Positions 1 through 64,000 of a stretch of 64,000 nucleotides of DNA are shown here, piece after piece (positions within the stretch are counted from its first letter, which is position 1; the number at the start of each line of letters is the position of its first letter). Under the pieces are notes generated by a model. That model ran no database searches, was not told where the DNA came from, and saw nothing but the letters and a program-made list of their open reading frames with translations. The position numbers and the translations under genes are program-made. The DNA is from an uncultured Muribaculaceae bacterium. GTDB taxonomy: Bacteria > Bacteroidota > Bacteroidia > Bacteroidales > UBA932. The stretch spans positions 347 to 64,346 of the forward strand of contig CAZSLC010000011.1 in NCBI GenBank assembly GCA_964607675.1. Reading direction: 5' to 3'.

Positions 1-1614
1 GATCCACAACCAACTATTTCACCTGAACATATTATTTTCTGGAGGCAACTCTCCACGTACTACCTATGCACAATCGGAGATGTATTCAAGGCAGCCTGCC
101 CAAAGACACTCACACTATCCGAAAAACAGCTACATGCATCTGAACCAAAAGGAGAACATCGCCCCATCGCTCCAATGTCCGAACCATCCATGGAACAAGA
201 GGATGAATTTGGTGGTCTTAACACCAATATTGAGAAGCCTATCAATCCAATGAGGGAACTCACTGCTGAACAAGAGGTGGCATTTAAAGAGATAAAAACC
301 CATTTCTCTAACAACAAGACGACACTGCTTACAGGGGAGAATGGTTCAGGAAAAATGGAGATAGCTCTCCATCTGATAGCAGAGTGCCTCAACAAAGGGG
401 AAAACGCCCTTCTCCTTGTCCCCACCATCAACGAATCAAAGAGGGTAGTAAAAAGGCTTGAAAAGTGTTTTGGCGAAAGCCTGATAGTCTATAATTCCAA
501 TCAGACCATTGCAAAGCGCAAACAAGCAGTTGCAACCCTCTCTGCACAGAACTCAAATCAGGGTAGAATTGCGCCTAAGGTCATTTTAGGACTACGATCC
601 TCACTATTTCTACCCATCAGCCACCTCGGTCTGATAGTGGTGACCAACGAGCATAATCCATTTTACAAACAAGAAGAACCTGCCCCAAGATTCAATGCAC
701 GCGATGCAGCCTCAATGTTAGCTAAAATAATAAATACCAAGTTTTTAATCACATCCCCCACCCCATCATTTGAAAGCATTACCAATGTAGAAAGTGGCAA
801 ATACAAAAAAGTCATCATCAATAAAAGGGTGCTGTCGCAGAATATAGAGACCATATTAACCGATTTAAAGAAGGAGAGATTCTCAAAAGGAAATAAAATA
901 TTCTCTGGAATAGCTATTCAATCCGTTAATAGAGCAATCGAATCTGGGGAGAAAATACTCATATTTTCAGGTAAATACCCATTCTTCACCAAAGAAGAGA
1001 TTGTTGCAGAATTGACGAACCGCATCACAATTCGAGATGAGAAAAAAAATAAAATTTCAAATGCAATACTTTTAAGGGAGAGTGCTGAAATCGAGCAAGA
1101 AGAGATAAAAAGACTCTCTGTCATCGTCATCATCAAAGGGGAAGCTCTCCTTAGCACCAAAAGTTTTAGAAGCGACGAAAGGGGTATTCAACTTTTCAAT
1201 TCGATAAAAAGCCTAATTACCAACCCTTCGGGAAAAATGATAATACAAACTTTTCATCCTGAGAATCAAGTATTCCAAGCATTAACTGGACAATCTATTG
1301 ATAAAATGCTTCAAGAAAGAAAGGATTTCCAATATCCTCCCTTTTCAAAGGCTATTACTATTTCAATTAGAGACAAATACACACAGAGATTGCTACGAAC
1401 AACAAACGACGTGGAAAAGATAATTAAGAACATTCACATTGACAATGTAATGGGACCTACAGACAACACTCCAATAGATTTTAAAGGCACATATTGCCAA
1501 ATGTTTCAACTTATGCTTCCTAAAAGCAAGGAAACAGAAAAGATCAAACAACGTCTAAAAAGTGAGATAGATCTACTCGAAAGAGATATAATAATAGATG
1601 TTGACCCTATCTAA
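1..1614 (+). CDS. priA: PriA-like primosomal protein N' (replication-restart helicase), 5'-partial, with non-canonical ATPase motifs
   Basis: Frame 1 is open from nt 1 (..FWRQLSTYYLCTIGDVFKAACP.., PriA N-terminal-type sequence), so the ATG at 175 is internal. The helicase core is recognisable: GENGSGKM (Walker A-like), VVTNEHNPFYKQEE (DEEH position), SPTPSFES and C-terminal QYPPFS. Confidence 0.7.
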   Translation, partial: DPQPTISPEHIIFWRQLSTYYLCTIGDVFKAACPKTLTLSEKQLHASEPKGEHRPIAPMSEPSMEQEDEFGGLNTNIEKPINPMRELTAEQEVAFKEIKTHFSNNKTTLLTGENGSGKMEIALHLIAECLNKGENALLLVPTINESKRVVKRLEKCFGESLIVYNSNQTIAKRKQAVATLSAQNSNQGRIAPKVILGLRSSLFLPISHLGLIVVTNEHNPFYKQEEPAPRFNARDAASMLAKIINTKFLITSPTPSFESITNVESGKYKKVIINKRVLSQNIETILTDLKKERFSKGNKIFSGIAIQSVNRAIESGEKILIFSGKYPFFTKEEIVAELTNRITIRDEKKNKISNAILLRESAEIEQEEIKRLSVIVIIKGEALLSTKSFRSDERGIQLFNSIKSLITNPSGKMIIQTFHPENQVFQALTGQSIDKMLQERKDFQYPPFSKAITISIRDKYTQRLLRTTNDVEKIIKNIHIDNVMGPTDNTPIDFKGTYCQMFQLMLPKSKETEKIKQRLKSEIDLLERDIIIDVDPI

Positions 1615-2551
1615 AGTCCTCACCTACAATTACACTAAGAGACTTGGGAAGTACCTCAAGATAAAGAGGAGTAGTCCCAACGATCTCTCCGTCCACCTCA
1701 ACCATATCCTCCACATCAGAGACAATATCTATTCTCCTTCCCCTTGTAGAAATAACATATTTTTTAATAGAGAGAATATCTCCCGAGAACAATTTTTTAA
1801 ACTCCTTTAATATTACAAAAATTGAACATTTTTTAATAACAGTCAAATCTACCAACCCATCGTTAATGACTGCATTCGGTGTTTGGATCATTCCACCACC
1901 ACTATATTTCCCATTTCCAAAAGCTACAGAAAACACTTTTCCTTCAAAAAAGGTAGCTCCGTCAACTATAATTTTATATTGTTTTGCCTTATGATTGAAC
2001 AGAGCCCTTGCCCCCCCCCGTAGATATACATTGTCTCCCCTCACCCCGTTCTCTTTTAATATGTTACAATATAAGCTGACCATTGCATCAAATCCAACTC
2101 CTGCAATGTTAGCCATAAACCTTGTTTTCTGCACCTTTGACTCAGATATATGAAATCTAACAATATCTTGAACACTTCTTTTACCCTCTGCAATTGCTTT
2201 GATTGAGGAGTCGTAGTCTTTTGTTATCCCGAAACTCTTTATTAAATCATTGCCAGATCCTCCTGGAATAATTGCAAGTGTGATTTCACAAGGGTCTTTA
2301 TATTTTTGAGTAAAAATACCATTGACTATTTCATTCATAGTCCCATCTCCTCCAATTGAAATAATATTAACATACCCATTTCTAATTGAATTGATTGTTA
2401 GCTCTATAGAATGATATCTGTGCGTTGTAAAAGCCACATCGTATGAGATACCAGCACCAATCAATTTATTAGAAATGACAGGCCAGTCACTCAACATTTT
2501 TCCCCCTCCTGCTTTTGGATTAGCAATAACCATCCATTTTGATTGCACCAT
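1607..2551 (-). CDS. Diacylglycerol/lipid kinase family protein (YegS-like)
   Basis: Motifs GGDGTMNEIVNG and IIPGGSGND. I moved the start to ATG 2551 (MVQSKWMVIANPKAGGGK). The longer ORF to 2776 adds a Cys-rich extension that overlaps parA. A TAGTTTTG -7 box lies 17 nt upstream of 2551. Confidence 0.85.
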   Translation of the reverse strand: MVQSKWMVIANPKAGGGKMLSDWPVISNKLIGAGISYDVAFTTHRYHSIELTINSIRNGYVNIISIGGDGTMNEIVNGIFTQKYKDPCEITLAIIPGGSGNDLIKSFGITKDYDSSIKAIAEGKRSVQDIVRFHISESKVQKTRFMANIAGVGFDAMVSLYCNILKENGVRGDNVYLRGGARALFNHKAKQYKIIVDGATFFEGKVFSVAFGNGKYSGGGMIQTPNAVINDGLVDLTVIKKCSIFVILKEFKKLFSGDILSIKKYVISTRGRRIDIVSDVEDMVEVDGEIVGTTPLYLEVLPKSLSVIVGEDFR

Positions 2552-2568
2552 AAGAATAAAAATGAATA

Positions 2569-2576
2569 CAAAACTA
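2569..2576 (-). promoter_or_regulatory. Bacteroidota-type -7 promoter box (TAGTTTTG) for the lipid kinase gene
   Basis: Exact TAnnTTTG match on the minus strand, 17 nt upstream of ATG 2551. Confidence 0.45.
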
Positions 2577-2607
2577 ACATATTTATCGTTTAGAGAAAAA
2601 GATTTTG

Positions 2608-2615
2608 TAAATTTG
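2608..2615 (+). promoter_or_regulatory. Bacteroidota-type -7 promoter box (TAAATTTG) for parA-parB
   Basis: Exact TAnnTTTG match, 35 nt upstream of ATG 2651. Confidence 0.45.
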
Positions 2616-2650
2616 CCCACTAACAATATCAACATTGAACACATAATCGT

Positions 2651-3418
2651 ATGGGTAAAGTTATTGCAATAGCAAACCAAAAAGGTGGCGTTGGGAAAAC
2701 AACAACAGCAATTAATCTTGCAGCATCTCTTTCTGTCCTTGAAAAGAAGACACTTCTGATAGATGCCGACCCACAAGCAAATACCACTTCTGGACTCAAT
2801 TTTGACCCCGATTCTAACTCAAAAAAAACATTGTACGAGGTTTTAATTGGAGAGCGAGATCTTAAAGACATTATTCTTAGCACAGAGATAAAAGGTCTTA
2901 AGCTTATTCCATCTCACATCAATCTTGTTGGTGCCGAAATAGAGATGCTCAATCTTGAAGATAGAGAATCTGTAATGAAGAATGAACTTCATACCATCGT
3001 TAATGATTTTGATTACATAATTATTGACTGCTCTCCCTCTCTTGGATTAATCACCATAAACTCATTGACAGCTGCCGATTCAGTAATAATACCAGTTCAA
3101 TGTGAGTTCTTTGCCCTTGAGGGTCTTGGCAAATTGCTAAATACCATCAAATTGGTCCAAAACAGACTCAATAAATCATTAAAAATAGAGGGTTTCCTCC
3201 TTACTATGTTTGATGGAAGACTAAGACTCGCCAACCAAGTTGTCGAAGAAGTTAGGCATCATTTTGGAGAGATGGTGTTCAACACAATAATTCAGAGGAA
3301 TGTTAGATTAAGCGAAGCTCCTTCTCATGGAAAGCCTGTGATACTATACGATGCCATTTCCGTAGGAAGTAACAACTATCTAAACCTTGCTAAAGAAATT
3401 ATCAATAAGAAAGGATAA
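2651..3418 (+). CDS. parA: Chromosome partitioning ATPase ParA/Soj
   Basis: Deviant Walker [27 protein letters not shown], full-length ParA-like sequence, immediately followed by parB. Confidence 0.95.
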
Positions 3419-3421
3419 AAT

Positions 3422-4321
3422 ATGGCAAAAAAGTTAGCTCTTGGAAAAGGATTAAGTGCTTTAATATCTGATGCTGTAGGGGAAAACATATCTCACTCAG
3501 CTGATTTTTCTTCTTCACAAGAGGGCTATACATCTATAACAGATATTCCTATTGACAGGGTAGTAACTAACCCCTACCAACCGAGAGCGACATTTGACGA
3601 AGAGGCCCTTGAAGATTTATCAGAGTCTATTAAAACTCTTGGCCTAATTCAGCCAATTACAGTAAGAAGAGTTGGAAATAATTTTCAAATAATTAGTGGA
3701 GAAAGAAGGTTCCGAGCATCTCAGATGGCAGGTTTGAAATATATACCTGCATATATCAGAGAAGCAGATGACCAGGGGATGTTAGAGATGGCCATTGTTG
3801 AGAACATACAGAGACAAGATCTTGACGCAATAGAAATTGCTATCAGTTTTAAAAGATTAATAGACGAATGCAATCTCACTCAAGAGGGTATGGCAGACAG
3901 AGTTGGAAAAAAAAGGGCAACTGTCACAAATTATCTCAGACTACTTAAATTGCCAGCTCATGTGCAAGCCGCTATAAGGCATAAATTGATATCTATGGGG
4001 CATGCAAAAGCCCTTCTATCAATTGAAGATGAACAACTGCAACTACAATTGTGTGAGTCAATCATCACCAAAGACTTATCCGTAAGACAATTAGAATCTA
4101 AAATCAAAGATGCCTGCAACGATAAACCATCTTTACAAAAAAACGACAAAAAAGAGATTACTCAATCACTTTCTGATGTTTCCAACATATTGGGCAAATT
4201 TTTCAATAACAAGGTAAACATTAAACGCAACAGCAAAGGTAGAGGGAGTATCACTCTCAACTTCTCAAATGATTACGAGATAGAACTCTTCTTAAAAGCT
4301 CTTAAGAATATTAATTCATAA
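3422..4321 (+). CDS. parB: Chromosome partitioning protein ParB/Spo0J
   Basis: ParB box IISGERRFRAS, QPRATFDEEALEDLSESIKTLGLIQPITVR, HTH segment LTQEGMADRVGKKRATVTNYLRLLKLP. Confidence 0.95.
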   Translation: MAKKLALGKGLSALISDAVGENISHSADFSSSQEGYTSITDIPIDRVVTNPYQPRATFDEEALEDLSESIKTLGLIQPITVRRVGNNFQIISGERRFRASQMAGLKYIPAYIREADDQGMLEMAIVENIQRQDLDAIEIAISFKRLIDECNLTQEGMADRVGKKRATVTNYLRLLKLPAHVQAAIRHKLISMGHAKALLSIEDEQLQLQLCESIITKDLSVRQLESKIKDACNDKPSLQKNDKKEITQSLSDVSNILGKFFNNKVNIKRNSKGRGSITLNFSNDYEIELFLKALKNINS

Positions 4322-4333
4322 CATTTTTAGTAA

Positions 4334-5266
4334 GTGTACCGCAAAATATTATTAACCATTTTTTCAATTGCAATATGCATCCAATCTTCAGCACAATTTG
4401 GTGGTGTAGGGGGCTTTGGCGGTATTGGCAACAATCAAAATGGTCAAACTCAAGAGGCGGTGAACGACTCAATTCCTGCTGCAAAGTTATTTTCATTTAA
4501 ACAATATTTCAATGCTCTCTCTCATCGTGATACTATGAAAGTATCTTGGATGTTCTTTGGTTCTTTGGTGCTTCCTGGCACTGCTCAAATATATAATAAA
4601 GACTATTGGAAACTTCCTATCCTTTACGCTGGAGTTGGAGGGATGATTTACGGCGGTTGGCAAAGTAATATCAACTACCAAAAGACTGGAAATGACCGCT
4701 ATGCCCTAAATAGAGATCTTTTTTACATGGGTGCTGCATTTATATATTGGGGTTCACTAATGGATGGTGTAGTATCTTATAAGTCCAAACAGAATCATGA
4801 TCCTGGTAGAGCAGCACTATTCTCAGCACTTCTTCCAGGGCTGGGGCAAGCCTATAACGGTGACTATTGGAAGATTCCCATTTTCTATGGAGCATTGGCA
4901 ACATCTGGATACCTGTGGGGCTACAACAATAAACAGTATTGCAGGTATCGTGATTTATACAATGTTGTGACATCACCAAACAATACATACGAAGGGACAG
5001 AATCAGAAAGCACCATAAAATACTATAGAGATTACTACAGGAGATTTAGGGACTACTCAGTTCTTGCCACATTTGTCCTATATGTTTTACAAATAATAGA
5101 TGCAGATGTCTTCGCAACCATGGGCGATTTTGAAGTAACCAATGACCTGACACTTGGTATTAAACCTGGAATAATTGAGCCAGTAAATACCCCAAATATT
5201 AACTCTTACGCATCTACATACAATAGTTCGGCTGTAGGTGTGAAACTAAAATTAACTTTTAAATAA
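4334..5266 (+). CDS. DUF5683-like membrane/secreted protein (conserved parB neighbour in Bacteroidota)
   Basis: GTG start and signal peptide MYRKILLTIFSIAICIQSSAQ. Internal duplication: PGTAQIYNKDYWKLPILYAG / PGLGQAYNGDYWKIPIFYGA. The position downstream of parB matches Bacteroidales synteny as I recall it. Confidence 0.6.
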   Translation: MYRKILLTIFSIAICIQSSAQFGGVGGFGGIGNNQNGQTQEAVNDSIPAAKLFSFKQYFNALSHRDTMKVSWMFFGSLVLPGTAQIYNKDYWKLPILYAGVGGMIYGGWQSNINYQKTGNDRYALNRDLFYMGAAFIYWGSLMDGVVSYKSKQNHDPGRAALFSALLPGLGQAYNGDYWKIPIFYGALATSGYLWGYNNKQYCRYRDLYNVVTSPNNTYEGTESESTIKYYRDYYRRFRDYSVLATFVLYVLQIIDADVFATMGDFEVTNDLTLGIKPGIIEPVNTPNINSYASTYNSSAVGVKLKLTFK

Positions 5267-5267
5267 A

Positions 5268-6887
5268 ATGAAACGATTCCTTATTTGCACCCTTACACTA
5301 TTTGTAATTTTCACATCCATTGAAGGACAAGAGAAAAAAAACACTTTCTCGTCTCTCTTCAAAAGTAAAGAGACAAAGAAGGAGTTGAGAAAGCAACGCG
5401 ACTCTTTATTGTTATTAGTTGATTCACTTAAATTTGAAGTTGAAAATTTACAAATTGCTTCAGATTCTCCAGCAATAGCAATGGAAGAGGATACATTGAA
5501 CATCAGCACTACAGAAGAAATAGAGTTATCTATCATAGAGAGAGACTCCCTATTAAATGAATGGTATGAACAAAAGAGACTTCCCTTGATAAATGATCGT
5601 TTCGTCGAACTTGACACCTGTGAATTAACCTCCAACATACCCGATTCACTTATCCTTGAACGTCTTAGAAAGATGAATTCATTTATCTCTTTGCCATACA
5701 ACAAGTCGATAAGAAATCAGATTATATACTACACACAAAGGATTCCATCAAGTGTAGAGAAAATGATAGGGCTTTCATATGTTTACATGCCTATTTTTGA
5801 AGAAATATTTGATCAATACGACCTGCCAAAGGAACTTAAGGCCATGGCTATTATTGAATCATTTCTTAATCCAGTTGCTGTTTCACGGGCAAGGGCAAGG
5901 GGAATGTGGCAATTTATGTACACTACAGCCTTAAGATACAATCTCACCATCAACTCTTATGTTGACGAGAGGTATGATCCTATCAAATCAGCACATGCTG
6001 CTGCACAATATCTAAGCGACTCCTACAAAATTTTCGGAGATTGGCCATTGGCTATCGCCTCATATAATTGCGGCGCAGGTAATGTTTTAAAGGCTATCAG
6101 ACGCTCAGGTGGTGGTAAAGATTTTTGGGATATTTATGATTATCTACCAAGAGAAACGAGGGGATATGTTCCATCATTTGTGGCGGCTTTATATACTATC
6201 ACCTACTACAAAGAGCATGGGCTCAACCCCGTACCAGCTACATTGCCCATCCATCTGGACACACTTAAAATTAATAAGATGCTCCATTTCGAGCAAATTT
6301 CACATTTTACTGGGCTAAGAGTTGAAGAGATAAAAGTGTTAAACCCACAATACCTACATGATATAATTCCTGGTGTAGAGAAAGAGTATATATTGAGACT
6401 TCCCCTATCTGTAGTCCCTTCATTTATAGATCACGAAGAAGAGATATACGAATACAATGATTCACTCTATTTCAACTCAACCACCCTTAAAAAAATCAAA
6501 GAAACGGGATCTACATCGTCAGATAGAATCGTACACAAAGTTAAGAAAGGAGAGACCCTGGGACATATTGCAATACGTTACGGAGTATCTGTCAGCTCCA
6601 TCAAACGATGGAACAATATAGGGAATACCATAAGAATCAATCAAAGATTGGTGATATACACCAGAGGTAAGGGGCCAACTCAGTCATCATCAAATAGCTC
6701 AAGTAAAGTCACAACCACCAATTCTAAGGGATATGTAATATATACGGTAAAAAGAGGTGACAACCTTTGGGAAATTGCAAAGAATTTCCCTGGAGTTAGT
6801 GCCAACAACATTATGGAACTCAATGGTATGACTTCAAGTTCAAAGATTTTACCAGGAATGAAATTGAAAATTAAAAAGTCAAATTAA
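5268..6887 (+). CDS. Lytic murein transglycosylase (MltD-like SLT domain) with two C-terminal LysM domains
   Basis: Signal peptide. SLT catalytic region AIIESFLNPVAVSRARARGMWQFM..ASYNCGAGNV. Two LysM repeats: HKVKKGETLGHIAIRYGVSVSSIKRWNNI and YTVKRGDNLWEIAKNFPGVSANNIMELNGM. Confidence 0.85.
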   Translation: MKRFLICTLTLFVIFTSIEGQEKKNTFSSLFKSKETKKELRKQRDSLLLLVDSLKFEVENLQIASDSPAIAMEEDTLNISTTEEIELSIIERDSLLNEWYEQKRLPLINDRFVELDTCELTSNIPDSLILERLRKMNSFISLPYNKSIRNQIIYYTQRIPSSVEKMIGLSYVYMPIFEEIFDQYDLPKELKAMAIIESFLNPVAVSRARARGMWQFMYTTALRYNLTINSYVDERYDPIKSAHAAAQYLSDSYKIFGDWPLAIASYNCGAGNVLKAIRRSGGGKDFWDIYDYLPRETRGYVPSFVAALYTITYYKEHGLNPVPATLPIHLDTLKINKMLHFEQISHFTGLRVEEIKVLNPQYLHDIIPGVEKEYILRLPLSVVPSFIDHEEEIYEYNDSLYFNSTTLKKIKETGSTSSDRIVHKVKKGETLGHIAIRYGVSVSSIKRWNNIGNTIRINQRLVIYTRGKGPTQSSSNSSSKVTTTNSKGYVIYTVKRGDNLWEIAKNFPGVSANNIMELNGMTSSSKILPGMKLKIKKSN

Positions 6888-8817
6888 ATTCTAATTTAAA
6901 ATTCAATATATTCTTTACTCTATCAAATAGTTTTATATATGAGACCTTAAAATAGAGCCCCATCCAATGGCAAGGTTTATATTTAAAATTGGAATACACC
7001 GAAAGGCCTCTTCCATACATTGCAGGCACTGCAAAAGATTTGGGAAGGTCTTTTTCGTAAGTATATATTCTATCATCCCAATTGTCAATATGAAATGCAC
7101 TTGTCCTAATTGAAGCACCGAATTTATTATTTTTATTAATAAAATTGAAATCAAGATAACAAAGAGCCCCAATTGTAAATTTATTCTCAACAGACTTCGA
7201 ACAATTGACCTCCCCTCTTGCAGAAATGGTAAAGAGTTCACTAAGATTTGTTGTATAATGAACTCTTAATCCACCTTTATTGATATTTTCATAATCTCTA
7301 TAGTAATATGACAATCTGCCATATATACTACTTATACTATTTATTGAGTATTCTACTTGGCCACTCGCTTTAATTACAAAAGACTGAGAATCAATCCCAA
7401 ATCTCTTCCATGGATAATAAATAAAATCACCAACCATTGAGATTGATAATGACCTTGAAGGGTTCCATAACCCATTTAGCACAACTCCATACTCATTGGA
7501 TATTCTTGAGGAAGAGGAGTATCCACCTGAATGTAACCCAATATATCGTTTAGAATAGTACCTCGGAAGAATAGAGAGTTCGAAGGCTGAAGAGGGAGAA
7601 TAAACTCCCCCCGCAAGAAGTGCAACACCTCCCCCTCTATCTAAGGCAAATTCCCCGAAGAGGCGGTATTTACCTCCAAAGAAAAAAACTGCATCTAAAG
7701 AGACATTTCCCCACCATCCCTCAAATTGGTGAAATTGGTTGTAGTCCCGCACTTCGATCCCATTTTTCTTATCAAACCTGTAAACAGCCACCGTAGCCCC
7801 TATTTTAGCCCCTTCCATTCTATATGAACAATTGCCACCAACAAGATATTCCACCAATTTTTTTCTTGTTGCAATGGTTGAGATGGTGTTGTGCAAACCT
7901 CCAGAGGGGAGGGAGGTATAATAATCACCCTCGATCTTTGCATCTCGACATCGCCTTGATGCAAAGAGTGAAAATTTCCAACTCCTTCCAATCTCCGTGG
8001 TGAGCCCAACCCCTCTGAAATAATTTGACTCATCTGTTGATGAATAGGGAATAATTGCAGACTCTTTTCGATAAATGGCAGAAGGGGCACCGTGGGAAGA
8101 GAGGGAGAATGAGTTCCATAGTACCAATCCTTGTCCAAACCTAACCGAGAAATCTCCCAGAACAAGATTCTTTATCAATATTGATTTCGATATTCTGATA
8201 TCGGAGAATGCAATATGCGCAGAGCTGAAATCTGGGTAAAAAGGCTCGCCAGAGTCGTTTTCCATGGTAATGCCAAGTTTGATTTTGTCCCCATATCCAA
8301 ATTTGTATTTTACTAAAAAATAATAGGGCACACCATATTTATACTCCTCATGCAGCCTATGCTTTGACCTGAATATCAATTCGTTTGAGATATAATCCCT
8401 CTTCGATGATGCAATATTTTTACTTTTATAAAATGTAATAAAAGGGAGAATTTCCTTCACAACATTGTCATTAAACCCATCTACCAACGAAAGTTCCCCC
8501 TCTGAGAGAATCTCTCCATACTCTTTTCTATACTCCAAGAGGCTGACAATTTGAAATGGAGATAATAATCCAAAATTCTCCAATTGAGATTGTGATGCTT
8601 TGTTGATATTTATCTGATGTTCCAGAAGATATTCAAAGTATGCCATCATTGACTCCATATCTCCCCCCCCTTCTGCACACTTTTGCTCAATTCGAAGGAT
8701 AAACGAATCAGGCAATTTTTGCCCATAAGTTGCGATATGTGCTGAGCCAATCCAAAAAACTATAAATATGGATACAAATATCCAATTAAATTTAATCCCC
8801 TCTAATCTCCCCCTCAT
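6871..8817 (-). CDS. Helix-hairpin-helix domain protein fused to a large putative outer-membrane beta-barrel
   Basis: Signal peptide. ComEA-like HhH segment NKASQSQLENFGLLSPFQIVSLLEYRKEYGEILSEGELSLVDGF. About 500 aa of alternating aromatic strands ending in ..FKLEFNLTF (C-terminal Phe). Confidence 0.55.
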   Translation of the reverse strand: MRGRLEGIKFNWIFVSIFIVFWIGSAHIATYGQKLPDSFILRIEQKCAEGGGDMESMMAYFEYLLEHQININKASQSQLENFGLLSPFQIVSLLEYRKEYGEILSEGELSLVDGFNDNVVKEILPFITFYKSKNIASSKRDYISNELIFRSKHRLHEEYKYGVPYYFLVKYKFGYGDKIKLGITMENDSGEPFYPDFSSAHIAFSDIRISKSILIKNLVLGDFSVRFGQGLVLWNSFSLSSHGAPSAIYRKESAIIPYSSTDESNYFRGVGLTTEIGRSWKFSLFASRRCRDAKIEGDYYTSLPSGGLHNTISTIATRKKLVEYLVGGNCSYRMEGAKIGATVAVYRFDKKNGIEVRDYNQFHQFEGWWGNVSLDAVFFFGGKYRLFGEFALDRGGGVALLAGGVYSPSSAFELSILPRYYSKRYIGLHSGGYSSSSRISNEYGVVLNGLWNPSRSLSISMVGDFIYYPWKRFGIDSQSFVIKASGQVEYSINSISSIYGRLSYYYRDYENINKGGLRVHYTTNLSELFTISARGEVNCSKSVENKFTIGALCYLDFNFINKNNKFGASIRTSAFHIDNWDDRIYTYEKDLPKSFAVPAMYGRGLSVYSNFKYKPCHWMGLYFKVSYIKLFDRVKNILNFKLEFNLTF

Positions 8818-8833
8818 ATCATTAAATTAAATA

Positions 8834-9346
8834 TTAGTCTATTTTAAATTTGTATTTTATCTCCTTAAGCTCTTTATTGGCTTTAACTATTTTGCCTGCC
8901 AATTCTGATTTGAATTTTATCATTTTTCTCATCAATTCAGGATCACCCACTGCCATAATTTGGAGAGCAAGAATTGCTGCGTTTTTTGCCCCATCAAGGG
9001 CGACAGTGGCCACAGGTATTCCAGATGGCATTTGAAGAATCGATAGAACCGAATCCCACCCATCCATCGAATTAGAAGATTTAATTGGAACTCCAATCAC
9101 AGGGAGAGGGGTAAGTGCAGCTATAATACCAGGGAGATGTGCAGCACCTCCAGCTCCTGCAATAATAACCTTGATTCCTCTATCATAGGCTCCTTTAGCA
9201 AAATCCACCACTTGCTCAGGGACGCGGTGAGCAGATAAAGCATTCACCTCAAAAGGGATCTCCATTTCATTTAGAAAGTCAGCAGCCTGTTTTAGAATCG
9301 GCATATCCGATGTACTACCCATAATAATTGAAACCTTTGGTATCAT
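8834..9346 (-). CDS. purE: 5-(carboxyamino)imidazole ribonucleotide mutase PurE
   Basis: IIMGSTSDMPILKQAADFL..SAHRVPEQV..IIAGAGGAAHLPGIIAALTPLPVIGVP; length 170 aa. Confidence 0.92.
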   Translation of the reverse strand: MIPKVSIIMGSTSDMPILKQAADFLNEMEIPFEVNALSAHRVPEQVVDFAKGAYDRGIKVIIAGAGGAAHLPGIIAALTPLPVIGVPIKSSNSMDGWDSVLSILQMPSGIPVATVALDGAKNAAILALQIMAVGDPELMRKMIKFKSELAGKIVKANKELKEIKYKFKID

Positions 9347-9370
9347 AACTTTACGATTTTATATATTTAA

Positions 9371-9378
9371 CAAAATTA
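9371..9378 (-). promoter_or_regulatory. -7 promoter box (TAATTTTG) for purE
   Basis: Exact TAnnTTTG on the minus strand, 24 nt upstream of ATG 9346. Confidence 0.45.
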
Positions 9379-9383
9379 ATGCT

Positions 9384-9391
9384 TAATTTTG
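9384..9391 (+). promoter_or_regulatory. -7 promoter box (TAATTTTG) for the hpt-adk-obg string
   Basis: Exact TAnnTTTG, 22 nt upstream of ATG 9414. Confidence 0.45.
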
Positions 9392-9413
9392 CACCAGCAA
9401 AAAAAACATCAAC

Positions 9414-9959
9414 ATGAAATGTATCAAACTTCACGACAAATATTTTAAGCCCTTTATAACTAATCAAGATATCGAAAAGGCCATTAAAGCTGTTGCTGAT
9501 AATCTAAATCACGACTATGCAGAGACAGACGACGATCCTCCAGTATTATTGAGTGTCTTAAATGGTTCGTTTATGTTCACAGCCTCTCTCGTTAAATACC
9601 TCAAATTTCAAGCTGTAATAGCTTTCATAAAGGTGTCCTCATATTGTGGCACAAAATCAAATGGAAAAGTAAAACAGATCATTGGGTTAAAAGACGATCT
9701 TAAAGGTAAGAGGGTAGTCATAGTCGAGGATATTGTTGAATCGGGGAATACCATTTGCGAACTCCATAGACTTCTTAATGAGGCTGGGGTGCGGGATATT
9801 AAAATTTGCACTCTTCTATTCAAACCAGACTCCTATAAAAAAGAGCACAATATTGACTATCCTGCCATAAAGATTCCAAATGACTTTATAGTGGGATTTG
9901 GACTTGACTACAACGAGTTGGGGAGACAATATGAAGATTTATACATAATTGACGAATAA
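9414..9959 (+). CDS. hpt: Hypoxanthine(-guanine) phosphoribosyltransferase
   Basis: PRPP-binding motif RVVIVEDIVESGNT; GFGLDYNELGRQYEDLY C-terminus; 181 aa. Confidence 0.9.
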   Translation: MKCIKLHDKYFKPFITNQDIEKAIKAVADNLNHDYAETDDDPPVLLSVLNGSFMFTASLVKYLKFQAVIAFIKVSSYCGTKSNGKVKQIIGLKDDLKGKRVVIVEDIVESGNTICELHRLLNEAGVRDIKICTLLFKPDSYKKEHNIDYPAIKIPNDFIVGFGLDYNELGRQYEDLYIIDE

Positions 9960-9981
9960 CTAACATTTTAATAATAATACA

Positions 9982-10545
9982 ATGAAATACTATATTTTAT
10001 TTGGCCCTCCTGGAGCAGGAAAAGGTACACAAGCAAAATTGATTGTTGACAAATATCAATATCTTCACCTTTCAACTGGAGACCTTCTACGTGCGGAAAT
10101 CAAGAGTGGAAGTCCACTTGGAGAAAAAGTATCAGGCATAATGGCCAAGGGTGAATTAGTTCCAGATGCTTTAGTTGTTGATATTATCAAAAATAAAATT
10201 CAAAACAACCAAGATGCAAAAGGATTTCTTCTGGATGGATTTCCTCGCACAATCGCTCAAGCTGAAGCACTTGACTCAATGCTAAAGGCAATTGGGGCTG
10301 GTGTTGATGCTGTCATATCCATTCATCTTGAAGATTCGCTCATTTTCGACAGGATCCTTCACAGAGCTCAAATTGAAGGGAGAAAAGATGATACAGATAA
10401 AGCAACGATACAAAATCGTATAGATACATACCACGAAAAAACAGAACCACTTATCGGATACTATAAGAAGGGCAATAAATACTTCGAAGTTGAAGGCAAT
10501 GGAACAATAGATTCTGTATTTAACCAATTGTGCAAATTATTATAG
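9982..10545 (+). CDS. adk: Adenylate kinase
   Basis: P-loop FGPPGAGKGTQA, LSTGDLLRAE, LLDGFPRTIAQAEAL; short type without a zinc lid. Confidence 0.95.
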   Translation: MKYYILFGPPGAGKGTQAKLIVDKYQYLHLSTGDLLRAEIKSGSPLGEKVSGIMAKGELVPDALVVDIIKNKIQNNQDAKGFLLDGFPRTIAQAEALDSMLKAIGAGVDAVISIHLEDSLIFDRILHRAQIEGRKDDTDKATIQNRIDTYHEKTEPLIGYYKKGNKYFEVEGNGTIDSVFNQLCKLL

Positions 10546-11538
10546 ATGAGCAACTCGAACTTTATTGATTATGTTCGCCTCTTCTGCGCCTCAGGCAATG
10601 GAGGAAAGGGTTCTATGCACCTTAGAAGAGAAAAATATATCCCAAAAGGGGGACCTGATGGAGGAGATGGAGGGAGAGGTGGGCACATCATACTTCGAGG
10701 CAACTCTCAATACTGGACACTCATTCACCTCAAATACAGAAAGCATGTTAAGGCAGAACATGGGGGAGACGGCAGCGGCAGTCTATGTAAAGGGGCAAAT
10801 GGGAAAGATGTCATACTTGATGTACCACTGGGCACTGTAGCCAAAGATGCAGAGAGTGGAGAGGTGTTATTTGAAATAATAGAAGAAGGTGAGGAACGAA
10901 TCCTTGTAAAAGGGGGAAGAGGGGGACTCGGAAATGCAAATTTCAAGAGTCCAACTAACCAAACCCCTAGATATGCTCAGCCAGGGGAAGAAGGAATTGA
11001 AGGGTGGTTTATCCTTGAACTGAAATTGTTAGCAGATGTTGGATTGGTAGGCTTCCCCAATGCAGGAAAGTCGACACTCCTATCTGTTGTTTCTGCAGCA
11101 AAACCAAAAATTGCAGATTATGCATTCACTACCCTTGAACCCAATCTTGGCATTGTCAATTACTACGATGATAAGTCCTTCGTGATGGCAGATATCCCTG
11201 GTATCATTGAAGGTGCGCATGAGGGGAAAGGTCTTGGAATCAGGTTTTTAAAGCATATAGAGAGGAACTCTATGCTTTTATTTATCGTCCCTTCAGACTC
11301 AAAGGATATAAATCAGGAGTATAAGATACTTCTGAAGGAGTTAAAAGAGTACAATCCAGATCTTCTCGATAAAGATAAGGTTTTGGCCATATCCAAATCA
11401 GACATGCTTGATGAAGAGTTAAAAAAAGAGATAAAAAAACATCTTCCACGCAAAGTTGAAACAATTTTCTTCTCCTCAATGACTGGTGAGAACATTCAAC
11501 AGTTGAAAGATATACTTTGGAAAAAACTACACGAATAG
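10546..11538 (+). CDS. obg: GTPase Obg/CgtA
   Basis: Gly-rich Obg fold ([22 protein letters not shown]), G1 [10 protein letters not shown]3 DIPGIIEGA. The start codon abuts the adk stop (TAGATG). Confidence 0.95.
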
Positions 11539-12180
11539 ATGAATTTAATATTAGATCTCGATCGAGCTTTACTTATCGCCATAAATGGGTGGAATTCTCC
11601 ATTTCTTGATAAGTTAATGATTTTACTCTCTTCGATTCCTATTTGGATTCCACTATATGTTGCTATTGCCACATTTTTCTTTTTCCCTAAATACTATGGA
11701 AAAAAGAGTTTTATACACACCAACAACTATGATAATATTATCCCCTTCTGGGTAATAGGTCTGATGGGCATTGCAGCAATAGGAATCTGTTTCGGTCTAT
11801 GCGACCAAGTATCTGTGATAATAAAAAATAGTGTTGAAAGATTTCGTCCATCCCACGAATTGGACCTTTATGGAGTGGTAAGACTGATAAACCAACCTGG
11901 AAGTCTATACGGATTTGTCTCAAGTCATGCCGCCAATACTTTTGGTCTTGCCATTTTGTCATCTCTTATTGTCAAAAGAACTCCTTATACTATAGGTATT
12001 ATTTTGTGGGCTGCTATTGTAAGTTACAGTAGAGTCTATCTTGCAGCACATTATCCCCTCGATGTAATATGCGGAGCCGCCTTGGGTATAGTTATTGCAG
12101 TACTCATTTATCAGTTGTGGATAATGGCTATCCGCGAAATGTTTAATTATTTTCATAGAAAGAGATGTTCTGTTTCATAG
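11539..12180 (+). CDS. PAP2-family membrane phosphatase (undecaprenyl-diphosphate/phosphatidate phosphatase-like)
   Basis: PAP2 motifs ERFRPSHE, SSHAAN and SRVYLAAHYPLDV; multiple TM segments. The start abuts the obg stop. Confidence 0.8.
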   Translation: MNLILDLDRALLIAINGWNSPFLDKLMILLSSIPIWIPLYVAIATFFFFPKYYGKKSFIHTNNYDNIIPFWVIGLMGIAAIGICFGLCDQVSVIIKNSVERFRPSHELDLYGVVRLINQPGSLYGFVSSHAANTFGLAILSSLIVKRTPYTIGIILWAAIVSYSRVYLAAHYPLDVICGAALGIVIAVLIYQLWIMAIREMFNYFHRKRCSVS

Positions 12181-13163
12181 ATAATACAATTGACCCATAT
12201 TTTAATCTTGCGGCTGAAGAGTACCTATTGAAGCACTATACTGAGCCGATATTTAGACTTTGGAGAAACTCTCCAAGTGTTATAATAGGAAAACATCAAA
12301 ACGCTCTCGCAGAGATTAATAATGACTATATAAGGGAGCATAATATCCCTGTAGTTAGGAGATTGAGCGGTGGAGGAGCTGTTTACCATGATTTGGGCAA
12401 TATCAATTTTACATTTATTGACTCCAAACCTGAAGAGTCATCTTACGATATGTTTAAAAGATTTACCACCCCTATCATAAATGCCTTAAAGATTATAGGT
12501 ATCAATGCCGAGCTCAGTGGAAGAAACGATTTACTTATTGATGGTAAGAAATTTTCAGGTAATGCAATAGTCACCCATAAGGGAAGGGTCCTACAACACG
12601 GCACGCTTCTCTTTTCATCAACAAAAGACAATATAGTAGAAGCGTTGAAAGCCCACCCTGAAAAGCTAAAGAGCAAAGGTGTAACTTCTTATCTCTCAAG
12701 GATAACCAATGTTTCCGACCACCTTCCTGAGAGTGTCAAAGAGAATATGACACCTGAAAGTTTTATGGAATTTCTAAAAGGATACATCTTAAGCACCTCC
12801 TCTGATTATATTTTAAGAACATACTCCTCACAAGACCTCGAAGAGATAGAAAAACTAAAAAAAGAGAAATACTCCACTTATGAATGGAACTATTCACAAG
12901 TAGCAAACTATGACTTTACCAACAAACATAAATTCAAAGCTGGATTGATTGAGGTTAATCTCAATGTCAAACAGGGGTTAATAACGGGATGTAAGTTCTA
13001 CGGCGACTATTTTAATTTCAAACCCTCCGAAGAGATAGAAAACGCTATCATCGGGGTAAAGCATGAAATTAATTCCATTATAGGCGTTCTAAAAAGCTAC
13101 GACATGCAACAATATTTCGGAGATGGGATAACCGATCAAGATATAGCTTCATTAATGATATAA
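12165..13163 (+). CDS. lplA: Lipoate-protein ligase A
   Basis: PYFNLAAEEYLL, RRLSGGGAVYHDLGNINF, KKFSGNA; 332 aa. Overlaps the PAP2 gene 3' end by 16 nt. Confidence 0.85.
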   Translation: MFCFIDNTIDPYFNLAAEEYLLKHYTEPIFRLWRNSPSVIIGKHQNALAEINNDYIREHNIPVVRRLSGGGAVYHDLGNINFTFIDSKPEESSYDMFKRFTTPIINALKIIGINAELSGRNDLLIDGKKFSGNAIVTHKGRVLQHGTLLFSSTKDNIVEALKAHPEKLKSKGVTSYLSRITNVSDHLPESVKENMTPESFMEFLKGYILSTSSDYILRTYSSQDLEEIEKLKKEKYSTYEWNYSQVANYDFTNKHKFKAGLIEVNLNVKQGLITGCKFYGDYFNFKPSEEIENAIIGVKHEINSIIGVLKSYDMQQYFGDGITDQDIASLMI

Positions 13164-13195
13164 AAAAGATTCGGGTTACTTCCCGAATCTTTTTT
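13162..13195. terminator. Bidirectional intrinsic terminator between convergent lplA and hpf
   Basis: AAAAAAGATTCGGG (13162-13175) / loop TTACTT / CCCGAATCTTTTTT (13182-13195): a perfect 14-bp stem flanked by A and T runs. It overlaps the hpf stop region. Confidence 0.6.
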
Positions 13196-13475
13196 CTTTG
13201 ACTTTTACCAACTGATCCTTTAAGACATCCGCACAATCATTTACACAATCCTCAAAAGTAGAAGAGCTTTTTTCCACTACTAAATCATCTCCTGGTATAG
13301 CTAAGATAACTTTTACATTTTTGTTGTTGTTTTTGCTATCAGGTTCTACAGAAAGCACAACTTCAGCTTTGATAATGTTATCGAAGAATTTGGTCAATTT
13401 GCCAATTTTCTTGTCAATAAAATCTAAAAGCTTTTGATCAGCATTAAACTTAATCGATTGAACTCTTATTTCCAT
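13176..13475 (-). CDS. hpf: Ribosome hibernation promoting factor (HPF/RaiA family)
   Basis: [27 protein letters not shown]..; 99 aa short HPF. Conserved position next to the recombinase and rpsU. Confidence 0.85.
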   Translation of the reverse strand: MEIRVQSIKFNADQKLLDFIDKKIGKLTKFFDNIIKAEVVLSVEPDSKNNNKNVKVILAIPGDDLVVEKSSSTFEDCVNDCADVLKDQLVKVKEKRFGK

Positions 13476-14412
13476 TTTTACCTCCTGTTTTAGCTCTTGG
13501 ATGAGCGGTTAAATATACTTTTTTTAGTTGTTCGAAAGAGTTATGGGTATAAACTTGTGTCGCAGCGAGCGATGAGTGTCCTAATATCTCCTTAATACTA
13601 CTAAGGTCAGCCCCATTATTTAAAAGGTGTGTGGCAAGTGTGTGTCTCAACACGTGCGGTGACTTCTTACCTGAAAAACCATCAAAAGAACTAAGCTCCT
13701 CTCTCACTACATTATTAACAAAGCGTGGATACATTTTTTTACCATTGTCCATTAAGAAAAAGTATCCTTCATAATTGTCCTTAAACTCTTCCTTATTTCT
13801 TTTCAAATATAATAAAATATCTTCACAAACAGAAATGGGAACAGGTATTTCTCTTAATTTATCACCTTTTCCTACAATTCTAAAAATATTTCTTGACTTG
13901 TCGAAATCTGAAATTTTTAAATTTATCAACTCTCCCCGCCTCATCCCTGTTGAGTAAAGTATAGTGATAATCATTTTATTGCGGTGGAAATGATAAGGTT
14001 GGCTCTCCATATCAATGTTATCCTCCGCATGAAAATACTCCATTATGGAACTCTGCGAATAGAACGAAGGGAGTCTGTGAGATTCTTTAGGTCTATATAT
14101 CTTTTTTACTGGATTGGATGCAAGTATAGATTGTTTCACTAAAAAATTTGAAAAACTACTTATGGCAGATAGTTTTAGGTTAATCGTCCTTGGGGAGATC
14201 CCTTTATCGAGAGCTTGGGCAATAAATCCTCTTATATTTGAAGGGATAAGCAAATCGACTAATTCTTCTTGATTGTAATTATACAAATCCTCTTCTTTCG
14301 AGTGAGGCAAGAAATAGAGATAAAAATCGCATATTGCCTCTTTATAAAGTTGATATGTGCGTTCGGAATATCTTTTCTGAACTCTTAAATATGTGAGAAA
14401 TTGATTAATCAA
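13450..14412 (-). CDS. Tyrosine recombinase, XerC/XerD-like
   Basis: TTG start ([16 protein letters not shown]). N-terminal SAM-like domain. Catalytic motifs [37 protein letters not shown]. Housekeeping synteny with rpsU and hpf. Confidence 0.85.
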
Positions 14413-14431
14413 AACTAATATCTTACTATTG

Positions 14432-14439
14432 CAAATTTA
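14432..14439 (-). promoter_or_regulatory. -7 promoter box (TAAATTTG) for the recombinase-hpf unit
   Basis: Exact TAnnTTTG on the minus strand, 19 nt upstream of start 14412. Confidence 0.45.
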
Positions 14440-14450
14440 CAAAAAATATT

Positions 14451-14458
14451 TACCTTTG
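14451..14458 (+). promoter_or_regulatory. -7 promoter box (TACCTTTG) for rpsU
   Basis: Exact TAnnTTTG, 31 nt upstream of ATG 14490. Confidence 0.5.
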
Positions 14459-14472
14459 CGCCTCAAGAATAA

Positions 14473-14483
14473 AAGGAGGTGAT
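14473..14483 (+). promoter_or_regulatory. Strong Shine-Dalgarno element of rpsU (AAGGAGGTGAT)
   Basis: An 11-nt match to the canonical anti-SD complement, 6 nt before ATG 14490. No other start I inspected in this window has a comparable element. Confidence 0.7.
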
Positions 14484-14489
14484 AAAAAT

Positions 14490-14681
14490 ATGATTATTGT
14501 ACCAGTAAAAGAGGGTGAAAACATTGAAAAAGCTCTTAAAAAATTCAAACGTAAATTCGAAAAAACTGGCATAGTTCGCGAACTACGTGATAGAAAGACA
14601 TTTGAAAAACCTTCCATCAGAAAAAGAGATCAGCTTAAAAAAGCTATCTATGTACAACATCTCCAAATTATGGATGAATAA
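14490..14681 (+). CDS. rpsU: 30S ribosomal protein S21 (bS21)
   Basis: [46 protein letters not shown]..; 63 aa. Confidence 0.95.
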
Positions 14682-14701
14682 TTGAGTTTCTCAATATATA
14701 G

Positions 14702-14733
14702 ACCTGCCAACAAATAAATTGGCAGGTTTTTTA
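14702..14733 (+). terminator. Intrinsic terminator after rpsU
   Basis: ACCTGCCAA (14702-14710) / 8-nt loop / TTGGCAGGT (14719-14727), followed by TTTTTTATTTT. Confidence 0.7.
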
Positions 14734-14749
14734 TTTTAAAGAATTACGC

Positions 14750-14757
14750 TAAATTTG
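14750..14757 (+). promoter_or_regulatory. -7 promoter box (TAAATTTG) for hutU
   Basis: Exact TAnnTTTG, 20 nt upstream of ATG 14778. Confidence 0.5.
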
Positions 14758-14777
14758 TAAGATTAAATTCATTAAAA

Positions 14778-16766
14778 ATGACCGACTTTCAAAAATCAAT
14801 AATTGAAGGGATACCTGACACCCTTCCATCTTTAAAAGAATACGATAAAAGTATTAATCACGCCCCTAAAAGAAAGGATATTCTCTCTCCAGAAGAGAAA
14901 AAACTCGCTTTGAAAAACGCTTTGAGGTATTTTCCACCTAAGCATCACGCTACCCTAATCCCAGAATTCAAAAAAGAATTGGAGGAACATGGTCGTATTT
15001 ATATGTACAGACTTCGCCCTGATTACAAAATAACGGCAAGATCAATTGATGAATTTCCTGCTAAATGCAAACAAGCGGCAGCTATAATGCTCATGATCTC
15101 CAACAATTTGGACCATGCTGTAGCCCAACATCCCGACGAACTCATCATCTATGGTGGCAACGGAGCTATTTTTCAAAATTGGGCACAATACCGACTCACT
15201 ATGCAGTATCTTTCCCAAATGACAGAGGAACAGACATTGGTGCTATATTCTGGCCACCCAATGGGACTTTTCCCCTCTCACAAGGATGCCCCAAGGGTGG
15301 TGGTTACCAATGGAATGGTGATTCCCAATTATTCAAGCAAAGACCATTGGGAGAAATTTAATGCCCTCGGAGTTTCACAATATGGGCAGATGACTGCTGG
15401 GTCATTTATGTATATAGGGCCACAAGGCATTGTCCACGGCACTACTATTACTGTCCTAAATGCCGCAAGGATGCACTCTGCCCCTGGAGATGAGAAGAGT
15501 GGTAAAATATTTGTTAGTTCTGGCCTCGGAGGTATGTCTGGAGCACAACCTAAGGCAGCCGTCATTGCTGGGGTAGTTGGTATTATTGCAGAGATCAATC
15601 CTAAGGCGGTGCACACCAGATATTCACAGGGTTGGGTAGATGAAGTATTTGAAGATGTTGACCTCCTCATCGATCGTGCATTAGTAGCAAAAGGCAACAA
15701 TGAAAGTGTATCTCTTGCATACCAAGGTAATATTGTCGATCTGTGGGAAAGGCTTGCAGAGAGGGAGGTAAAAATAGATTTGGGTTCTGATCAAACATCT
15801 CTTCACAATCCTTGGGCTGGTGGCTACTACCCTGTAGGACAAAGTTTTGATGAATCCAACAGAATGATGGCAGAAGAACCTGACAAATTTAAGGAGATGG
15901 TTCAAACTTCGCTTCGCAGACAAGTTGATGCAATCAATAAGCTCACTGCCAAAGGGATGTATTTCTTCGATTATGGCAACGCATTTTTACTTGAGGCATC
16001 AAGGGCTGGTGCAGATATCATGAAAGATGGTACCAGATTTAGATATCCATCTTATGTACAAGATATTATGGGACCTCTCTTCTTCGATTACGGATTTGGT
16101 CCATACAGATGGGTATGCACCTCTTCAGACCCCAAAGATCTTGCAAAAACCGATCAAATTGCGGCACAAGTCCTCGAAGAGATTTTAAAAGTGGCACCTA
16201 AGGAGATATCATCTCAATTGGCTGACAATATTCATTGGATCAAAGAGGCAGGAAAGAATAAACTTGTTGTTGGCTCCCAAGCCCGTATCCTTTATGCTGA
16301 TGCAGAGGGAAGGACAAAGATTGCCCTTGCAATGAATGAAGCCATTCGTAAAGGAGAAATCACAGCCCCTATAGTTCTTGGCAGGGATCACCATGATGTT
16401 TCTGGCACCGACTCACCATATAGAGAAACCTCAAACATATATGACGGCTCATCATTTACGGCAGATATGGCAGTACAAAATGTCATTGGAGACTCATTCC
16501 GTGGGGCTACATGGGTATCCATTCACAATGGCGGTGGTGTAGGTTGGGGAGAAGTAATCAATGGCGGATTCGGAATGGTCATTGACGGGAGCAAGGAGGC
16601 TGACAGAAGAATAAAATGCATGCTTCATTGGGATGTAAACAACGGTATAGCCCGTAGAAGTTGGGCTCGCAACGAAGGTGCTATCTTCGCAATAAAGAGA
16701 GAGATGGAGCGTACTCCAAATTTAAAAGTGACTATCCCTAATTTTGTTGACGACAATCTCCTATAG
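14778..16766 (+). CDS. hutU: Urocanate hydratase (long Bacteroidota-type)
   Basis: Urocanase signatures along the full length (YGGNGAIFQNW, GSFMYIGPQGIVHGT, GLGGMSGAQPKA, GRDHHDVSGTDSPYRETSN); 662 aa. Confidence 0.92.
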   Translation: MTDFQKSIIEGIPDTLPSLKEYDKSINHAPKRKDILSPEEKKLALKNALRYFPPKHHATLIPEFKKELEEHGRIYMYRLRPDYKITARSIDEFPAKCKQAAAIMLMISNNLDHAVAQHPDELIIYGGNGAIFQNWAQYRLTMQYLSQMTEEQTLVLYSGHPMGLFPSHKDAPRVVVTNGMVIPNYSSKDHWEKFNALGVSQYGQMTAGSFMYIGPQGIVHGTTITVLNAARMHSAPGDEKSGKIFVSSGLGGMSGAQPKAAVIAGVVGIIAEINPKAVHTRYSQGWVDEVFEDVDLLIDRALVAKGNNESVSLAYQGNIVDLWERLAEREVKIDLGSDQTSLHNPWAGGYYPVGQSFDESNRMMAEEPDKFKEMVQTSLRRQVDAINKLTAKGMYFFDYGNAFLLEASRAGADIMKDGTRFRYPSYVQDIMGPLFFDYGFGPYRWVCTSSDPKDLAKTDQIAAQVLEEILKVAPKEISSQLADNIHWIKEAGKNKLVVGSQARILYADAEGRTKIALAMNEAIRKGEITAPIVLGRDHHDVSGTDSPYRETSNIYDGSSFTADMAVQNVIGDSFRGATWVSIHNGGGVGWGEVINGGFGMVIDGSKEADRRIKCMLHWDVNNGIARRSWARNEGAIFAIKREMERTPNLKVTIPNFVDDNLL

Positions 16767-16813
16767 ATTCTAACAAAATCGCTAATCTCATAGTTAGTTG
16801 GACAAATAATGAC

Positions 16814-16821
16814 TATCTTTG
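16814..16821 (+). promoter_or_regulatory. -7 promoter box (TATCTTTG) for mutA-mutB
   Basis: Exact TAnnTTTG, 40 nt upstream of ATG 16862. Confidence 0.45.
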
Positions 16822-16861
16822 CGGCGCTTTTATAAAACACATATATCTAAAAATCATAAAT

Positions 16862-18754
16862 ATGGCAGAAAAATTATTTACTGAATTCCCACCAGTTTCA
16901 AAAGAGGCGTGGGAAGAGGTAATCGTTAAGGACCTTAAAGGTGCTGATTACGAGAAAAAACTCGTATGGAGGACTCACGAAGGCTTCTCAGTACGCCCAT
17001 ACTATCGTGCTGAAGACCTATCTAACCTTCACTTTCTAAATGTTAACCCTGGTTGTTTTCCATTCGTCAGAGGTACAAAATCAGACAATAATTGGAATAT
17101 TCACCACTCTATCTGCTGCTGCGACGGCAATGCTGCTAAAGCCAATAAAATAGCTTTGGACGCCATCAGCAAAGGAGTTACATCTGTTGGTTTTTACATT
17201 GACGGATGCAAAGGATTAGGTGAAAAGGATATTGAAACTCTATTAAAAGGTATAGCTATTGATAAGACCCCTGTCTATTTTTGTGGCTGCTGTCTGACAA
17301 ATCTCAATACTTTAAAGAGTTTTATAAAATATGCAGACAAATCTGGAGCAGATAAAGACGAAGTTCGTACAGCATTTGATTTTAATCCCCTTGGTGCCCT
17401 CACTTCAAAAGGATATTTCTGTGATGAAGAATCATTCAAACATCTTAAAGAGTGTTTTGACATAGCCAAAGATTATAAAAACATCAAACTTATCTGTGTT
17501 GATGCCATTGCATTCAACAATGCAGGCGCATCTTTGACTCAAGAACTTGCTTTTGCTCTTGCTCAAGGAAGTGAATATATCTCTCAATTGTCTGAGCTTG
17601 GCGTTGAAATTGGCGTTATTGCAAAGAGAATCAAATTTTCATTCGCAGTGGGGAGCAACTACTTTATGGAAATTGCCAAATTCCGCGCTGCACGTATGTT
17701 GTGGGCCAATATTGTTGAGACCTATGGCACAGAAAGAAATTGTGCAAAAAAAATGGATATCCACGCTACAACAAGCGAATGGAACCAAACTGTCTATGAT
17801 GCATATGTAAATATGCTTCGCGCTACAACAGAGGCTATGAGTGCCGCCATTGCAGGGGTCAATTCTCTCGAAGTACTCCCTTACGACTTTGCATTCCACA
17901 CACCTACTGAATTTTCAAATCGTATAGCACGCAATGTCCAATTGGTTTTGAAAGAGGAAGCTCATTTCAATAAAGTAGTTGACCCTGCTGCAGGATCTTA
18001 CTATGTTGAGAATCTCACCAATTCTATTGCCGAGTCTGCTTGGACACTTTTCCGCACTGTTGAAGAGTGTGGTGGCTACATTGCTAAATTTAAAGAAGGA
18101 TTTGTTCAATCTCAAATCAAGGCAGTTTCTCAAAAGAAAGATTCTAATATCGCTACCAGAAGAGAGACCCTTCTTGGAACAAATCAATTCCCCAATTTCC
18201 TTGAGAAAGCAGATGATTGCATCACTAAAGAGATTGTATCAAGAGATATTCCTACCCTTATGGGAATGGTTCTCCCTACAGATAATCACGCAAAGATCGC
18301 CGAACCTCTCGAATCATATCGTGGTGCCGAGGCATTCGAAGCTCTTCGTTTGGCTACCGATAGAAGCAATATTGATCCTAAAGCATTTATGTTGACATTT
18401 GGCAACTTGGCTATGTGCCGTGCGAGGGCTCAATTCTCATCTAACTTCTTTGCTGTGGCTGGGATAAAAGTTATTGATAACAACCGCTTCGACACCATTG
18501 AAGATGGCGTTAAGGCTGCTCTTGAGGCAAAAGCACAAATAGTTGTTGCTTGCTCATCTGATGATGAATATGCTGAGGCTGTCCCTGAAATTGCTAAACT
18601 CCTTGGAGATAAAGCAATAGTTGTTGTTGCAGGTGCTCCTGCTTGTCAAGCTGAGCTTGAAGAAAAAGGTATTAAAAACTTCATTAGCGTTAAGAGTAAT
18701 GTCCTTGAGACCCTCAAAGGTTATCAAAGAGAGCTCGGAATTAAAGCTATTTAA
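16862..18754 (+). CDS. mutA: Methylmalonyl-CoA mutase small (beta) subunit
   Basis: Mutase fold similar to the downstream large subunit ([15 protein letters not shown]) but without the B12-binding DxHxxG signature. Sits directly upstream of mutB. Confidence 0.85.
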
Positions 18755-18780
18755 TTATTCACTTGAAAAAAAGATTAGAT

Positions 18781-20907
18781 ATGCGTCCTAATTTTAAAGA
18801 CATAAAATATAGTGGAGCTGCTGCTACATGTACACAGGCTCCTAAACAAGATAATTGGTTAACTCCCGAGCAAATTGAAGTAAAAGGCATTTATACTCAG
18901 GAAGATCTCAAAGGGATGGAACACCTAAACTATGCTGCTGGTGTTGCTCCATTTTTACGTGGTCCTTATAGCACAATGTATGTTCAAAGACCATGGACTA
19001 TTCGTCAATATGCAGGTTTCTCAACTGCTGAAGAGTCCAATGCATTTTACCGCAGAAACCTTGCTGCTGGTCAAAAAGGACTTTCTGTAGCATTTGACCT
19101 TGCAACACACCGTGGATACGACGCTGACCATCCTCGCGTAGTTGGTGATGTTGGAAAGGCAGGGGTCTCTATATGCAGTGTTGAAGATATGAAAGTATTG
19201 TTCGACCAGATACCTCTAAACAAAATGTCTGTCTCTATGACAATGAATGGTGCAGTTCTCCCTATACTTGCATTCTACATCGTTGCAGGTCTTGAACAAG
19301 GTGCCAAACTTGAAGAGATGGCTGGAACCATTCAAAATGATATTCTAAAGGAGTTCATGGTTCGTAATACTTATATCTACCCACCTGAATTCTCCATGAA
19401 AATTATTGGTGATATTTTCGAATTTACCTCTAAATATATGCCTAAATTCAACTCTATCTCTATTTCTGGTTATCACATGCAAGAAGCTGGTGCAACCAAT
19501 GATATAGAGATGGCTTACACACTTGCCGATGGTTTGGAATATCTTCGTACTGGTGTTAAGGCTGGTATTGATGTGGATGCTTTCGCACCTCGTCTTTCAT
19601 TCTTCTGGGCTATCGGTATGAATCACTTCATGGAGATTGCGAAGATGCGTGCTGCACGTATGTTGTGGGCTAAACTCGTTAAGCAATTTAACCCTAAGAA
19701 TCCTAAGTCTCTCTCTTTGAGAACTCACTGTCAAACCTCTGGTTGGTCATTGACTGAACAGGATCCATTTAACAACGTAGCAAGAACTTGTATTGAAGCT
19801 ATGGGTGCAGCTCTTGGTCACACTCAATCACTTCACACCAATGCACTTGACGAAGCAATTGCCCTTCCAACAGATTTCTCTGCACGTATTGCACGTAATA
19901 CACAGATTTATATCCAAGAAGAGACTAATGTATGCCGTTCTATTGACCCATGGGCAGGCTCTTACTACATTGAAAGCTTAACTAAGGATATCGCTGAAAA
20001 AGCTTGGAAACATATTCAAGAAGTTGAAGAGCTTGGTGGTATGGCTAAGGCTATTGAAACAGGCATTCCTAAGCTTCGTATCGAAGAGGCTGCTGCTCGT
20101 AAACAAGCTCGTATCGACTCTTACAATGATAAGATCATCGGACTTAACGAATACAGACTTGACAAGGAAGATCCTATTGAAATTCTTGATGTTGACAACA
20201 CTAAAGTACGCGAATCTCAAGTTAAGAGACTTCAAGAACTTCGTGCTAAACGTGACAATAATAAAGTTAAAGAGTGTTTGGCAGCTATTACAAAAGCCGT
20301 TGAAACTAAAAAAGGCAATCTCCTCGAATTGGCAGTTGAAGCTGCTAAGAATCGTGCCACCCTTGGCGAAATTTCAGATGCTTGCGAAGTAGTTGTTGGA
20401 AGATATAAAGCAGTAATACGTATGAATACAGGTGTTTACTCTTCTGAAGTTAAGAATGACAATAACTTCGAAAAAGCTAAAAAGATGGTTGCAGACTTCG
20501 CAAAGAAAGAGGGTCGTCAACCTCGTATCATGATTGCCAAACTTGGTCAAGATGGTCACGACCGTGGAGCTAAAGTGGTAGCAACAGGTTATGCAGACTG
20601 CGGTTTTGACGTGGATATGGGACCTTTGTTCCAAACCCCTGCTGAAGCTGCTAAACAGGCTGTTGAAAATGACGTTCACGTAGTAGGTGTATCTTCACTT
20701 GCAGCAGGTCACAAAACCCTTGTTCCACAAATTGTAAATGAGCTTAAAAAGCTTGGTAGAGAGGATATTTTAGTAATTGTGGGTGGTGTTATCCCAGCAC
20801 AAGACTACGATGCTCTTTACAAAGCTGGTGCAGCTGCAATTTTTGGCCCTGGGACACAAGTGTCTGTTGCCGCAATCAAGATTATTGAGCTTTTAAATAT
20901 GAGATAA
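18781..20907 (+). CDS. mutB: Methylmalonyl-CoA mutase large (alpha) subunit, B12-dependent
   Basis: [33 protein letters not shown], cobalamin-binding [14 protein letters not shown] prefer ATG 18781 (MRPNFKDI..) to the upstream TTG at 18763. Confidence 0.93.
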
Positions 20908-20937
20908 CACTCTATTTAAAGACAATTAGTTCTAAAT

Positions 20938-20976
20938 AAATCACGGGTGAGACTGCTGTTTCACCCGTGATTTTTA
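20938..20976. terminator. Bidirectional intrinsic terminator between convergent mutB and the lipoprotein operon
   Basis: TCACGGGTGA (20941-20950) / 10-nt loop / TCACCCGTGA (20961-20970): a perfect stem flanked by AAA and TTTTT. Confidence 0.8.
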
Positions 20977-20991
20977 TTATGTAAAATGATT

Positions 20992-22545
20992 TTAATCGAA
21001 GACGAATTCAAATTCATCTATGTAGAGGGTACTCCCCTCCCCTCCTGTGAAATAATCTGCATATTTGCTTGCTGTCGCCACGACAACACAATGCTTTGGT
21101 TTGCGACTATCTCTATAAACTAATTCAATTGAAAACTCTTTGTACCCCTTTGTATCTTTGTCATTGACAAGTTCCCCATAGGCGATAACACCAGAATCTG
21201 TGTTTGGGTCAATGAAATTTTTCTTACTTGTATCTACAATATAGGGTGTTTCCCAGTCTGTCAGCATAACAAAAATACGACATATATCTGACTGACCTGC
21301 CAAACTTGTATATGGTTCCTTCGTCTTGTTGATTAGCTGTGGAATATAACTGTAATGACCTTTTAAGTATTTTGGGCGAGAAGTATATGGGCGGCCAAAA
21401 CTGATTTTTGCATTTGTACCACTTCTCTCAACAAAAAAACCAGAATAAACATTGCCACCTGCAAGAATGCCAAGTACCGAGGCAGAGGTCAACTTTGCAG
21501 CTTTCTTGCCAGAGCCACTAACTGCGACAACTGTTTCCTCAGGTGAAGTTGGATTCGTCTCTGTAAGTGTGTTGGCACCGATATTTCCACTATCCCAGAT
21601 ATAATTGGATGAGGATAAATCTTTGTCAGGGAACCAGTTTTTTCCACTTTTAAACCAATCGTCAAAGCTCATATTTGGTAACTGAGCATCTAACTCTGTA
21701 GTAAAACTTTTCACCTCTCCACTATTGCCACCTGCAGTAGCCTTATAGTTGTACTCAACACCTGGGGTAAGAGGGGACAAAGAGGTTGAAAATGACGAGC
21801 CGTCGATAGTAATTTTGGAAAAGGGAACTTCTACCCACTCACTGTCAGTTGCTTTTTTATAGAGAAAGGTGGGACTTCCCATCGATGCCACATACGTTCC
21901 ATAGATAGTAGCATGTTTGGCCCACGCATCGGCATGGTTTGTCTCCAAAGATGGAGTGGTCTGAACTATCTGAACTTTCCACAACTCTATTTTACCATTA
22001 TACAACACCGAAAAAGAGACAACTCTTGTAAAGTCATGAACAGTAGAAGGATCGGGACTTATGACACTGTTAATAGGGCCCAATTTGATCTCCTTGATAA
22101 CAATATTTTTCAATGATTGCGCATTAGATACTTTTATTAGGGCTGTTTTAGAGTCAATATCAAAGAGTGTCTCTCCAACTTGATTCTCTACCTTTATGTA
22201 TCTTTCTACTTTTTGTGTAGCTTTAATGGTCCAAACATAATCTTGATACGTTGTAAGGGTATATTGAAAATCTTTTGAAAGATCAATGTGAGACGAAAGC
22301 TCTGGTGATACCTTTGCATTGTTCGAAACTTCCATCCGTAACAATCTTACATTGCTAAGAATCACAGTGTCCTCGACCTCGATTGAAACTGTCCTATATT
22401 TTGAGTCAATAACAGACTCTCCCTTTTGACCAGCGACCTCAAATGCAGTAATGTCACCATGAACGATTGGATATGGAATATCGTTTTTAATACACGAATT
22501 GAGTAATGACACAAAAAATAAAAAGATTATTAGATACTTTTTCAT
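20992..22545 (-). CDS. Surface lipoprotein, Fn3-like plus C-terminal PCMD-like domain (gene E, last of a 5-gene operon)
   Basis: Lipobox LLNSC. C-terminal 230 aa (QLPNMSFDDWFKSGKNW..YIDEFEFVFD) are 173/230 identical to the C-terminus of the 23330-25456 product. I recognise this as resembling the Bacteroides PCMD (putative carbohydrate metabolism) domain. Confidence 0.7.
   Translation of the reverse strand: MKKYLIIFLFFVSLLNSCIKNDIPYPIVHGDITAFEVAGQKGESVIDSKYRTVSIEVEDTVILSNVRLLRMEVSNNAKVSPELSSHIDLSKDFQYTLTTYQDYVWTIKATQKVERYIKVENQVGETLFDIDSKTALIKVSNAQSLKNIVIKEIKLGPINSVISPDPSTVHDFTRVVSFSVLYNGKIELWKVQIVQTTPSLETNHADAWAKHATIYGTYVASMGSPTFLYKKATDSEWVEVPFSKITIDGSSFSTSLSPLTPGVEYNYKATAGGNSGEVKSFTTELDAQLPNMSFDDWFKSGKNWFPDKDLSSSNYIWDSGNIGANTLTETNPTSPEETVVAVSGSGKKAAKLTSASVLGILAGGNVYSGFFVERSGTNAKISFGRPYTSRPKYLKGHYSYIPQLINKTKEPYTSLAGQSDICRIFVMLTDWETPYIVDTSKKNFIDPNTDSGVIAYGELVNDKDTKGYKEFSIELVYRDSRKPKHCVVVATASKYADYFTGGEGSTLYIDEFEFVFD
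20995..21684 (-). repeat. Paralogous ~690-bp segment, copy 1 (encodes the C-terminal PCMD-like domain)
   Basis: Collinear with 23333-24022 without indels. About 75% aa identity by manual alignment, with long near-identical DNA runs (e.g. ggccaaaact.atttttgcatttgtacc). Confidence 0.8.
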
Positions 22546-23333
22546 TTGACCTTCTTATTATCCGACTTATTTCCCAAAACATATGGGATAACAAATGAAA
22601 CCCCAATATTTATTGAAAAGAGATCTATTTTAAAATCTGCTGAGCTTGTCTCATAACTCCCCTCTATCACTTGGTTTGTAAGTTGAGTAACTTTCTTATA
22701 ATTGAGTCCCATGATACCAACTGAGACCTCAACAGCCAAATCATTTGTAACGAAAGCAATCAAACCAGGGACTACACCAATGCCTAATTCAAATATATTT
22801 TGAAACGTACCTACAAGCTCCTCCCCTTTACCTGAAATTAGCTTGCTCTGTCCAGCTCCAGCAGTAAGTGCTATCTCATTGAAAAACCCAAATCTCATAC
22901 TATTTCCCAATGAAATATAATTTCTAAATGTCAATGCCCCATAATATGTATGGGCAAGATTGTAAAAATCCTTTATCTCAAGTCCAAGATCTTCATTGAT
23001 ATTTAATGAGGCATTATCCAGTTTTATAAGGCTTCTTTTATAGACAAATTTAGCCCCAGCAGCAAGGTTGTCACCAAAGAAAAAAGAGATATATGGACTT
23101 GCTTTCAATGAAAATCCACTTGCATTTAAATCTTCAAGAACTAAAAACTTATAATCAAAGAACTTGTAGTCTTTGTACGATATCGTACCTCCAAATTCGA
23201 GACTCCCTTTAGGAATAAAAACTGGAGCATTTTTTATATCTATCCCTCTATCAAATTTTTGACCATATGATGTTATTGAAATCGAGGTGATAAAAATAAC
23301 AAAAACTAAAATTCTATGAAATTGTTTTATCAT
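22542..23333 (-). CDS. Putative small outer-membrane beta-barrel protein (gene D of the lipoprotein operon)
   Basis: SPI-type signal peptide (..SITSYGQ). About 240 aa of alternating hydrophobic strands with Gly/aromatic girdles. ATGA overlaps with both neighbours. Confidence 0.55.
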   Translation of the reverse strand: MIKQFHRILVFVIFITSISITSYGQKFDRGIDIKNAPVFIPKGSLEFGGTISYKDYKFFDYKFLVLEDLNASGFSLKASPYISFFFGDNLAAGAKFVYKRSLIKLDNASLNINEDLGLEIKDFYNLAHTYYGALTFRNYISLGNSMRFGFFNEIALTAGAGQSKLISGKGEELVGTFQNIFELGIGVVPGLIAFVTNDLAVEVSVGIMGLNYKKVTQLTNQVIEGSYETSSADFKIDLFSINIGVSFVIPYVLGNKSDNKKVK

Positions 23334-25456
23334 TCAAAAGAAAATTGAAATTCGTCAACATAAAGTTTACTACCAACACCTCCTGTAAAGAAATCAGCAT
23401 ATTTACTTGCTGTCGCAACCACAACACAATGTTTTGGTTTTTTATCATTTCTATATACTAAATTGATGGTAAACTCTTTGTATCCATTTGTATTAGATTC
23501 TTCAACAAGTTCTCCGTAAGCAATAATACCTGGTTCTGTTTCTGGGTTGATAAAGTTCTTCTTGCCAGTATCAACTACGTATGGAGAATCCCAATCTGTT
23601 AACATTACAAATATATGACATTTATCCATTTGTCCTGCCAAATTGGTATATGGATCCTTTGTTTTATCAATAGCTACAGGGGCATAATTGTAATATCCTT
23701 TCAGTGCAGTTGGCCTTGATGTATAAGGACGGCCAAAACTAATTTTTGCATTTGTACCTGACCTCTCAACGAAGTAACCCGAATAAACATTTCCACCAGC
23801 CAACACCCCTAATACTGAAGAAGATACCAATTTTGCAGCCTTCTTCCCTGATCCCGAAACAGCCAATAGATTCTCCTCAGGGGCAGTCGGGTTAATCTCC
23901 GACAATGTATTTGCACCAGCATTTCCACTATCCCATATAAAATTTGCAGCAGTTAAATCAGCGTCAGGGTACCAATTTTTGCCACTCTTGAACCAGTTGT
24001 CAAAGCTCATATTGGGAAGCTGGGCAACTGTCTCCGTGGTGAAAGAGATGATGTTGGAGTTCTCTGCAGCACTTATTGCTCTGCACTGATACTGCGTATT
24101 AGGTTCGAGAGAGGTGATTTTAAATGAATATTTCACTCCATCTTCAGTGTATGAACCACTCGTTTTGGTCCATGCTGCATCTGAGCTCTTTTTGTACTCA
24201 AACCCAATTCCTTCTGGGCGCGTCACGGTATTCCACTGAGCTGTTACATAGGCAAACTTAGCCCATGGATCCACGGAGAGTGTACTTACTTCAACATCAG
24301 GGATAACTTTGATTGTAAATGGAACTCTAACATATTGTGACTGATTGTCAATAATATCTATATTGAAAAGATACTCTCCCAATGGTAATTTGGACAACAA
24401 GGTTTTGAAATCTACAACAACTCTATTGTTCCCAATCTTAAAATCTGACCAAGAAATACCAGCATTGTTGATTGTCATCTTTAAATAATCAGATATCTCC
24501 TCAATATTGAACGAATATGGGATACCCGAACCAAGTAACACTTGTGAATTGTGGGAGATAGAGAGTTTTCTTATCCCTGCTTGCGAATTAATATTTAAAG
24601 CTCCAAATAAAGCACTCTGATATGGCACAGTCAATGGCGAGGCAATATCGAACCCTTCACCCTCAACTGTAGGGGCAGGTTTCTTTGACAAAGAGATGGT
24701 GCATGAATACTCTTTGTAATTAGTTGAAGGATCGTATGAGATATTGATTTGTGAACCTCCTGTGTTGCTACTTCCACTCTCATCAACGTTAAAGTTAAGT
24801 ATATAGTGCTCTCTTGGGTTCACAGGGGATATGAGGTTTGACACCTTATATGTGACACCATTTTTGTTTGTTAGTGACACTTCCCAGTTGATTGTTCCTG
24901 AACATTTGAAATAACCAGATTTATTGATTGTGCCAAGCTCTTCACTGTATATTAGGTTTCCAAGCTCATTATTATTGGTGATAACAGCGACAATTTTAGG
25001 AAATGCTTTCTTTACTGCTTCGGAAAATTTAAGGGAGACCTTGACATTGGAAAGGGTACATACAATTGAGGATGATACCTGCTTGCCAGCTACAATGGTC
25101 ACAGTGTCTTTTCCAGAGTAAAAAGGTTTGTCAAATCCAGCTTCAACACTTTCGCCATTTGATGCCGTAATGATATATTTGCCTACTTTCAACTTGAGAG
25201 GTTGTGTCTCAAATTCATGATGATCATTGGTTTTCTTAACGATAACGCCTGAGGCAGAATCTGCTATAGAAACTGCAAAAATAGGATCTACAACTTCTTC
25301 AGATTTTACCACAATATTTTCCCCCTCTTGCTGCCCAAAGCTCAACGAAAGATACCCCTCATCATAATCAAGCGGTGGTCTTTCTACCTTATTGCATGAA
25401 AATAAAGCAGCAATTAAAAAAGAAAAAATGATATATTTATATATTGATAACTTCAT
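23330..25456 (-). CDS. Surface lipoprotein: DUF4493-like N-domain, middle domain, Fn3-like, PCMD-like (gene C)
   Basis: Lipobox AALFSC. N-terminal region (..GKYIITASNGESVEAGFDKPFYSGKDTVTIVAGKQVSSSIVCTLSNVKVSLKF) is typical of what I recall as DUF4493. The C-terminus is paralogous to gene E. Confidence 0.7.
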   Translation of the reverse strand: MKLSIYKYIIFSFLIAALFSCNKVERPPLDYDEGYLSLSFGQQEGENIVVKSEEVVDPIFAVSIADSASGVIVKKTNDHHEFETQPLKLKVGKYIITASNGESVEAGFDKPFYSGKDTVTIVAGKQVSSSIVCTLSNVKVSLKFSEAVKKAFPKIVAVITNNNELGNLIYSEELGTINKSGYFKCSGTINWEVSLTNKNGVTYKVSNLISPVNPREHYILNFNVDESGSSNTGGSQINISYDPSTNYKEYSCTISLSKKPAPTVEGEGFDIASPLTVPYQSALFGALNINSQAGIRKLSISHNSQVLLGSGIPYSFNIEEISDYLKMTINNAGISWSDFKIGNNRVVVDFKTLLSKLPLGEYLFNIDIIDNQSQYVRVPFTIKVIPDVEVSTLSVDPWAKFAYVTAQWNTVTRPEGIGFEYKKSSDAAWTKTSGSYTEDGVKYSFKITSLEPNTQYQCRAISAAENSNIISFTTETVAQLPNMSFDNWFKSGKNWYPDADLTAANFIWDSGNAGANTLSEINPTAPEENLLAVSGSGKKAAKLVSSSVLGVLAGGNVYSGYFVERSGTNAKISFGRPYTSRPTALKGYYNYAPVAIDKTKDPYTNLAGQMDKCHIFVMLTDWDSPYVVDTGKKNFINPETEPGIIAYGELVEESNTNGYKEFTINLVYRNDKKPKHCVVVATASKYADFFTGGVGSKLYVDEFQFSFE
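23333..24022 (-). repeat. Paralogous ~690-bp segment, copy 2
   Basis: See copy 1 (20995-21684). Confidence 0.8.
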
Positions 25457-25467
25457 AATGATAGAAA

Positions 25468-26691
25468 TTAGGCCACCCTTTTAATTGTGATTGTCTTAGA
25501 GAGAACATTGCCATTTGCATCTTTTACAGCGATAACAAATTGATGGGTTTGTTGCTCGACAGGAATATTTGATTCAATCAAAGCCATGAAACCACCTATT
25601 GAAAATGAATATGATGTTTTTCCTGCGACAGGGCCATTGGCCAATAGACCCAACCCATTTACAAATTCTGCCTCAGCTGCACTCAGATTAGCCATATCGA
25701 ATGAAGCGGGCAAAGACATATTAGATAACATTGTTTCGAGATACACAGAGTTTATTGTTACTTTTAGTTCTGAAATACCAGCAGCGGCACCTATTGCAAC
25801 ATCTATGACTGCAGTTTGAGATTGTGCATCTGTAATTGTCAAAGGTGCATCAATACCAGGGGCGGTGACGGTGATAGGATCCTCTGCAGGTGGGGTCACT
25901 GGGTTATCTCCACCATCTCCACCATCTCCACCTCCATCAACAGGACCTTCGTCCCAACCACCTATTATCACATCGTGCTGTCTGTTATTGAGGGTGTAAT
26001 CAACTGTTATTCCCGATTCCCCTATATTGATTTCTCCTGTCTCTTTTGCATCTATTTTCAATACGTGGTGATCTTTTGCTGCCACCTCTACTATCTGGAA
26101 TTGATGATTTACGACAGAGCCACCGAGTTTTCTTGTTCCTTGTACAAATACTGTCATCGGAGCTACTTTGAAATAGCCTGAAAGCTCTCCAACTACTGCA
26201 GCCTTATCATAAACTAAAAAGCCATAATCGGTAGAAACAGTAATTGTGAAATCATCATTTAACTCTCTGATAAATCTTTCGGTACAAAGTATTGTAACTT
26301 TCATATTTTTCAGTGTACATACGAGATCCAAATCTACCATTGAGCCCGACTCTATTTTAAAGGCTTGATTACCAGCATAGAGTGGTTGACTAAAAGCGGC
26401 ATCTTTATTACCTGGCGAGTTGGCAGATATTGTATAATTGCCTGGGTCAAGAACTAATACTGAGGGCATACTTGAAAATTTGTCCCAACTCTCTACCTCA
26501 ACACCAGCATTGTCTTTAAGTGAGACTGCAAAATCTTTGACATTCACTACGTCTTCTGATTTTGTAGCAGTGAATTCTCCATCCGAATGAATATTTAGTG
26601 TTAGCTCACCACTCTCTTTTGTAACAATCTCTTTATTGCAAGCGGTGAGGACAACTCCTAATAGAGCAAAGGTTAATAGTAACTTCTTCAT
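25468..26691 (-). CDS. Surface lipoprotein: DUF4493-like N-domain, Gly/Asp linker, shared middle domain (gene B)
   Basis: Start set at ATG 26691 (MKKLLLTFALLGVVLTAC lipobox). GNYTISANSPGNKDAAFSQPLYAGNQAFKIESGSMVDLDLVCTLKNMKVTI parallels genes A and C. GGGDGGDGGD linker. Confidence 0.7.
   Translation of the reverse strand: MKKLLLTFALLGVVLTACNKEIVTKESGELTLNIHSDGEFTATKSEDVVNVKDFAVSLKDNAGVEVESWDKFSSMPSVLVLDPGNYTISANSPGNKDAAFSQPLYAGNQAFKIESGSMVDLDLVCTLKNMKVTILCTERFIRELNDDFTITVSTDYGFLVYDKAAVVGELSGYFKVAPMTVFVQGTRKLGGSVVNHQFQIVEVAAKDHHVLKIDAKETGEINIGESGITVDYTLNNRQHDVIIGGWDEGPVDGGGDGGDGGDNPVTPPAEDPITVTAPGIDAPLTITDAQSQTAVIDVAIGAAAGISELKVTINSVYLETMLSNMSLPASFDMANLSAAEAEFVNGLGLLANGPVAGKTSYSFSIGGFMALIESNIPVEQQTHQFVIAVKDANGNVLSKTITIKRVA
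25906..25938 (-). repeat. In-frame 9-bp tandem repeat (atctccacc x3 plus a partial unit) encoding GGDGGDGGD
   Basis: Direct reading of 25906-25938. Confidence 0.75.
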
Positions 26692-26719
26692 ATAGTTGTA
26701 ATTCTTTATTATCAATTTA

Positions 26720-28843
26720 TTATTTTTCATATAACATAGTAATGTCATCAATTGTCAAAATGCTACCAGCATATACTTTATAATCACCAGCTGGGATGGT
26801 AACTGTTTTTTTAGAACATTTAGGACTACCAGAACAAGATAAAAACTCAATCTGAATAGATGTAGCCGTCAATGAGGTGTTTGAGTATGTGAGATTAACC
26901 TCCCCTTTGGTATAAGATGACACTGTCGCTCCATTAGTGAGGGATCCAGTAGCTATAACAGTACTACCATTCAATACCTTCACCGTTGCAGAAAAACTCT
27001 CACCTTCATTAGGGGCATATTTGTAATAAAACTCCATTTTTGTAGGACGGGAAGTAAATGAATGCCCCGTACCTGAGACAGAACCATCATCAGCCGTTGT
27101 CCCAATAAATAATTTACCAACTGTACTACCAGAACCAACTATCTCAGAATTAGCATTATTAACAGCAATACTCATCACCTGTGCCGCTTTCGAGCCGCTT
27201 CTTGAAGATGAAGTGTAGCTTGTGGTAGGGAAACATTTATAGTTAGGGTACGCCACAGTGATAGAGGTAGGCATAGTAGCTATATTGTTGGAGTCCCACC
27301 ATTGATCAGCTGTCCATGGTTGATAGAAAGGTTGATTGTACTTGCTGAGTCCCCCTTTTGCTGTTCTTGTCCCTGAGGTCCAATCCTCAAATCCGCCGTT
27401 CCCAACCTGCATCTGATTCTCAGTTTTAAACTGCATATTAGAGGAAATTCCATAATTGTATGTGCCCCTCACATAATATGTAGTATTTGATGAGAGACCA
27501 GTGATATTAAATAGTGCGTTTTTGCCCGATACCGAACTCGTATATTGAGGGACACTCCAAGATAACCCATCTACAGATACTTCTGGCTTCAATAAAGATG
27601 GATTTCCCTTAACAACGGATAGTGTAACATCGGCCGATTTAGCCCACACAGAAGATGAAACAACATCAGAAATTGCAATTTGTCCCTTTTCTACATTTAT
27701 ATAAACTGTATCCTTTTTCACTTGGTCATAAATATCGGTAACAATAATTTCAAATGTATTGGATGCCTTTTCTGGGGTTGTATATTTAAAATTCTTTATA
27801 ATGTTTTTAAAATTGAGGCTTGCCATCTTAGCATTTTTCAACTCTTGTGTCCAGGCAAATCCAGAATTAGTCAATAAGGAAGCATCAGCACTACTTACAT
27901 TTAATAAATCATATTCAGCAGCCCATCCCTGATCAGTTAGATAAGGAGAGGTAACTTTCATGATACACCCTTTTATCCCAGCAGGAGAGGCAATCGACAA
28001 AGAAGCTGATGATGGATCAACCCCCTCCACTTCTGTCAAAATGCCTGTTGTCTGATCAAACCCTTGAAGGACAAATGATGGCGGATCCTTTGGAAGCATG
28101 TAAGATGGTAAATCTATTGTTACATTTTTATCATCCGTTGACGTATTTATCGTGATAGTTAGTGTCACAGTCACTGTTGGGGCCTCTTTTGTATCGACAT
28201 TGAAGGTCATAAAATCTGCAGCATCAACAGCTATTGGAGCTGAAGTGAAAAGATGCTCTTTGTTATCTAACTTTGATTTGGCATAGACCACCACTACAAC
28301 ATCTCCTTTTTGGACATAACCTGACTCGGTGGTATTCGATAGAAATTTGAGTGAATCAGAGTATGATTTATTCTTTACACTCACCCAATAGTCTGTATAA
28401 TCACTCTTTATGTTGGCACCATAGCTAATAGCTACTTTAGCGTTGCCCTGCTTGCACACTACAGAAACCTCTTTAGTAGTCTGAGGATCAACAGTAAACT
28501 TTTTCTCACCTTTGAAGAAAAAAGAAGAAAAACCTGCTTTGGTAGAATCTCCATAAGTAGCTCTTATTGAATACTCACCTGCATTCATGGCCACTTTCTT
28601 TCCACTTATTTCAGAATAATTATTCCATCTTTTGAAAATTACATTTTTTGAATTGATTAACTCAACCTTAAATGTACTAACATCGAGAGTCGGGACTTCT
28701 GCTTTAGTTTTTAAATCAGTTTTTTCTGTTGAAAGAGAAAATTCTATTTCAGACTCGTCTAAAGGGTTAGTGTTCGTCCTTTTCTCGCAAGATGTTATTG
28801 ACAAAATCGCTATAAGAGAAATAAATAGGGTCCTTTTATTCAT
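26720..28843 (-). CDS. Surface lipoprotein: DUF4493-like N-domain, middle domain, Fn3-like, divergent PCMD-like (gene A, first of the operon)
   Basis: Lipobox LSITSC. GEYSIRATYGDSTKAGFSSFFFKGEKKFTVDPQTTKEVSVVCKQGNAKVAI. Fn3-like WAKSADVTLSV..LSSNTTYYVRGTY. C-terminal GNGGFEDWT.. domain. Confidence 0.7.
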   Translation of the reverse strand: MNKRTLFISLIAILSITSCEKRTNTNPLDESEIEFSLSTEKTDLKTKAEVPTLDVSTFKVELINSKNVIFKRWNNYSEISGKKVAMNAGEYSIRATYGDSTKAGFSSFFFKGEKKFTVDPQTTKEVSVVCKQGNAKVAISYGANIKSDYTDYWVSVKNKSYSDSLKFLSNTTESGYVQKGDVVVVVYAKSKLDNKEHLFTSAPIAVDAADFMTFNVDTKEAPTVTVTLTITINTSTDDKNVTIDLPSYMLPKDPPSFVLQGFDQTTGILTEVEGVDPSSASLSIASPAGIKGCIMKVTSPYLTDQGWAAEYDLLNVSSADASLLTNSGFAWTQELKNAKMASLNFKNIIKNFKYTTPEKASNTFEIIVTDIYDQVKKDTVYINVEKGQIAISDVVSSSVWAKSADVTLSVVKGNPSLLKPEVSVDGLSWSVPQYTSSVSGKNALFNITGLSSNTTYYVRGTYNYGISSNMQFKTENQMQVGNGGFEDWTSGTRTAKGGLSKYNQPFYQPWTADQWWDSNNIATMPTSITVAYPNYKCFPTTSYTSSSRSGSKAAQVMSIAVNNANSEIVGSGSTVGKLFIGTTADDGSVSGTGHSFTSRPTKMEFYYKYAPNEGESFSATVKVLNGSTVIATGSLTNGATVSSYTKGEVNLTYSNTSLTATSIQIEFLSCSGSPKCSKKTVTIPAGDYKVYAGSILTIDDITMLYEK

Positions 28844-28877
28844 AAGTCTAATCTCTAATTATTAAATAAATAAGTTA

Positions 28878-28885
28878 CAAATATA
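28878..28885 (-). promoter_or_regulatory. -7 promoter box (TATATTTG) for the lipoprotein operon
   Basis: Exact TAnnTTTG on the minus strand, 34 nt upstream of ATG 28843. Confidence 0.4.
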
Positions 28886-28945
28886 GCTAAAAAAAATATT
28901 TCTCCTCATTTTTGTAAAAAAGTCACATTTTATGAGTAATCTTAC

Positions 28946-28953
28946 TACTTTTG
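28946..28953 (+). promoter_or_regulatory. Possible -7 box (TACTTTTG) for parE, implying a near-leaderless mRNA
   Basis: Exact TAnnTTTG, but only 6 nt before ATG 28960. Confidence 0.3.
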
Positions 28954-28959
28954 CAGATT

Positions 28960-30804
28960 ATGGATAAAATAACTGTAAAATACGACGAGAGTGCATTCGA
29001 AACCTTAAAATGGAACGATCATATCAGACAAAGGTCTGGGATGTACATTGGCAATACAGGAGATGGCAGTTCTCCTGATGATGGCATATATGTTTTAATC
29101 AAAGAGGTCATAGACAACTCTATTGATGAATATGCAGCTGGATATGGGAAGGTAATAGATATTAAAATAGAGGACCACACAGTAACTATCCGAGACTACG
29201 GGAGAGGTATCCCACTTGAGAAGGTGATTGACGCTGCAAGTAAGATGATGACAGGGGCAAAATTTGACAGCAAAGTATTTCAAAAAAGTGTAGGGCTCAA
29301 TGGTGTTGGTCTTAAAGCAGTAAACGCTACTTCTTCATATTTTTTCATCGAATCATATCGAGACGGGGAGTATTCAAATGCCTCATTCTCTAAGGGTGAA
29401 ATACTATCAAATGAGAAAGGGGCTACTAAAGAGCCTAATGGCACTTTTACCAAATATATAGCAGATGATGAGGTTTTTGCTGGTTACCAATACAACATGG
29501 AGTTTATTGTTGACATGGTCAAAAAATACTCATATCTTAATACTGGACTCACACTAAGAATTAATGGCTCTGAGTATAAATCTGAAAATGGTCTCCTCGA
29601 TTTAGTCAATGAAAACATGGGCGAAGAATCACTTTATCCACCCATCCACTTGACTGGAAAGGACATAGAGATAGTTCTCACACATGGAACTAACAATGGG
29701 GAAAATATTGCATCATTTGTTAACGGCCAGAATACAACCCAAGGGGGGACACACCTCTCTGCATATAGAGAAGCCATTGTAAAAGTTATAAAGGAATTTT
29801 ATAAAAAAGACTATGAACCATCCGATATCAGACAATCTATTGTAGGTGCTATAAGTATAAGAGTTGTATCTCCTGAATTTGGTAATCAGACAAAAACAAA
29901 ATTAAATTCAAAGGATATTTCAAATGGAGTCTCCCTTAGAAGTTACATTATGGACTTTATTGGGGAAGAACTCGACAATTATCTCCATAAAAATCTATCT
30001 ACCTCAGAGATAATTCAGAAGAAAATTCAAGAGTCTGAGAGGGAGAGGAAAGCAATTTCCAACATTCAAAAAGGGACAAAAGAAAAAATAAAAAAAGCAA
30101 GTCTGTGCAATAAAAAATTGAGAGACTGCAGAGTCCACTATATAGACTCTAAAAACCCACTCTCCAACGACTCCTCACTATTTATCACAGAGGGTGATTC
30201 AGCAAGTGGTTCAATCACAAAAATCAGAAATGTCAACACCCAGGCAGTATTCAGTCTTAAAGGTAAACCTCTAAATTGTTATCAGAAAGGTAATAAAGAG
30301 GTATATAGCAACGAAGAGTTTATCCTTCTGAAAGCAGCTTTAAACATTGATGAAGACTTTGACAATCTCAGATACAATAAGGTAATAATTGCGACAGATG
30401 CCGATGTTGATGGGATGCACATTAGATTACTACTCCTTACATTCTTTTTAAAATACTACCCAGAACTCATTAGGAACAACCATTTATTTATTTTGCAAAC
30501 TCCCCTTTTTAGAGTTAGAAACAAAAAAACGACATTGTATTGCTACAATGAAGAGGAGAAAGAGTCGGCAATCAAGGAGTTGGGCAAAGGTCATGAGATA
30601 ACAAGGTTTAAAGGGTTAGGGGAAATTTCACATGATGAATTCAGAGTATTTATTGGAGAGAATATGAGACTTGACCAAGTAAAAATTGCTCAAGATGATA
30701 ATATTCCAAATATCCTTGAGTTTTACATGGGTAAAAATACTTTCCAAAGACAAAACTTTATTAGAGACAATCTTCGCTCCGATTTAATTATAGAAAACGC
30801 ATGA
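28960..30804 (+). CDS. parE: DNA topoisomerase IV subunit B (type IIA topoisomerase ATPase subunit, short Bacteroidota form)
   Basis: GHKL N-box EVIDNSIDE, GLNGVGLKAVNA, Toprim EGDSASG, PLKGKPLN, DADVDGMHI. About 615 aa, shorter than GyrB. I prefer ATG 28960 to TTG 28951. Confidence 0.85.
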   Translation: MDKITVKYDESAFETLKWNDHIRQRSGMYIGNTGDGSSPDDGIYVLIKEVIDNSIDEYAAGYGKVIDIKIEDHTVTIRDYGRGIPLEKVIDAASKMMTGAKFDSKVFQKSVGLNGVGLKAVNATSSYFFIESYRDGEYSNASFSKGEILSNEKGATKEPNGTFTKYIADDEVFAGYQYNMEFIVDMVKKYSYLNTGLTLRINGSEYKSENGLLDLVNENMGEESLYPPIHLTGKDIEIVLTHGTNNGENIASFVNGQNTTQGGTHLSAYREAIVKVIKEFYKKDYEPSDIRQSIVGAISIRVVSPEFGNQTKTKLNSKDISNGVSLRSYIMDFIGEELDNYLHKNLSTSEIIQKKIQESERERKAISNIQKGTKEKIKKASLCNKKLRDCRVHYIDSKNPLSNDSSLFITEGDSASGSITKIRNVNTQAVFSLKGKPLNCYQKGNKEVYSNEEFILLKAALNIDEDFDNLRYNKVIIATDADVDGMHIRLLLLTFFLKYYPELIRNNHLFILQTPLFRVRNKKTTLYCYNEEEKESAIKELGKGHEITRFKGLGEISHDEFRVFIGENMRLDQVKIAQDDNIPNILEFYMGKNTFQRQNFIRDNLRSDLIIENA

Positions 30805-31370
30805 ATGCCAAATTAGCACATTTCATACTCAAATCATTGGGGTGGAAGGCGATGGAACCACCTGTTCCAGAGCCCAAATGTATCATTCTTGGAGTTCCAC
30901 ACACTTCTGTATGGGACTTTGTGATATCCTATTTGTACTACTCTTCCGTAGGGGGAAAAGCATACGTCATGATAAAAAAAGGGTTCTTCAAATGGCCGCT
31001 GGGGCCAATTTTAAGAAGATGCGGAGCTATACCAGTAGAACGCACAGTGCACGCTGGAGCCAGCCTTGTCAGGCAGATTATCACCGCTTTTGAAAAACAT
31101 GAACAACTCCACCTTGCAATAGCACCTGAGGGGACAAGAAAGCCAGTTACCAAATGGAAGGCTGGTTTTCATGCCATTGCAAAAGGGGCAGGAGTTCCAG
31201 TGTATCTTGGATATTTTGACTGGAAAACTAAAACAGTAGGAAGGGGGGTAAAGTTTGAGATCACAGATGATGCTCAAAGCGATTTAAAAAGAATCAGACA
31301 ATGGTACAAAGATAAGGGGGTAGTTGGCTTACATCCTGACAATTTTGCAACTGGCAACGACTTGGTATAA
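30801..31370 (+). CDS. Lysophospholipid (1-acyl-sn-glycerol-3-phosphate) acyltransferase family protein
   Basis: HX4D motif HTSVWD and APEGTR motif. ATGA overlap with parE. Confidence 0.7.
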   Translation: MNAKLAHFILKSLGWKAMEPPVPEPKCIILGVPHTSVWDFVISYLYYSSVGGKAYVMIKKGFFKWPLGPILRRCGAIPVERTVHAGASLVRQIITAFEKHEQLHLAIAPEGTRKPVTKWKAGFHAIAKGAGVPVYLGYFDWKTKTVGRGVKFEITDDAQSDLKRIRQWYKDKGVVGLHPDNFATGNDLV

Positions 31371-31391
31371 AGTTTGAGAACAATTAACGAT

Positions 31392-33065
31392 ATGGAAAAT
31401 ATATATCACAAATCTCTCAGAGCATTATTTGAATACTCGACATCAAAATATCCCAACAATAAAGCTTTGTATTTTATTAACGGCCCAGGATATACGTATA
31501 ACGAATTTGCTATCAAAACAAGAGAAATTTCCGATATACTATCAAAATACGGAATAAAAAAAGGGGATAAAGTTGGCTTAATATCTCAAAATATGCCCAA
31601 TTGGGCAGTCGCTTTTTTTAGCATCTCCGCATTTGGAAAGATAGCAATTCCGATGTTGCCTGATTTTTCAGAAAGCGACATCAAACATATATTGAAACAC
31701 TCCGAGAGTAAAGCACTCTTTGTATCTGAAAAGTTATATCCAAAAATTAAAGAAAAGGCAATAGACAGATTGTCTCTTATCATCAAGCTCGATGATTTTT
31801 CGATTATAAAAGGTGAAATGGTCGAAGAACCAGAACCAACACTTTCACCAGATCAAATAAAAAGTGAAGATTTGGCCTCAATAATATACACCTCTGGCAC
31901 TACTGGAAGTTCTAAAGGGGTGATGCTTACACATAAAAATTTTTGTGCCAATTTATATGCTGCCCAAAATCTTAGGCCGAGCTACGAATGGGATGTATGG
32001 CTTTCACTCCTTCCTCTATCTCATACTTTGGAAAACAGCCTCTCCCTGATCCTTCCTATGCAAGCTGGAGCTTCTGTTTATTACTTAACTAAGGCCCCAA
32101 CACCAACAATACTGATGAAAGCATTTGCAGAAGTTCACCCGACATCCATCCTATCAGTCCCCCTCATAATTGAAAAAGTATATAAGAGTTCCATATTGCC
32201 ACAACTTAATAAAAGCTTTATAACAAGAACACTGTATAAAATTGGTCCCACAAGAAAAATTTTACACAAAGTTGCAGGAAAAAAATTGATGCAAAAATTT
32301 GGTGGAGCTATTAGGTTCTTTGGAATAGGAGGTGCAAAGTTAAATAGGGATGTCGAGCGTTTCCTATACGAGTCCAAATTTCCATATGCAATTGGCTATG
32401 GTCTCACCGAAACCTCTCCTCTACTCGCAGGGGCAATACCATCAATGGTAAGAATGGGATCTACTGGCCCCGCAGTGTATGGAGTTCAGTTAAAATTGAT
32501 AGACATAGATCCAAGCACTGGAATAGGGGAAATAGTTGCCAAAGGAGATAACGTGATGATGGGTTATTACAAAAATATTGAGGCTACAGAGGAGGCATTT
32601 ACCCCTGATGGGTGGTTCAAAACAAAAGACCTCGGAATCTTCGATAAGGATGGATGGCTCTACATCAAAGGAAGGACAAACAACACCATCATAGGGCCGA
32701 GTGGAGAAAACATCTACCCTGAAGAGATAGAGAGTGTCATCAACAGCCACGATTTGGTGAGTGAGTCAATAGTAACCGAAGAGAGGGGAAAATTGAAAGC
32801 TTTAGTACATTTTAACTCTGAAAAGCTTGCGGCATTTCTCGCTACAAAAGATGAGTTAACAAAAACAGCTCAAGAAAAAATTGAAAATCTCAAAAAAGAG
32901 ATAATGGATTATGTCAACGAAAAAGTAAGCAAATTTTCAAAAATCAGCGATGTTACAGAGCACGAAGAGGAATTTGAAAAGACCGCTACTCAAAAGATAA
33001 AACGCTACCTATACAGCAAAACTAACACTGCCGTTAATAAGGGAAAAGAGGCGATTAAAAAGTAA
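31392..33065 (+). CDS. Long-chain fatty acid-CoA ligase (AMP-binding enzyme)
   Basis: AMP-binding YTSGTTGSSKGV, GYGLTETSP, WFKTKDLG, GRTNNTII. ATG 31392 preferred to TTG 31374. Confidence 0.85.
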   Translation: MENIYHKSLRALFEYSTSKYPNNKALYFINGPGYTYNEFAIKTREISDILSKYGIKKGDKVGLISQNMPNWAVAFFSISAFGKIAIPMLPDFSESDIKHILKHSESKALFVSEKLYPKIKEKAIDRLSLIIKLDDFSIIKGEMVEEPEPTLSPDQIKSEDLASIIYTSGTTGSSKGVMLTHKNFCANLYAAQNLRPSYEWDVWLSLLPLSHTLENSLSLILPMQAGASVYYLTKAPTPTILMKAFAEVHPTSILSVPLIIEKVYKSSILPQLNKSFITRTLYKIGPTRKILHKVAGKKLMQKFGGAIRFFGIGGAKLNRDVERFLYESKFPYAIGYGLTETSPLLAGAIPSMVRMGSTGPAVYGVQLKLIDIDPSTGIGEIVAKGDNVMMGYYKNIEATEEAFTPDGWFKTKDLGIFDKDGWLYIKGRTNNTIIGPSGENIYPEEIESVINSHDLVSESIVTEERGKLKALVHFNSEKLAAFLATKDELTKTAQEKIENLKKEIMDYVNEKVSKFSKISDVTEHEEEFEKTATQKIKRYLYSKTNTAVNKGKEAIKK

Positions 33066-33888
33066 TATCCAACCTCCCCACATATATCCCTTTTTCTGCA
33101 GCTTGCATAACAGGAATTTCCTTTCCATTTTTATTTTTATATATCTTAGCCTCTTTGAGGTTGGTATGAGAGTGTCCCCCTATAATCATATCTATATTTT
33201 CCGACTCCTCAGCCAACCTTATATCTGAAACGCCCTTTCCACTTCTGCTATATCCGATATGAGTCAATGCTATGACAATATCACACTTCTCCTCTATTTT
33301 TAGCTTACGGGCCACTTCATTAGCTACCTCAATAGCGTCTCTATATACCAATCCATTTTGAGAACTTTTTGAAACGTATGTTTTTAAGTTTGCCAAAAGT
33401 CCAAATATGCCTATTTTCTTTCCACATTTATTAACTATAGTATATGGCTTTACATAGGGAGCCAAAGGTGTATTAGAAAAATCATAATTAGCACAAACAG
33501 TCTGAAAACGAGCTTTAGAAAGTCTCCTCGCCAAATCTTCTTGTCCATTGTCAAACTCATGGTTGCCTAGGCAAACGACTTCGTACCCCATGGCATTCAT
33601 TAGATCAATCTCCATATCGCCGTGGTTAACAGTATAATATGGCGTACCTTGGTTAAAATCTCCTGCATCTAATAAAAGGACATTGTCGTTCTCTTTTTTT
33701 ACATTTTCAATATATACAGCTCTTCTAAGAACTCCCCCATTTCCTGAGAAATCTCCTGAACGGACAGTCTCTATCTGTGAATGTGTATCATTGGTGTGGA
33801 GTATTACCAGTTTCTGGCCACTTGCCGAAACAGTGATTAACAAACTAAATAATAAAGCAATCACTTTCATATTTTCCATTCTTTTCAT
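33055..33888 (-). CDS. Metallophosphoesterase, N-terminal half of a UshA-type 5'-nucleotidase
   Basis: Signal peptide. HTNDTHS, DAGDFNQGTPYY, GNHEFD, GGHSH metallophosphatase motifs. Confidence 0.8.
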   Translation of the reverse strand: MKRMENMKVIALLFSLLITVSASGQKLVILHTNDTHSQIETVRSGDFSGNGGVLRRAVYIENVKKENDNVLLLDAGDFNQGTPYYTVNHGDMEIDLMNAMGYEVVCLGNHEFDNGQEDLARRLSKARFQTVCANYDFSNTPLAPYVKPYTIVNKCGKKIGIFGLLANLKTYVSKSSQNGLVYRDAIEVANEVARKLKIEEKCDIVIALTHIGYSRSGKGVSDIRLAEESENIDMIIGGHSHTNLKEAKIYKNKNGKEIPVMQAAEKGIYVGRLDITF

Positions 33889-33900
33889 AACCTAACCCCT

Positions 33901-34647
33901 TTATAAAATTGTAATACGATTATCTGTCGTATTATTAAAAATATACTTATTCTTGCTCTTTGCTTTAATGTAATCAACCACAGCATCCCTTAAAACAATC
34001 TCTGTATCCAAGATTTTAAGAGCATGTTTACCAATGGACAGAGAATCTCCACCAGTAATTAAAAAATCTATTGTGGCAAGTTTATAGATAAAGTCATCAT
34101 CCAACGGTTCGCCCCCTATCATACACGATTCTATCTTTTTATCCTTGACTACTAATTCAATCCCCCCCAGTGCCTCAAAATGCCATCCTATAAATCTCTC
34201 TATCAATTTTCTAATATCTTTCCCTTTGATATCTACGATCACCACTTTATTGTCAAATGGAAAAGTAGAAAAGACATCGTATATCCTTATATCTCCCTTT
34301 GGAAGATTGCTTCTGATTCCGCCGAAATTGGTCAGAGAAATCATTCTGTCATTTTTACCAATATATGGTAGAGCAGCTGAATAGATAACATCTGTTGCAA
34401 GATTTGAGAGTCCACTTTGTGGTTTCTTGCTTGAGAGCTCTTCAGAGGCATATCCAATTATCTCCATAAGCGGTTCGATTGAAGGATAATACTTATTTAT
34501 AATGGCTAAAACTTCCTTTCCCTGAAGGTCACTATCATATTGAGAAGACATTTGCACCCTTTGCCAACTATATTGATACCCATGAGAACAAGAGGATAAT
34601 AATATAAGGAAAATAAATGCTAAAAAAAGAGGGTAAAATTTTTTCAT
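33901..34647 (-). CDS. 5'-nucleotidase C-terminal (substrate-binding) domain lipoprotein
   Basis: Lipobox LLSSC. NFGGIRSNLPKGDIRIYDVFSTFPFDN resembles the UshA C-terminal domain. Adjacent to the metallophosphatase half. Confidence 0.7.
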   Translation of the reverse strand: MKKFYPLFLAFIFLILLSSCSHGYQYSWQRVQMSSQYDSDLQGKEVLAIINKYYPSIEPLMEIIGYASEELSSKKPQSGLSNLATDVIYSAALPYIGKNDRMISLTNFGGIRSNLPKGDIRIYDVFSTFPFDNKVVIVDIKGKDIRKLIERFIGWHFEALGGIELVVKDKKIESCMIGGEPLDDDFIYKLATIDFLITGGDSLSIGKHALKILDTEIVLRDAVVDYIKAKSKNKYIFNNTTDNRITIL

Positions 34648-34655
34648 AATCTACA

Positions 34656-35981
34656 TTAATATTTAATCCACTTCATTAAGTCTTTCCAAGTCACCTTCTT
34701 ACCGTACATCAATATTCCAACCCTGTATATTTTGCCAGAGAGAAATACTATTACAAGGAAAGTGGCAAGTAGCAAGCCAATAGACAATAACAACTCCCAG
34801 AGGGGAACGCCACCTTCAAATGGGATACGTGCCAACATCACCATTGGTGAAGTAAATGGAATCATAGAGGCCCAGAACGAGAGTGAACTGTCTGGATGCT
34901 GGAAAGTATGAATCATTATAAATAAGCCTAAAATCATCGGCATCGTAATAGGCATAATAAGTTGTTGTGTATCAGCTTCATTGTCAACAGCAGATCCCAC
35001 AGCTGCAAACATAGCAGAATACAAAAGGTATCCAAGGACAAAATAAATCAAGAAACAACCTAAAATATAAGGGAAATTAATATTTGCAATCGCCGCAAAA
35101 ATTCCATTTATAGGGGAATTAGATATGGCTCCCATTTGTCCTGCAATTATCTCAGGGGGAACTGCTCCACTACTGAGAAAATCTCCACCTGCTATCAATT
35201 GGAAACCGAGTATAAACGCAACAGTCAACACAATCCAAATGAGGAACTGCGTGATTGCTACACATGCCACACCAGCTATCTTACCGATCATCAAATCAAA
35301 AGGTTTGATTGAAGAGACAATTACTTCAACTATTCTACTTGACTTTTCATCAATTACGCTCCTCATCACCATATTCCCAAACATTATGACAAAAATATAG
35401 ATAAAGAAACTCAGGACATAAGAGATCCCCATGCTTAACTCAACCATACTCTTCTTCTCCACACCCTCTTTGTCAATAGTATATGTGTCAAGATTAATTG
35501 ACGTATTGACATCATTCATTATCAAATCAAGATTCTCTATATCATAAGTGGAAAGTTTATAGGCTTCTATAGCCTTTTCAGCTTTAGACTCTATATCTGA
35601 CTTGATTCCCATAGTCAGTTGTTTGTCAGAGAAAGCAGAAACTTTTACATTGTTTTTATCATCCATCTTAGAGATGAGAACCACAGCATCAACACCCAAT
35701 GAGGAGAAATGTTTCTTTAGAGAATCTATATCTGCACCATTGTTGGCTTGATATGCAATAGATTTTGTGTTACTCAAATCTCTTGAAACGACACCTGATT
35801 CATCTACTATCATCACTTTTTTAATATCTTCTTCACCTTTGTTCATCATTATCAGAGAGGGGACGATAACCAATGCTGCAAAAAAGATAGGGCCTAAGAT
35901 GGTGGTAATAATAAAAGATTTTTTCTTAACTCTGATCGAAAATTCACGACCGACTACAATATTTATTTTTTTAAAATCCAT
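34656..35981 (-). CDS. ABC-2 type transporter permease (NatB-like)
   Basis: N-terminal TM, about 150-aa external loop and five C-terminal TM segments. 1-nt gap to the upstream ATPase gene. Confidence 0.75.
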   Translation of the reverse strand: MDFKKINIVVGREFSIRVKKKSFIITTILGPIFFAALVIVPSLIMMNKGEEDIKKVMIVDESGVVSRDLSNTKSIAYQANNGADIDSLKKHFSSLGVDAVVLISKMDDKNNVKVSAFSDKQLTMGIKSDIESKAEKAIEAYKLSTYDIENLDLIMNDVNTSINLDTYTIDKEGVEKKSMVELSMGISYVLSFFIYIFVIMFGNMVMRSVIDEKSSRIVEVIVSSIKPFDLMIGKIAGVACVAITQFLIWIVLTVAFILGFQLIAGGDFLSSGAVPPEIIAGQMGAISNSPINGIFAAIANINFPYILGCFLIYFVLGYLLYSAMFAAVGSAVDNEADTQQLIMPITMPMILGLFIMIHTFQHPDSSLSFWASMIPFTSPMVMLARIPFEGGVPLWELLLSIGLLLATFLVIVFLSGKIYRVGILMYGKKVTWKDLMKWIKY

Positions 35982-35982
35982 C

Positions 35983-36900
35983 TTATTTTCCTCCTTGAAC
36001 TAATTTAATAAAAATATCATTCATACTTGGAATGAGCTCCCTGTATGAGAGTATATTATCTGTACAATTTAAAATATCTTGAAGAACAGCCTTAGAAGAA
36101 CAACCTTGCTCAACATTGATGACCGCTCTTCTATTTCCTTTATACTCGTCATCCGAAATCAGATTCATAATGTTCGAATGTGAAAAGTCAGAAGGGGCAT
36201 CTGAAGCGTAGATAAGCTCTATCTGATTATCTCCATGTTCTTTTCTGATTTTTTCAACTTCACCTGTAACTACCAGTTTAGACTTATTAATAAGTGCAAT
36301 ACTATCACACATCTCCTCAACAGACTCCATATTGTGAGTAGAAAGAATAATAGTGGTTCCACTCTCTTTCATCTTGATTATCTCATTCCTTATAAGCTGA
36401 ACATTGATGGGATCAAAGCCAGAAAAAGGTTCATCAAGGATTAAAAGTGAAGGGTTATGCAATACAGTGGTGATAAATTGGACCTTTTGAGCCATCCCTT
36501 TCGACAACTCTTCAACTTTTTTATTCCACCACATTTCTATCCCAAATTTCAAAAACCATTTTTTCAGCTCCACTACCGCTTGAGCTCTGCTCATACCTTT
36601 TAAACGGGCTAAATAGATGGCCTGTTCTCCCACCTTCATTTTTTTATAGAGCCCCCTCTCTTCTGGCAAATATCCAATAAAAGAGATATCTGATGGAACT
36701 ATTTTCTTTCCATTGAAAAGTACCTCTCCAGAGTCAGGAATCGTTATTTGGTTCATTATTCTAATTAGAGTTGTCTTTCCTGCCCCATTAGGGCCAAGCA
36801 GACCAAAGACAGTTCCTTTTGGAACATTTATTGAGACCGAGTTTAAAGCAGTAAAATTCCCAAACTTCTTCACAATCTCCTTACAAACAATTGTATCCAT
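35983..36900 (-). CDS. ABC transporter ATP-binding protein (NatA-like)
   Basis: Walker A GPNGAGKTT, signature LSKGMAQKV, Walker B LLILDEP, H-loop STHNM. Confidence 0.92.
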   Translation of the reverse strand: MDTIVCKEIVKKFGNFTALNSVSINVPKGTVFGLLGPNGAGKTTLIRIMNQITIPDSGEVLFNGKKIVPSDISFIGYLPEERGLYKKMKVGEQAIYLARLKGMSRAQAVVELKKWFLKFGIEMWWNKKVEELSKGMAQKVQFITTVLHNPSLLILDEPFSGFDPINVQLIRNEIIKMKESGTTIILSTHNMESVEEMCDSIALINKSKLVVTGEVEKIRKEHGDNQIELIYASDAPSDFSHSNIMNLISDDEYKGNRRAVINVEQGCSSKAVLQDILNCTDNILSYRELIPSMNDIFIKLVQGGK

Positions 36901-36918
36901 GTATTAAAAATTATCGTG

Positions 36919-36926
36919 CAAAAGTA
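36919..36926 (-). promoter_or_regulatory. -7 promoter box (TACTTTTG) for the ABC transporter unit
   Basis: Exact TAnnTTTG on the minus strand, 18 nt upstream of ATG 36900. Confidence 0.45.
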
Positions 36927-36936
36927 ATAAAAAAAA

Positions 36937-37674
36937 TCATTTAACATACCTTTCAACTTGTACTCCTTGCTTTGAAGTCAAAATTCCATTTTCGACAAGA
37001 ACTTCAACGGATAATTCACTTTTTTTTACCAGTTTTCTCATCCTCTCTATCCCTTTTGCAGCATAATATCCAATATATGGATGACTAACCAATGTATCAA
37101 TAGGGGTACTAAATAGGTCAAGTCTTTGAACATGAGTAGTATCAACAATTAACTTATCTGCAAATTTAGAATATCTCTCATAATCAATCCCATTGATCTC
37201 CATCAACTGTTCGGCATCAACATATTTTCCAAGTTTTTCTCGATATTCTATTATCTTTTTAGCATAATACGGACCTATCCCATAGAGTGTTACAAGCTGT
37301 GAACTATCAGCACTATTGAGATCCACTTTAGGAGTCTGATATTCGCTGTAACTACTACTATTAGATGAATTATGTTGAGAGGAGAATGATTTTGTGGGTT
37401 TGCTCGATGTTGAAGATGTTGATGATGTTGATGATGTTGAAGATTTTATTGAGGGGAAATATTGTGGACGGTTTTGCGTTCGCCTCTCTTTTGTCCGAAT
37501 TTCAACGTACACTGTATCCCTCACTATAACCAATTGTGGTTCAAATAGAACTCCGTTCCTTCGAAGAATTGCCACTGCAAAAAATACAAATTGAATCAGC
37601 AGCAGCGTAAAAATTAAAATTATGATACCTTTCGAAAAATATTCAGATATCTCTTTTTTTCTCTTTCCCTGCAT
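36937..37674 (-). CDS. ComEA-like helix-hairpin-helix DNA-binding protein, membrane anchored, with a Ser/Thr repeat linker
   Basis: N-terminal TM (IIILIFTLLLIQFVFFAVAIL), (STS)n linker, HhH DLNSADSSQLVTLYGIGPYYAKKIIEYREKLGKYVDAEQLMEINGI. Confidence 0.6.
   Translation of the reverse strand: MQGKRKKEISEYFSKGIIILIFTLLLIQFVFFAVAILRRNGVLFEPQLVIVRDTVYVEIRTKERRTQNRPQYFPSIKSSTSSTSSTSSTSSKPTKSFSSQHNSSNSSSYSEYQTPKVDLNSADSSQLVTLYGIGPYYAKKIIEYREKLGKYVDAEQLMEINGIDYERYSKFADKLIVDTTHVQRLDLFSTPIDTLVSHPYIGYYAAKGIERMRKLVKKSELSVEVLVENGILTSKQGVQVERYVK
37406..37444 (-). repeat. In-frame 9-bp tandem repeat (gatgttgaw x4.3) encoding SSTSSTSSTSSTS
   Basis: Direct reading of 37406-37444. Confidence 0.8.
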
Positions 37675-38344
37675 AGTCTCCCCCCTCTAAAATTATTACT
37701 ATTTCACCTTTAGGCTCATTTATTTCAAACCAATCACGCACCTCCCTCAATGTGCCCCTGCGAGTCTCCTCGTGGAGTTTGCTAATCTCCCTCGATACGG
37801 AAACCCTCCTATCCTCCCCAAAGGTACCAATCATCTGGGTAAGAGTTTTCACAAGGCGAAATGGTGATTCATAAAAGATCATCGTCCTCCCCTCAGATGC
37901 AAGTTCTGCAAATTTAGTTTGCCTCCCCTTTTTAATGGGGAGAAATCCTTCAAAAACAAATCTGTCGCAGGGTAGAGCAGAGTCCACCAAAGCAGGGACA
38001 AATGCGGTAGCACCTGGCAGGGTTTCAACTTCTATTTCATGTTCAGCACAGCAACGAGACAATAGAAATCCAGGATCAGAAATACCAGGGGTGCCAGCAT
38101 CAGAGATCAGAGCAACATTTTTCCCAGATAATATCTTTTCGCAAATGGCAGCAGAGCTCTTATGCTCATTGAATTTATGATGCGACTCCATATGGGTAGA
38201 TATTTCATATTTTTTCAGCAAGAAAGAACTCGTCCTGGTATCTTCAGCTAAAATAAGATCGACCTCTTTTAATACACGTATCGCCCTTAAAGTGATGTCC
38301 TCAAGGTTCCCAATAGGGGTAGGTACTATATACAATTTTGCCAT
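37643..38344 (-). CDS. rsmI: 16S rRNA (cytidine1402-2'-O)-methyltransferase RsmI
   Basis: LYIVPTPIGNLEDITLRAIRVLKEVDLILAEDTR, SDAGTPGISDPG, FEGFLP, FYESPFR. Confidence 0.9.
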   Translation of the reverse strand: MAKLYIVPTPIGNLEDITLRAIRVLKEVDLILAEDTRTSSFLLKKYEISTHMESHHKFNEHKSSAAICEKILSGKNVALISDAGTPGISDPGFLLSRCCAEHEIEVETLPGATAFVPALVDSALPCDRFVFEGFLPIKKGRQTKFAELASEGRTMIFYESPFRLVKTLTQMIGTFGEDRRVSVSREISKLHEETRRGTLREVRDWFEINEPKGEIVIILEGGDYAGKEKKRDI

Positions 38345-38345
38345 A

Positions 38346-39005
38346 TTATTTTCTAAACTTCCTCCTCATTGCCATATAAAAGCCATGAACAGCAGAAGAG
38401 TTTTCATCCCAATCCCCAAACGAGGAGTGCAGATAATCTATTGCATTAGCAAATGAATCGAGTGTATTGATATGATTGACAGCCAATTCAAATAGTTTAT
38501 CCTCATCGTCGAACAACTCTCTTATAAAATAAATTTTATCATTTATTGAAAAAGCATCTCTCAAATCTAATACTTTCTCACCTACTGGATCATCATATAT
38601 GACACTTTTATCATATTCTCTCGCTTCATCTATTTCTTCATTTCTCACTTCTTCACTTTTTCTTTTATCCATAACCACATTCTCATTTATCTCCTCATTT
38701 ATCTCCTCATTTATCTCCTCATTTATCTTATCATTTATCTTATCACTTATCTTCTCACTTATCTTCTCACTTTTTTGTGCTCTTTCCTCTACTATTTTCT
38801 CCCCCATCTGAGCAACTATCTGCGCAATTCTTTCAGTAACTTTTTTTTCCACCCTCTCCTCTTCATTTTTCATAGAATTGTATAGTGCATCGTTTTGTTT
38901 CGATTTAAGTGCCTCAATTTCATTTCTCTGGGCAGTTAACTCCTCTGTAACCAAAACAGTCAATAGCTCTAATATTGATTTTATCTCTGAAATTCTATCA
39001 TCCAT
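38346..39005 (-). CDS. Hypothetical coiled-coil/acidic protein with a tetrapeptide-repeat tract and a conserved C-terminal domain
   Basis: ORF with an ATG start, 1-nt gap to rsmI. EKISEKISDKINDKINEEINEEINEEINE tract. I recognise no family. Confidence 0.5.
   Translation of the reverse strand: MDDRISEIKSILELLTVLVTEELTAQRNEIEALKSKQNDALYNSMKNEEERVEKKVTERIAQIVAQMGEKIVEERAQKSEKISEKISDKINDKINEEINEEINEEINENVVMDKRKSEEVRNEEIDEAREYDKSVIYDDPVGEKVLDLRDAFSINDKIYFIRELFDDEDKLFELAVNHINTLDSFANAIDYLHSSFGDWDENSSAVHGFYMAMRRKFRK
38682..38772 (-). repeat. In-frame 12-bp tandem repeat, about 7.5 units (ctcatttatctc and variants)
   Basis: Direct reading: three perfect ctcatttatctc units, then ctcatttatctt, atcatttatctt, atcacttatctt, ctcacttatctt and a partial unit. 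Confidence 0.85.
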
Positions 39006-39018
39006 ATGTAGTTTTTAT

Positions 39019-39026
39019 TAACTTTG
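39019..39026 (+). promoter_or_regulatory. -7 promoter box (TAACTTTG) for tdk
   Basis: Exact TAnnTTTG, 31 nt upstream of ATG 39058. Confidence 0.45.
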
Positions 39027-39044
39027 TCTATACTTAAGTCTCTA

Positions 39045-39052
39045 CAAAATTA
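39045..39052 (-). promoter_or_regulatory. -7 promoter box (TAATTTTG) for the hypothetical-rsmI-comEA-like unit
   Basis: Exact TAnnTTTG on the minus strand, 39 nt upstream of ATG 39005. Confidence 0.4.
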
Positions 39053-39057
39053 CTCAA

Positions 39058-39633
39058 ATGTTTTTAGAAAACGCAAAAAAACCTGGTTGGATTGAAGTTA
39101 TCTGTGGATCTATGTTCTCTGGTAAAACCGAGGAACTCATAAGAAGACTCAGGAGAGCAAAATTCGCCAATTTAAAAGTTGAAATTTTCAAACCAGTAAT
39201 AGATATCAGATATTCTGAAAATGAGGTTGTATCACACGACTCTAAATCAATATTATCAACCCCTGTTGACTCTTCATCAAGCATCCTTCTTTTAGCTACT
39301 GATGTGGATGTGGTGGGGATAGATGAAGCTCAATTTTTCGATGATGGCATCATAGACGTATGCCAACAATTAGCAGCCAATGGTGTGAGGGTCATTGTAG
39401 CTGGTCTCGACATGGATTATCTTGGTAAGCCATTCGGTCCAATGCCATATCTTATGGCTGTGGCTGAACATGTTACAAAAGTACATGCAATTTGCGTAAG
39501 ATGTGGCGATCCAGCTCATCATTCACATAGATTATCTGCAAGTGACCAATTAGTTGTACTTGGGGAAAAAGACACTTATGAGCCTATTTGTCGCCATTGT
39601 TTCAATAAATTGATGAAAAAAAACAATAAATAA
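39058..39633 (+). CDS. tdk: Thymidine kinase
   Basis: P-loop [19 protein letters not shown], zinc ribbon CVRCG..CRHC. Confidence 0.93.
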
Positions 39634-39651
39634 GTGGGGCATTGACTATTA

Positions 39652-40311
39652 CTAAACTATTTTACTAAGATTAGTAACAGTCAGTAATTTGCCATCCGAA
39701 TCATAAACTTCTTGTTTGACAACCCCTATCCCAAGGGAATACCATGTAATGATTTTGTTTACCATAGTACGTCCTATCCTTCTCTGCCGCTGCCACTCTG
39801 TCAATTTATAACAATTAATGGTACCACATAAAGTATTAAGCTCCTCAATAGCAACTACTTTTCTATCGTACATATAGATATTAGCTGTAAAATTTTTGAT
39901 ATGTAGTTTCAACTCGCTATTGCCAATGGAACCTCCAATAGAGAGAGAAGAGGGTATCGAACTCACATCACCCTTAATCATTATGGACTCAATATTAAAT
40001 GCCATTTTGAAATCATCAATACTCGCTGAAGTGACACCATCCTTAGAGAGAGCAGTGATGACAACAGACTTCCCTTTAAACATAGGTTCATCTTTAGAAT
40101 CAAAATAATTGTACTTGAATACAATTTCTCCATTTTTAAAATCTCCAATAGAGGAGACAATCTTCTGACAAAAGGTATAGATTAAATCTCCATTCTCGTC
40201 ATAAGTGGAGTAGAACAACTCAGCTCCGTCTTCCCTTTTAACGAAGTCACTCTGTCCATTCGATATAAATGGGATAATAATAAAAAAAGTGAACAATAAG
40301 ACCCTTTTCAT
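39652..40311 (-). CDS. Hypothetical secreted protein
   Basis: Signal peptide MKRVLLFTFFIIIPFISNGQ. ATGA overlap with the upstream CNNM gene. No family recognised. Confidence 0.45.
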   Translation of the reverse strand: MKRVLLFTFFIIIPFISNGQSDFVKREDGAELFYSTYDENGDLIYTFCQKIVSSIGDFKNGEIVFKYNYFDSKDEPMFKGKSVVITALSKDGVTSASIDDFKMAFNIESIMIKGDVSSIPSSLSIGGSIGNSELKLHIKNFTANIYMYDRKVVAIEELNTLCGTINCYKLTEWQRQRRIGRTMVNKIITWYSLGIGVVKQEVYDSDGKLLTVTNLSKIV

Positions 40312-41582
40312 TGAACATTAACCTTTGTTACTAACAATTTATCAATACGTGCTCCATCCATATCTATTATTTCAAATCTGAAATTGTACCACAACACGCT
40401 CTCCCCCGTTGATGGAATATGTTCTAATAATTCAATAACTAAGCCACTAATAGTGTTATAATCATTTTCTGAATATAAATCTTCTATTTCAAAATGCGAA
40501 AGAAAATCATAAAAAGGGCATTGACCATCTACAAGCCAACCCTCTCCGTCATGTCTTTGAATGATATAAGGCTCTTCTTCTTCATCCGTAATAGCACCGA
40601 CAAGTCCCTCAAGTATATCCTTGTGAGTCACTATTCCCTGACAAACACCAAATTCATCGCATATAAGGCCATAGCCAACTTGTTTTCCTTTCATTTGCTC
40701 AAGGACCTTATAAACATCCATATTTTCATGGAAATACTGAATAGGTTTAACTATTTGCATTATATTGAATCCATCTTGGTCCAGTTTACCAAAAAGATCC
40801 TTCAAAAATACGACACCGACCAACTCATCAAGACTACCTTTTCCAACAGGATAGACTTCAAAAAGATTCTCTTGTACAATTTTATTGATTTGCTCATTGG
40901 ACATTTCAACATCAATCCACACAATCTCATTTCGACTGGTCATTATTGTCTCAATCTTTCTATCCCCTAAAGAAAACACTCTCTCAACTATGTCTTGTTC
41001 AACATCTTGCACCTCACCATCTTCATTACCCTCTGCTATCATCGATTTGATCTCCTCTTCAGTGACCTTAGAATCTTCATTTTTTATACCGAAAAGTTTG
41101 ACAATCCCCTGTGTTGATTTGGCCAATAGCCATACAAAAGGGGAGGCGACAAGTGAAAGAAAAAGCATTGGGCCTGATGCCACTTTAGCTATCTTTTCAG
41201 GACTTCCCATACCAATTCTCTTAGGGACTAATTCGCCAAAAATAATGGTTACTATTGTGACAACTATTACAATGATAGTCTGTGCTAATGGATGTGATAC
41301 AGTTTGACTTACCCCAATGGATGAGAGAAAAAGAGAAAAGTCATCTGCAAGTGTTGCTCCAGAATAGATACCTGTCAATATACCTATAAGGGTGATACCT
41401 ATTTGAATTGTTGATAAAAACTTATTGGGATCTCGTATCAATTTTAATGCTGTCCCAGCTGTTTTGCTCCCTTTCTTGGCATCGGCCGCCAAACTTGATT
41501 TTCTAGCATTGACTAAAGATATCTCTGCCATGGCAAAAATGCCATTTAGAAGAATAAGGAGGATAATGATTAGTATTTCCAT
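40308..41582 (-). CDS. CNNM/HlyC-CorC family transporter (DUF21 TM domain, CBS pair, CorC_HlyC domain)
   Basis: N-terminal 4-TM DUF21-type region (LLNGIFAMAEISLV), FGELVPKR, CBS pair region and a C-terminal transporter-associated domain. Confidence 0.85.
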   Translation of the reverse strand: MEILIIILLILLNGIFAMAEISLVNARKSSLAADAKKGSKTAGTALKLIRDPNKFLSTIQIGITLIGILTGIYSGATLADDFSLFLSSIGVSQTVSHPLAQTIIVIVVTIVTIIFGELVPKRIGMGSPEKIAKVASGPMLFLSLVASPFVWLLAKSTQGIVKLFGIKNEDSKVTEEEIKSMIAEGNEDGEVQDVEQDIVERVFSLGDRKIETIMTSRNEIVWIDVEMSNEQINKIVQENLFEVYPVGKGSLDELVGVVFLKDLFGKLDQDGFNIMQIVKPIQYFHENMDVYKVLEQMKGKQVGYGLICDEFGVCQGIVTHKDILEGLVGAITDEEEEPYIIQRHDGEGWLVDGQCPFYDFLSHFEIEDLYSENDYNTISGLVIELLEHIPSTGESVLWYNFRFEIIDMDGARIDKLLVTKVNVQ

Positions 41583-41603
41583 AATAACTCTTGATAAGCA
41601 AAA

Positions 41604-42476
41604 TTAAGCATTTTTATTGTTAGATTGCAAATAGGTTTGAAAAAGGACAGATAATACTATCATCGCAACCCCCACATAGAATGATAGATTCAACTCATTT
41701 GCCTCCCCAAAGAGTGTAAAAGCAAGAATAACACTATAAACTGGCTCAAGGTTAAAAGTCAAATTAACTGTGAAAGAGGATAAATCCTTAAGGGCATCAA
41801 TTTGAAAAATATATGGTACAATGGTACAGATAGATGCAAGAATGAACATCCACCCCATATCAACAGAGGTTGGGATAAGGGCACTTGCTGGCATAATAAG
41901 GAGATAAAAGGGCATCAAAGCAGACAAGGTGATAAAACCAGAGAACATCTCATAGAATAGCACATTGGTAGTTGTCGTTATTCCCCTCCAGTTTTTATTG
42001 AAAATTGTAAATAAAGCGGCAAGAATAGCAGAGATGATTCCATATAAGATACCAAGTCTGTACCTCGAATCAAAAGAGAAAATAAGGGCTACTCCAAATA
42101 GGGCAATAGCACTTAATACCACCTCTCGAAATGAAAATCTCTTTTTAGAAATAATAGGATTGAGAATGGCAGAAAAAAAACCAACGGTAGAAAAGCAAAT
42201 GACACCGATAGAAATATTTGATTTTATGATACTGCCGTAGAAAAACACCCAGTGCAGTGCTATCATTGCCCCGATAAAAAACAATTTTTTAAAATCGTGA
42301 AATTGTATCTTCTTGAAAGATTTTGAAAAAAGGAGAATGAGAATCAGCACGATAGAGGCAATCATCATTCTATACCATACGAAAGCAAACTCATCCAGAT
42401 GAATGAGTTTGCCGAATATGCCTGTAAATCCCGCAAGGAGTACAGCAATGTGTAGCTTTATGAGTGATGTTTTCAC
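41604..42476 (-). CDS. EamA/DMT-family transporter
   Basis: About 10 TM segments in two halves. GTG start overlapping the hydA stop (GTGA). Confidence 0.75.
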   Translation of the reverse strand: MKTSLIKLHIAVLLAGFTGIFGKLIHLDEFAFVWYRMMIASIVLILILLFSKSFKKIQFHDFKKLFFIGAMIALHWVFFYGSIIKSNISIGVICFSTVGFFSAILNPIISKKRFSFREVVLSAIALFGVALIFSFDSRYRLGILYGIISAILAALFTIFNKNWRGITTTTNVLFYEMFSGFITLSALMPFYLLIMPASALIPTSVDMGWMFILASICTIVPYIFQIDALKDLSSFTVNLTFNLEPVYSVILAFTLFGEANELNLSFYVGVAMIVLSVLFQTYLQSNNKNA

Positions 42477-43906
42477 ACTTGCTCTTGTGTCAATTTATAC
42501 AATTTCACGGAGTTATCAATTGTCTTTTCTTTCGCTTCATTGCCATATTTATCAACGTCAAAGACATTCTTAGGACTGTGAGTAATACATAATGCTCCAT
42601 TTACACAACCTCCCTCACAAGCCATTCCCTCAAAGAAATTTTCAGTTGCCTTCCCCATTTTAAGTCTCAAGAGAGCCTTTTTGCACTCATCTATACCACT
42701 CATATATATAGGAGAGACACCAGTTATCCCCATAGCCGTCCCAACATCAGAAATACCTTTGGTAATTCCACCCGATTTTGCAAATATTCTACCATAATAA
42801 GAGGCATTATCGAGGAGAGAATCTTCCATCTTAGTAGTGTCTATTCCCCTCGCATCAACGAATGCCTGCAACTCCTCAAATGACATGACTGAATCAATCA
42901 CCCCATTGGTCTTTGCCATTTTATACTCCATCTTTTTAGAGCTGCATGGCCCTATAAAGACTATTTTAGCATTGGGATCAGAATGTCTTATCAACATAGC
43001 TGTCTCTATCATTGGAGATGGGGAATGAGAGATGTATTGAACCAACTCAGGGAAATATTTTTCTATATACATCACAAATGAGGGGCAACAAGAGGTGGTC
43101 ATGAGTTTCTTCTCATTCCACTCTTGTGCTTCGTGATATAGTGTAATATCAGCCCCCAATGCCGCCTCAACTACCTGATGGAAACCGAGTTTCTTAATGG
43201 CAGTTACCACCTGAGTAACCCTTCCATACGCACACTGACTCACAATAGCTGGAGCTATGATGGCGTAAACTTTATATTTAGTATTATCTTCCGATTTCTT
43301 TAAGATATCGATAATATCGAGTACTAAAGATTTGTCAGTGATAGCACCAAAAGGACATTTATAAATACAAGCTCCACAAGAGATACATTTATCGTTATTG
43401 ATAACTGCTTTCTTTTGATCATTCATAGATATTGCTTTCACTTTGCAACTTTGGATACAAGGACGATGTTGCTGAATAATAGCTCCATAAGGACACACTT
43501 GGGTACACTTACCACACTCAATACATTTGCTTTTATCTACCACTGATTTATTTTCAACAATAGAAATTGCCCCCTTAGGACATACCTCCTGGCAACTATG
43601 CATTATACATCCACGGCAAGCAGGTGTCACGTATATCCCGTCAATAGGGCACTCGTCACATGCTATATCAATCACTTCAACCGAATTGGGATTTTCTTTG
43701 TGTCCACCCATCGCCATAGTGATTCTCTCTTGAACTATTGCTCTTTCTTTGTAAACACAACATCTTAATTCAGAACGGGGACCAGGACTAATCAATTTCG
43801 GAATTTCATTGTATGCTGTGTCCATTCCTCCATCGTAGGCACGCCTTATTACCTCTTTTAAAACTTTGTACTTTAATAATTGAACATTTGTATCAAAAAT
43901 TCTCAT
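42473..43906 (-). CDS. hydA: Catalytic [FeFe]-hydrogenase (monomeric, multiple ferredoxin-type clusters plus an extra N-terminal Cys-rich segment; group B-like)
   Basis: H-cluster motifs L1 TTSCCPSF, L2 GPCSSKKMEY, L3 EGMACEGGCVNG. Ferredoxin-type motifs CIECGKCTQVCP and CISCGACIYKCP. Confidence 0.88.
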   Translation of the reverse strand: MRIFDTNVQLLKYKVLKEVIRRAYDGGMDTAYNEIPKLISPGPRSELRCCVYKERAIVQERITMAMGGHKENPNSVEVIDIACDECPIDGIYVTPACRGCIMHSCQEVCPKGAISIVENKSVVDKSKCIECGKCTQVCPYGAIIQQHRPCIQSCKVKAISMNDQKKAVINNDKCISCGACIYKCPFGAITDKSLVLDIIDILKKSEDNTKYKVYAIIAPAIVSQCAYGRVTQVVTAIKKLGFHQVVEAALGADITLYHEAQEWNEKKLMTTSCCPSFVMYIEKYFPELVQYISHSPSPMIETAMLIRHSDPNAKIVFIGPCSSKKMEYKMAKTNGVIDSVMSFEELQAFVDARGIDTTKMEDSLLDNASYYGRIFAKSGGITKGISDVGTAMGITGVSPIYMSGIDECKKALLRLKMGKATENFFEGMACEGGCVNGALCITHSPKNVFDVDKYGNEAKEKTIDNSVKLYKLTQEQV

Positions 43907-43909
43907 AAC

Positions 43910-45073
43910 CTAATTATAAAATATATTTACTTTTTTTCCTATTATTCTTAGAATACTCGCAAGACGTTCTACCAGCTTAAGTTTCATTGTAGTATCAATC
44001 GGCAATCCTTGGTGAGCAATATTTACACTCCTACCCACAAAAAATGTAACCTCTGATGCCTCTTCGAGTAGAATCTGCGCCAATAGCGACGCCCCATCTT
44101 GCTTTGTAAATGATTTGGGGGTTAGATCATCCGCCAATATGTATTTTTCACACAGCTCAATAAGACGTCTCAATGTGATAACTCCTTCAGTTGTAAGGTC
44201 TATTCCCTCGATAAACCCTATTGGAGGGACATCTTTATCTGGAAAATCAAAACTTGTTCTAAGGTTTTTATTGAGATAACGGGCCACAATCTGAGAACTA
44301 GTACCTCCACAAACCACCTTCTTTGTATCCCCATCCATAAACTGTGCAACATATTGGTCGTCTTTGTTTTTGTCAACAGGGGGTCCCACCATTATATTTA
44401 CCTTTACACTTTTCCTCAATTTGACTGCTGCAACTGTTGTGTCATCTCCTGGTTTATCCAAATATAAATCGTTGCAAGCTGATGCCAACATACATGAGGC
44501 ACTTCTTGCAGACATATTTCTCTTTATATTGATATTTAGATGTTCCAAAATCTCCTTACGTTGCCACCCAAAGTTAAGAATCATCCCAACACCAGCGTGT
44601 ATAGTCCCATCCGACATAATAAATGCCATGTCGCCCTCATTGAGTTTTAATTTTGATTCATAAACCTTTTTTCCATATATCTCATGAAGATTTCTCTCAA
44701 AATCAACACATTTGCCATCATGATAATAGATAGCTTGAGGATTGTCAAATTCGAAAAGGACACCCTCTCCATCTTTGTTGATATGAATCACTGAAAATGT
44801 TGAATATGCGACCTCTCTCACCTTGCAAATAGGAAGTGTTTGAATCATCGTCTCAATACACTCCACTATGTCAATATCATTGGAGACCATTGTACATAAT
44901 ATCTTAGATGTAAGGGTTGACAGAATATTTGCTTTTACTCCACTGCCCAAACCATCTGCAAGGACCAAAGTCGTCCAATCTCCATTGATATGACACTCGA
45001 CATTGTCACCACAGAGCTCTTCGCCATATTTATTCAGCGATGTATATCCGTACTCAACGCATAGCTCCATCAC
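43910..45073 (-). CDS. SpoIIE/PP2C-family serine phosphatase with a C-terminal domain of unknown function
   Basis: GEELCGDNVE..LADGLGSGVKANILS..SDGTIHAG (PP2C/SpoIIE-type metal-binding Asp motifs). ATGA overlap with hydS and a 3-nt gap to hydA. Confidence 0.75.
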   Translation of the reverse strand: MMELCVEYGYTSLNKYGEELCGDNVECHINGDWTTLVLADGLGSGVKANILSTLTSKILCTMVSNDIDIVECIETMIQTLPICKVREVAYSTFSVIHINKDGEGVLFEFDNPQAIYYHDGKCVDFERNLHEIYGKKVYESKLKLNEGDMAFIMSDGTIHAGVGMILNFGWQRKEILEHLNINIKRNMSARSASCMLASACNDLYLDKPGDDTTVAAVKLRKSVKVNIMVGPPVDKNKDDQYVAQFMDGDTKKVVCGGTSSQIVARYLNKNLRTSFDFPDKDVPPIGFIEGIDLTTEGVITLRRLIELCEKYILADDLTPKSFTKQDGASLLAQILLEEASEVTFFVGRSVNIAHQGLPIDTTMKLKLVERLASILRIIGKKVNIFYN

Positions 45074-46785
45074 TCTCCTCCTTGTTCGTTTTCTTGAAGT
45101 GTTTTTTTCAATTTCAATAAAGCAACTTTCGTTTCAGCTGTAGTTTCTCCAAGCAACGACGCTATCTCTTGAGCTACACGCATTTGCTTCTTAATTACTT
45201 CATCTGTTGTGCTCAATGTTTCCATCCTCATCTTTGAGAGACTGTCACCATATTTAACACTATCTGTAACATCCTTCATGATTCCAAATAGGGCATGATT
45301 ATTACTCAAAAGATTGATTGAAAGATCTACATATTTTTTTGTTTCAGGTATATACATTCCTTCTTGTTCGATATGCCTCTTTTCACTCATTGCTATGAGA
45401 AAATCTGATGGATTAAAGAAATCGACAGCAGGAAGTCCCTTCAAATTGACAGCTGTAATACCAAGAAGCTCTTTCGCTTTATTGTTGATATCTATAACAT
45501 TTAAATCATTGTCTAATACAATAATCCCTTCAGGACTATTGTGAATGATCTCATAGGACATTGTTTCAGCCTTTTCTCTCATAAATGGAAGACATATATC
45601 CCAATCTGCATAACCATTTATCACGGCCCAAGCTTTTTCTCTACAAGTAGAATAACCACAAGCACCACAATTGAGCTCATCTTCTGGTTTAAATTTGCCT
45701 ATCTTATGAAGGAGGGCTGTGATCTCAGCTTCAGTCCCTGGTACACTTTTGGCCCTCAATCTTGGATAACTGGCCCTTAAGTCAACATCGTATTTAAAAT
45801 CTGTTGGTTCAGGAGGCAGGGTGGATATATCTTTCTTGACATATTTTCGCAAATCCATAGTGGCTTTGATGCTGTCCCCTTTCTTGGTGAGACTGCAAGG
45901 TCCATTGACACAAGCATCCCTACAAACATTCATTTCAAGAAAAACTCCCGACAAAGTATCGATGTTCTTTAATACATGAAGGCATCTTCCAGGACCATCC
46001 ACAGCCATATATTCATATCCTTTAGGTAGAGTATCAAAAGATTTGATGATACCATGACTGATGGGATATGATTTTGAAAGATTTGCAAACTTCTTCTTGT
46101 TATTTACCTTTAACTTGGAAATCTCATCAAGGATAATTCCTTTTTCCTCGAACATTATGCTAAGGTCCTCAAAGGTAAGGACACCATCAATCAAAGAACT
46201 TTCGCGTGCCTCACGCTTTTTAGCTAAACAAGGACCAACAAAAATAATTTTTGCGTTAGGGTATTCCTTTTTTAAGATTTTGGCATGCGCAATCATGGGG
46301 GAGTCAACTGGTGCAAGATATTGGAGTGCTTTGGGGTAATACTCTTGAATCATTCTGCACAGAGCTGGACAAGCAGAGGTGATAAAATTGGGATACTCTC
46401 CCGATTCGAGGAGCTTTTTATACTCCTTTGTCACCGCATTGGCACCCACGGCCGTCTCCTCTGCATCTGCAAATCCGAGTTTTCCAAGTGCTATTCTGAA
46501 AATTGAGAAGTCATCAATACCAAAACTTGAGACAAAAGATGGAGCAACACTTGCAAATACCATATCACTCTCCTTCAAGATTTTTTTGATATTGTCCATC
46601 TCACTATGCACTATTTTCGCATTTTGAGGACATACAATGGTGCAAGTACCACACAAAATACACCTTTCAGGTATAATTTTAGCTTGATGGTCCTTAACCT
46701 CAATTGACTTTACAGGACACTCTCTCAAGCACTTATAACAATCTTTACATCGAGCAGGTTTAAACTCGAGATATTCAGTTATCAT
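45070..46785 (-). CDS. Sensory [FeFe]-hydrogenase-like protein (HydS/HfsB-type, group C-like) with a C-terminal PAS domain
   Basis: Two ferredoxin-type motifs (CKDCYKCLRECP, CILCGTCTIVCP). Modified H-cluster motifs TSACP / GPCLAKKRE / EMNVCRDACVNG. Extra CGACGYSTC..C motif. PAS (aa ~408-510). Helical tail. Confidence 0.8.
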   Translation of the reverse strand: MITEYLEFKPARCKDCYKCLRECPVKSIEVKDHQAKIIPERCILCGTCTIVCPQNAKIVHSEMDNIKKILKESDMVFASVAPSFVSSFGIDDFSIFRIALGKLGFADAEETAVGANAVTKEYKKLLESGEYPNFITSACPALCRMIQEYYPKALQYLAPVDSPMIAHAKILKKEYPNAKIIFVGPCLAKKREARESSLIDGVLTFEDLSIMFEEKGIILDEISKLKVNNKKKFANLSKSYPISHGIIKSFDTLPKGYEYMAVDGPGRCLHVLKNIDTLSGVFLEMNVCRDACVNGPCSLTKKGDSIKATMDLRKYVKKDISTLPPEPTDFKYDVDLRASYPRLRAKSVPGTEAEITALLHKIGKFKPEDELNCGACGYSTCREKAWAVINGYADWDICLPFMREKAETMSYEIIHNSPEGIIVLDNDLNVIDINNKAKELLGITAVNLKGLPAVDFFNPSDFLIAMSEKRHIEQEGMYIPETKKYVDLSINLLSNNHALFGIMKDVTDSVKYGDSLSKMRMETLSTTDEVIKKQMRVAQEIASLLGETTAETKVALLKLKKTLQENEQGGE

Positions 46786-46800
46786 TATATTATGTAAATA

Positions 46801-47079
46801 TTATTTATTCAATAAAGGATATATTTCTTTAAGGAATTTATCCTCTGCATTTTCTTTATTCACATTGTGAACAAAAATATCATTCCCTTGATTATCAGCC
46901 TCCTCACCTTTCACAGTAACCCCTTCAGCACAGAAACCAAGACAAAAACTTGCTTGTAAATCCACTAAATCTTCAACATCATATTTTTTTAAGAGCTTTT
47001 TCATCTCCTCAATAACATCATAAGATCCTTTAAGATGGCAAGAGCTGCCGACACATACTTTTACTACCATAGTTTGCAT
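46801..47079 (-). CDS. Thioredoxin-like [2Fe-2S] ferredoxin (NuoE/HndA-like small protein)
   Basis: CX4C (VCVGSSCHLKG) plus CX3C (SFCLGFCAEG) spacing; 92 aa. Lies 15 nt upstream of hydS. Confidence 0.65.
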   Translation of the reverse strand: MQTMVVKVCVGSSCHLKGSYDVIEEMKKLLKKYDVEDLVDLQASFCLGFCAEGVTVKGEEADNQGNDIFVHNVNKENAEDKFLKEIYPLLNK

Positions 47080-47088
47080 TTATTATTA

Positions 47089-48468
47089 TTATCTCATTGA
47101 TTCTACTTCTGAAATTGTCATCGGTACATACTTACCGAGTCTGCGCTTCCCTTGAGGGGTTATCAAATAATCTTCTTCATTGCGAATCCCTCCGAAGCCT
47201 TTAAACTTCTCAATTTCTGAATAATTGAGAAATTGTTCAAATCTCCCCTCTCCCCTCCACATATCAATTAGCTCTGGGATAAAATAGATACCTGGTTCTA
47301 TAGTGAGGACAAATCCTGGTTCCAATTCTCTTCCAAGACGCAACGACTTCAAACCGAAAAGGGTACTTTTCGGAGCACCATCATATCCAACCCACACTTC
47401 CCCAAGATTTTCCATATCATGCACATCCATCCCCATCATATGACCAAGGCCACACGGGAAAAACATGGCATGTGCCCCTGCATTAGCAGCCTCTACTGGA
47501 TCCCCTTTCATGAGGCCAATAGACTTCATCCCCTCTACTATAGTTGCCGCCGCCTTCAGGTGGACATCACGGAATGGAATGCCAGGTCGTAGCGATTCGA
47601 CAGCCTCCATATGTGCTTTAAGTGCAATATCATATATAACTCTTTGTTGAGCTGTAAATTTCTTTCCAACAGGGCAGGTAGAAGAAAGGTCCCCTGAATA
47701 GTGCATTTTATTTTCAGCACCAGCATCTAAAAGAAGCATCTGACCATCTTTAACCACATTGCCATGATAGTGGTTGTGGAGTGTCTGACCGTTGATAGTG
47801 GCAATGACAGGAAAAGAGAGCTGTCCCCCATCCCTAAGAGCTATCTCTGTCACCAACGCTGCTATCTCTGACTCCTTCATCCCAGGGCGAAGGTGTTGCA
47901 TCATTGCGATATGCATGTTTGCAGAGGTATCAACCGCCTCTTCTATCTGTTCTATTTCTTCTTGTGATTTATAACTTCTTTGGTTAACTACGGCTTTAAT
48001 AAAGTCAACAGATGCCTCTGCAGCTTGAGTTTGAGGATGTATCCTAAGAAGTTCTTGTAGTGTTAGGCGATGTTCATCTCTATATGGTGGAAGGAAATGG
48101 ACCTTTCTCCCAGCACAGAGGGCTCTATTTAGATAATCTTGCAACTTTGAAAGGGGTTCAGTGTGAGAAACTCCAATCAACTCACTTTTTTGTTTCAAAG
48201 TGGGTTGGGTTCCCATCCACACAATATCATCAATTGTAAGTTCATTGCCAAAAATAACCTCCTTCCCCTCATCAATATCTATGATTGCTGCAATAGAGGG
48301 AAAATCGAGACCAAAAAAGTATAAAAAAGTGGAATCTTGTCTGAAATGATATGTATTGTCTTGATAATTCATACCACTGTCATTATTACCTAAAAATAGT
48401 AAAATGCCACTGTCCACCCCTTTTGTAAGGAGTTTTCTTCTATTGATATATGTCTCTTTAGTAAACAT
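47089..48468 (-). CDS. pepP: Xaa-Pro aminopeptidase (M24B, PepP family)
   Basis: M24 metal ligand regions LLLDAGAE..YSGDLS, GLGHMMGMDVHD, LTIEPGIYF, IRNEED. ATG 48468 (MFTKETYINRR) preferred to TTG 48486. Confidence 0.85.
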   Translation of the reverse strand: MFTKETYINRRKLLTKGVDSGILLFLGNNDSGMNYQDNTYHFRQDSTFLYFFGLDFPSIAAIIDIDEGKEVIFGNELTIDDIVWMGTQPTLKQKSELIGVSHTEPLSKLQDYLNRALCAGRKVHFLPPYRDEHRLTLQELLRIHPQTQAAEASVDFIKAVVNQRSYKSQEEIEQIEEAVDTSANMHIAMMQHLRPGMKESEIAALVTEIALRDGGQLSFPVIATINGQTLHNHYHGNVVKDGQMLLLDAGAENKMHYSGDLSSTCPVGKKFTAQQRVIYDIALKAHMEAVESLRPGIPFRDVHLKAAATIVEGMKSIGLMKGDPVEAANAGAHAMFFPCGLGHMMGMDVHDMENLGEVWVGYDGAPKSTLFGLKSLRLGRELEPGFVLTIEPGIYFIPELIDMWRGEGRFEQFLNYSEIEKFKGFGGIRNEEDYLITPQGKRRLGKYVPMTISEVESMR

Positions 48469-48506
48469 GATTGAAATATTTTGCAAAAGTATAATTAAAA
48501 AACCAA

Positions 48507-48839
48507 TTATCTGATATAATGTGGCATCTCATCTGGAATGACAATTGAAAACTCGACAAGGCCACAAATTACCCCCTCTTTTCTCCACGGAGTTTGGTAG
48601 ATAATCTTCTTCATCCCGTTTTTTGAGATGGTATAAGAATTGGACTCTCCTGTCGCTAAGAGGTGTTGTATTTTATCCCAAGAGGAAGCTTTATGACAAT
48701 CAACAAGATTTTTGCCAATCAAATCACCATGAGAGGCAAAAGTAGCTTTTGATTTATCATTCATATATAATATTGTCCCTTCTGTATCACATACAGTTAT
48801 GGCACAATTCAATTCCTTAACCCATTCAAACATAGTCAT
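48507..48839 (-). CDS. Stand-alone small PAS-domain protein
   Basis: ITVCDTEGTILYMNDKSKATFASHGDLIGKNLVDCH.. has a PAS-like pattern. Start set at ATG 48839 because the longer ORF would overlap the DPP4 3' end. Confidence 0.5.
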   Translation of the reverse strand: MTMFEWVKELNCAITVCDTEGTILYMNDKSKATFASHGDLIGKNLVDCHKASSWDKIQHLLATGESNSYTISKNGMKKIIYQTPWRKEGVICGLVEFSIVIPDEMPHYIR

Positions 48840-48844
48840 ATTTA

Positions 48845-51088
48845 TTATCTTCCTCCTGAAGGAAGGTGTTCTTTCCAATATTTTTCCATAGTCCTATATA
48901 GATGCAAAGTGGTATTTTCTCTTTCATATATACCATGAGAACGCATGGGATAAGAGAACATAGAGAACAACTTGTTATCTTTCACCAATTCATTGACAAG
49001 CCATTCACAACTTTGGTAATGGACATTGTCATCACCTGTCCCATGAATTAAGAGAAGATTGCCTTTGAGGTTTGCAGCAAAATTGATGGGAGATCCTCTG
49101 AAATATCCATCTTTATTGGTAGAAGGGAGCCCCATATATCTCTCTTGGTATATTGTATCATAGAGAAGTTGACTTGAGACAAAGGCAACAGCTATACCAG
49201 TATTGTATATTTCTGGATATTTAAACATTGCATGGAGAGTAGAAGATCCACCTCCACTCCATCCCCACACACCGATTCTGTCTCTATCGACAAATGAATA
49301 TGTATCACATATCTTAACAACAGCCTTCGAATGGTCTTCAGGGGCTACAATGCCAACTTTACCATATATCGATTTCCTCCACTCTCTTCCCCTTGGGTTG
49401 TTAGTACCTCTTGGATCTACACTCATTACGATATAGCCTTGCTGTGCCATATATTGAGACCATAGATCTGATCTGGACCACACATTTTGCACTGTTGACG
49501 ACCATGGTTCGCCATAGACATAGAATATAACTGGGTACTTTTTGGATGCGTCAAAATGTTTCGGTTTAATCATCCATCCATCTAATTCTATTCCCTCACC
49601 AATTGGAACTCTGAAATATTCTTTGTTGCTTAAGGAGAGGTTATCATATTTAGTTTTCAACTCGCTATTGTCCTCCAGAACCCTCAACAATTTATGGTCA
49701 GGGAGAGAAATCATATCATATACCTTTGGTGTATGTGAATTTGAAAAAGAGTGAAGAGCATATTTAGCATTATTAGAGAGTTGATACCCGTGGTGCCCCT
49801 CAACTCCATATGGTGTAACTCTTTCTGCATTAGATTTGCCATTTAATTTACTGCGGTATAAATAATTCTCAACAGCACTTTCTGGAGAGGCCATATAATA
49901 AACATAACCCCCTTTCGCATCAATACAGACAATGGAGATAACATCAAAATTGCCTTTTGTTATGAGTGTTTCACTTTTGCCGTCTCTTGAGACTTTATAT
50001 AAATGTCTCCACCCATCTTTTTCGCTTGTCCAAGTAAAATATTTTTCATTTTCAAGCCACACTATATTGTCGTGAATATCGAGAAAAGCATCATCTTTAT
50101 CAGTAATGATGTTATTGACACTCATATCGATTACATTGCACAAATAGACCTGATTTGTATTTTGTAACCTATTGAGTTGCTGAATCATCACCTCGTCGGA
50201 ATTGGGTATAAATTCCATTCTTGCAAGGTAGTTATTGCGTGGGTCTCCAGGGATATCAAACCATTTTGTCCCCTTCTCGTTAATATCTATCACCCCTATA
50301 CGTGCAGCCGAATTAAGAGTTCCCACTTTGGGGTATGGAAACGGAAGAACTTGAGAGTATATGGAATCAAGGTTATTTATCATGTTGAAAACACCTGTTC
50401 CCTCAGTATCAAACTGCCAATATGCAATTCGTTTTCCATCAGGACTCCATCTGAAACCATCTTTTTGGTGAAGTTCCTCTTCATATACCCAATCAAAGTT
50501 GCCATTGATGATTACATCGCTTCCATCGAAAGTGAGTTGCTTAATTTGAAAATCAGTAAGATCTTCAACATAAATATTATTTTTATATACGAAAGCTACT
50601 TTATCTGATTTGGATGAAAATTTGGCAAACATCAACTCAGAGGGATCGAGAGAGGCCCCTATTTGATGAAGTGCTCTACTCTTGAGATCAAGCACCCAAT
50701 AATCTCCCTTAGTGTTTACTCGCCAAACACGTTTGGAATTTGTGAAAATCAATAGTTTTGTAAAATCATCAGACCAAAAATAGTTTTCAATCATCAATGG
50801 TTTTTGCCCCTCAGAAGGAATCAAACTGTTAGCAGAGACAAGAATTTCTTTTGTGCCACTTTTGGCATCATATTTCACTATATCTGTCCCTTTAGTTTGG
50901 GGATTTCTTTCAATAACTGTGTAAGATTTATTATCGTTCATCCAACGTATTGAATTAACACCTTTTGCCGAATAAACACCACTCGAGAAAATATCCTCAA
51001 GCGTCAAAATATCCTGCCCAGAAATAGCTCCTGAAAAGGATATAGTGAATAAGATCACAGGGATTAATGAATAATATATTTTTCTCAT
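48845..51088 (-). CDS. Dipeptidyl-peptidase IV (S9B prolyl dipeptidyl peptidase)
   Basis: N-terminal beta-propeller region (FDWVYEEE), catalytic GVWGWSGGGS, C-terminal GTGDDNVH. ATG 51088 is the start; TTG 51112 lies inside the -7 box. Confidence 0.88.
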   Translation of the reverse strand: MRKIYYSLIPVILFTISFSGAISGQDILTLEDIFSSGVYSAKGVNSIRWMNDNKSYTVIERNPQTKGTDIVKYDAKSGTKEILVSANSLIPSEGQKPLMIENYFWSDDFTKLLIFTNSKRVWRVNTKGDYWVLDLKSRALHQIGASLDPSELMFAKFSSKSDKVAFVYKNNIYVEDLTDFQIKQLTFDGSDVIINGNFDWVYEEELHQKDGFRWSPDGKRIAYWQFDTEGTGVFNMINNLDSIYSQVLPFPYPKVGTLNSAARIGVIDINEKGTKWFDIPGDPRNNYLARMEFIPNSDEVMIQQLNRLQNTNQVYLCNVIDMSVNNIITDKDDAFLDIHDNIVWLENEKYFTWTSEKDGWRHLYKVSRDGKSETLITKGNFDVISIVCIDAKGGYVYYMASPESAVENYLYRSKLNGKSNAERVTPYGVEGHHGYQLSNNAKYALHSFSNSHTPKVYDMISLPDHKLLRVLEDNSELKTKYDNLSLSNKEYFRVPIGEGIELDGWMIKPKHFDASKKYPVIFYVYGEPWSSTVQNVWSRSDLWSQYMAQQGYIVMSVDPRGTNNPRGREWRKSIYGKVGIVAPEDHSKAVVKICDTYSFVDRDRIGVWGWSGGGSSTLHAMFKYPEIYNTGIAVAFVSSQLLYDTIYQERYMGLPSTNKDGYFRGSPINFAANLKGNLLLIHGTGDDNVHYQSCEWLVNELVKDNKLFSMFSYPMRSHGIYERENTTLHLYRTMEKYWKEHLPSGGR

Positions 51089-51109
51089 TTTATTATATTT
51101 AATATCCGC

Positions 51110-51117
51110 CAAAGGTA
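51110..51117 (-). promoter_or_regulatory. -7 promoter box (TACCTTTG) heading the DPP4-to-39652 co-directional gene array
   Basis: Exact TAnnTTTG on the minus strand, 21 nt upstream of ATG 51088. Confidence 0.5.
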
Positions 51118-51143
51118 TGAATAAAAGGGGGAATTAATCTAAT

Positions 51144-52400
51144 TTATTTTACAACTATGATATCTTCCAACTTGGTAGTGTAAGATGGTGAGACATGATT
51201 TCTATTTGAGAAAAAATTCATATCATTTGACGAGGCTAAAGAGATAGCTCCACACTTGTTCAATCTATTAATTTCATCAATAGTTTTCATCAATTTTGAA
51301 TGTTTTTCATGATCTATCGAGTCAAAGATAACACCTTGCATCTGGTTAGAGCTACTTATCTGAGAAAGGATGATCCCTCCCCTTTTATAGGCATACCCAC
51401 TTCTAAAAATGGAATTAAGGAGCACTATAGCCTTACTTGCTATCTCAATGGTACTATCTGTTGCCACCTCAAATATATGAATGGCCGATTCAAATTGTTG
51501 GGACATCTCCTTTTTAAATGGATTGGTCTGAATGAAAACTCGAATCTGCGAAGTAAGTCCATATTGTCTCCTCAATTTGGCAGCGGCAATTGAGGCAAAT
51601 GACGAGATTGCACTCCGTAGTTCGTCAAAGGAGGTTATTTCTTGAGAAAATGATCTCGAAACACATATTGTCTCTTTATCTTGGGGAGAAAACTCAATCT
51701 GATAGGCAGGCTCCCCCTTGAGTTCCATCCAAATCCTCTGTCCAACCACCCCCATTTCTCCCTTTATCCAATTTGAAGGGAGGGAGAGAAAATCGGCGGC
51801 AGTGAGGATGTTTTTTTTGCGAAGCAGTGCACCGAAGCGGCGACCAATTCCCCACACATCCTCAATGGGAAATTTATGAAGTACCTTATCAATATCTCCC
51901 CCCCTATACATTAAGCAGCACCCCTCTAACTTAGGATATTTCTTACAGAGTTTCGAGGCTATTTTTGCCAATGTTTTGGTAGGGGCAATCCCTATACTGA
52001 CAGGTATCCCTGTATTGCGCCGTATAATCTTTGAGAGGGATCTGCCATATTGTTCCAAATCATCAAGTTGGAATAAGGAAAAATCGAGAAATGCCTCATC
52101 AATGGAATAAACCTCAACCACAGGGACATACTGCCTCAAAGTGCTCATAACCCTGTTGGACATATCGCAATAGAGCTGATAATTACTGGAAAACACCTTG
52201 ACATTCTCCCTTTTTACCAACTCTTCAATTTGAAAAAGGGGGACTCCCATTTTTATACCGAGGGACTTTGATTCATTGCTTCTTGCAACCACACAGCCAT
52301 CATTGTTGCTCAGCACCACAATAGGCTTTCCCTCCAAATCTGGACGGAACACCCTCTCGCAGGAGGCAAAAAAGTTGTTACAATCACATAGACCTATCAT
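51144..52400 (-). CDS. umuC: Y-family translesion DNA polymerase (UmuC-like, Pol V catalytic subunit)
   Basis: LCDCNNFFASCERVFRPDL, VVLSNNDGCVVARS, SIDEAFLD, VSIGIAPTKTLAK. ATGA overlap with umuD. Confidence 0.88.
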   Translation of the reverse strand: MIGLCDCNNFFASCERVFRPDLEGKPIVVLSNNDGCVVARSNESKSLGIKMGVPLFQIEELVKRENVKVFSSNYQLYCDMSNRVMSTLRQYVPVVEVYSIDEAFLDFSLFQLDDLEQYGRSLSKIIRRNTGIPVSIGIAPTKTLAKIASKLCKKYPKLEGCCLMYRGGDIDKVLHKFPIEDVWGIGRRFGALLRKKNILTAADFLSLPSNWIKGEMGVVGQRIWMELKGEPAYQIEFSPQDKETICVSRSFSQEITSFDELRSAISSFASIAAAKLRRQYGLTSQIRVFIQTNPFKKEMSQQFESAIHIFEVATDSTIEIASKAIVLLNSIFRSGYAYKRGGIILSQISSSNQMQGVIFDSIDHEKHSKLMKTIDEINRLNKCGAISLASSNDMNFFSNRNHVSPSYTTKLEDIIVVK

Positions 52401-52777
52401 TTCATCTCCTTAATAAGATATCTTACAACCCCCCATACTCTAAAGTCATTCTCCGCAGAGACATCAATTGGCTTAAATTTCAGATTGGCGGGAACAAGTT
52501 GAGCATGATCCCCACAAAGACGAAATCTTTTGAGGGTGAACTCTCCGTCGAGAAAACAAACAGCAATGCATCCATCGTAAGGTTCTACACTCTTGTCTAT
52601 CACAAGGAGGTCTCCATCATTGATTCCATCATCAATCATGCTATCCCCTTTTACCCTTGCATAAAAGGTTGAAGAGGGATTTTTAATCAATTCTCTATTA
52701 AGATCTAATGGTAAATTGACGAAATCCTCGGCTGGTGAAGGAAAACCTGCACAAATAACTAAAAAATCTTGTTTCAT
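52397..52777 (-). CDS. umuD: UmuD-like S24 self-cleaving peptidase (Pol V accessory subunit)
   Basis: CAGFPSPAEDF cleavage-site region, nucleophile motif KGDSMID, general base in FTLKRF; 126 aa. Confidence 0.85.
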   Translation of the reverse strand: MKQDFLVICAGFPSPAEDFVNLPLDLNRELIKNPSSTFYARVKGDSMIDDGINDGDLLVIDKSVEPYDGCIAVCFLDGEFTLKRFRLCGDHAQLVPANLKFKPIDVSAENDFRVWGVVRYLIKEMK

Positions 52778-52782
52778 TGATA

Positions 52783-52790
52783 CAAATATA
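52783..52790 (-). promoter_or_regulatory. Possible -7 box (TATATTTG) for umuDC, implying a near-leaderless mRNA
   Basis: Exact TAnnTTTG on the minus strand, but only 5 nt upstream of ATG 52777. Confidence 0.3.
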
Positions 52791-52794
52791 TTAT

Positions 52795-52802
52795 TACTTT
52801 TG
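52795..52802 (+). promoter_or_regulatory. -7 promoter box (TACTTTTG) upstream of the ancestral start of sensor kinase 1
   Basis: Exact TAnnTTTG, 17 nt upstream of ATG 52820. Confidence 0.45.
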
Positions 52803-52819
52803 CGAAAAAGGGCATAACT

Positions 52820-52885
52820 ATGAAATTCAAAAATATTCTCGTCGTTCTATTTTTCTGTTTTACATCCATAAATACCTCATTTTAA
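52820..52885 (+). other. Orphaned signal-peptide mini-ORF (21 codons plus TAA), in frame with sensor kinase 1
   Basis: MKFKNILVVLFFCFTSINTSF then TAA at 52883-52885. It is in the same frame as the 53060 ORF. The 58 codons between are stop-free and homologous to the mature N-terminus of the paralogue at 56385. Confidence 0.7.
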
Positions 52886-53059
52886 GAAGATTCGATTAGC
52901 AATATAAACACTCGCTTTGAATATAAGAGAATATTAGTAAAAGGGAATAACTCTCTTCCACCCCTAATCTTTCTCGACAATCTTGGAAGGAACAACGGCT
53001 TTGGCATTGAGATTTTTAATGAAATAAGTAGGGTTTTAGGACTTAAATATGAGGTCAAG

Positions 53060-56000
53060 TTGACTGAAAACACCTATATAGAACTCGAAACACAGCTGAC
53101 TAACAACGAATTAGATGCATATTTTGCAATAATTCCAAATGAAGAAAAAGAAAGAGAATTCATCATCCCTATCAAATATATATATTTTGACATAGTGTGC
53201 CGAAAAGGGTTAGGTATTGAGAGTATTGAGGATTTAAATGGAAAAGAGGTGGTAATCATGGGGGGGAGCAGATGTGATAAAATATTGAGAGAGAATAACA
53301 TTAATTGCTCAATATTTTATTACAAGACGATAGAAGAGGGGATAAAGGCTATCAATCAAGGGAGACACGACGCTGTCCTTTGCCCAAATATGATGGGCAA
53401 GTACTTATTGTCAGAAATAAACGAAAGCAAGAATCTTATAACTAAACAAACCCACACAGAACCTTATATAGCCGCCATAATAGTCAAAGACCAAGATCTT
53501 TACACTCATATGTCAAATACCATGAACCTTCTTAAAAAAAGTGGAAAGTATGAGGAGATATATTATAAATGGTTTGGCGAATATGAACAGATGTATCCAG
53601 ACAAAAGTTTACAACATACCATTTATATATTTACAGGGTTATTAATATTGTTACTCTCATTTTTCCTAATTCTAATTAAGAAAAGGTCAGACATCATTCA
53701 CAATAAATACCTTGGTATGGTAAGGAGTGTAGAAAAGGATTACCTTGAGCTGAATACTATATACTCTAACGTATCAGCTGGTATCGAGGTGTATGATAAA
53801 GATGGATTTTTGATCAACTGCAACGATAGAGCAATAGAAATATTTGGAATAACCAACAAAGAGATTCTTTTGTCTAAAAGACTCAACATATTAGATGATA
53901 TTTATTACAAATCTACCATCAAATCTTTAGATGATCTAATGGTAGTACATCAAATCACTATTGAAATTGGCAATAAAGAAATTGAGGAGGAGAATCAAGA
54001 TTTTCTGAAAAGAATAGATAGTCGCATAGTCACCGCCATTTTCAGTCCTATGTTTAATTCAAAGGGTGAAATTGAAGGGTTTATAATAACTACCACTGAC
54101 GAGACACATGAACACAAATTGAATAAAAAGTATTTATCTCTATTAAAAGAAAACCAGACTTTGTTAGAGACCGTCCCCTTAGGCATTGTTTCATACAACC
54201 TCAATGGGGATGTCAATTATAGAAATTCTCACCTGTCAAGAATTTTTAATATTGACCCAGAAAAATACGATTCCAAAGATTGGAATTTATTTACACATCC
54301 CCATTTTTGTCAAGACAAATATAAAAATGAGATTCTCAACTGCACAGAGACTATTACAGGGACATTCAACGTTGACAACTCCAATCCAAGATATCTAAAA
54401 AGGTATTCTGATATATTGTACAACCGAACAATACAATATTTCATATCTCCTCTAAAAGATGATCATGGAGATGATATTGGATGGGTAGGTGCATATTCTG
54501 ACATAACTGACATTAAAAATCAGATGGATGAAATAGCAAGGAACAAAGAGTTGCTGGAGCTTGCCCTAAAGAGTGGTAACATTTCATCATGGAGATACAC
54601 CCCTAATGATAAACAATTCACATCCATTCAAGAACACACAGAAACTTACTCATCTGTAGCTCAATACAATAGCTCTTCAAAACAACTTGATGAACAATAT
54701 ACGTTACAGAGAGATGCCATGATTGATAATATTCTCAGTGGTAAACAGTATAAAGATTCAAAAATCTTAAAATTCACTAATCCAGACACGAAAGAGACAA
54801 TATATCTTGACACTCACATAGTTGCTGAAACACGCAATGGAAAAACCATAGGGATTATTGGCATTCAAGCTAATATAACAAAAGACTATTCTTACCGCTT
54901 AGCAATAGAAGAGATAAACTTGAAAAACAAATTGGCTATTCGCACGGGTGGACTCGCTCAATGGGACTATGACACTGAGACTCATATTTTTTACACAAAA
55001 CGTGAATCTCTCAAATCAAATACCCTCAATCAATATACTAAGGATGAATTGATCTCTAAATCACACCCTAAGGATCTTGAAAAAGTAATTGCATTTTTTG
55101 AAAAAATGGATAGCGGTGCTGATGAGAATATTTTTTGTGAAGCAAGAATACTGAATACAGATACCAATAAGTGGAGGTACTATATTGCATCGGGGAGTCC
55201 ATTTGTCAAATCTACAAATGGGAAGGTGGTTCAATACACAGGATTTAGAAAAGACAACACCACATTTGAGAATCTCAACAATGAGATTTTAAAAACCAAT
55301 GAAATAATGAGAAATGTATTTGACAATCTTCCATGTACCCTTTTTATAAAAAACATTTCAGATGATTTTAAATATATTATCGGGAATAAACAATTGTGTG
55401 AAGTTACTGGCCTAAAGAGTGAAAATATAATAGGATTTAACGATTATCAATTGTTTCCAGACAAAGCCAAGGACTTCAGGGAGGATGATATAAAGGCAAT
55501 TAAGAGAGGATCCATTATTTCTTTCCATGAAACAGTGAGCTGGAACAACCATCCAAGAATATTAAAGACTGCCAAATTTCCTTTAACACTATCAGATGGT
55601 GGTCAATTGCTGGTAGGCTTGGCACTTGATGTAACTGAACTAGTTGAAAAAAATATTGAGCTTCAAAAGGAGAAGGAGAAGGCTGAGTGCTCAGATAAAC
55701 TAAAATCTGCATTTTTAGCAAACATGTCTCACGAGATCAGAACGCCACTCAACTCTATCGTTGGTTTTTCTACTTTACTTGTTGAGAGTGAAGACAAAGA
55801 AGAAAAGAAATGTTTCAAAGATATAATCACAAACAACAGCAACCTCCTCCTTAGAGTTATTAACGATATTCTCGATCTCTCAAAAATCGAATCAGGATCC
55901 ATAGATTTTAATAAAGAATTAATAGATTTCAGTAAAGTTTTCGATAGTTGCTTTAGGAGTTTTGTTGAAAAAGGGAAAGAAAAGGGGCTCAACATGATAA

Positions 56001-56365
56001 TTGACAACCCATACGATGAGTGCATTGTACTTACTGATCAAAACAGAGTATCTCAAATATTACACAACTTTATCTCTAATGCACTAAAGCACACATCTAA
56101 TGGATTCATCAAAATAGGATATAGCTATGAGGAGAAGGGACTTATGATATATGTAGAGGACTCTGGAAGAGGTATTCCAGATGATAAAAAGAATTTAATA
56201 TTTAATAGATTTGAAAAATTAGATGATTTCTCACAAGGCACTGGACTTGGACTCTCTATTTCAAAAGCCATCATTGATTCTATTGGCGGAAAAATAGGAT
56301 TTGAATCAGAAGTGGGTAAAGGGAGTACATTCTGGGCCTGGATCCCTTGTGAAAAGGAGAATTAA
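53060..56365 (+). CDS. Sensor histidine kinase 1 (periplasmic solute-binding domain, TM, multiple PAS, HisKA, HATPase_c); 5' end disrupted by an in-frame stop, possibly a pseudogene
   Basis: SBP_bac_3-like N-domain, TM IYIFTGLLILLLSFFLILI, several PAS/PAC-like repeats, H-box LANMSHEIRTPLNSIVGF, G-boxes DSGRGIP and GTGLGLSISK. No receiver domain. The TTG at 53060 is simply the first possible start after the stop. Confidence 0.75.
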   Translation: MTENTYIELETQLTNNELDAYFAIIPNEEKEREFIIPIKYIYFDIVCRKGLGIESIEDLNGKEVVIMGGSRCDKILRENNINCSIFYYKTIEEGIKAINQGRHDAVLCPNMMGKYLLSEINESKNLITKQTHTEPYIAAIIVKDQDLYTHMSNTMNLLKKSGKYEEIYYKWFGEYEQMYPDKSLQHTIYIFTGLLILLLSFFLILIKKRSDIIHNKYLGMVRSVEKDYLELNTIYSNVSAGIEVYDKDGFLINCNDRAIEIFGITNKEILLSKRLNILDDIYYKSTIKSLDDLMVVHQITIEIGNKEIEEENQDFLKRIDSRIVTAIFSPMFNSKGEIEGFIITTTDETHEHKLNKKYLSLLKENQTLLETVPLGIVSYNLNGDVNYRNSHLSRIFNIDPEKYDSKDWNLFTHPHFCQDKYKNEILNCTETITGTFNVDNSNPRYLKRYSDILYNRTIQYFISPLKDDHGDDIGWVGAYSDITDIKNQMDEIARNKELLELALKSGNISSWRYTPNDKQFTSIQEHTETYSSVAQYNSSSKQLDEQYTLQRDAMIDNILSGKQYKDSKILKFTNPDTKETIYLDTHIVAETRNGKTIGIIGIQANITKDYSYRLAIEEINLKNKLAIRTGGLAQWDYDTETHIFYTKRESLKSNTLNQYTKDELISKSHPKDLEKVIAFFEKMDSGADENIFCEARILNTDTNKWRYYIASGSPFVKSTNGKVVQYTGFRKDNTTFENLNNEILKTNEIMRNVFDNLPCTLFIKNISDDFKYIIGNKQLCEVTGLKSENIIGFNDYQLFPDKAKDFREDDIKAIKRGSIISFHETVSWNNHPRILKTAKFPLTLSDGGQLLVGLALDVTELVEKNIELQKEKEKAECSDKLKSAFLANMSHEIRTPLNSIVGFSTLLVESEDKEEKKCFKDIITNNSNLLLRVINDILDLSKIESGSIDFNKELIDFSKVFDSCFRSFVEKGKEKGLNMIIDNPYDECIVLTDQNRVSQILHNFISNALKHTSNGFIKIGYSYEEKGLMIYVEDSGRGIPDDKKNLIFNRFEKLDDFSQGTGLGLSISKAIIDSIGGKIGFESEVGKGSTFWAWIPCEKEN

Positions 56366-56384
56366 TAGATTTAACACATTTACA

Positions 56385-59129
56385 ATGAAATATACAATCA
56401 AAACAATTATTACTATATTATCGTTAATTCTGTGTATAGAAGCATCTTATGCACAAGAGGATTTTTCTGATAGAAAATTAATTGTTCGAGGATGTTCAGA
56501 CTACCCACCTTATGAATACATAAATGGTAATGGTGAAAATACTGGATTCAATATTGAATTAATCGAAGCCATCATGCGTGAAGCAGGGTTTGACTATGAA
56601 ATAGTTCTCAAACCGTGGTTAGAAATACGGAAGGAGTTAGAAGAGGGGGAGGTAGATCTATTAATGGGAATGTACTTCACGCATCAGAGAGACACAAAGT
56701 TTCATTTTGGCATTCCACACAACTACAATTTTCCTTGCTTAATTAGTAAAAAAGGGGATACATATAACGATATCAATTCAATCAAAGGTAAAAGAATATT
56801 AATTCAAAAGGGAGATGAAGCATTAAGAGATTATCTATCAAAGAGAGGTCTTAATGAAGGAATAATCGAATCTTTCAATATAGAAACTGTGATAAGTGCC
56901 CTGATAAATGGTACTGGGGATGTTGCTATTTTTGATAAAATGGTAGCAAGACATTTCATGATATCAAAAGATATATCTAATATTGAAATTAACAATGTGA
57001 ACCTTCCAATTCTCGAATATTGCTATGTTTCAAACAACTTACATTTAATTGAGCAATTGAACCACGCATTTTTAAAAGTAAAGAGCAAAGGAGTATATGA
57101 TAACATCTATAACAAGTGGTTTAAATATAATAAAAAGGAGAAATACTTAAACTATCTATATTTTGTTGTCATTTTACTTTTGGTATTAGCTTTGATTTTC
57201 GTGCTATTCAGTATGGAGCTAAATAAAAGAGTTAAAATTGCAAAGAAAAAAGCAGAAGAAAATGGTGAAAGATATAAGACAATATTTGAAAATACAATTG
57301 TAGGATTGAGGTATTACTCCTCAGATGGTGTCTTAGTGGATCTTAATACAGCTGAAATAAATATTTTCGGAATAAAAGATAAAAAGGTCTTTTTAGAACA
57401 AAAGCTCAACATATTTGAAAATCCATACTTAACAGAGATAATCAATAAAGACAATCCACAACCTTATCACGGAGTTATCGAATTTGATTTTAAGACATTG
57501 CAATATCATCCATACCACGACATCACCACGGTTAGAAAAATCTTATTTATTGATACACGAATAGTACCTATTAGAGATTCAAATGGAGAGATTACAGCTT
57601 ACATAAGAACATCAGTCGATGTCACAGAGAGAGAGAAGAGGGAGATGGAAATGAGCCTCTTCAATCAAAGGGTGAAAGAGATCAATCGCAGAACTGAATA
57701 TGCCATTAAAGCTGCAAATATCATATTTTGGGAATATGATGTAGTTAATAATGTATTCAATGCCATTAATGATCCTATTAACAACTACAATTCCAATATT
57801 CCAATCTCCGAAGGTGATTATTACCGCACCTGCAACCCTGACGACAGAGTAAGACTGATTCCTTCTATCGAATTAATGAAAAATGGAATCAATAAATCAT
57901 TTAACATAAATATAAGGTTTAAAACCAATTACGACAGTGAATGGAGACATTGCACAGTATCAGGGACCCCATTTGACACAACAGATGATGGTGAAGTGAT
58001 AAGATATGTCGGTACTAGGAAAGACAATAATGAAATCATAAAGCTCAATGAAGAAATTGCAAAATATGGAGAAAAGATGAAGCACATCATCAAATCGAGC
58101 AATATCACAACATGGGACTATGATTTTAGAACTAAAGTAATTAGTATAGATTCTAATATCGATTTCTTCCCTAAAAAAGCTGCATTCGAAGAGTATATCA
58201 AACACCTTCCAATAGAGGAGCAGGATGATTTCTCTAATGTTATAAAGGATTTGGTTGCTGGGAAAATACAGTCATTCTCTCATAGACGCACCATATACCC
58301 TAAGATAGATGACCACTCAATAGTCCTACATACAATTATAAGCGGTATTGCGGTTAAAAATGAATTCGGCATCACTACTGGATGCTCAGGATTGTTAAGA
58401 GATGTCACCGAATTGATAGAGATTCAAAAGAGACTTGAGAAAGAGAAACAAAATGCTGAAAATGCAGATAAGCTCAAATCTGTGTTCCTCGCAAACATGT
58501 CTCACGAGATACGTACCCCGTTAAATGCCATCGTCGGATTTTCAAGACTTTTACAATCATCTCAAGAGGGTGAAGAGAAGGGAGAATTTGTAAAAATAAT
58601 TGAAACTAATAATGATATTCTGATTAACTTAATAAATGACATACTGGATCTCTCTAAAATCGAATCAGGCATCCTTGAACTCTCCTATGAAAAATTTGAT
58701 ATAATAGAAATTCTAAAAGATGTTGAAGTGACGATGCTCCATAAAAACACTAACCCTGATTTAAATATTAAGTTTTCATATACAGATATAGAATTAATTG
58801 TGAATCTTGATAGGCAAAGGGTTAGTCAGATTATCAATAATTTTGTCAGCAATGCACTAAAATATACCCCAAAAGGTGAGATTCACATTTGGTATGAAAA
58901 GGTGGATAACGGAATTAAGATATATTCAAAAGATACGGGTATCGGAATTGCCGAAGAGAACCTTCCTTTTGTCTTTAGCCGTTTTGAGAAATTAGATAAA
59001 TTTGCACAAGGGACAGGTCTTGGACTTGCAATATCCAGGGCACTTTGTGATGCAATGGGTGGCAAAATAGGGGTTGAAAGCAAATTAAATGTGGGCTCTA
59101 CATTTTGGTGTTGGCTTCCGATCAACTAA
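56385..59129 (+). CDS. Sensor histidine kinase 2 (signal peptide, solute-binding domain, TM, PAS repeats, HisKA, HATPase_c), an intact paralogue
   Basis: MKYTIKTIITILSLILCIEASYAQ signal peptide, SBP_bac_3-like domain, TM YFVVILLLVLALIFVLF, H-box LANMSHEIRTPLNAIVGF, GTGLGLAISR. ATG 56385 preferred to the upstream in-frame start at 56301. Confidence 0.85.
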   Translation: MKYTIKTIITILSLILCIEASYAQEDFSDRKLIVRGCSDYPPYEYINGNGENTGFNIELIEAIMREAGFDYEIVLKPWLEIRKELEEGEVDLLMGMYFTHQRDTKFHFGIPHNYNFPCLISKKGDTYNDINSIKGKRILIQKGDEALRDYLSKRGLNEGIIESFNIETVISALINGTGDVAIFDKMVARHFMISKDISNIEINNVNLPILEYCYVSNNLHLIEQLNHAFLKVKSKGVYDNIYNKWFKYNKKEKYLNYLYFVVILLLVLALIFVLFSMELNKRVKIAKKKAEENGERYKTIFENTIVGLRYYSSDGVLVDLNTAEINIFGIKDKKVFLEQKLNIFENPYLTEIINKDNPQPYHGVIEFDFKTLQYHPYHDITTVRKILFIDTRIVPIRDSNGEITAYIRTSVDVTEREKREMEMSLFNQRVKEINRRTEYAIKAANIIFWEYDVVNNVFNAINDPINNYNSNIPISEGDYYRTCNPDDRVRLIPSIELMKNGINKSFNINIRFKTNYDSEWRHCTVSGTPFDTTDDGEVIRYVGTRKDNNEIIKLNEEIAKYGEKMKHIIKSSNITTWDYDFRTKVISIDSNIDFFPKKAAFEEYIKHLPIEEQDDFSNVIKDLVAGKIQSFSHRRTIYPKIDDHSIVLHTIISGIAVKNEFGITTGCSGLLRDVTELIEIQKRLEKEKQNAENADKLKSVFLANMSHEIRTPLNAIVGFSRLLQSSQEGEEKGEFVKIIETNNDILINLINDILDLSKIESGILELSYEKFDIIEILKDVEVTMLHKNTNPDLNIKFSYTDIELIVNLDRQRVSQIINNFVSNALKYTPKGEIHIWYEKVDNGIKIYSKDTGIGIAEENLPFVFSRFEKLDKFAQGTGLGLAISRALCDAMGGKIGVESKLNVGSTFWCWLPIN

Positions 59130-60040
59130 AAGACACTTATCTCTGTTAAGGTAGTGAGGAGTTCGAGCATTTTCATGCCCCATACGGAATTTCCTTTTTT
59201 ATTAAGTCTCGGAGACCATACTGCTACTGAGTAATGGTTGGGGCATATAGCAGCTATTCCACCTCCCACTCCACTCTTGGCAGGGAGCCCTACCAGATAT
59301 GAAAATTCCCCTGCCTCATCATACAATCCACAAGTTTGCATTATGGCATTGATTCTTTTTACTTGCGAAGAGGTAAGGTTTATCTCCCCTATGCTAAAAG
59401 ATTTTTTATGATTGGCAAAATTATTAAATGCCATTGCCAATTCGGTACAACTCATCTCAATAGAGCATTGATAAAAATAAAAGTTTAAAAGTCTCTCAAT
59501 ATCAGAGTCAATATTTCCATAATATTTTAACATATTAGAGATGGCGGCATTGAGATAACCTGTTTTAAATTCCGATTTTGCGACAGAGAGATTATAATTG
59601 ACTGTGTCCACTCCGCACAATCCTCGTACAAAGTCGAGGTACTCTTTTTCTGGATCTTTTAAAACAGAGAGAAGCATGTCAGAAATAACTAAAGCTCCTG
59701 AATTAATTAATGGATTTCGTGGGCGACCTTTTTCCATCTCAAGCTGTATCACAGAGTTAAATGGCATACCTGAAGGTTCAACCCCTACCCTTTTCCATAT
59801 ATTCTCTCCGTAGAAACTTATCCCCATGGCCAATGAGAAAACTTTTGATATACTTTGTATTGAGAACCTCACCTGAGAATCACCAAGAGAATATTTTTTT
59901 CCATTAGTGGTGACAATGGATATTCCATACTGATTGGGGTCAACTTTTTTCAACTCTGGTATATAAGATGCCTGCTCTCCCAAAGAGATTAAAGAGTTTG
60001 ATTCCTCATATATTTTTGTCAATATCTTGTTGTAGTCCAT
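59126..60040 (-). CDS. glsA: Glutaminase A
   Basis: SIQSISKVFSLA (Ser-x-x-Lys), NPLINSGA, GLPAKSGVGGGI. ATG 60040 (MDYNKIL..) gives the usual ~305 aa. Confidence 0.9.
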   Translation of the reverse strand: MDYNKILTKIYEESNSLISLGEQASYIPELKKVDPNQYGISIVTTNGKKYSLGDSQVRFSIQSISKVFSLAMGISFYGENIWKRVGVEPSGMPFNSVIQLEMEKGRPRNPLINSGALVISDMLLSVLKDPEKEYLDFVRGLCGVDTVNYNLSVAKSEFKTGYLNAAISNMLKYYGNIDSDIERLLNFYFYQCSIEMSCTELAMAFNNFANHKKSFSIGEINLTSSQVKRINAIMQTCGLYDEAGEFSYLVGLPAKSGVGGGIAAICPNHYSVAVWSPRLNKKGNSVWGMKMLELLTTLTEISVF

Positions 60041-60125
60041 ATTTGAAATATAAAGCATAAATGTATTGTATGTTTTTATATTTTGCAAAAAAGGTGTAAA
60101 ATTGCATATCATTTATATTATTAAT

Positions 60126-62075
60126 ATGATAGATAAACAAGAGTATAGGCTTTTAGAAGAGGCTGAAAAATCTAAGTTAATATCGCAAGGTTGTGCTTTT
60201 AAAGAGGGTTGTATTGTCTCTGTAGTTGATGACTTCAACCCAAGATATGTACATCAAGTTACATTTTCAGGAAGGGTGCAATTGGGCTCGTTTAAAGGCT
60301 ACTTTAATCAGCCTGGTGGCATTAAGAAACATTCAGGGGTATATAAAGCAACTCTCCACAATGTGTCTGTTGGGAACGATACACTTATAGAAAACATCAA
60401 TAACTATCTTGCTAACTATACAATAGGCGAGGGTTGTTACATCGAAAATGTAGATGTGATATTGGTTGACAGAGTTACTAATTTTGGAAATGGGGAATTT
60501 GTATCAGTGATGAATGAGACTGGTGGAAGGGAACTTCCTATGCACGACAATTTATCAGCTCACGAGGCATATCTTTTAGCACTATACCGTCACCGTCCTT
60601 TGTTTGTTGACAAGATGTACTCATTTGTCGAAGATTACACCAGATCTATTTGTTCTGATATAGGGTATATTGGTGACCATGTGACTATAGTCGATACTGG
60701 ATACATTAAGAATGTCAGAATTGGCGATTATGCACTCATTGAGGGGGCTGGTCGCCTCAAAAACGGATCAATTAATAGTGAAGAGTGTTCACCTGTGAGG
60801 ATTGGATATGGTGTCATTGCAGACGACTTCATCATTTGTGACGGGAGTAAGGTCGAAGATGGCACTATGCTAACCAAGTGTTTTGTGGGGCAATCTTGCA
60901 TTATGGGGCACACCTACTCTGCATCCAATAGCCTCTTTTTCTCCAATTGTAACGAAGAAAATGGGGAGGCGTCTGCAATATTTGCTGGACCATTTACTGT
61001 TACGCATCACAAATCCACTTTACTTATTTCAGGGATGTTCTCTTTCATGAATGCGGGATCAGGTTCAAATCAGAGCAACCATTTTTATAAATTGGGACCT
61101 ATCCACCAAGGGATATTGGAGAGAGGCTCTAAAACCACCTCCGATTCTTATATTTTATGGCCTTCCCATATTGGGCCATTTACCTTGATTATGGGGAGGC
61201 ACACTAAAAACTCCGATATCAGTGATTTTCCATTTTCCTATCTGATTGAGGATGGGAGGAATTCATATTTAGTCCCAGCCATCAACCTCCGAAGTGTGGG
61301 AACCATTCGTGATGCTAAAAAGTGGCCTCGGAGGGACAATAGAAAAGGGAGCAAACTCCTTGACAATATCAATTTCAACCTATTGAGTCCTTATACCGTC
61401 AGCAAAATGATGAAAGGGTGTGAAATACTTCGGGAGCTTCTTCGCACATCAGGGGAAAATTCCGAAAATTATAGTTTTCAAAGCCTTAGGATTAAAAATT
61501 CTGCTCTAAAGAGGGGGATTGACCTATACAATATTGCAATAAAGAAATTTCTCGGCAATTCGCTTATATCCGCCCTTGAAAAGAGCGACTGCTCCTCTAT
61601 TGAGACGATTCGAAGAGATTTGCTGAAAGTTCACCATTCAGGAGGGGGGGAATGGAGGGATCTTGCGGGACTATTCGTCCCCACATCGGAGATAGATCGT
61701 CTGATTGAAGATATCGAAAATGGATCCATATGCAACCTTAGCGACATATATAAAAGATTTAAAACGCTCCATAAGGATTATTATGAGATGGAATGGCGTT
61801 GGGCCATGGAACAGATTGAGTCATATTATGGAATAAAAATAGATCATATCACTATTGAGCAGATCACATCAATAATACTTGGATGGAGGGATGCGGTCCT
61901 AACACTGGATGACATGCTGTATGAGGATGCTAAAAAGGAATTTAGACTCACACTGTTTCATGAGACTGACAAATCAGAAAAATGTTTTGAGACAAATGAT
62001 TTTGTTATGGCTGTGAAAGAACATAAGAGGGTTAAAAGTGCACTTTGTGATACTATTTTGAAAAAGATCATATGA
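60126..62075 (+). CDS. DUF4954-like protein (left-handed beta-helix-like N-half plus helical C-half), function unknown
   Basis: ATG 60126 (MIDKQEYRLLEE). Hexapeptide-like turns IGEGCYIENVDV, VRIGDYALIEGAG, IGYGVIADDFIICDGSKVEDG. About 650 aa, matching my recollection of the Bacteroidota DUF4954 family. Confidence 0.6.
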   Translation: MIDKQEYRLLEEAEKSKLISQGCAFKEGCIVSVVDDFNPRYVHQVTFSGRVQLGSFKGYFNQPGGIKKHSGVYKATLHNVSVGNDTLIENINNYLANYTIGEGCYIENVDVILVDRVTNFGNGEFVSVMNETGGRELPMHDNLSAHEAYLLALYRHRPLFVDKMYSFVEDYTRSICSDIGYIGDHVTIVDTGYIKNVRIGDYALIEGAGRLKNGSINSEECSPVRIGYGVIADDFIICDGSKVEDGTMLTKCFVGQSCIMGHTYSASNSLFFSNCNEENGEASAIFAGPFTVTHHKSTLLISGMFSFMNAGSGSNQSNHFYKLGPIHQGILERGSKTTSDSYILWPSHIGPFTLIMGRHTKNSDISDFPFSYLIEDGRNSYLVPAINLRSVGTIRDAKKWPRRDNRKGSKLLDNINFNLLSPYTVSKMMKGCEILRELLRTSGENSENYSFQSLRIKNSALKRGIDLYNIAIKKFLGNSLISALEKSDCSSIETIRRDLLKVHHSGGGEWRDLAGLFVPTSEIDRLIEDIENGSICNLSDIYKRFKTLHKDYYEMEWRWAMEQIESYYGIKIDHITIEQITSIILGWRDAVLTLDDMLYEDAKKEFRLTLFHETDKSEKCFETNDFVMAVKEHKRVKSALCDTILKKII

Positions 62076-62968
62076 GTAACAATAAATTGGGAACTGGATT
62101 GACACTTGCAGTGCTCTCTTCCGCTACGTTTGGATTAGTACCTCTTTTTTCTATCAACTTACTACACAATGGGATTGCTCCTAACTCCTTGGTTTTCTAC
62201 AGAATGGCATTCGGTTCTGCTATCATGCTATTTTTTCTATTGATACGAAGGGTCAATCTGAAGATCTCATTTAAAGAGATGATGACAGTATTCCTCCTCT
62301 CCTGTCTCTATGCAGCTACTTCTATTTTTCTCACATCGTCTTATAGATTGGTCCCCAGTGGTATCGCTACGGTTATTCACTTCCTATATCCTGTCGTTGT
62401 AGCCCTCACCCTCGCCATTTTCTTTAAAGAGAGGCTGTCGTTGGCACTGCTGATAGCCATTGGGCTTGCCATTTCTGGAGTCTATCTCCTATGCGGAGGA
62501 AATAATACTTCCGATATCTCTACAAAAGGGGTTTTAATGGTACTTATAACTGTTTTCACATACGGGATTTACATCGTTGCAGTCAATAAAACCAGATGCC
62601 GCAATGTTGAGGGAGGGGTGCTAACATTTTATGTACTGCTCTTCTCATCGTTGATTCTGTTGATATATAACTTGGTGGTTGAAAGGGGGCATTTCGACCC
62701 AATCACAGGGATCAACTCATGGAGTAATCTTCTTCTGCTGGCACTTATCCCTACGGTACTTTCCAATTTCTTCCTAATCCTTGCCATTAAGCATGTGGGG
62801 TCAAATATAACAGCCATCCTTGGCTGCATGGAACCATTGACGGCTGTAATAGTTGGCATTTCAGTATTTCATGAAAAATTGGGATTCGTCCAAATCATCG
62901 GAGGGGGAGTCATCCTCGCTGCAGTAATAATTGTTCTCCGCTACTGTTCTAATAATACTGCGAAATAA
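62072..62968 (+). CDS. EamA/DMT-family transporter
   Basis: Ten predicted TM segments in two EamA-like halves. ATGA overlap with the DUF4954-like gene. Confidence 0.75.
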   Translation: MSNNKLGTGLTLAVLSSATFGLVPLFSINLLHNGIAPNSLVFYRMAFGSAIMLFFLLIRRVNLKISFKEMMTVFLLSCLYAATSIFLTSSYRLVPSGIATVIHFLYPVVVALTLAIFFKERLSLALLIAIGLAISGVYLLCGGNNTSDISTKGVLMVLITVFTYGIYIVAVNKTRCRNVEGGVLTFYVLLFSSLILLIYNLVVERGHFDPITGINSWSNLLLLALIPTVLSNFFLILAIKHVGSNITAILGCMEPLTAVIVGISVFHEKLGFVQIIGGGVILAAVIIVLRYCSNNTAK

Positions 62969-63641
62969 CGGTAGAGAACTCTTTCTCCCCTGCTCCTTGA
63001 TTCCCATCATTTTGAAAATCAGGGCTATATTTTCCCTCTGGGAGGTCATCTAAAGTGTAAATATTGCAATTTCTTGCCACCTTAATCTCATTGGTGAGGG
63101 CAGTCACCGCAGCATCAACTATAAGGCCTAAAAGGCCATTATTGCCACTTGAAAGATTTAAAGTAATATCCCCTATTCTGTTAAAAAGGACAGCATCGGT
63201 GACGGTAGATTTCAATATATATTCTACCTTAACTTGTATTTCAGCTGCTATAGAGGCTTTTCTCCATTCGTGGATAATTGTAAAAAGTACAGCATCAACT
63301 CCAAAGAGCTTACCTGCTTGCTTCATCGAATTGTCAAGGAACAACTCTGAATCATAGGCACTCTCCTCTTTGAGAATCTCCATAGCAAGAAGTGGAGGCA
63401 TAACATAATATCCTTTTTGAGTTAATGGAATAGACATCGTATTGTAAAACAACTCCTTAGCCTCAACTTTAGTGGTTCTGTTAATCGGAGGCATCAAGAG
63501 AATCGATTTAGGTGACTCATCATAAAGGGTAGAATAGACTTCAGATTTAGTTGCCATATTTGAAATACCACAACTTGATAAGAGCACAAGTGAAACAACA
63601 AACACAAATATGCTACTTAATTTATTCATATTTTTATTCAT
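62949..63641 (-). CDS. DUF799 (GNA1162)-like lipoprotein
   Basis: Lipobox LLSSC. SILLMPPINRTTKVEAKELFYNTMSIPLTQKGYYVMPP matches my recollection of the DUF799 family. Confidence 0.6.
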   Translation of the reverse strand: MNKNMNKLSSIFVFVVSLVLLSSCGISNMATKSEVYSTLYDESPKSILLMPPINRTTKVEAKELFYNTMSIPLTQKGYYVMPPLLAMEILKEESAYDSELFLDNSMKQAGKLFGVDAVLFTIIHEWRKASIAAEIQVKVEYILKSTVTDAVLFNRIGDITLNLSSGNNGLLGLIVDAAVTALTNEIKVARNCNIYTLDDLPEGKYSPDFQNDGNQGAGEKEFSTVISQYY

Positions 63642-63647
63642 AATGTA

Positions 63648-63995
63648 TTATTCAAATCTTTTCAATATCCTTTCAATAAATGGCTTAGACTCAGGATATA
63701 AATTAATCTCCATCTCTAAAAATTCTTTTCCTTTTTTGTTCTCACCACTTTTGATCAGTAAGTAGCCATAGTCAGCATAGACCCCAGGAGGGACCACCTT
63801 TCTCCCCCCCGAAGGATTATTAATCAAATTGTCATAAACAGCTATCAATGCCTCTTTACTGGCCTGATCTCCTGCTTTGATATAGTTATACACAGCATCA
63901 TCATAGCTACCCCAATTGTATAAAACTTGCTGCGTGGAGCAAGAAGATACCAAGAATGCAATGAAGAAGAGAGCTATTGGTAATAGTTTTTTCAT
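63648..63995 (-). CDS. DUF4810-like small lipoprotein
   Basis: Lipobox LVSSC. LYNWGSYDDAVYNY..VPPGVYADYGYLLIKSGENKKGKEFLEMEINLYPES is TPR-like; 115 aa. Directly upstream of the DUF799-like gene. Confidence 0.55.
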   Translation of the reverse strand: MKKLLPIALFFIAFLVSSCSTQQVLYNWGSYDDAVYNYIKAGDQASKEALIAVYDNLINNPSGGRKVVPPGVYADYGYLLIKSGENKKGKEFLEMEINLYPESKPFIERILKRFE

Positions 63996-64000
63996 TTTAT

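Follow-up and report, generated by a model that had tools for sequence, protein, structure and literature searches.

Operon layout and genomic setting

Five adjacent genes (A to E) in the 64,000-nt stretch of Muribaculaceae DNA analysed here (the window) raise the question of what kind of cell-surface system they encode. An earlier note, made from the sequence alone, had described them as an operon that combines domain-shuffled lipoproteins with a small beta-barrel and fits no known surface system of the Bacteroidota. ORF calling in the window found all five ORFs co-directional on the minus strand, at the coordinates given in that note:

26720-28843, minus strand, gene A: ORF, 707-aa lipoprotein, Cys19
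25468-26691, minus strand, gene B: ORF, 407-aa lipoprotein, Cys18
23330-25456, minus strand, gene C: ORF, 708-aa lipoprotein, Cys21
22542-23333, minus strand, gene D: 263 aa, SPI signal, predicted outer-membrane beta-barrel
20992-22545, minus strand, gene E: 517-aa lipoprotein, Cys18
28878-28885, minus strand, -7 box TATATTTG (TAnnTTTG), a consensus match alone, 34 nt 5' of the ATG of A
20938-20973, no strand assigned, bidirectional intrinsic terminator hairpin with a 16-bp stem (terminator scan and sequence)

As described earlier, the intergenic gaps are 28 nt (A/B) and 11 nt (B/C), and ATGA overlaps at C/D and D/E couple D translationally to C and E. The mechanical ORF of B reaches a TTG at 26751; the ATG at 26691 yields a lipoprotein signal and is the start chosen by gene callers. 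Reading of the sequence also bore out the upstream TAnnTTTG box; sigma-70 promoter scans are inapplicable to Bacteroidota promoters. The downstream terminator was recovered as the hairpin listed above, which has T-runs on both flanks and serves both E and the methylmalonyl-CoA mutase gene that converges on it. The same five-gene operon is found on independent Logan assemblies, and no description of it was found in the literature searched. It is a conserved, previously undescribed five-gene operon of gut Bacteroidales.

The genes flanking A-E are housekeeping genes. Neither Pfam searches nor a check of the flanking genes turned up SusC/SusD, a glycoside hydrolase, an usher or a T9SS domain in or around the operon, and the inspected homologous loci likewise contain no SusC-like TonB-dependent transporter or SusD-like lipoprotein, which rules out a Sus-like PUL. 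T9SS cargo is ruled out as well, since A-E have no Pfam match to a C-terminal sorting domain (Por_Secre_tail or type B CTD) and carry lipoboxes instead. The exclusion of PUL, T9SS cargo and chaperone-usher systems made in the earlier note therefore held.

Domain composition and paralogy

The lipoboxes recognized earlier are present in A (ITSC), B (LTAC), C (LFSC) and E (LNSC), and the SPI signal peptide of D is Cys-less, ending in SYG/QKF. According to a local HMM domain map, A consists of DUF4493 (aa 33-246), a domain M (~250-383), an Fn3-like module (394-483) and a divergent PCMD-like jelly-roll (485-706). B consists of DUF4493 (26-243), a Gly/Asp/Pro linker (247-268) and M (270-407); C of DUF4493 (32-255), M (256-385), Fn3-like (386-483) and PCMD (484-708); and E of an Ig-like EN region (19-195, weak DUF5018), Fn3-like (197-292) and PCMD (293-517). 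A and C thus carry the same Fn3-PCMD head as E. The two domain families named in the earlier note were the right ones, with all matches above the Pfam gathering thresholds. DUF4493 (PF14900, threshold 27 bits) is found in A (2.2e-37, 129.5 bits), B (3.5e-39, 135.4 bits) and C (8e-42, 144.0 bits). PCMD (PF13201, threshold 28 bits) matches C (9.5e-42, 143.8 bits) and E (1.4e-39, 136.7 bits) at full length and A partially, at profile positions 2-125 alone (7.9e-9, 36 bits). The Fn3-like module has a sub-threshold match to Pur_ac_phosph_N.

BLASTP comparisons gave 62% identity over 328 aa for C-E (E 1.5e-144), 27% over 356 aa for B-C (4.6e-22), 25% over 628 aa for A-C (4e-26), 21% over 419 aa for A-B (1.5e-12) and 25% over 221 aa for A-E (4.5e-8). 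Domain sharing among A, B, C and E is far above chance, and the description of shuffled lipoproteins and a small beta-barrel in an operon-like unit is supported. The residues that follow from the lipidated Cys are CEKRT (A), CNKEI (B), CNKVE (C) and CIKND (E). Compared with the lipoprotein export signal C-X-K-(D/E)2-X, this is a partial match, with Lys at +3 in all four and one or no acidic residue at +4/+5.

Pilin-like features of the DUF4493 module

The AlphaFold2 model of B (pLDDT 77, ~8+8 strands) was matched by Foldseek to at least 11 type V pilin structures, among them 3gf8, 4qdg, 5cag, 4gpv, 3r4r, 3pay, 3t2l, 4h40, 5nfi (Mfa2), 3ufi and 3up6 (E 4e-7 to 7e-5, probability 1.0, 245-325 aligned columns). 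The TM-scores of these matches are just 0.33-0.44 with rmsd of 6-12 A, and generic tandem Ig-like adhesins are similar by E-value. Judged from the model, the DUF4493 module appears to have its nearest structural relatives among the type V pilins of Bacteroidales (P. gingivalis FimA-E and Mfa1-5, FimB/Mfa2-type anchors of Bacteroides), its closest PDB folds including 3gf8, 5nfi, 3r4r, 4gpv and 3pay. The two groups also have in common lipoprotein precursors and multigene operons of paralogous subunits, and the model suggests a two-beta-sandwich body for DUF4493 as well. However, DUF4493 has no detectable sequence homology to pilin Pfam families: 16 DUF4493 members gave no match to P_gingi_FimA, Mfa2, Mfa_like_1 and other such families at E<=10, and DUF4493 profiles built from 12 and 102 sequences found no pilin in the PDB. 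In other words, no sequence profile places DUF4493 within the pilin families.

A further point of likeness lies close to the lipid anchor. A Cys is located just upstream of the domain in 178 of 179 DUF4493 ORFs, and in these 178 proteins the lipobox and a first (anchor) strand, of the form G-x-L-x-L-x-L, are followed by a T-[K/R]-[A/S] site at a modal distance of 27-34 residues from the Cys. In the alignment, one loop column is occupied by K/R in 154 of 175 proteins (88%), most commonly as TKA, TRA, TKS or SRA. The candidate pilin-type processing sites in this column are as follows:

28703-28705, minus strand, A Lys47 (T-K-A), conserved K/R column, 28 residues past Cys19
26560-26562, minus strand, B Lys44 (T-K-S), conserved column, in the loop that follows strand 1 (aa 28-37)
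25304-25306, minus strand, C Lys51 (V-K-S), conserved K/R column

The loop that holds Lys44 in B (aa 41-46) is the sole low-confidence loop within the folded module (pLDDT <50). Mfa1, which has Cys20, is cut between Arg49 and Ala50, while the cut in FimA falls at Arg46 (PMC13655056). Counted from the Cys, the candidate [K/R]-[A/S] site sits at about the cut position of FimA and Mfa1. As points of difference, in DUF4493 proteins Lys is as frequent as Arg and the module is compact (~225 aa).

The C-terminal end of the module is less pilin-like in A, B and C. Short, headless DUF4493-only homologs in other genomes end exactly at a conserved two-strand hairpin, as expected of donor strands. In A, B and C this donor-strand-like hairpin (B aa 227-245) is internal: M, Fn3 and PCMD domains come after it or, in B, the linker and M. 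They thus lack the C-terminal donor strands of type V stalk and anchor pilins, and the operon has no canonical stalk or anchor gene; the architecture fits tip or adaptor-like roles alone. In Bacteroides, tip pilins of modular build that bear adhesive domains at their C-terminus are documented (bioRxiv 10.1101/2024.11.15.621889), and A and C resemble them in layout. The earlier note had named assignment of these domains to a system such as Mfa-type pilins by profile searches as grounds for refutation. The likeness in fold and motif amounts to this in part, by a route other than profile search, so that the claim of fitting no known system is weakened for pili while it stands for PUL, T9SS and usher systems.

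The same observations can be read without any pilus assembly. A, B, C and E might be independent, permanently lipid-anchored adhesins or glycan binders similar to SusE/F, which we consider rather unlikely; this account, as a whole no more probable, takes the DUF4493 fold as an ancestral or convergent beta-sandwich stalk, the K/R as structural and D-E as a separate two-protein complex. The missing sequence link to pilin families, the moderate Foldseek similarity shared with generic Ig-like adhesins and the internal position of the hairpin all speak for it. On the other hand, a purely structural role hardly accounts for an 88% conserved basic residue in a predicted-disordered loop, as far from the Cys as the cut in FimA/Mfa1, and headless proteins that end at the hairpin resemble assembly subunits rather than adhesins.

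PCMD heads

The C-terminal ~320 aa of C and E, comprising the Fn3/Ig-like module and the jelly-roll, align with PDB structures 3hbz and 4jrl (E 3.5e-9 and 6e-8). The PCMD fold combines an Ig-like domain with a jelly-roll whose deep conserved pocket resembles CBM sites, and a role in carbohydrate metabolism has been proposed for it (PMC2954218). C and E share with the BT2081-family structures a C-terminal GxxGSxLxVDE motif, and C retains the Ca-site Asp as D701, which aligns with Asp351 of BT2081. In contrast, C has His and E has Arg where BT2081 has its putative catalytic Asp259, a change that speaks for binding rather than hydrolysis. BT2081 also differs in being a stand-alone two-domain protein, whereas the units of C and E are fused behind pilin-like or Ig-like stalks and are lipid-anchored. 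CBM-like heads also speak for the reading without a pilus: SusE and SusF too have Ig-like stalks ending in a CBM-like beta-sandwich, and E is weakly DUF5018-like. Unlike theirs, the A-E context is not a PUL, lacking SusC/SusD, enzyme and regulator.

Barrel D and the D-E core

The AlphaFold2 model of D (pLDDT 81.7, pTM 0.70) is all-beta with ~10 strands, long ones projecting outward beyond the membrane. Foldseek returned generic matches alone (OmpA-TM, OmpW, NspA, OpcA, Pla; TM-scores <=0.58, identity ~10%). D itself has no Pfam match at E<=1; among 45 homologs, 13 weakly match OMP_b-brl (best 5.8e-6), two match DUF3575 (E 0.02) and one weakly matches KdgM. Membership of D in DUF3575 or OMP_b-brl was rejected at these thresholds. 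D is predicted to fold as a small OmpA/OpcA-like barrel of ~10 strands without a Pfam family of its own. It resembles OpcA, OmpX/Ail and the OmpA transmembrane domain in its predicted 8-10 long antiparallel strands reaching beyond the membrane, but it differs from them in having its own lipoprotein partner and, at the N-terminus, a conserved KFDRG...FxPKG segment. Small barrels of the DUF3575/DUF3868 type are likewise co-encoded with pilin-like lipoproteins beside Bacteroides Mfa-type genes (BT4227, BT4233-36); they lie at the operon start, whereas D is found between lipoprotein genes and has a PCMD lipoprotein as its invariant partner.

The D family comprises 589 representative clusters, with relatives in 446 species genomes. 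A survey of other Bacteroidales, proposed in the earlier note, recovered the gene order, with an E-type PCMD lipoprotein gene directly after D or D' in 80 of 80 loci (median gap 6 nt). E carries a near-invariant post-Cys motif, CIKNDIPYP, beside its lipid anchor. Since the order is conserved in other Bacteroidales, the system is a genuine one. The number of DUF4493 genes per locus varies (0, 1, 3 or 5), and therefore D and E constitute the conserved core. In 21 of the 80 loci D-E occurs without any DUF4493 gene, which implies that the core works without pilin-like partners. The idea of five genes forming one system is thus upheld as to their conserved order but not as to the functional unit, which is not the five genes: what is conserved is the D+E core, to which DUF4493 genes are added in variable number. 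The loci with D-E alone favour separate adhesins over a pilus, whereas the strict A-B-C order kept in 44 loci suggests stoichiometric partners and counts against them. Canonical fim/mfa operons lack the barrel and PCMD-lipoprotein pair to which the A-E system is obligatorily linked.

What might D do? One option, which we regard as improbable, is minimal glycan capture and uptake: PCMD lipoproteins would bind a small oligosaccharide and pass it to D, a narrow channel like KdgM, NanC or OmpW, in a PUL-independent nutrient route. The proposed metabolic role and deep pocket of PCMD agree with this, as do the small size and distant OmpW-channel likeness of D, the KdgM-matching homolog and a pairing that recalls those of transporters with surface lipoproteins. 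However, none of the surveyed loci includes a linked glycoside hydrolase, regulator, inner-membrane transporter or TonB-dependent receptor, and on either side lie unrelated housekeeping genes, which vary from genome to genome. The outward strands of the D model are more like OpcA/OmpX-type adhesin barrels, and three pilin-like scaffolds would be needless for uptake.

Export through D, suggested in the earlier note, is unlikely because a ~10-strand barrel is too narrow to pass folded lipoproteins. A related option casts D as a factor dedicated to assembly or translocation, helping its partner lipoproteins to get to the cell surface or to remain there, either Slam-like or through RcsF/OmpA-like threading, with CIKNDIPYP of E held inside or against the barrel. 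The D and E genes lie side by side in every locus and are coupled in translation, the near-invariant segment beside a lipid anchor is unusual, and the route by which Bacteroidota expose surface lipoproteins is still undefined. Nonetheless, the chances of this option are slim: apart from the narrow barrel, thousands of other surface lipoproteins in Bacteroidota do without a partner of this kind, and Pfam, Foldseek and a homolog scan revealed no similarity of D to Slam/DUF560 or Omp85.

A possible lectin-display system related to type V pili

Taken together, the operon, its Pfam domains, the CBM-like PCMD pocket, the fold matches, the K/R column, the disordered loop, the hairpin-ending homologs, the modular tip pilins known from Bacteroides, the D-E pairing and Lys at +3 suggest, tentatively, that the locus is a cell-surface lectin-display apparatus, related to the type V pili of Bacteroidales but diverged from them. 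Most likely it belongs to a divergent branch of type V pilus-like adhesins that has a novel pair of barrel and lipoprotein as its anchor. The absence of a profile link, the TM-scores of 0.33-0.44, the internal hairpin, the lack of a stalk or anchor gene, the 21 of 80 loci with D-E alone and the partial export signal count against this reading.

As a lectin-display apparatus, the locus would have as its core the outer-membrane barrel D and the lipoprotein E, with its Ig-like stalk, Fn3-like module and PCMD jelly-roll head bearing a carbohydrate-binding-type pocket. In this genome the core is expanded by A, B and C with their pilin-like DUF4493 modules, modelled as two beta-sandwiches. A, B, C and E would be lipidated and then flipped to the cell surface, where a trypsin-like protease might cut A, B and C at the K/R loop, freeing a groove. 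The cut DUF4493 proteins could then join each other, or the D-E base, by beta-strand exchange, acting like modular tip or adaptor pilins that bear adhesive C-terminal domains. This would yield a short fibril or hetero-oligomer, rich in heads, that binds a glycan on host, food or other microbes, with D serving as a membrane-embedded platform for E and not as an export pore.

It is tempting to speculate further, unlikely as this is, that D-E might be an unrecognised barrel and surface-lipoprotein base of distinct type V-like fibres whose DUF4493 subunits are processed, strand-exchanged and mostly PCMD-headed, or else that D might keep hold of E by the invariant segment next to its lipid anchor, a new barrel-tethered form of display. 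If true, DUF4493 proteins would be fibre subunits without a sequence relationship to Fim or Mfa pilins.

Operon organization and domain composition

All five open reading frames of the A–E operon are found on the minus strand exactly where the earlier note had placed them. The spacings it described were likewise confirmed (28 nt between A and B, 11 nt between B and C, ATGA overlaps at C/D and D/E), and both the upstream -7 box and the downstream terminator are present.

Features of the operon (window coordinates, strand where applicable, description)
28878-28885, Bacteroidota-type -7 box TATATTTG, 34 nt upstream of the ATG of A
26720-28843, minus, ORF A, lipoprotein (DUF4493-M-Fn3-like-PCMD)
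25468-26691, minus, ORF B, lipoprotein (DUF4493-M)
23330-25456, minus, ORF C, lipoprotein (DUF4493-M-Fn3-like-PCMD)
22542-23333, minus, ORF D, predicted small beta-barrel
20992-22545, minus, ORF E, lipoprotein (Ig-like EN-Fn3-like-PCMD)
20938-20973, terminator hairpin with a 16-bp stem and T-runs on both sides, common to E and the convergent methylmalonyl-CoA mutase gene

Lipoboxes are present in A, B, C and E, as had been noted, and the signal peptide of D lacks Cys and ends at SYG, before QKF. The same operon, identical, occurs on independent metagenome assemblies. It is flanked by genes of housekeeping type, which encode methylmalonyl-CoA mutase subunits, urocanase, an AMP-binding ligase, an acyltransferase and a GyrB/ParE-type topoisomerase, and, in agreement with the first reading, neither A–E nor the flanking genes include SusC/D, a glycoside hydrolase, an usher or a T9SS sorting domain. 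The locus was rejected as a PUL, as a locus for T9SS cargo and as a pilus of the chaperone-usher type, since the components that define each are absent.

Several further features of the window were recorded. A sigma-70 promoter scan gave matches not above shuffles; the sigma-70 consensus does not apply to Bacteroidota. The frame of B is open upstream to an ATG at 26748 and a TTG at 26751 (window 26692-26751), overlapping the end of A; this extension, MTLLCYMKNNKLIIKNYNY, precedes the true lipoprotein signal, and ATG 26691 is the start chosen by gene callers. A 197-aa ORF (13450-14043, minus) matches only the C-terminal catalytic part of Phage_integrase (E 2.4e-32), as if a tyrosine recombinase gene had been truncated. 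The window also encodes, side by side, two large sensor histidine kinases (53258-59129, plus), one of 1035 aa with multiple PAS domains and the other of 914 aa with an SBP_bac_3 periplasmic sensor domain; they lie more than 24 kb from the operon and have no evident link to it.

The domain sharing that had been noticed by eye among the lipoproteins proved statistically strong (E 4.5e-8 to 1.5e-144): A and C are 25% identical over 628 aa (E 4e-26), A and B 21% over 419 aa (E 1.5e-12), B and C 27% over 356 aa (E 4.6e-22), C and E 62% over 328 aa (E 1.5e-144), and A and E 25% over 221 aa (E 4.5e-8). The domain names given in the earlier note were also correct: DUF4493 in A, B and C and PCMD in C and E, with a partial match in A, score above the Pfam threshold. 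The Fn3-like module matches Pur_ac_phosph_N below that threshold, and none of A–E has a match in NCBIfam. Within this genome the Fn3-PCMD heads of C (23330-24310) and E (20992-21970) are 64% identical, more than either is to its orthologs in other genomes (at most 55% for E and 62% for C). The E head is also nearer to the C heads of other genomes (59%) than to their E heads. These values suggest that C and E recently recombined, or underwent gene conversion, in this lineage.

A conserved D+E core with a variable set of DUF4493 genes

Relatives of D were detected in 446 genomes in a scan of one genome per GTDB species. In the best 80 loci the labelled taxa are almost all Bacteroidales, including Muribaculaceae, Alistipes/Rikenellaceae, Candidatus Coprenecus, Prevotella, Duncaniella and Odoribacter, as well as Bacteroides clarus, B. 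hominis, B. gallinaceum, Phocaeicola plebeius and Parabacteroides distasonis. Three metagenome-assembled genomes labelled Paenibacillus, Staphylococcus and Pseudoflavonifractor (loci L044, L056 and L075) carry a Bacteroidales-type cluster and are probably mislabelled or contaminated bins.

We mapped modules in these 80 loci by searching all ORFs with local HMMs for N (DUF4493), M, Fn3, PCMD, EN (the N-terminal part of E) and D. In every one of the 80, the last D-type gene is followed by a gene for a PCMD-type lipoprotein (median gap 6 nt), which, apart from a few truncated cases, shows the complete EN-Fn3-PCMD layout of E. In 29/80 loci a further barrel in tandem, D', lies between D and E, giving a D-D'-E core; it is 272-400 aa long, with an N-terminal extension and an OMP_b-brl_2 match (e.g. 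L047:10750-11565, L041:10765-11919). DUF4493 genes range from none to five per locus: three is the commonest number (32 loci), followed by none (21), one (11), five (8), four (5) and two (3). In 44 of the best 80 loci the genes run as they do in the window, with a DUF4493 gene lacking PCMD, next a DUF4493 gene that has it, and then D. In many genomes D-(D')-E stands alone amid unrelated housekeeping genes. At one locus (L026) D-E lies beside the same parE-like gene as in the window and A, B and C are absent; at another (L008) a single DUF4493 gene is present at that place. Since the D+E pairing is found in 80/80 loci while the DUF4493 gene number varies, the conserved unit is D+E, to which the DUF4493 lipoproteins form an accessory set that can be expanded.

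The B. clarus and B. hominis clusters are preceded by a conserved 989-aa gene (L047:688-3657, L084:2832-5801) that is absent from the window. Its product has both a response-regulator receiver domain and a PPDK_N (PEP-utilising) domain and could be a regulator.

The D barrel and the E lipoprotein

The barrel-like nature of D, as proposed before, is borne out by modelling. AlphaFold2 with a 45-sequence alignment gave a confident all-beta model (pLDDT 81.7, pTM 0.70) of about ten antiparallel strands, of which six span 20-26 residues, and Foldseek against the PDB returned only generic small outer-membrane barrels (OmpA transmembrane domain, OmpW, NspA, OpcA, Pla) with TM-scores of at most 0.58 and about 10% identity. 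D is thus predicted to be a small outer-membrane barrel. It founds an uncurated family, since D itself matches no Pfam model and, among 45 homologs, 13 match OMP_b-brl weakly, 4 match OMP_b-brl_2 and 2 match DUF3575. When 1.84 billion representative proteins were searched exhaustively with HMMER, 589 representatives were assigned to this family at E≤1e-3 and 97 at E≤1e-30. In the clade of the window, D ends in a Lys-rich tail of about 14 residues beyond the last beta-strand (22542-22586); more distant homologs have a classical aromatic terminus, F-Y-[ILF].

The idea that the lipoproteins might be exported via D is not supported, because a barrel of about ten strands is too small to pass them in folded form. 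D might instead be a channel in a PUL-independent system of glycan capture and uptake; we regard this as improbable.

E-type lipoproteins share the sequence C-I-K-N-D-I-P-Y-P directly after the lipidated Cys, with N, D, P, Y and P each kept in 63-65 of 75 sequences. The motif, at 22465-22491 in the window (E residues 19-26), is almost invariant across families of Bacteroidales. The segment following a lipidated Cys is normally a disordered tether, and near-invariance is unusual there. We read this motif as a probable membrane-proximal contact site, plausibly with D. Such a contact, together with the invariable D+E pairing, would also fit D being a dedicated tether or assembly factor for E, an explanation to which we give little credence.

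The C-terminal 200 residues of C align with two PDB entries, 4jrl (E 3.5e-9) and 3hbz (E 6e-8). The latter, BT2081, consists of an Ig-like domain and a galactose-binding-domain-like jelly-roll, with a Ca2+ site of structural role and, where CBM and GH binding sites sit, a deep pocket that is conserved and lined with aromatic residues (PMC2954218). In sequence alignment, the Ca ligand Asp351 is kept as D701 of C and the second putative catalytic residue, Asp338, as D688, whereas the first, Asp259, is replaced by His614 in C and by Arg in E. This favours a binding module rather than a hydrolase for the CBM-like PCMD head.

DUF4493 as a putative pilin relative

For B, AlphaFold2 with a 16-sequence alignment gave a model (pLDDT 77) with about 8+8 beta-strands over residues 28-244, a Gly/Asp/Pro linker that is disordered and an M domain of mixed alpha/beta type, modelled with confidence. 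Foldseek against the PDB matched it to at least 11 different structures of the Bacteroidales type V pilin superfamily: 3gf8 (DUF1812/Mfa2 family), 4qdg (BT2657), 3r4r ('fimbrial assembly protein' BDI_3522), 5nfi (the P. gingivalis Mfa2 anchor), 5cag, 4gpv, 3pay, 3t2l, 4h40, 3ufi and 3up6. E-values range from 4e-7 to 7e-5 at probability 1.0 over 245-325 aligned columns, with TM-scores of only 0.33-0.44, and generic tandem Ig-like adhesins are interleaved with the pilins. Taken alone, the fold evidence is suggestive of a pilin-like domain, not decisive. Sequence searches for solved relatives, with a single protein and with 12- and 102-sequence profiles, found no pilin; their sole yield was a generic Ig-like strand motif, G-x-Y-x-x-x-A, that resembles titin.

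Type V pilins are made as lipoprotein precursors with N- and C-terminal beta-sandwich domains and an anchor strand after the Cys; the protease site lies in the beta1-beta2 loop (between Arg49 and Ala50 in Mfa1, whose lipidated residue is Cys20; at Arg46 in FimA), and C-terminal donor strands are present in stalk and anchor pilins and absent from tip and adaptor pilins (PMC13655056). Across 178 DUF4493 proteins of the best 80 loci, the aligned mature N-termini share an acidic tether, a G-x-L-x-L-x-L strand and then a T-[K/R]-[A/S] motif. One column holds K or R in 154/175 sequences (several apparent misses are alignment shifts), most commonly within TKA, TRA, TKS or SRA, and mostly 27-34 residues past the Cys. 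The candidate sites in the window are K47 of A, K44 of B and K51 of C; in the model, K44 falls within residues 41-46, the sole loop of the fold that is disordered. Such a basic residue, conserved at the FimA/Mfa1 position within a loop predicted to be flexible, has the hallmarks of a processing site.

At its far end the DUF4493 module has a hairpin of two strands with the conserved sequence GITIDYTxNxKxxDIxIPG. Clusters of Bacteroides and Parabacteroides encode, at the 5' end, DUF4493-only lipoproteins of about 260 aa (L084:6024-6833, L073:5481-6284, L061:5656-6459 and similar; ending GITIDxxxTNDxxIDIEIPSDWL) that terminate exactly at this hairpin (IDIEIPSDWL) in the manner of a donor-strand pair. 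They are candidate stalk- or anchor-like subunits, absent from the operon of the window. In A, B and C the hairpin is internal rather than C-terminal, and partly of low confidence (B residues 218-236); on this basis they look like modular pilins of the tip or adaptor kind, and unlike the stalk and anchor types. Bacteroides modular tip pilins have an N-terminus like that of pilins, a cleavable Arg and an adhesive domain at the C-terminus, and type V operons are numerous per genome in that genus (bioRxiv 10.1101/2024.11.15.621889).

DUF4493 proteins are like type V pilins in their lipidated Cys, anchor-like strand and K/R loop. However, A–E lack a canonical stalk or anchor gene, and 16 DUF4493 proteins matched no pilin Pfam family at E≤10; both absences count against pilin membership. 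The assignment to a characterised system such as Mfa-type pilins, which the earlier note had named as a possible refutation, is partly reached through fold and motif, not through profile searches.

The experimentally defined export signal of Bacteroidota surface lipoproteins is C-X-K-(D/E)2-X (PMC5080379). A, B, C and E have Lys at +3 but at most one acidic residue at +4/+5 (none in A), which makes their surface exposure likely. The observation of the lipoprotein operon made in the earlier note stands, and its interpretation is partly supported.

In our tentative reading, which we find quite possible, the four lipoproteins would be flipped to the surface and the DUF4493 proteins cut at the K/R loop; strand exchange would then join the cut proteins into a short fibre or a hetero-oligomer rich in displayed PCMD lectin heads, with D-E as the membrane base. 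The same lectins might instead be displayed without assembly, as monomeric lipid-anchored adhesins, which we consider somewhat unlikely.

Implications

Colonisation by gut Bacteroidales relies on surface lipoproteins and type V pili, and to our knowledge most such appendages have no known ligand or assembly route. Public annotation describes the cluster as 'hypothetical', 'outer membrane beta-barrel domain-containing', 'PCMD domain-containing' or DUF4493, both domains being catalogued as of unknown function, with two PCMD crystal structures (3hbz, 4jrl). The literature searched makes no mention of DUF4493, PF14900 or PF13201; its only study of PCMD is the structural-genomics work on BT2081, and the one omics paper that mentions a PCMD protein was not informative. 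The cluster, the D family and the pilin-like nature of DUF4493 are all absent from the searchable literature. The cluster probably encodes a divergent variant of type V pilus-like lipoprotein adhesins, with a barrel-lipoprotein core that has no described counterpart.

The cluster is present in at least 446 species, including members of Bacteroides, Parabacteroides, Phocaeicola, Prevotella, Alistipes and Muribaculaceae. Culturable hosts are among them (B. clarus YIT 12056, where E is HMPREF9445_03182, and P. distasonis); candidates for the cleavage sites and for a ligand-binding domain have been defined. Should DUF4493 prove to be a pilin relative that is processed and exchanges strands, the type V pilus superfamily would be broader than its sequence families suggest, and would include a branch with carbohydrate-binding heads tied to a dedicated outer-membrane barrel.

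Follow-up and report, generated by a model that had tools for sequence, protein, structure and literature searches.

The window, that is, the whole stretch of 64,000 nucleotides that was analysed, comes from an uncultured Bacteroidales bacterium of gut type and contains an intact, ordinary copy of a known and very widespread four-gene hydrogen-sensing operon (Table 1). The region probably works as a functional hfsABCD-type module in which a sensory hydrogenase signals to a phosphatase. The initial annotation had described four tightly coupled genes here, and an ORF check found all four open reading frames at those coordinates on the minus strand, with domain contents and intergenic gaps (15, -1 and 3 nt) that agree with that description; the same four genes were called by an independent gene caller on an identical metagenome contig. 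The phosphatase start, given as GTG 45073, did not stand: the homologues point to ATG 45070 as the probable start, which yields a protein of 386 aa like all of them and would create a TGATG sequence with a 1-nt overlap with the sensor stop codon. Cofactor and catalytic residues are intact in all four proteins, and the GC content of the module equals that of the host window. The spacing to the non-hydrogenase neighbours is equally tight, since an M24 peptidase gene lies 9 nt upstream and the downstream EamA gene overlaps the module by 4 nt.

Table 1. Positions in the window of the module, its genes and their domains, and of a candidate promoter motif.
Feature	Position	Strand	Basis
Four-gene hydrogen-sensing module	42473-47079	minus	ORFs and domain searches
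hfsA-like gene, thioredoxin-like [2Fe-2S] ferredoxin, NuoE/HydC type, 92 aa (or 89 aa)	46801..47079	minus	PF01257
hfsB/hydS-like gene, 571-aa group C (M2f-type) putative sensory [FeFe]-hydrogenase	45070..46785	minus	Domains, motifs, tree
Two N-terminal [4Fe-4S] ferredoxin-type motifs, sensor residues 8-56	46618..46764	minus	Fer4 family matches
H-cluster domain, sensor residues 76-296	45898..46560	minus	PF02906, E 6e-42
C-terminal four-Cys [4Fe-4S] site, sensor residues 371-400	45586..45675	minus	PF04060, E 1.7e-9
PAS domain, sensor residues 408-508	45262..45564	minus	PF13188, PF00989, PF13426
Post-PAS tail motif, sensor residues 530-560	45106..45198	minus	Conservation, 70 sensors
hfsC-like N-terminal half, residues 1-220, SpoIIE/RsbU-type PPM (PP2C) Ser/Thr phosphatase domain	44411..45070	minus	PF07228
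hfsC-like C-terminal half, residues 222-386, unannotated three-layer alpha/beta domain	43913..44407	minus	Conservation, model
hfsD-like gene, 477-aa group B monomeric [FeFe]-hydrogenase, catalytic enzyme	42473..43906	minus	TIGR04105
Candidate Bacteroidetes-type -7 promoter motif TACTTTTG (low confidence)	48484..48491	minus	Pattern scan; ahead of M24 peptidase gene

The modified H-cluster motifs and the PAS domain first noticed in the 571-aa product were both recovered, as was its proposed identity as a group C sensory hydrogenase. The protein contains two Fer4 domains, a Fe_hyd_lg_C domain (E 6e-42), the PF04060 four-Cys FeS motif and a PAS domain, which is the full group C/M2f architecture, and a C-terminal [4Fe-4S] site like the one it has unites groups C and D (PMC13104023). 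Its H-cluster motifs, read from the translation, are TSACP, GPCLAKKRE and EMNVCRDACVNG, and all three Pfam PAS models exceed their cutoffs, as does TIGR00229 (27.7 bits, cutoff 22.9). The NCBIfam group B model gave only 193 bits, under its cutoff, and a tree of H-domains places the protein within a monophyletic sensor clade, separate from group B and group-A-like enzymes. The H-cluster and accessory-cluster cysteines are all invariant among 70 homologues, including C373, C376, C381 and C398 of the C-terminal site (70/70), and the eight Cys of the N-terminal Fer4 motifs are kept in 69/70 sequences. The H-domain of the window sensor carries A138, G184 and N286, which put Ala at CpI-C299, Gly at M353 and a residue other than Met at M497. 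This is the signature of TmHydS, a biochemically characterised group C sensor (PMC10055695) that also resembles it in having two [4Fe-4S] clusters, an H-domain, a C-terminal [4Fe-4S] cluster and a PAS domain; neither protein has Met at M497, which is Asn in the window protein and Ser in TmHydS. Gly at M353 is found in all 70 sensors and Asn or Ser at M497 in 69 of them, whereas the proton-relay Cys is retained by 40/70, which means that the family does not carry the "slow sensor" signature throughout. The most conserved stretch of the sensor is its post-PAS tail (majority-residue fraction up to 0.89 across 70 sensors), a near-invariant motif of ~30 residues, VIxKQMRV[AV]QEIASLLGET[TA]AETKxALxKLK. 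No Pfam or NCBIfam model covers residues 530-560, searching a database with the tail alone gave nothing but fragments and the tail was not found described in the literature on such modules; it may be a helix for signalling or docking.

The two outer proteins of the module were also as first described. The HfsA-like product is a thioredoxin-like 2Fe-2S protein by its PF01257 match (27.5 bits, cutoff 24.8), with weak NuoE/HoxE matches in NCBIfam and Cx4C...Cx3C cysteines (C9, C14, C46 and C50) that are invariant in 64 homologues; the NCBI copy starts three codons later (89 aa). The 477-aa product has several Fer4 domains and Fe_hyd_lg_C (E 1e-56), and its motifs, read from the translation, are those of a canonical catalytic hydrogenase (TSCCP, GPCSSKKME and EGMACEGGCVNG); TSCCP, GPCxxKKxE and EGMxCxGGC are invariant in 60 homologues. 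Initially called "group-B-like", it belongs to group B proper, since TIGR04105 (FeFe_hydrog_B1) matches it with 537.2 bits (cutoff 450) over residues 4-443 and model positions 1-461 of 462. It is of the same class as the gut Bacteroides group B hydrogenase, reported as the main fermentative H2 producer of the human gut in a study that does not discuss the gene context or regulation of this enzyme (Welsh et al. 2025).

The phosphatase assignment is supported by a SpoIIE match (PF07228, E 1.6e-10) and by a SpoIIE-like fold in the AlphaFold model, which has a pLDDT of 88.8 and finds SpoIIE (5mqh, E 5e-15), as well as RsbU and RsbX, in Foldseek. Degeneracy of this gene had been raised as a concern, but all four PPM metal motifs (CGDN, ADGLGSG, SDG and DDTT, read from the translation) are intact, and G21-D22, D39-G40-x-G42-S43-G44, D154-G155 and D209-D210 are invariant in an alignment of 28 diverse homologues. 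SpoIIE, RsbU, RsbP and RsbX share with the HfsC-like protein the PPM fold and metal-binding motifs and are its best structural matches. In RsbP a PAS domain is joined to the PP2C domain by a helical linker, an arrangement that resembles a fused version of the sensor PAS-plus-tail and HfsC. Unlike the partner-switching phosphatases, HfsC has neither a STAS substrate nor an RsbW-type kinase encoded in the window or by conserved neighbours of the module, and its regulatory domain lies at the C-terminus and has an unannotated fold. This domain has invariant motifs (GPP, CGG, PP, TEGxxT and G...N), is kept down to 31% identity across hundreds of 50%-identity clusters and is modelled confidently (pLDDT 88.5, pTM 0.85). 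It has no consistent Pfam match, its best PDB sequence match (a SIS-type isomerase, E 0.036) and best Foldseek match (methylglyoxal synthase, E 0.014, TM 0.4-0.5) are not significant, and it was not found described in the literature on such modules.

The module is far commoner than the initial annotation implied, as at least 592 species-representative genomes carry this type of phosphatase. Among the best 80 module loci, the sensor adjoins the phosphatase in 73/73, 70/72 have HfsA upstream of the sensor and about 59/74 have a group B hydrogenase beside the phosphatase; these loci span Bacteroidales, Clostridia, Treponema and Erysipelotrichaceae. The sensor-phosphatase partnership is strict across phyla. 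About 20% of loci have no hydrogenase beside the phosphatase. Three related Bacteroidales loci keep sensor and phosphatase without such an enzyme, which means that the hydrogenase next door is not necessarily what the system acts on. Genes for AdhE, Rex and a kinase of the APH/RIO fold recur beside the module, and many Clostridia loci have the layout rex-adhE-kinase-hfsA-hydS-PP2C-hydrogenase. The window copy is not flanked by these three genes; Rex, AdhE and the hydE/F/G maturases were not found anywhere in the 64 kb and, as previously noted, neither was a Ser/Thr kinase or STAS protein. The genes for the kinase and target of the window copy must lie elsewhere, unless the target belongs to the module itself. 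A pair of large sensor histidine kinases is encoded ~6 kb upstream on the other strand and looks unrelated.

Among the closest known systems are hfsABCD of Thermoanaerobacterium saccharolyticum, as initially proposed, and of T. thermosaccharolyticum, together with Clostridium thermocellum Clo1313_1796-1793. [quoted passage not shown] In contrast to Thermoanaerobacterium hfs, the window module belongs to a Bacteroidales host, not a thermophilic Firmicute, and lies after a Xaa-Pro aminopeptidase gene and before an EamA transporter gene. In T. saccharolyticum, deletion of hfsA or hfsB increases ethanol yield, an effect that requires intact hfsC and hfsD (PMC5707799; PMC11837493), and deletion of hfsB increases hydrogenase activity (PMC5707799). 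Ruminococcus albus 7 likewise has a group C PAS-hydrogenase and a Ser/Thr phosphatase co-transcribed with a ferredoxin-dependent hydrogenase, in an eight-gene cluster (group A1 HydA2, AdhE, HydS, Ser/Thr phosphatase, kinase and Rex) whose transcripts are repressed 111-fold once H2 is removed (PMC6776011). The AdhE, Rex and kinase neighbours of the module's relatives match this cluster, whereas in the window the catalytic partner is group B, not A1, and AdhE, kinase and Rex are absent.

Onto the observed gene set, order, coupling, residues and partnership a mechanism can be placed from knowledge of these families, from which we infer that the signal is H2 and that the neighbouring hydrogenase is controlled, along with which way signalling runs and what the phospho-target is. 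HfsB/HydS would bind H2 at a slow, sensor-tuned H-cluster and exchange electrons with the co-encoded [2Fe-2S] HfsA through its accessory [4Fe-4S] clusters. Its redox or conformational state could be relayed from the C-terminal [4Fe-4S] site, by way of the PAS domain and then the near-invariant helix at the C-terminus, to HfsC, the translationally coupled PP2C, probably inside a stable complex. HfsC would then change how one or more targets are phosphorylated on Ser/Thr, and this may tune H2 production by the group B HfsD and fermentative redox balance. The field still describes group C and D enzymes as "putative" H2 sensors.

It is unlikely that the four proteins instead make up one heteromeric H2-making "Hfs" complex, as first proposed when hfs was named, with the PAS-hydrogenase as a second catalytic or electron-transfer subunit and the PP2C as a regulatory or scaffold subunit for self-control only. 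The short gaps would imply stoichiometric co-translation, gene order is strictly conserved, every H-cluster ligand is kept by the sensor (the proton-relay Cys also in 40/70 relatives), no external target is encoded nearby in the window and T. saccharolyticum has lower hydrogenase activity when the entire operon is deleted (PMC5707799); yet deletion of hfsB raises rather than lowers this activity (PMC5707799), and in T. thermosaccharolyticum hfsD expression alone suffices for the phenotype (PMC11837493). Furthermore, the loci without a hydrogenase beside the phosphatase, including the three from Bacteroidales, argue against such a complex, and the AdhE, Rex and kinase neighbours point to a wider regulatory output.

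Quite unlikely is a PAS-hydrogenase that senses cellular redox (reduced ferredoxin via HfsA, or NADH) and not H2, with its H-domain a vestigial or structural scaffold. The four H-cluster cysteines and sensor-specific second-sphere residues are invariant in 70 sequences, which speaks for an H-cluster that works and is tuned, TmHydS takes up the [2Fe] subsite and reacts with H2 (PMC10055695) and the R. albus cluster responds to the H2 level (PMC6776011). These data outweigh the dedicated [2Fe-2S] partner co-encoded in 70/72 loci, the frequent proximity of Rex, an NADH sensor, and the group D enzyme TamHydS, whose C-terminal cluster gave no response to H2 (PMC13104023).

Lastly, the Bacteroidales background first assumed was confirmed by the independent marker Obg, and the 62-70% identity of the module proteins to Clostridia, Treponema and Erysipelotrichaceae counterparts suggests an old lateral transfer. 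No Bacteroides, Phocaeicola or Prevotella isolate genome is among the best 80 module loci, and the sole "uncultured Bacteroides sp." MAG clusters with Firmicutes sequences. That the module is a laterally acquired passenger, no longer functional in its host, is hardly credible: the cross-phylum identity and nesting inside Firmicutes diversity do point to transfer, and the kinase, AdhE and Rex of fuller Clostridia versions and the maturase genes are missing from the window, but none of the four ORFs is broken and each catalytic and cofactor residue is retained, many Bacteroidales genomes have the same arrangement at 70-80% identity, and the module matches the GC content of the window and is embedded in a tight host operon. 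Sigma-70 and terminator scans showed no enrichment against shuffles, and a pattern scan found no -7 motif in the 9-nt gap preceding hfsA; the nearest motif of this type upstream of the module and outside coding sequence is TACTTTTG, a low-confidence promoter candidate.

The locus is a minimal hfsABCD-type module, of a known and very common kind, in an uncultured Bacteroidales bacterium, and sequence comparisons indicate that the module in this window is probably of Firmicutes ancestry. All four open reading frames listed in the initial annotation were found at their coordinates on the minus strand, and an independent gene caller predicted the same genes on a metagenome contig of 14.5 kb with identical sequence; the hydrogenase motifs quoted for the 477-aa and 571-aa products are also present in the translations. 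The genes are co-directional, in the order small Fe-S protein, PAS-hydrogenase, PP2C phosphatase and catalytic hydrogenase, with gaps of 15 nt between hfsA and the sensor gene and 3 nt between the phosphatase and hydrogenase genes; the module lies 9 nt from the upstream M24 aminopeptidase gene and overlaps the downstream EamA gene by 4 nt. The four HfsA cysteines (Cx4C...Cx3C) are all invariant among 64 relatives. The phosphatase gene itself stood, its GTG start probably did not: judging from the homologues, essentially all of which have 386 aa, translation most likely begins at an ATG that creates a TGATG overlap with the sensor stop codon. A few bases 5' of this ATG there is a perfect match to a Shine-Dalgarno-like sequence, AAGGAGGAG, overlapping the final sensor codons, and nothing comparable precedes the other three module genes. 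Shine-Dalgarno sequences are generally little used in Bacteroidota, and for this reason AAGGAGGAG may be a relic of Firmicutes origin, or it may merely be the codons for the QGGE tail.

Coordinates of features in the window and in related loci of the comparison set (L handles)
Feature	Sequence	Position	Strand	Content
hfsA, 92 aa	window	46801-47079	-	thioredoxin-like 2Fe-2S domain (Pfam)
HfsB/HydS-like sensor gene, 571 aa	window	45070-46785	-	two Fer4 motifs, [FeFe]-hydrogenase H-domain, 4-Cys 'FeS' motif, PAS domain (Pfam)
Phosphatase gene from GTG, 387 aa	window	43910-45073	-	SpoIIE (PPM/PP2C; Pfam)
Phosphatase ATG, most likely start	window	45070	-	
AAGGAGGAG	window	45074-45082	-	
Hydrogenase gene, 477 aa	window	42473-43906	-	several Fer4 motifs, H-domain (Pfam)
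Candidate -7 motif just ahead of M24 peptidase gene	window	48491		
Candidate -7 motif ahead of CNNM gene	window	41606		
123-aa ORF	window	48507-48878	-	
umuD-umuC pair	window	51144-52777	-	S24 peptidase, Y-family polymerase
-7 motifs upstream of umuD-umuC	window	52790, 52835		
Tandem sensor histidine kinase genes, 1101 and 942 aa	window	53060-59129	+	periplasmic SBP_bac_3 and PAS domains
Glutaminase gene	window	59126-60112	-	
219-aa ORF	window	38346-39005	-	
Four-gene DUF4493/PCMD run	window	20992-28843	-	three genes with DUF4493, three with PCMD
263-aa ORF, fourth gene of the run	window	22542-23333		
APH/RIO-fold phosphotransferase gene	L013	3256-4014		PF01636
APH/RIO-fold phosphotransferase gene	L015	3197-3952		PF01636
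Third hydrogenase-like gene, 453 aa	L017	8639-10000	-	
Third hydrogenase-like gene, 453 aa	L023	8626-9987	-	

The likeness to hfsABCD is correct for domain content and gene order: in Thermoanaerobacterium, HfsA is a small protein, HfsB a PAS-containing [FeFe]-hydrogenase homologous to HydS of R. albus, HfsC a serine phosphatase and HfsD a ferredoxin-linked (group B) hydrogenase (PMC5707799, PMC11837493). The T. saccharolyticum Hfs proteins (ACU11594-ACU11597) are likened to the module by their published domain content and order. Loss of hfsA or hfsB in Thermoanaerobacterium gives a higher ethanol yield, hfsB loss also increases adhE expression and viologen-linked hydrogenase activity, and the ethanol effect depends on intact hfsC and hfsD (PMC5707799, PMC11837493); expression of hfsD alone is enough for the phenotype (PMC11837493). 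In R. albus, an eight-gene cluster including a ferredoxin-only hydrogenase, AdhE, a group C sensor and a Ser/Thr phosphatase subunit is repressed 111-fold once a partner organism removes H2 (PMC6776011). The best-supported reading of the module is a path from an H2 sensor through a phosphatase to a target; what the signal is, which way it runs and what it acts on are taken by analogy from work on other organisms. The sensor, with HfsA as electron partner, would report the H2 level by its tuned H-cluster, and the signal would travel from the C-terminal cluster to the PAS domain, the tail and then the translationally coupled PP2C phosphatase, which would shift the phosphorylation state of targets setting H2 output and fermentative redox balance.

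This type of phosphatase was found in at least 592 species-representative genomes. Among the best 120 of at least 8000 candidates, clusters were nearly all 382-390 aa long (most of them 386) and at least 71% identical, every named match being 'Bacteroidales bacterium'. When representatives clustered at 50% identity were searched exhaustively, 1776 clusters matched (409 with E < 1e-30), and most of the matches listed were full-length (about 380-400 aa). The locus is one among many near-identical copies and adds no new principle. In the best 80 related loci the sensor and the phosphatase are strict partners, the sensor gene lying directly 5' of the phosphatase gene in 73/73 (71 scored by script plus two loci with a 1-2-nt overlap). 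HfsA is encoded 5' of the sensor in 70 of 72 cases and a group B hydrogenase just 3' of the phosphatase in about 59 of 74 (58 scored by script plus a frameshifted copy in L006), so that the hfsABCD order is kept in most of these loci. Three Bacteroidales loci (L007, L009 and L010; Candidatus Coprenecus, Alistipes sp.) share the M24 and CNNM flanks of the window and retain hfsA, sensor and phosphatase, with no group B hydrogenase adjoining the phosphatase (about 7150-9250), which indicates that the sensor-phosphatase core can exist without a neighbouring catalytic gene. That the products assemble instead into one heteromeric hydrogenase complex of which the phosphatase is a built-in part, a reading to be set beside both the prevailing four-gene order and these three neighbourhoods, seems unlikely.

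Additional genes were seen in some of the related loci. In L009, the space 3' of the phosphatase holds two minus-strand ORFs. L017 and L023, both from Bacteroidales, have a third hydrogenase-like gene, convergent and just 3' of the group B hydrogenase, whose product is about 27% identical to the sensor. Many Clostridia loci (L025, L026, L053, L055, L058, L065, L067, L068, L071, L078 and L079) carry two tandem hfsA-like genes 5' of the sensor rather than one.

With respect to a kinase that would oppose the PP2C enzyme, the only recurrent kinase-like neighbour in the 80 loci was a gene coding for an APH/RIO-fold phosphotransferase of about 249 aa, as in L013 and L015, often following adhE and rex. 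It was present in 19 loci (among L013-L079), in 18 of them just 5' of hfsA, and its carriers were Clostridia, Treponema and Erysipelotrichaceae (Bacteroidales, 0/19); we consider it a candidate for the opposing kinase. AdhE is encoded beside the module in 19 loci and Rex in 10, several Bacteroidales among them, the fullest layout being rex-adhE-kinase-hfsA-hydS-PP2C-hydrogenase. None of the three (APH/RIO-fold kinase, AdhE, Rex) is encoded within the window. Furthermore, neither a STAS-domain substrate nor a HATPase_c anti-sigma kinase is encoded with the phosphatase in the window, and none of the 80 loci has a STAS protein or RsbW-type kinase beside the module, which is not a classical partner-switching system (PP2C, STAS anti-anti-sigma factor and RsbW/SpoIIAB kinase). 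The two sensor histidine kinases of the window were rejected as the missing kinase: they lie on the opposite strand, with umuDC and peptidase genes in between, and are not conserved beside the module elsewhere. The 123-aa ORF was also discarded as a module partner, since its PAS matches are all below the Pfam cutoffs and in relatives it adjoins DPP-IV, on the strand opposite the module.

The 477-aa enzyme, initially described as 'group-B-like', is group B proper, because it passes the curated NCBI model for monomeric [FeFe] hydrogenases at full length (TIGR04105, FeFe_hydrog_B1; 537.2 bits, cutoff 450; residues 4-443 against positions 1-461 of 462) and its canonical L1, L2 and L3 H-cluster motifs (TSCCP, GPCSSKKME and EGMACEGGCVNG) are invariant among 60 relatives. 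No hydE, hydF or hydG maturase gene was found in the 64-kb window. A recent study, which did not address regulation in Bacteroidia, reported that fermentative H2 production in the human gut is dominated by group B [FeFe]-hydrogenases (PMC12578642); the module shows that some uncultured Bacteroidales couple such an enzyme to the same sensor-phosphatase pair by which Ruminococcus and Thermoanaerobacterium govern their H2-dependent changes in fermentation.

The sensor reached only 193 bits on TIGR04105, with the H-domain alone covered, and its H-cluster motifs are TSACP, GPCLAKKRE and EMNVCRDACVNG. Group C (M2f) sensors have been defined by two N-terminal [4Fe-4S] clusters, an H-domain, a C-terminal [4Fe-4S] cluster and a PAS domain, the latter being absent from group D (PMC13104023), and the window's sensor has the complete set: two ferredoxin-type motifs at residues 8-56 (eight cysteines kept in 69/70 relatives), an H-domain (PF02906, E 6e-42) with the H-cluster ligands C139, C186, C288 and C292 invariant in 70/70, a C-terminal four-Cys site (PF04060; all four invariant among relatives) and then PAS models above their cutoffs. 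Across the 70 sensors there is essentially no variation at any of the 16 cluster-binding cysteines. In T. maritima HydS, the second-sphere residues A131, G177 and S267 correspond to C299, M353 and M497 of CpI (PMC10055695); the window's sensor has the non-canonical A138, G184 and N286 at these sites, thus sharing Ala and Gly with TmHydS and having Asn where the latter has Ser. All of the 70 sensors have Gly at the M353 position (70/70) and 69/70 have Asn or Ser at M497; at C299, 40 carry Cys, 27 Ala and 3 Ser. In a neighbour-joining tree of H-domains, built without bootstrap or named reference sequences, the 70 sensors including that of the window were monophyletic, as were the 60 group B enzymes, with nine group-A-like sequences outside both, so the 45070-46785 product falls in the sensor clade, as first proposed, and not among the catalytic enzymes. 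The literature still calls the H2-sensing role of group C enzymes putative, and a sensor responding to redox rather than to H2 is an alternative that we regard as improbable.

The phosphatase on which the proposed H2-sensing path depends matches PF07228 with 41.7 bits (cutoff 25), and its AlphaFold model (pLDDT 88.8, pTM 0.83) gave SpoIIE (5mqh) as the best Foldseek match of the N-terminal half (E 5e-15, probability 1.0), RsbU and RsbX matching as well. G21-D22, D39-G40-x-G42-S43-G44, D154-G155 and D209-D210 are invariant in 28 homologues down to 30% identity. The concern that the gene might be a degenerate remnant lacking its metal-binding aspartates is thus dispelled, the metal-coordinating D22, D39, D154, D209 and D210 all being among these residues. 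With catalytic and cofactor residues intact in the module, the idea that it is a non-functional passenger is barely credible.

Two conserved elements of the sensor-phosphatase pair are uncharacterised. One is the C-terminal half of the phosphatase (residues ~222-386), which the whole family conserves and in which GPP, CGG, PP, TEGxxT and G...N motifs are invariant; the predicted structure of this half is a confident three-layer alpha/beta fold. No significant or consistent model was obtained for this domain with Pfam (whole protein, and a permissive scan of 28 members) or NCBIfam; a PDB profile search and Foldseek with a domain-only model also gave nothing significant, the best matches being a SIS isomerase (E 0.036) and methylglyoxal synthase (MGS; E 0.014, TM 0.4-0.5), respectively. 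Because none of five approaches gave a significant or consistent result, the SIS and MGS likenesses are only weak leads and we did not name the domain after either. The second element is the sensor tail, 30 residues following the PAS domain (~530-560), which exceeds every other part of the sensor in conservation, the H-domain included: the motif VIxKQMRV[AV]QEIASLLGET[TA]AETKxALxKLK is near-invariant among sensors only 35-40% identical overall. In a database search restricted to the tail, the only matches were fragments of 64-124 aa, apparently from the same sensors, and we found no description of either element in the hfs and sensory-hydrogenase literature cited here. Both are obvious candidates for the place where sensor and phosphatase would touch. 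Tail and domain could even constitute a dedicated, undescribed signalling interface, working like a 'split RsbP' in which the PAS-linked helix of one protein switches the PP2C domain of another, or the conserved Ser/Thr of the tail could be the phospho-substrate, and the stripped-down Bacteroidales version, free of kinase, AdhE and Rex, could then exert direct post-translational control on the group B hydrogenase; this proposal is speculative and on balance rather doubtful. The minimal four-gene version, the tail and the C-terminal domain provide experimental handles on how the signal gets from sensor through phosphatase to target, and the two elements could make a long-standing signalling question testable.

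The Bacteroidales background of the window was borne out by its Obg GTPase, whose named top matches were only Bacteroidales, Bacteroidetes or Rikenellaceae (79-86% identity); families typical of Bacteroidota, including DUF4493/PCMD, DUF5683 and DUF4954, account for many of the genes in the window. Identities between the module proteins and those encoded by MAGs deposited as Clostridia, Treponema and Erysipelotrichaceae are 62-70%, and a phosphatase tree without bootstrap puts the Bacteroidales sequences in a mixed sub-clade that lies inside the Firmicutes diversity. These data fit a lateral transfer of old date, with Firmicutes as the most likely source; module and window have the same GC content, which argues that the transfer was not recent. 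In a scan for the Bacteroidetes-type -7 motif (TAnnTTTG), none was found in the 9-nt gap ahead of hfsA and candidates lay ahead of the M24 peptidase and CNNM genes, so the module is probably transcribed together with the M24 peptidase and EamA genes. Sigma-70 promoter and intrinsic terminator scans, based on a model unsuited to Bacteroidota, gave counts no higher than shuffled sequences.

Lastly, some other genes of the window deserve mention. A umuD-umuC pair with -7 motifs upstream heads the long minus-strand gene run that includes the hydrogenase module, and the tandem histidine kinase genes, which may encode an amino-acid-sensing pair, converge on a glutaminase gene. Neither Pfam nor NCBIfam gave a match for the 219-aa ORF, nor did Pfam for the 263-aa ORF. 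The four-gene run to which the latter belongs resembles a Bacteroidales-type surface lipoprotein or fimbria-like cluster.
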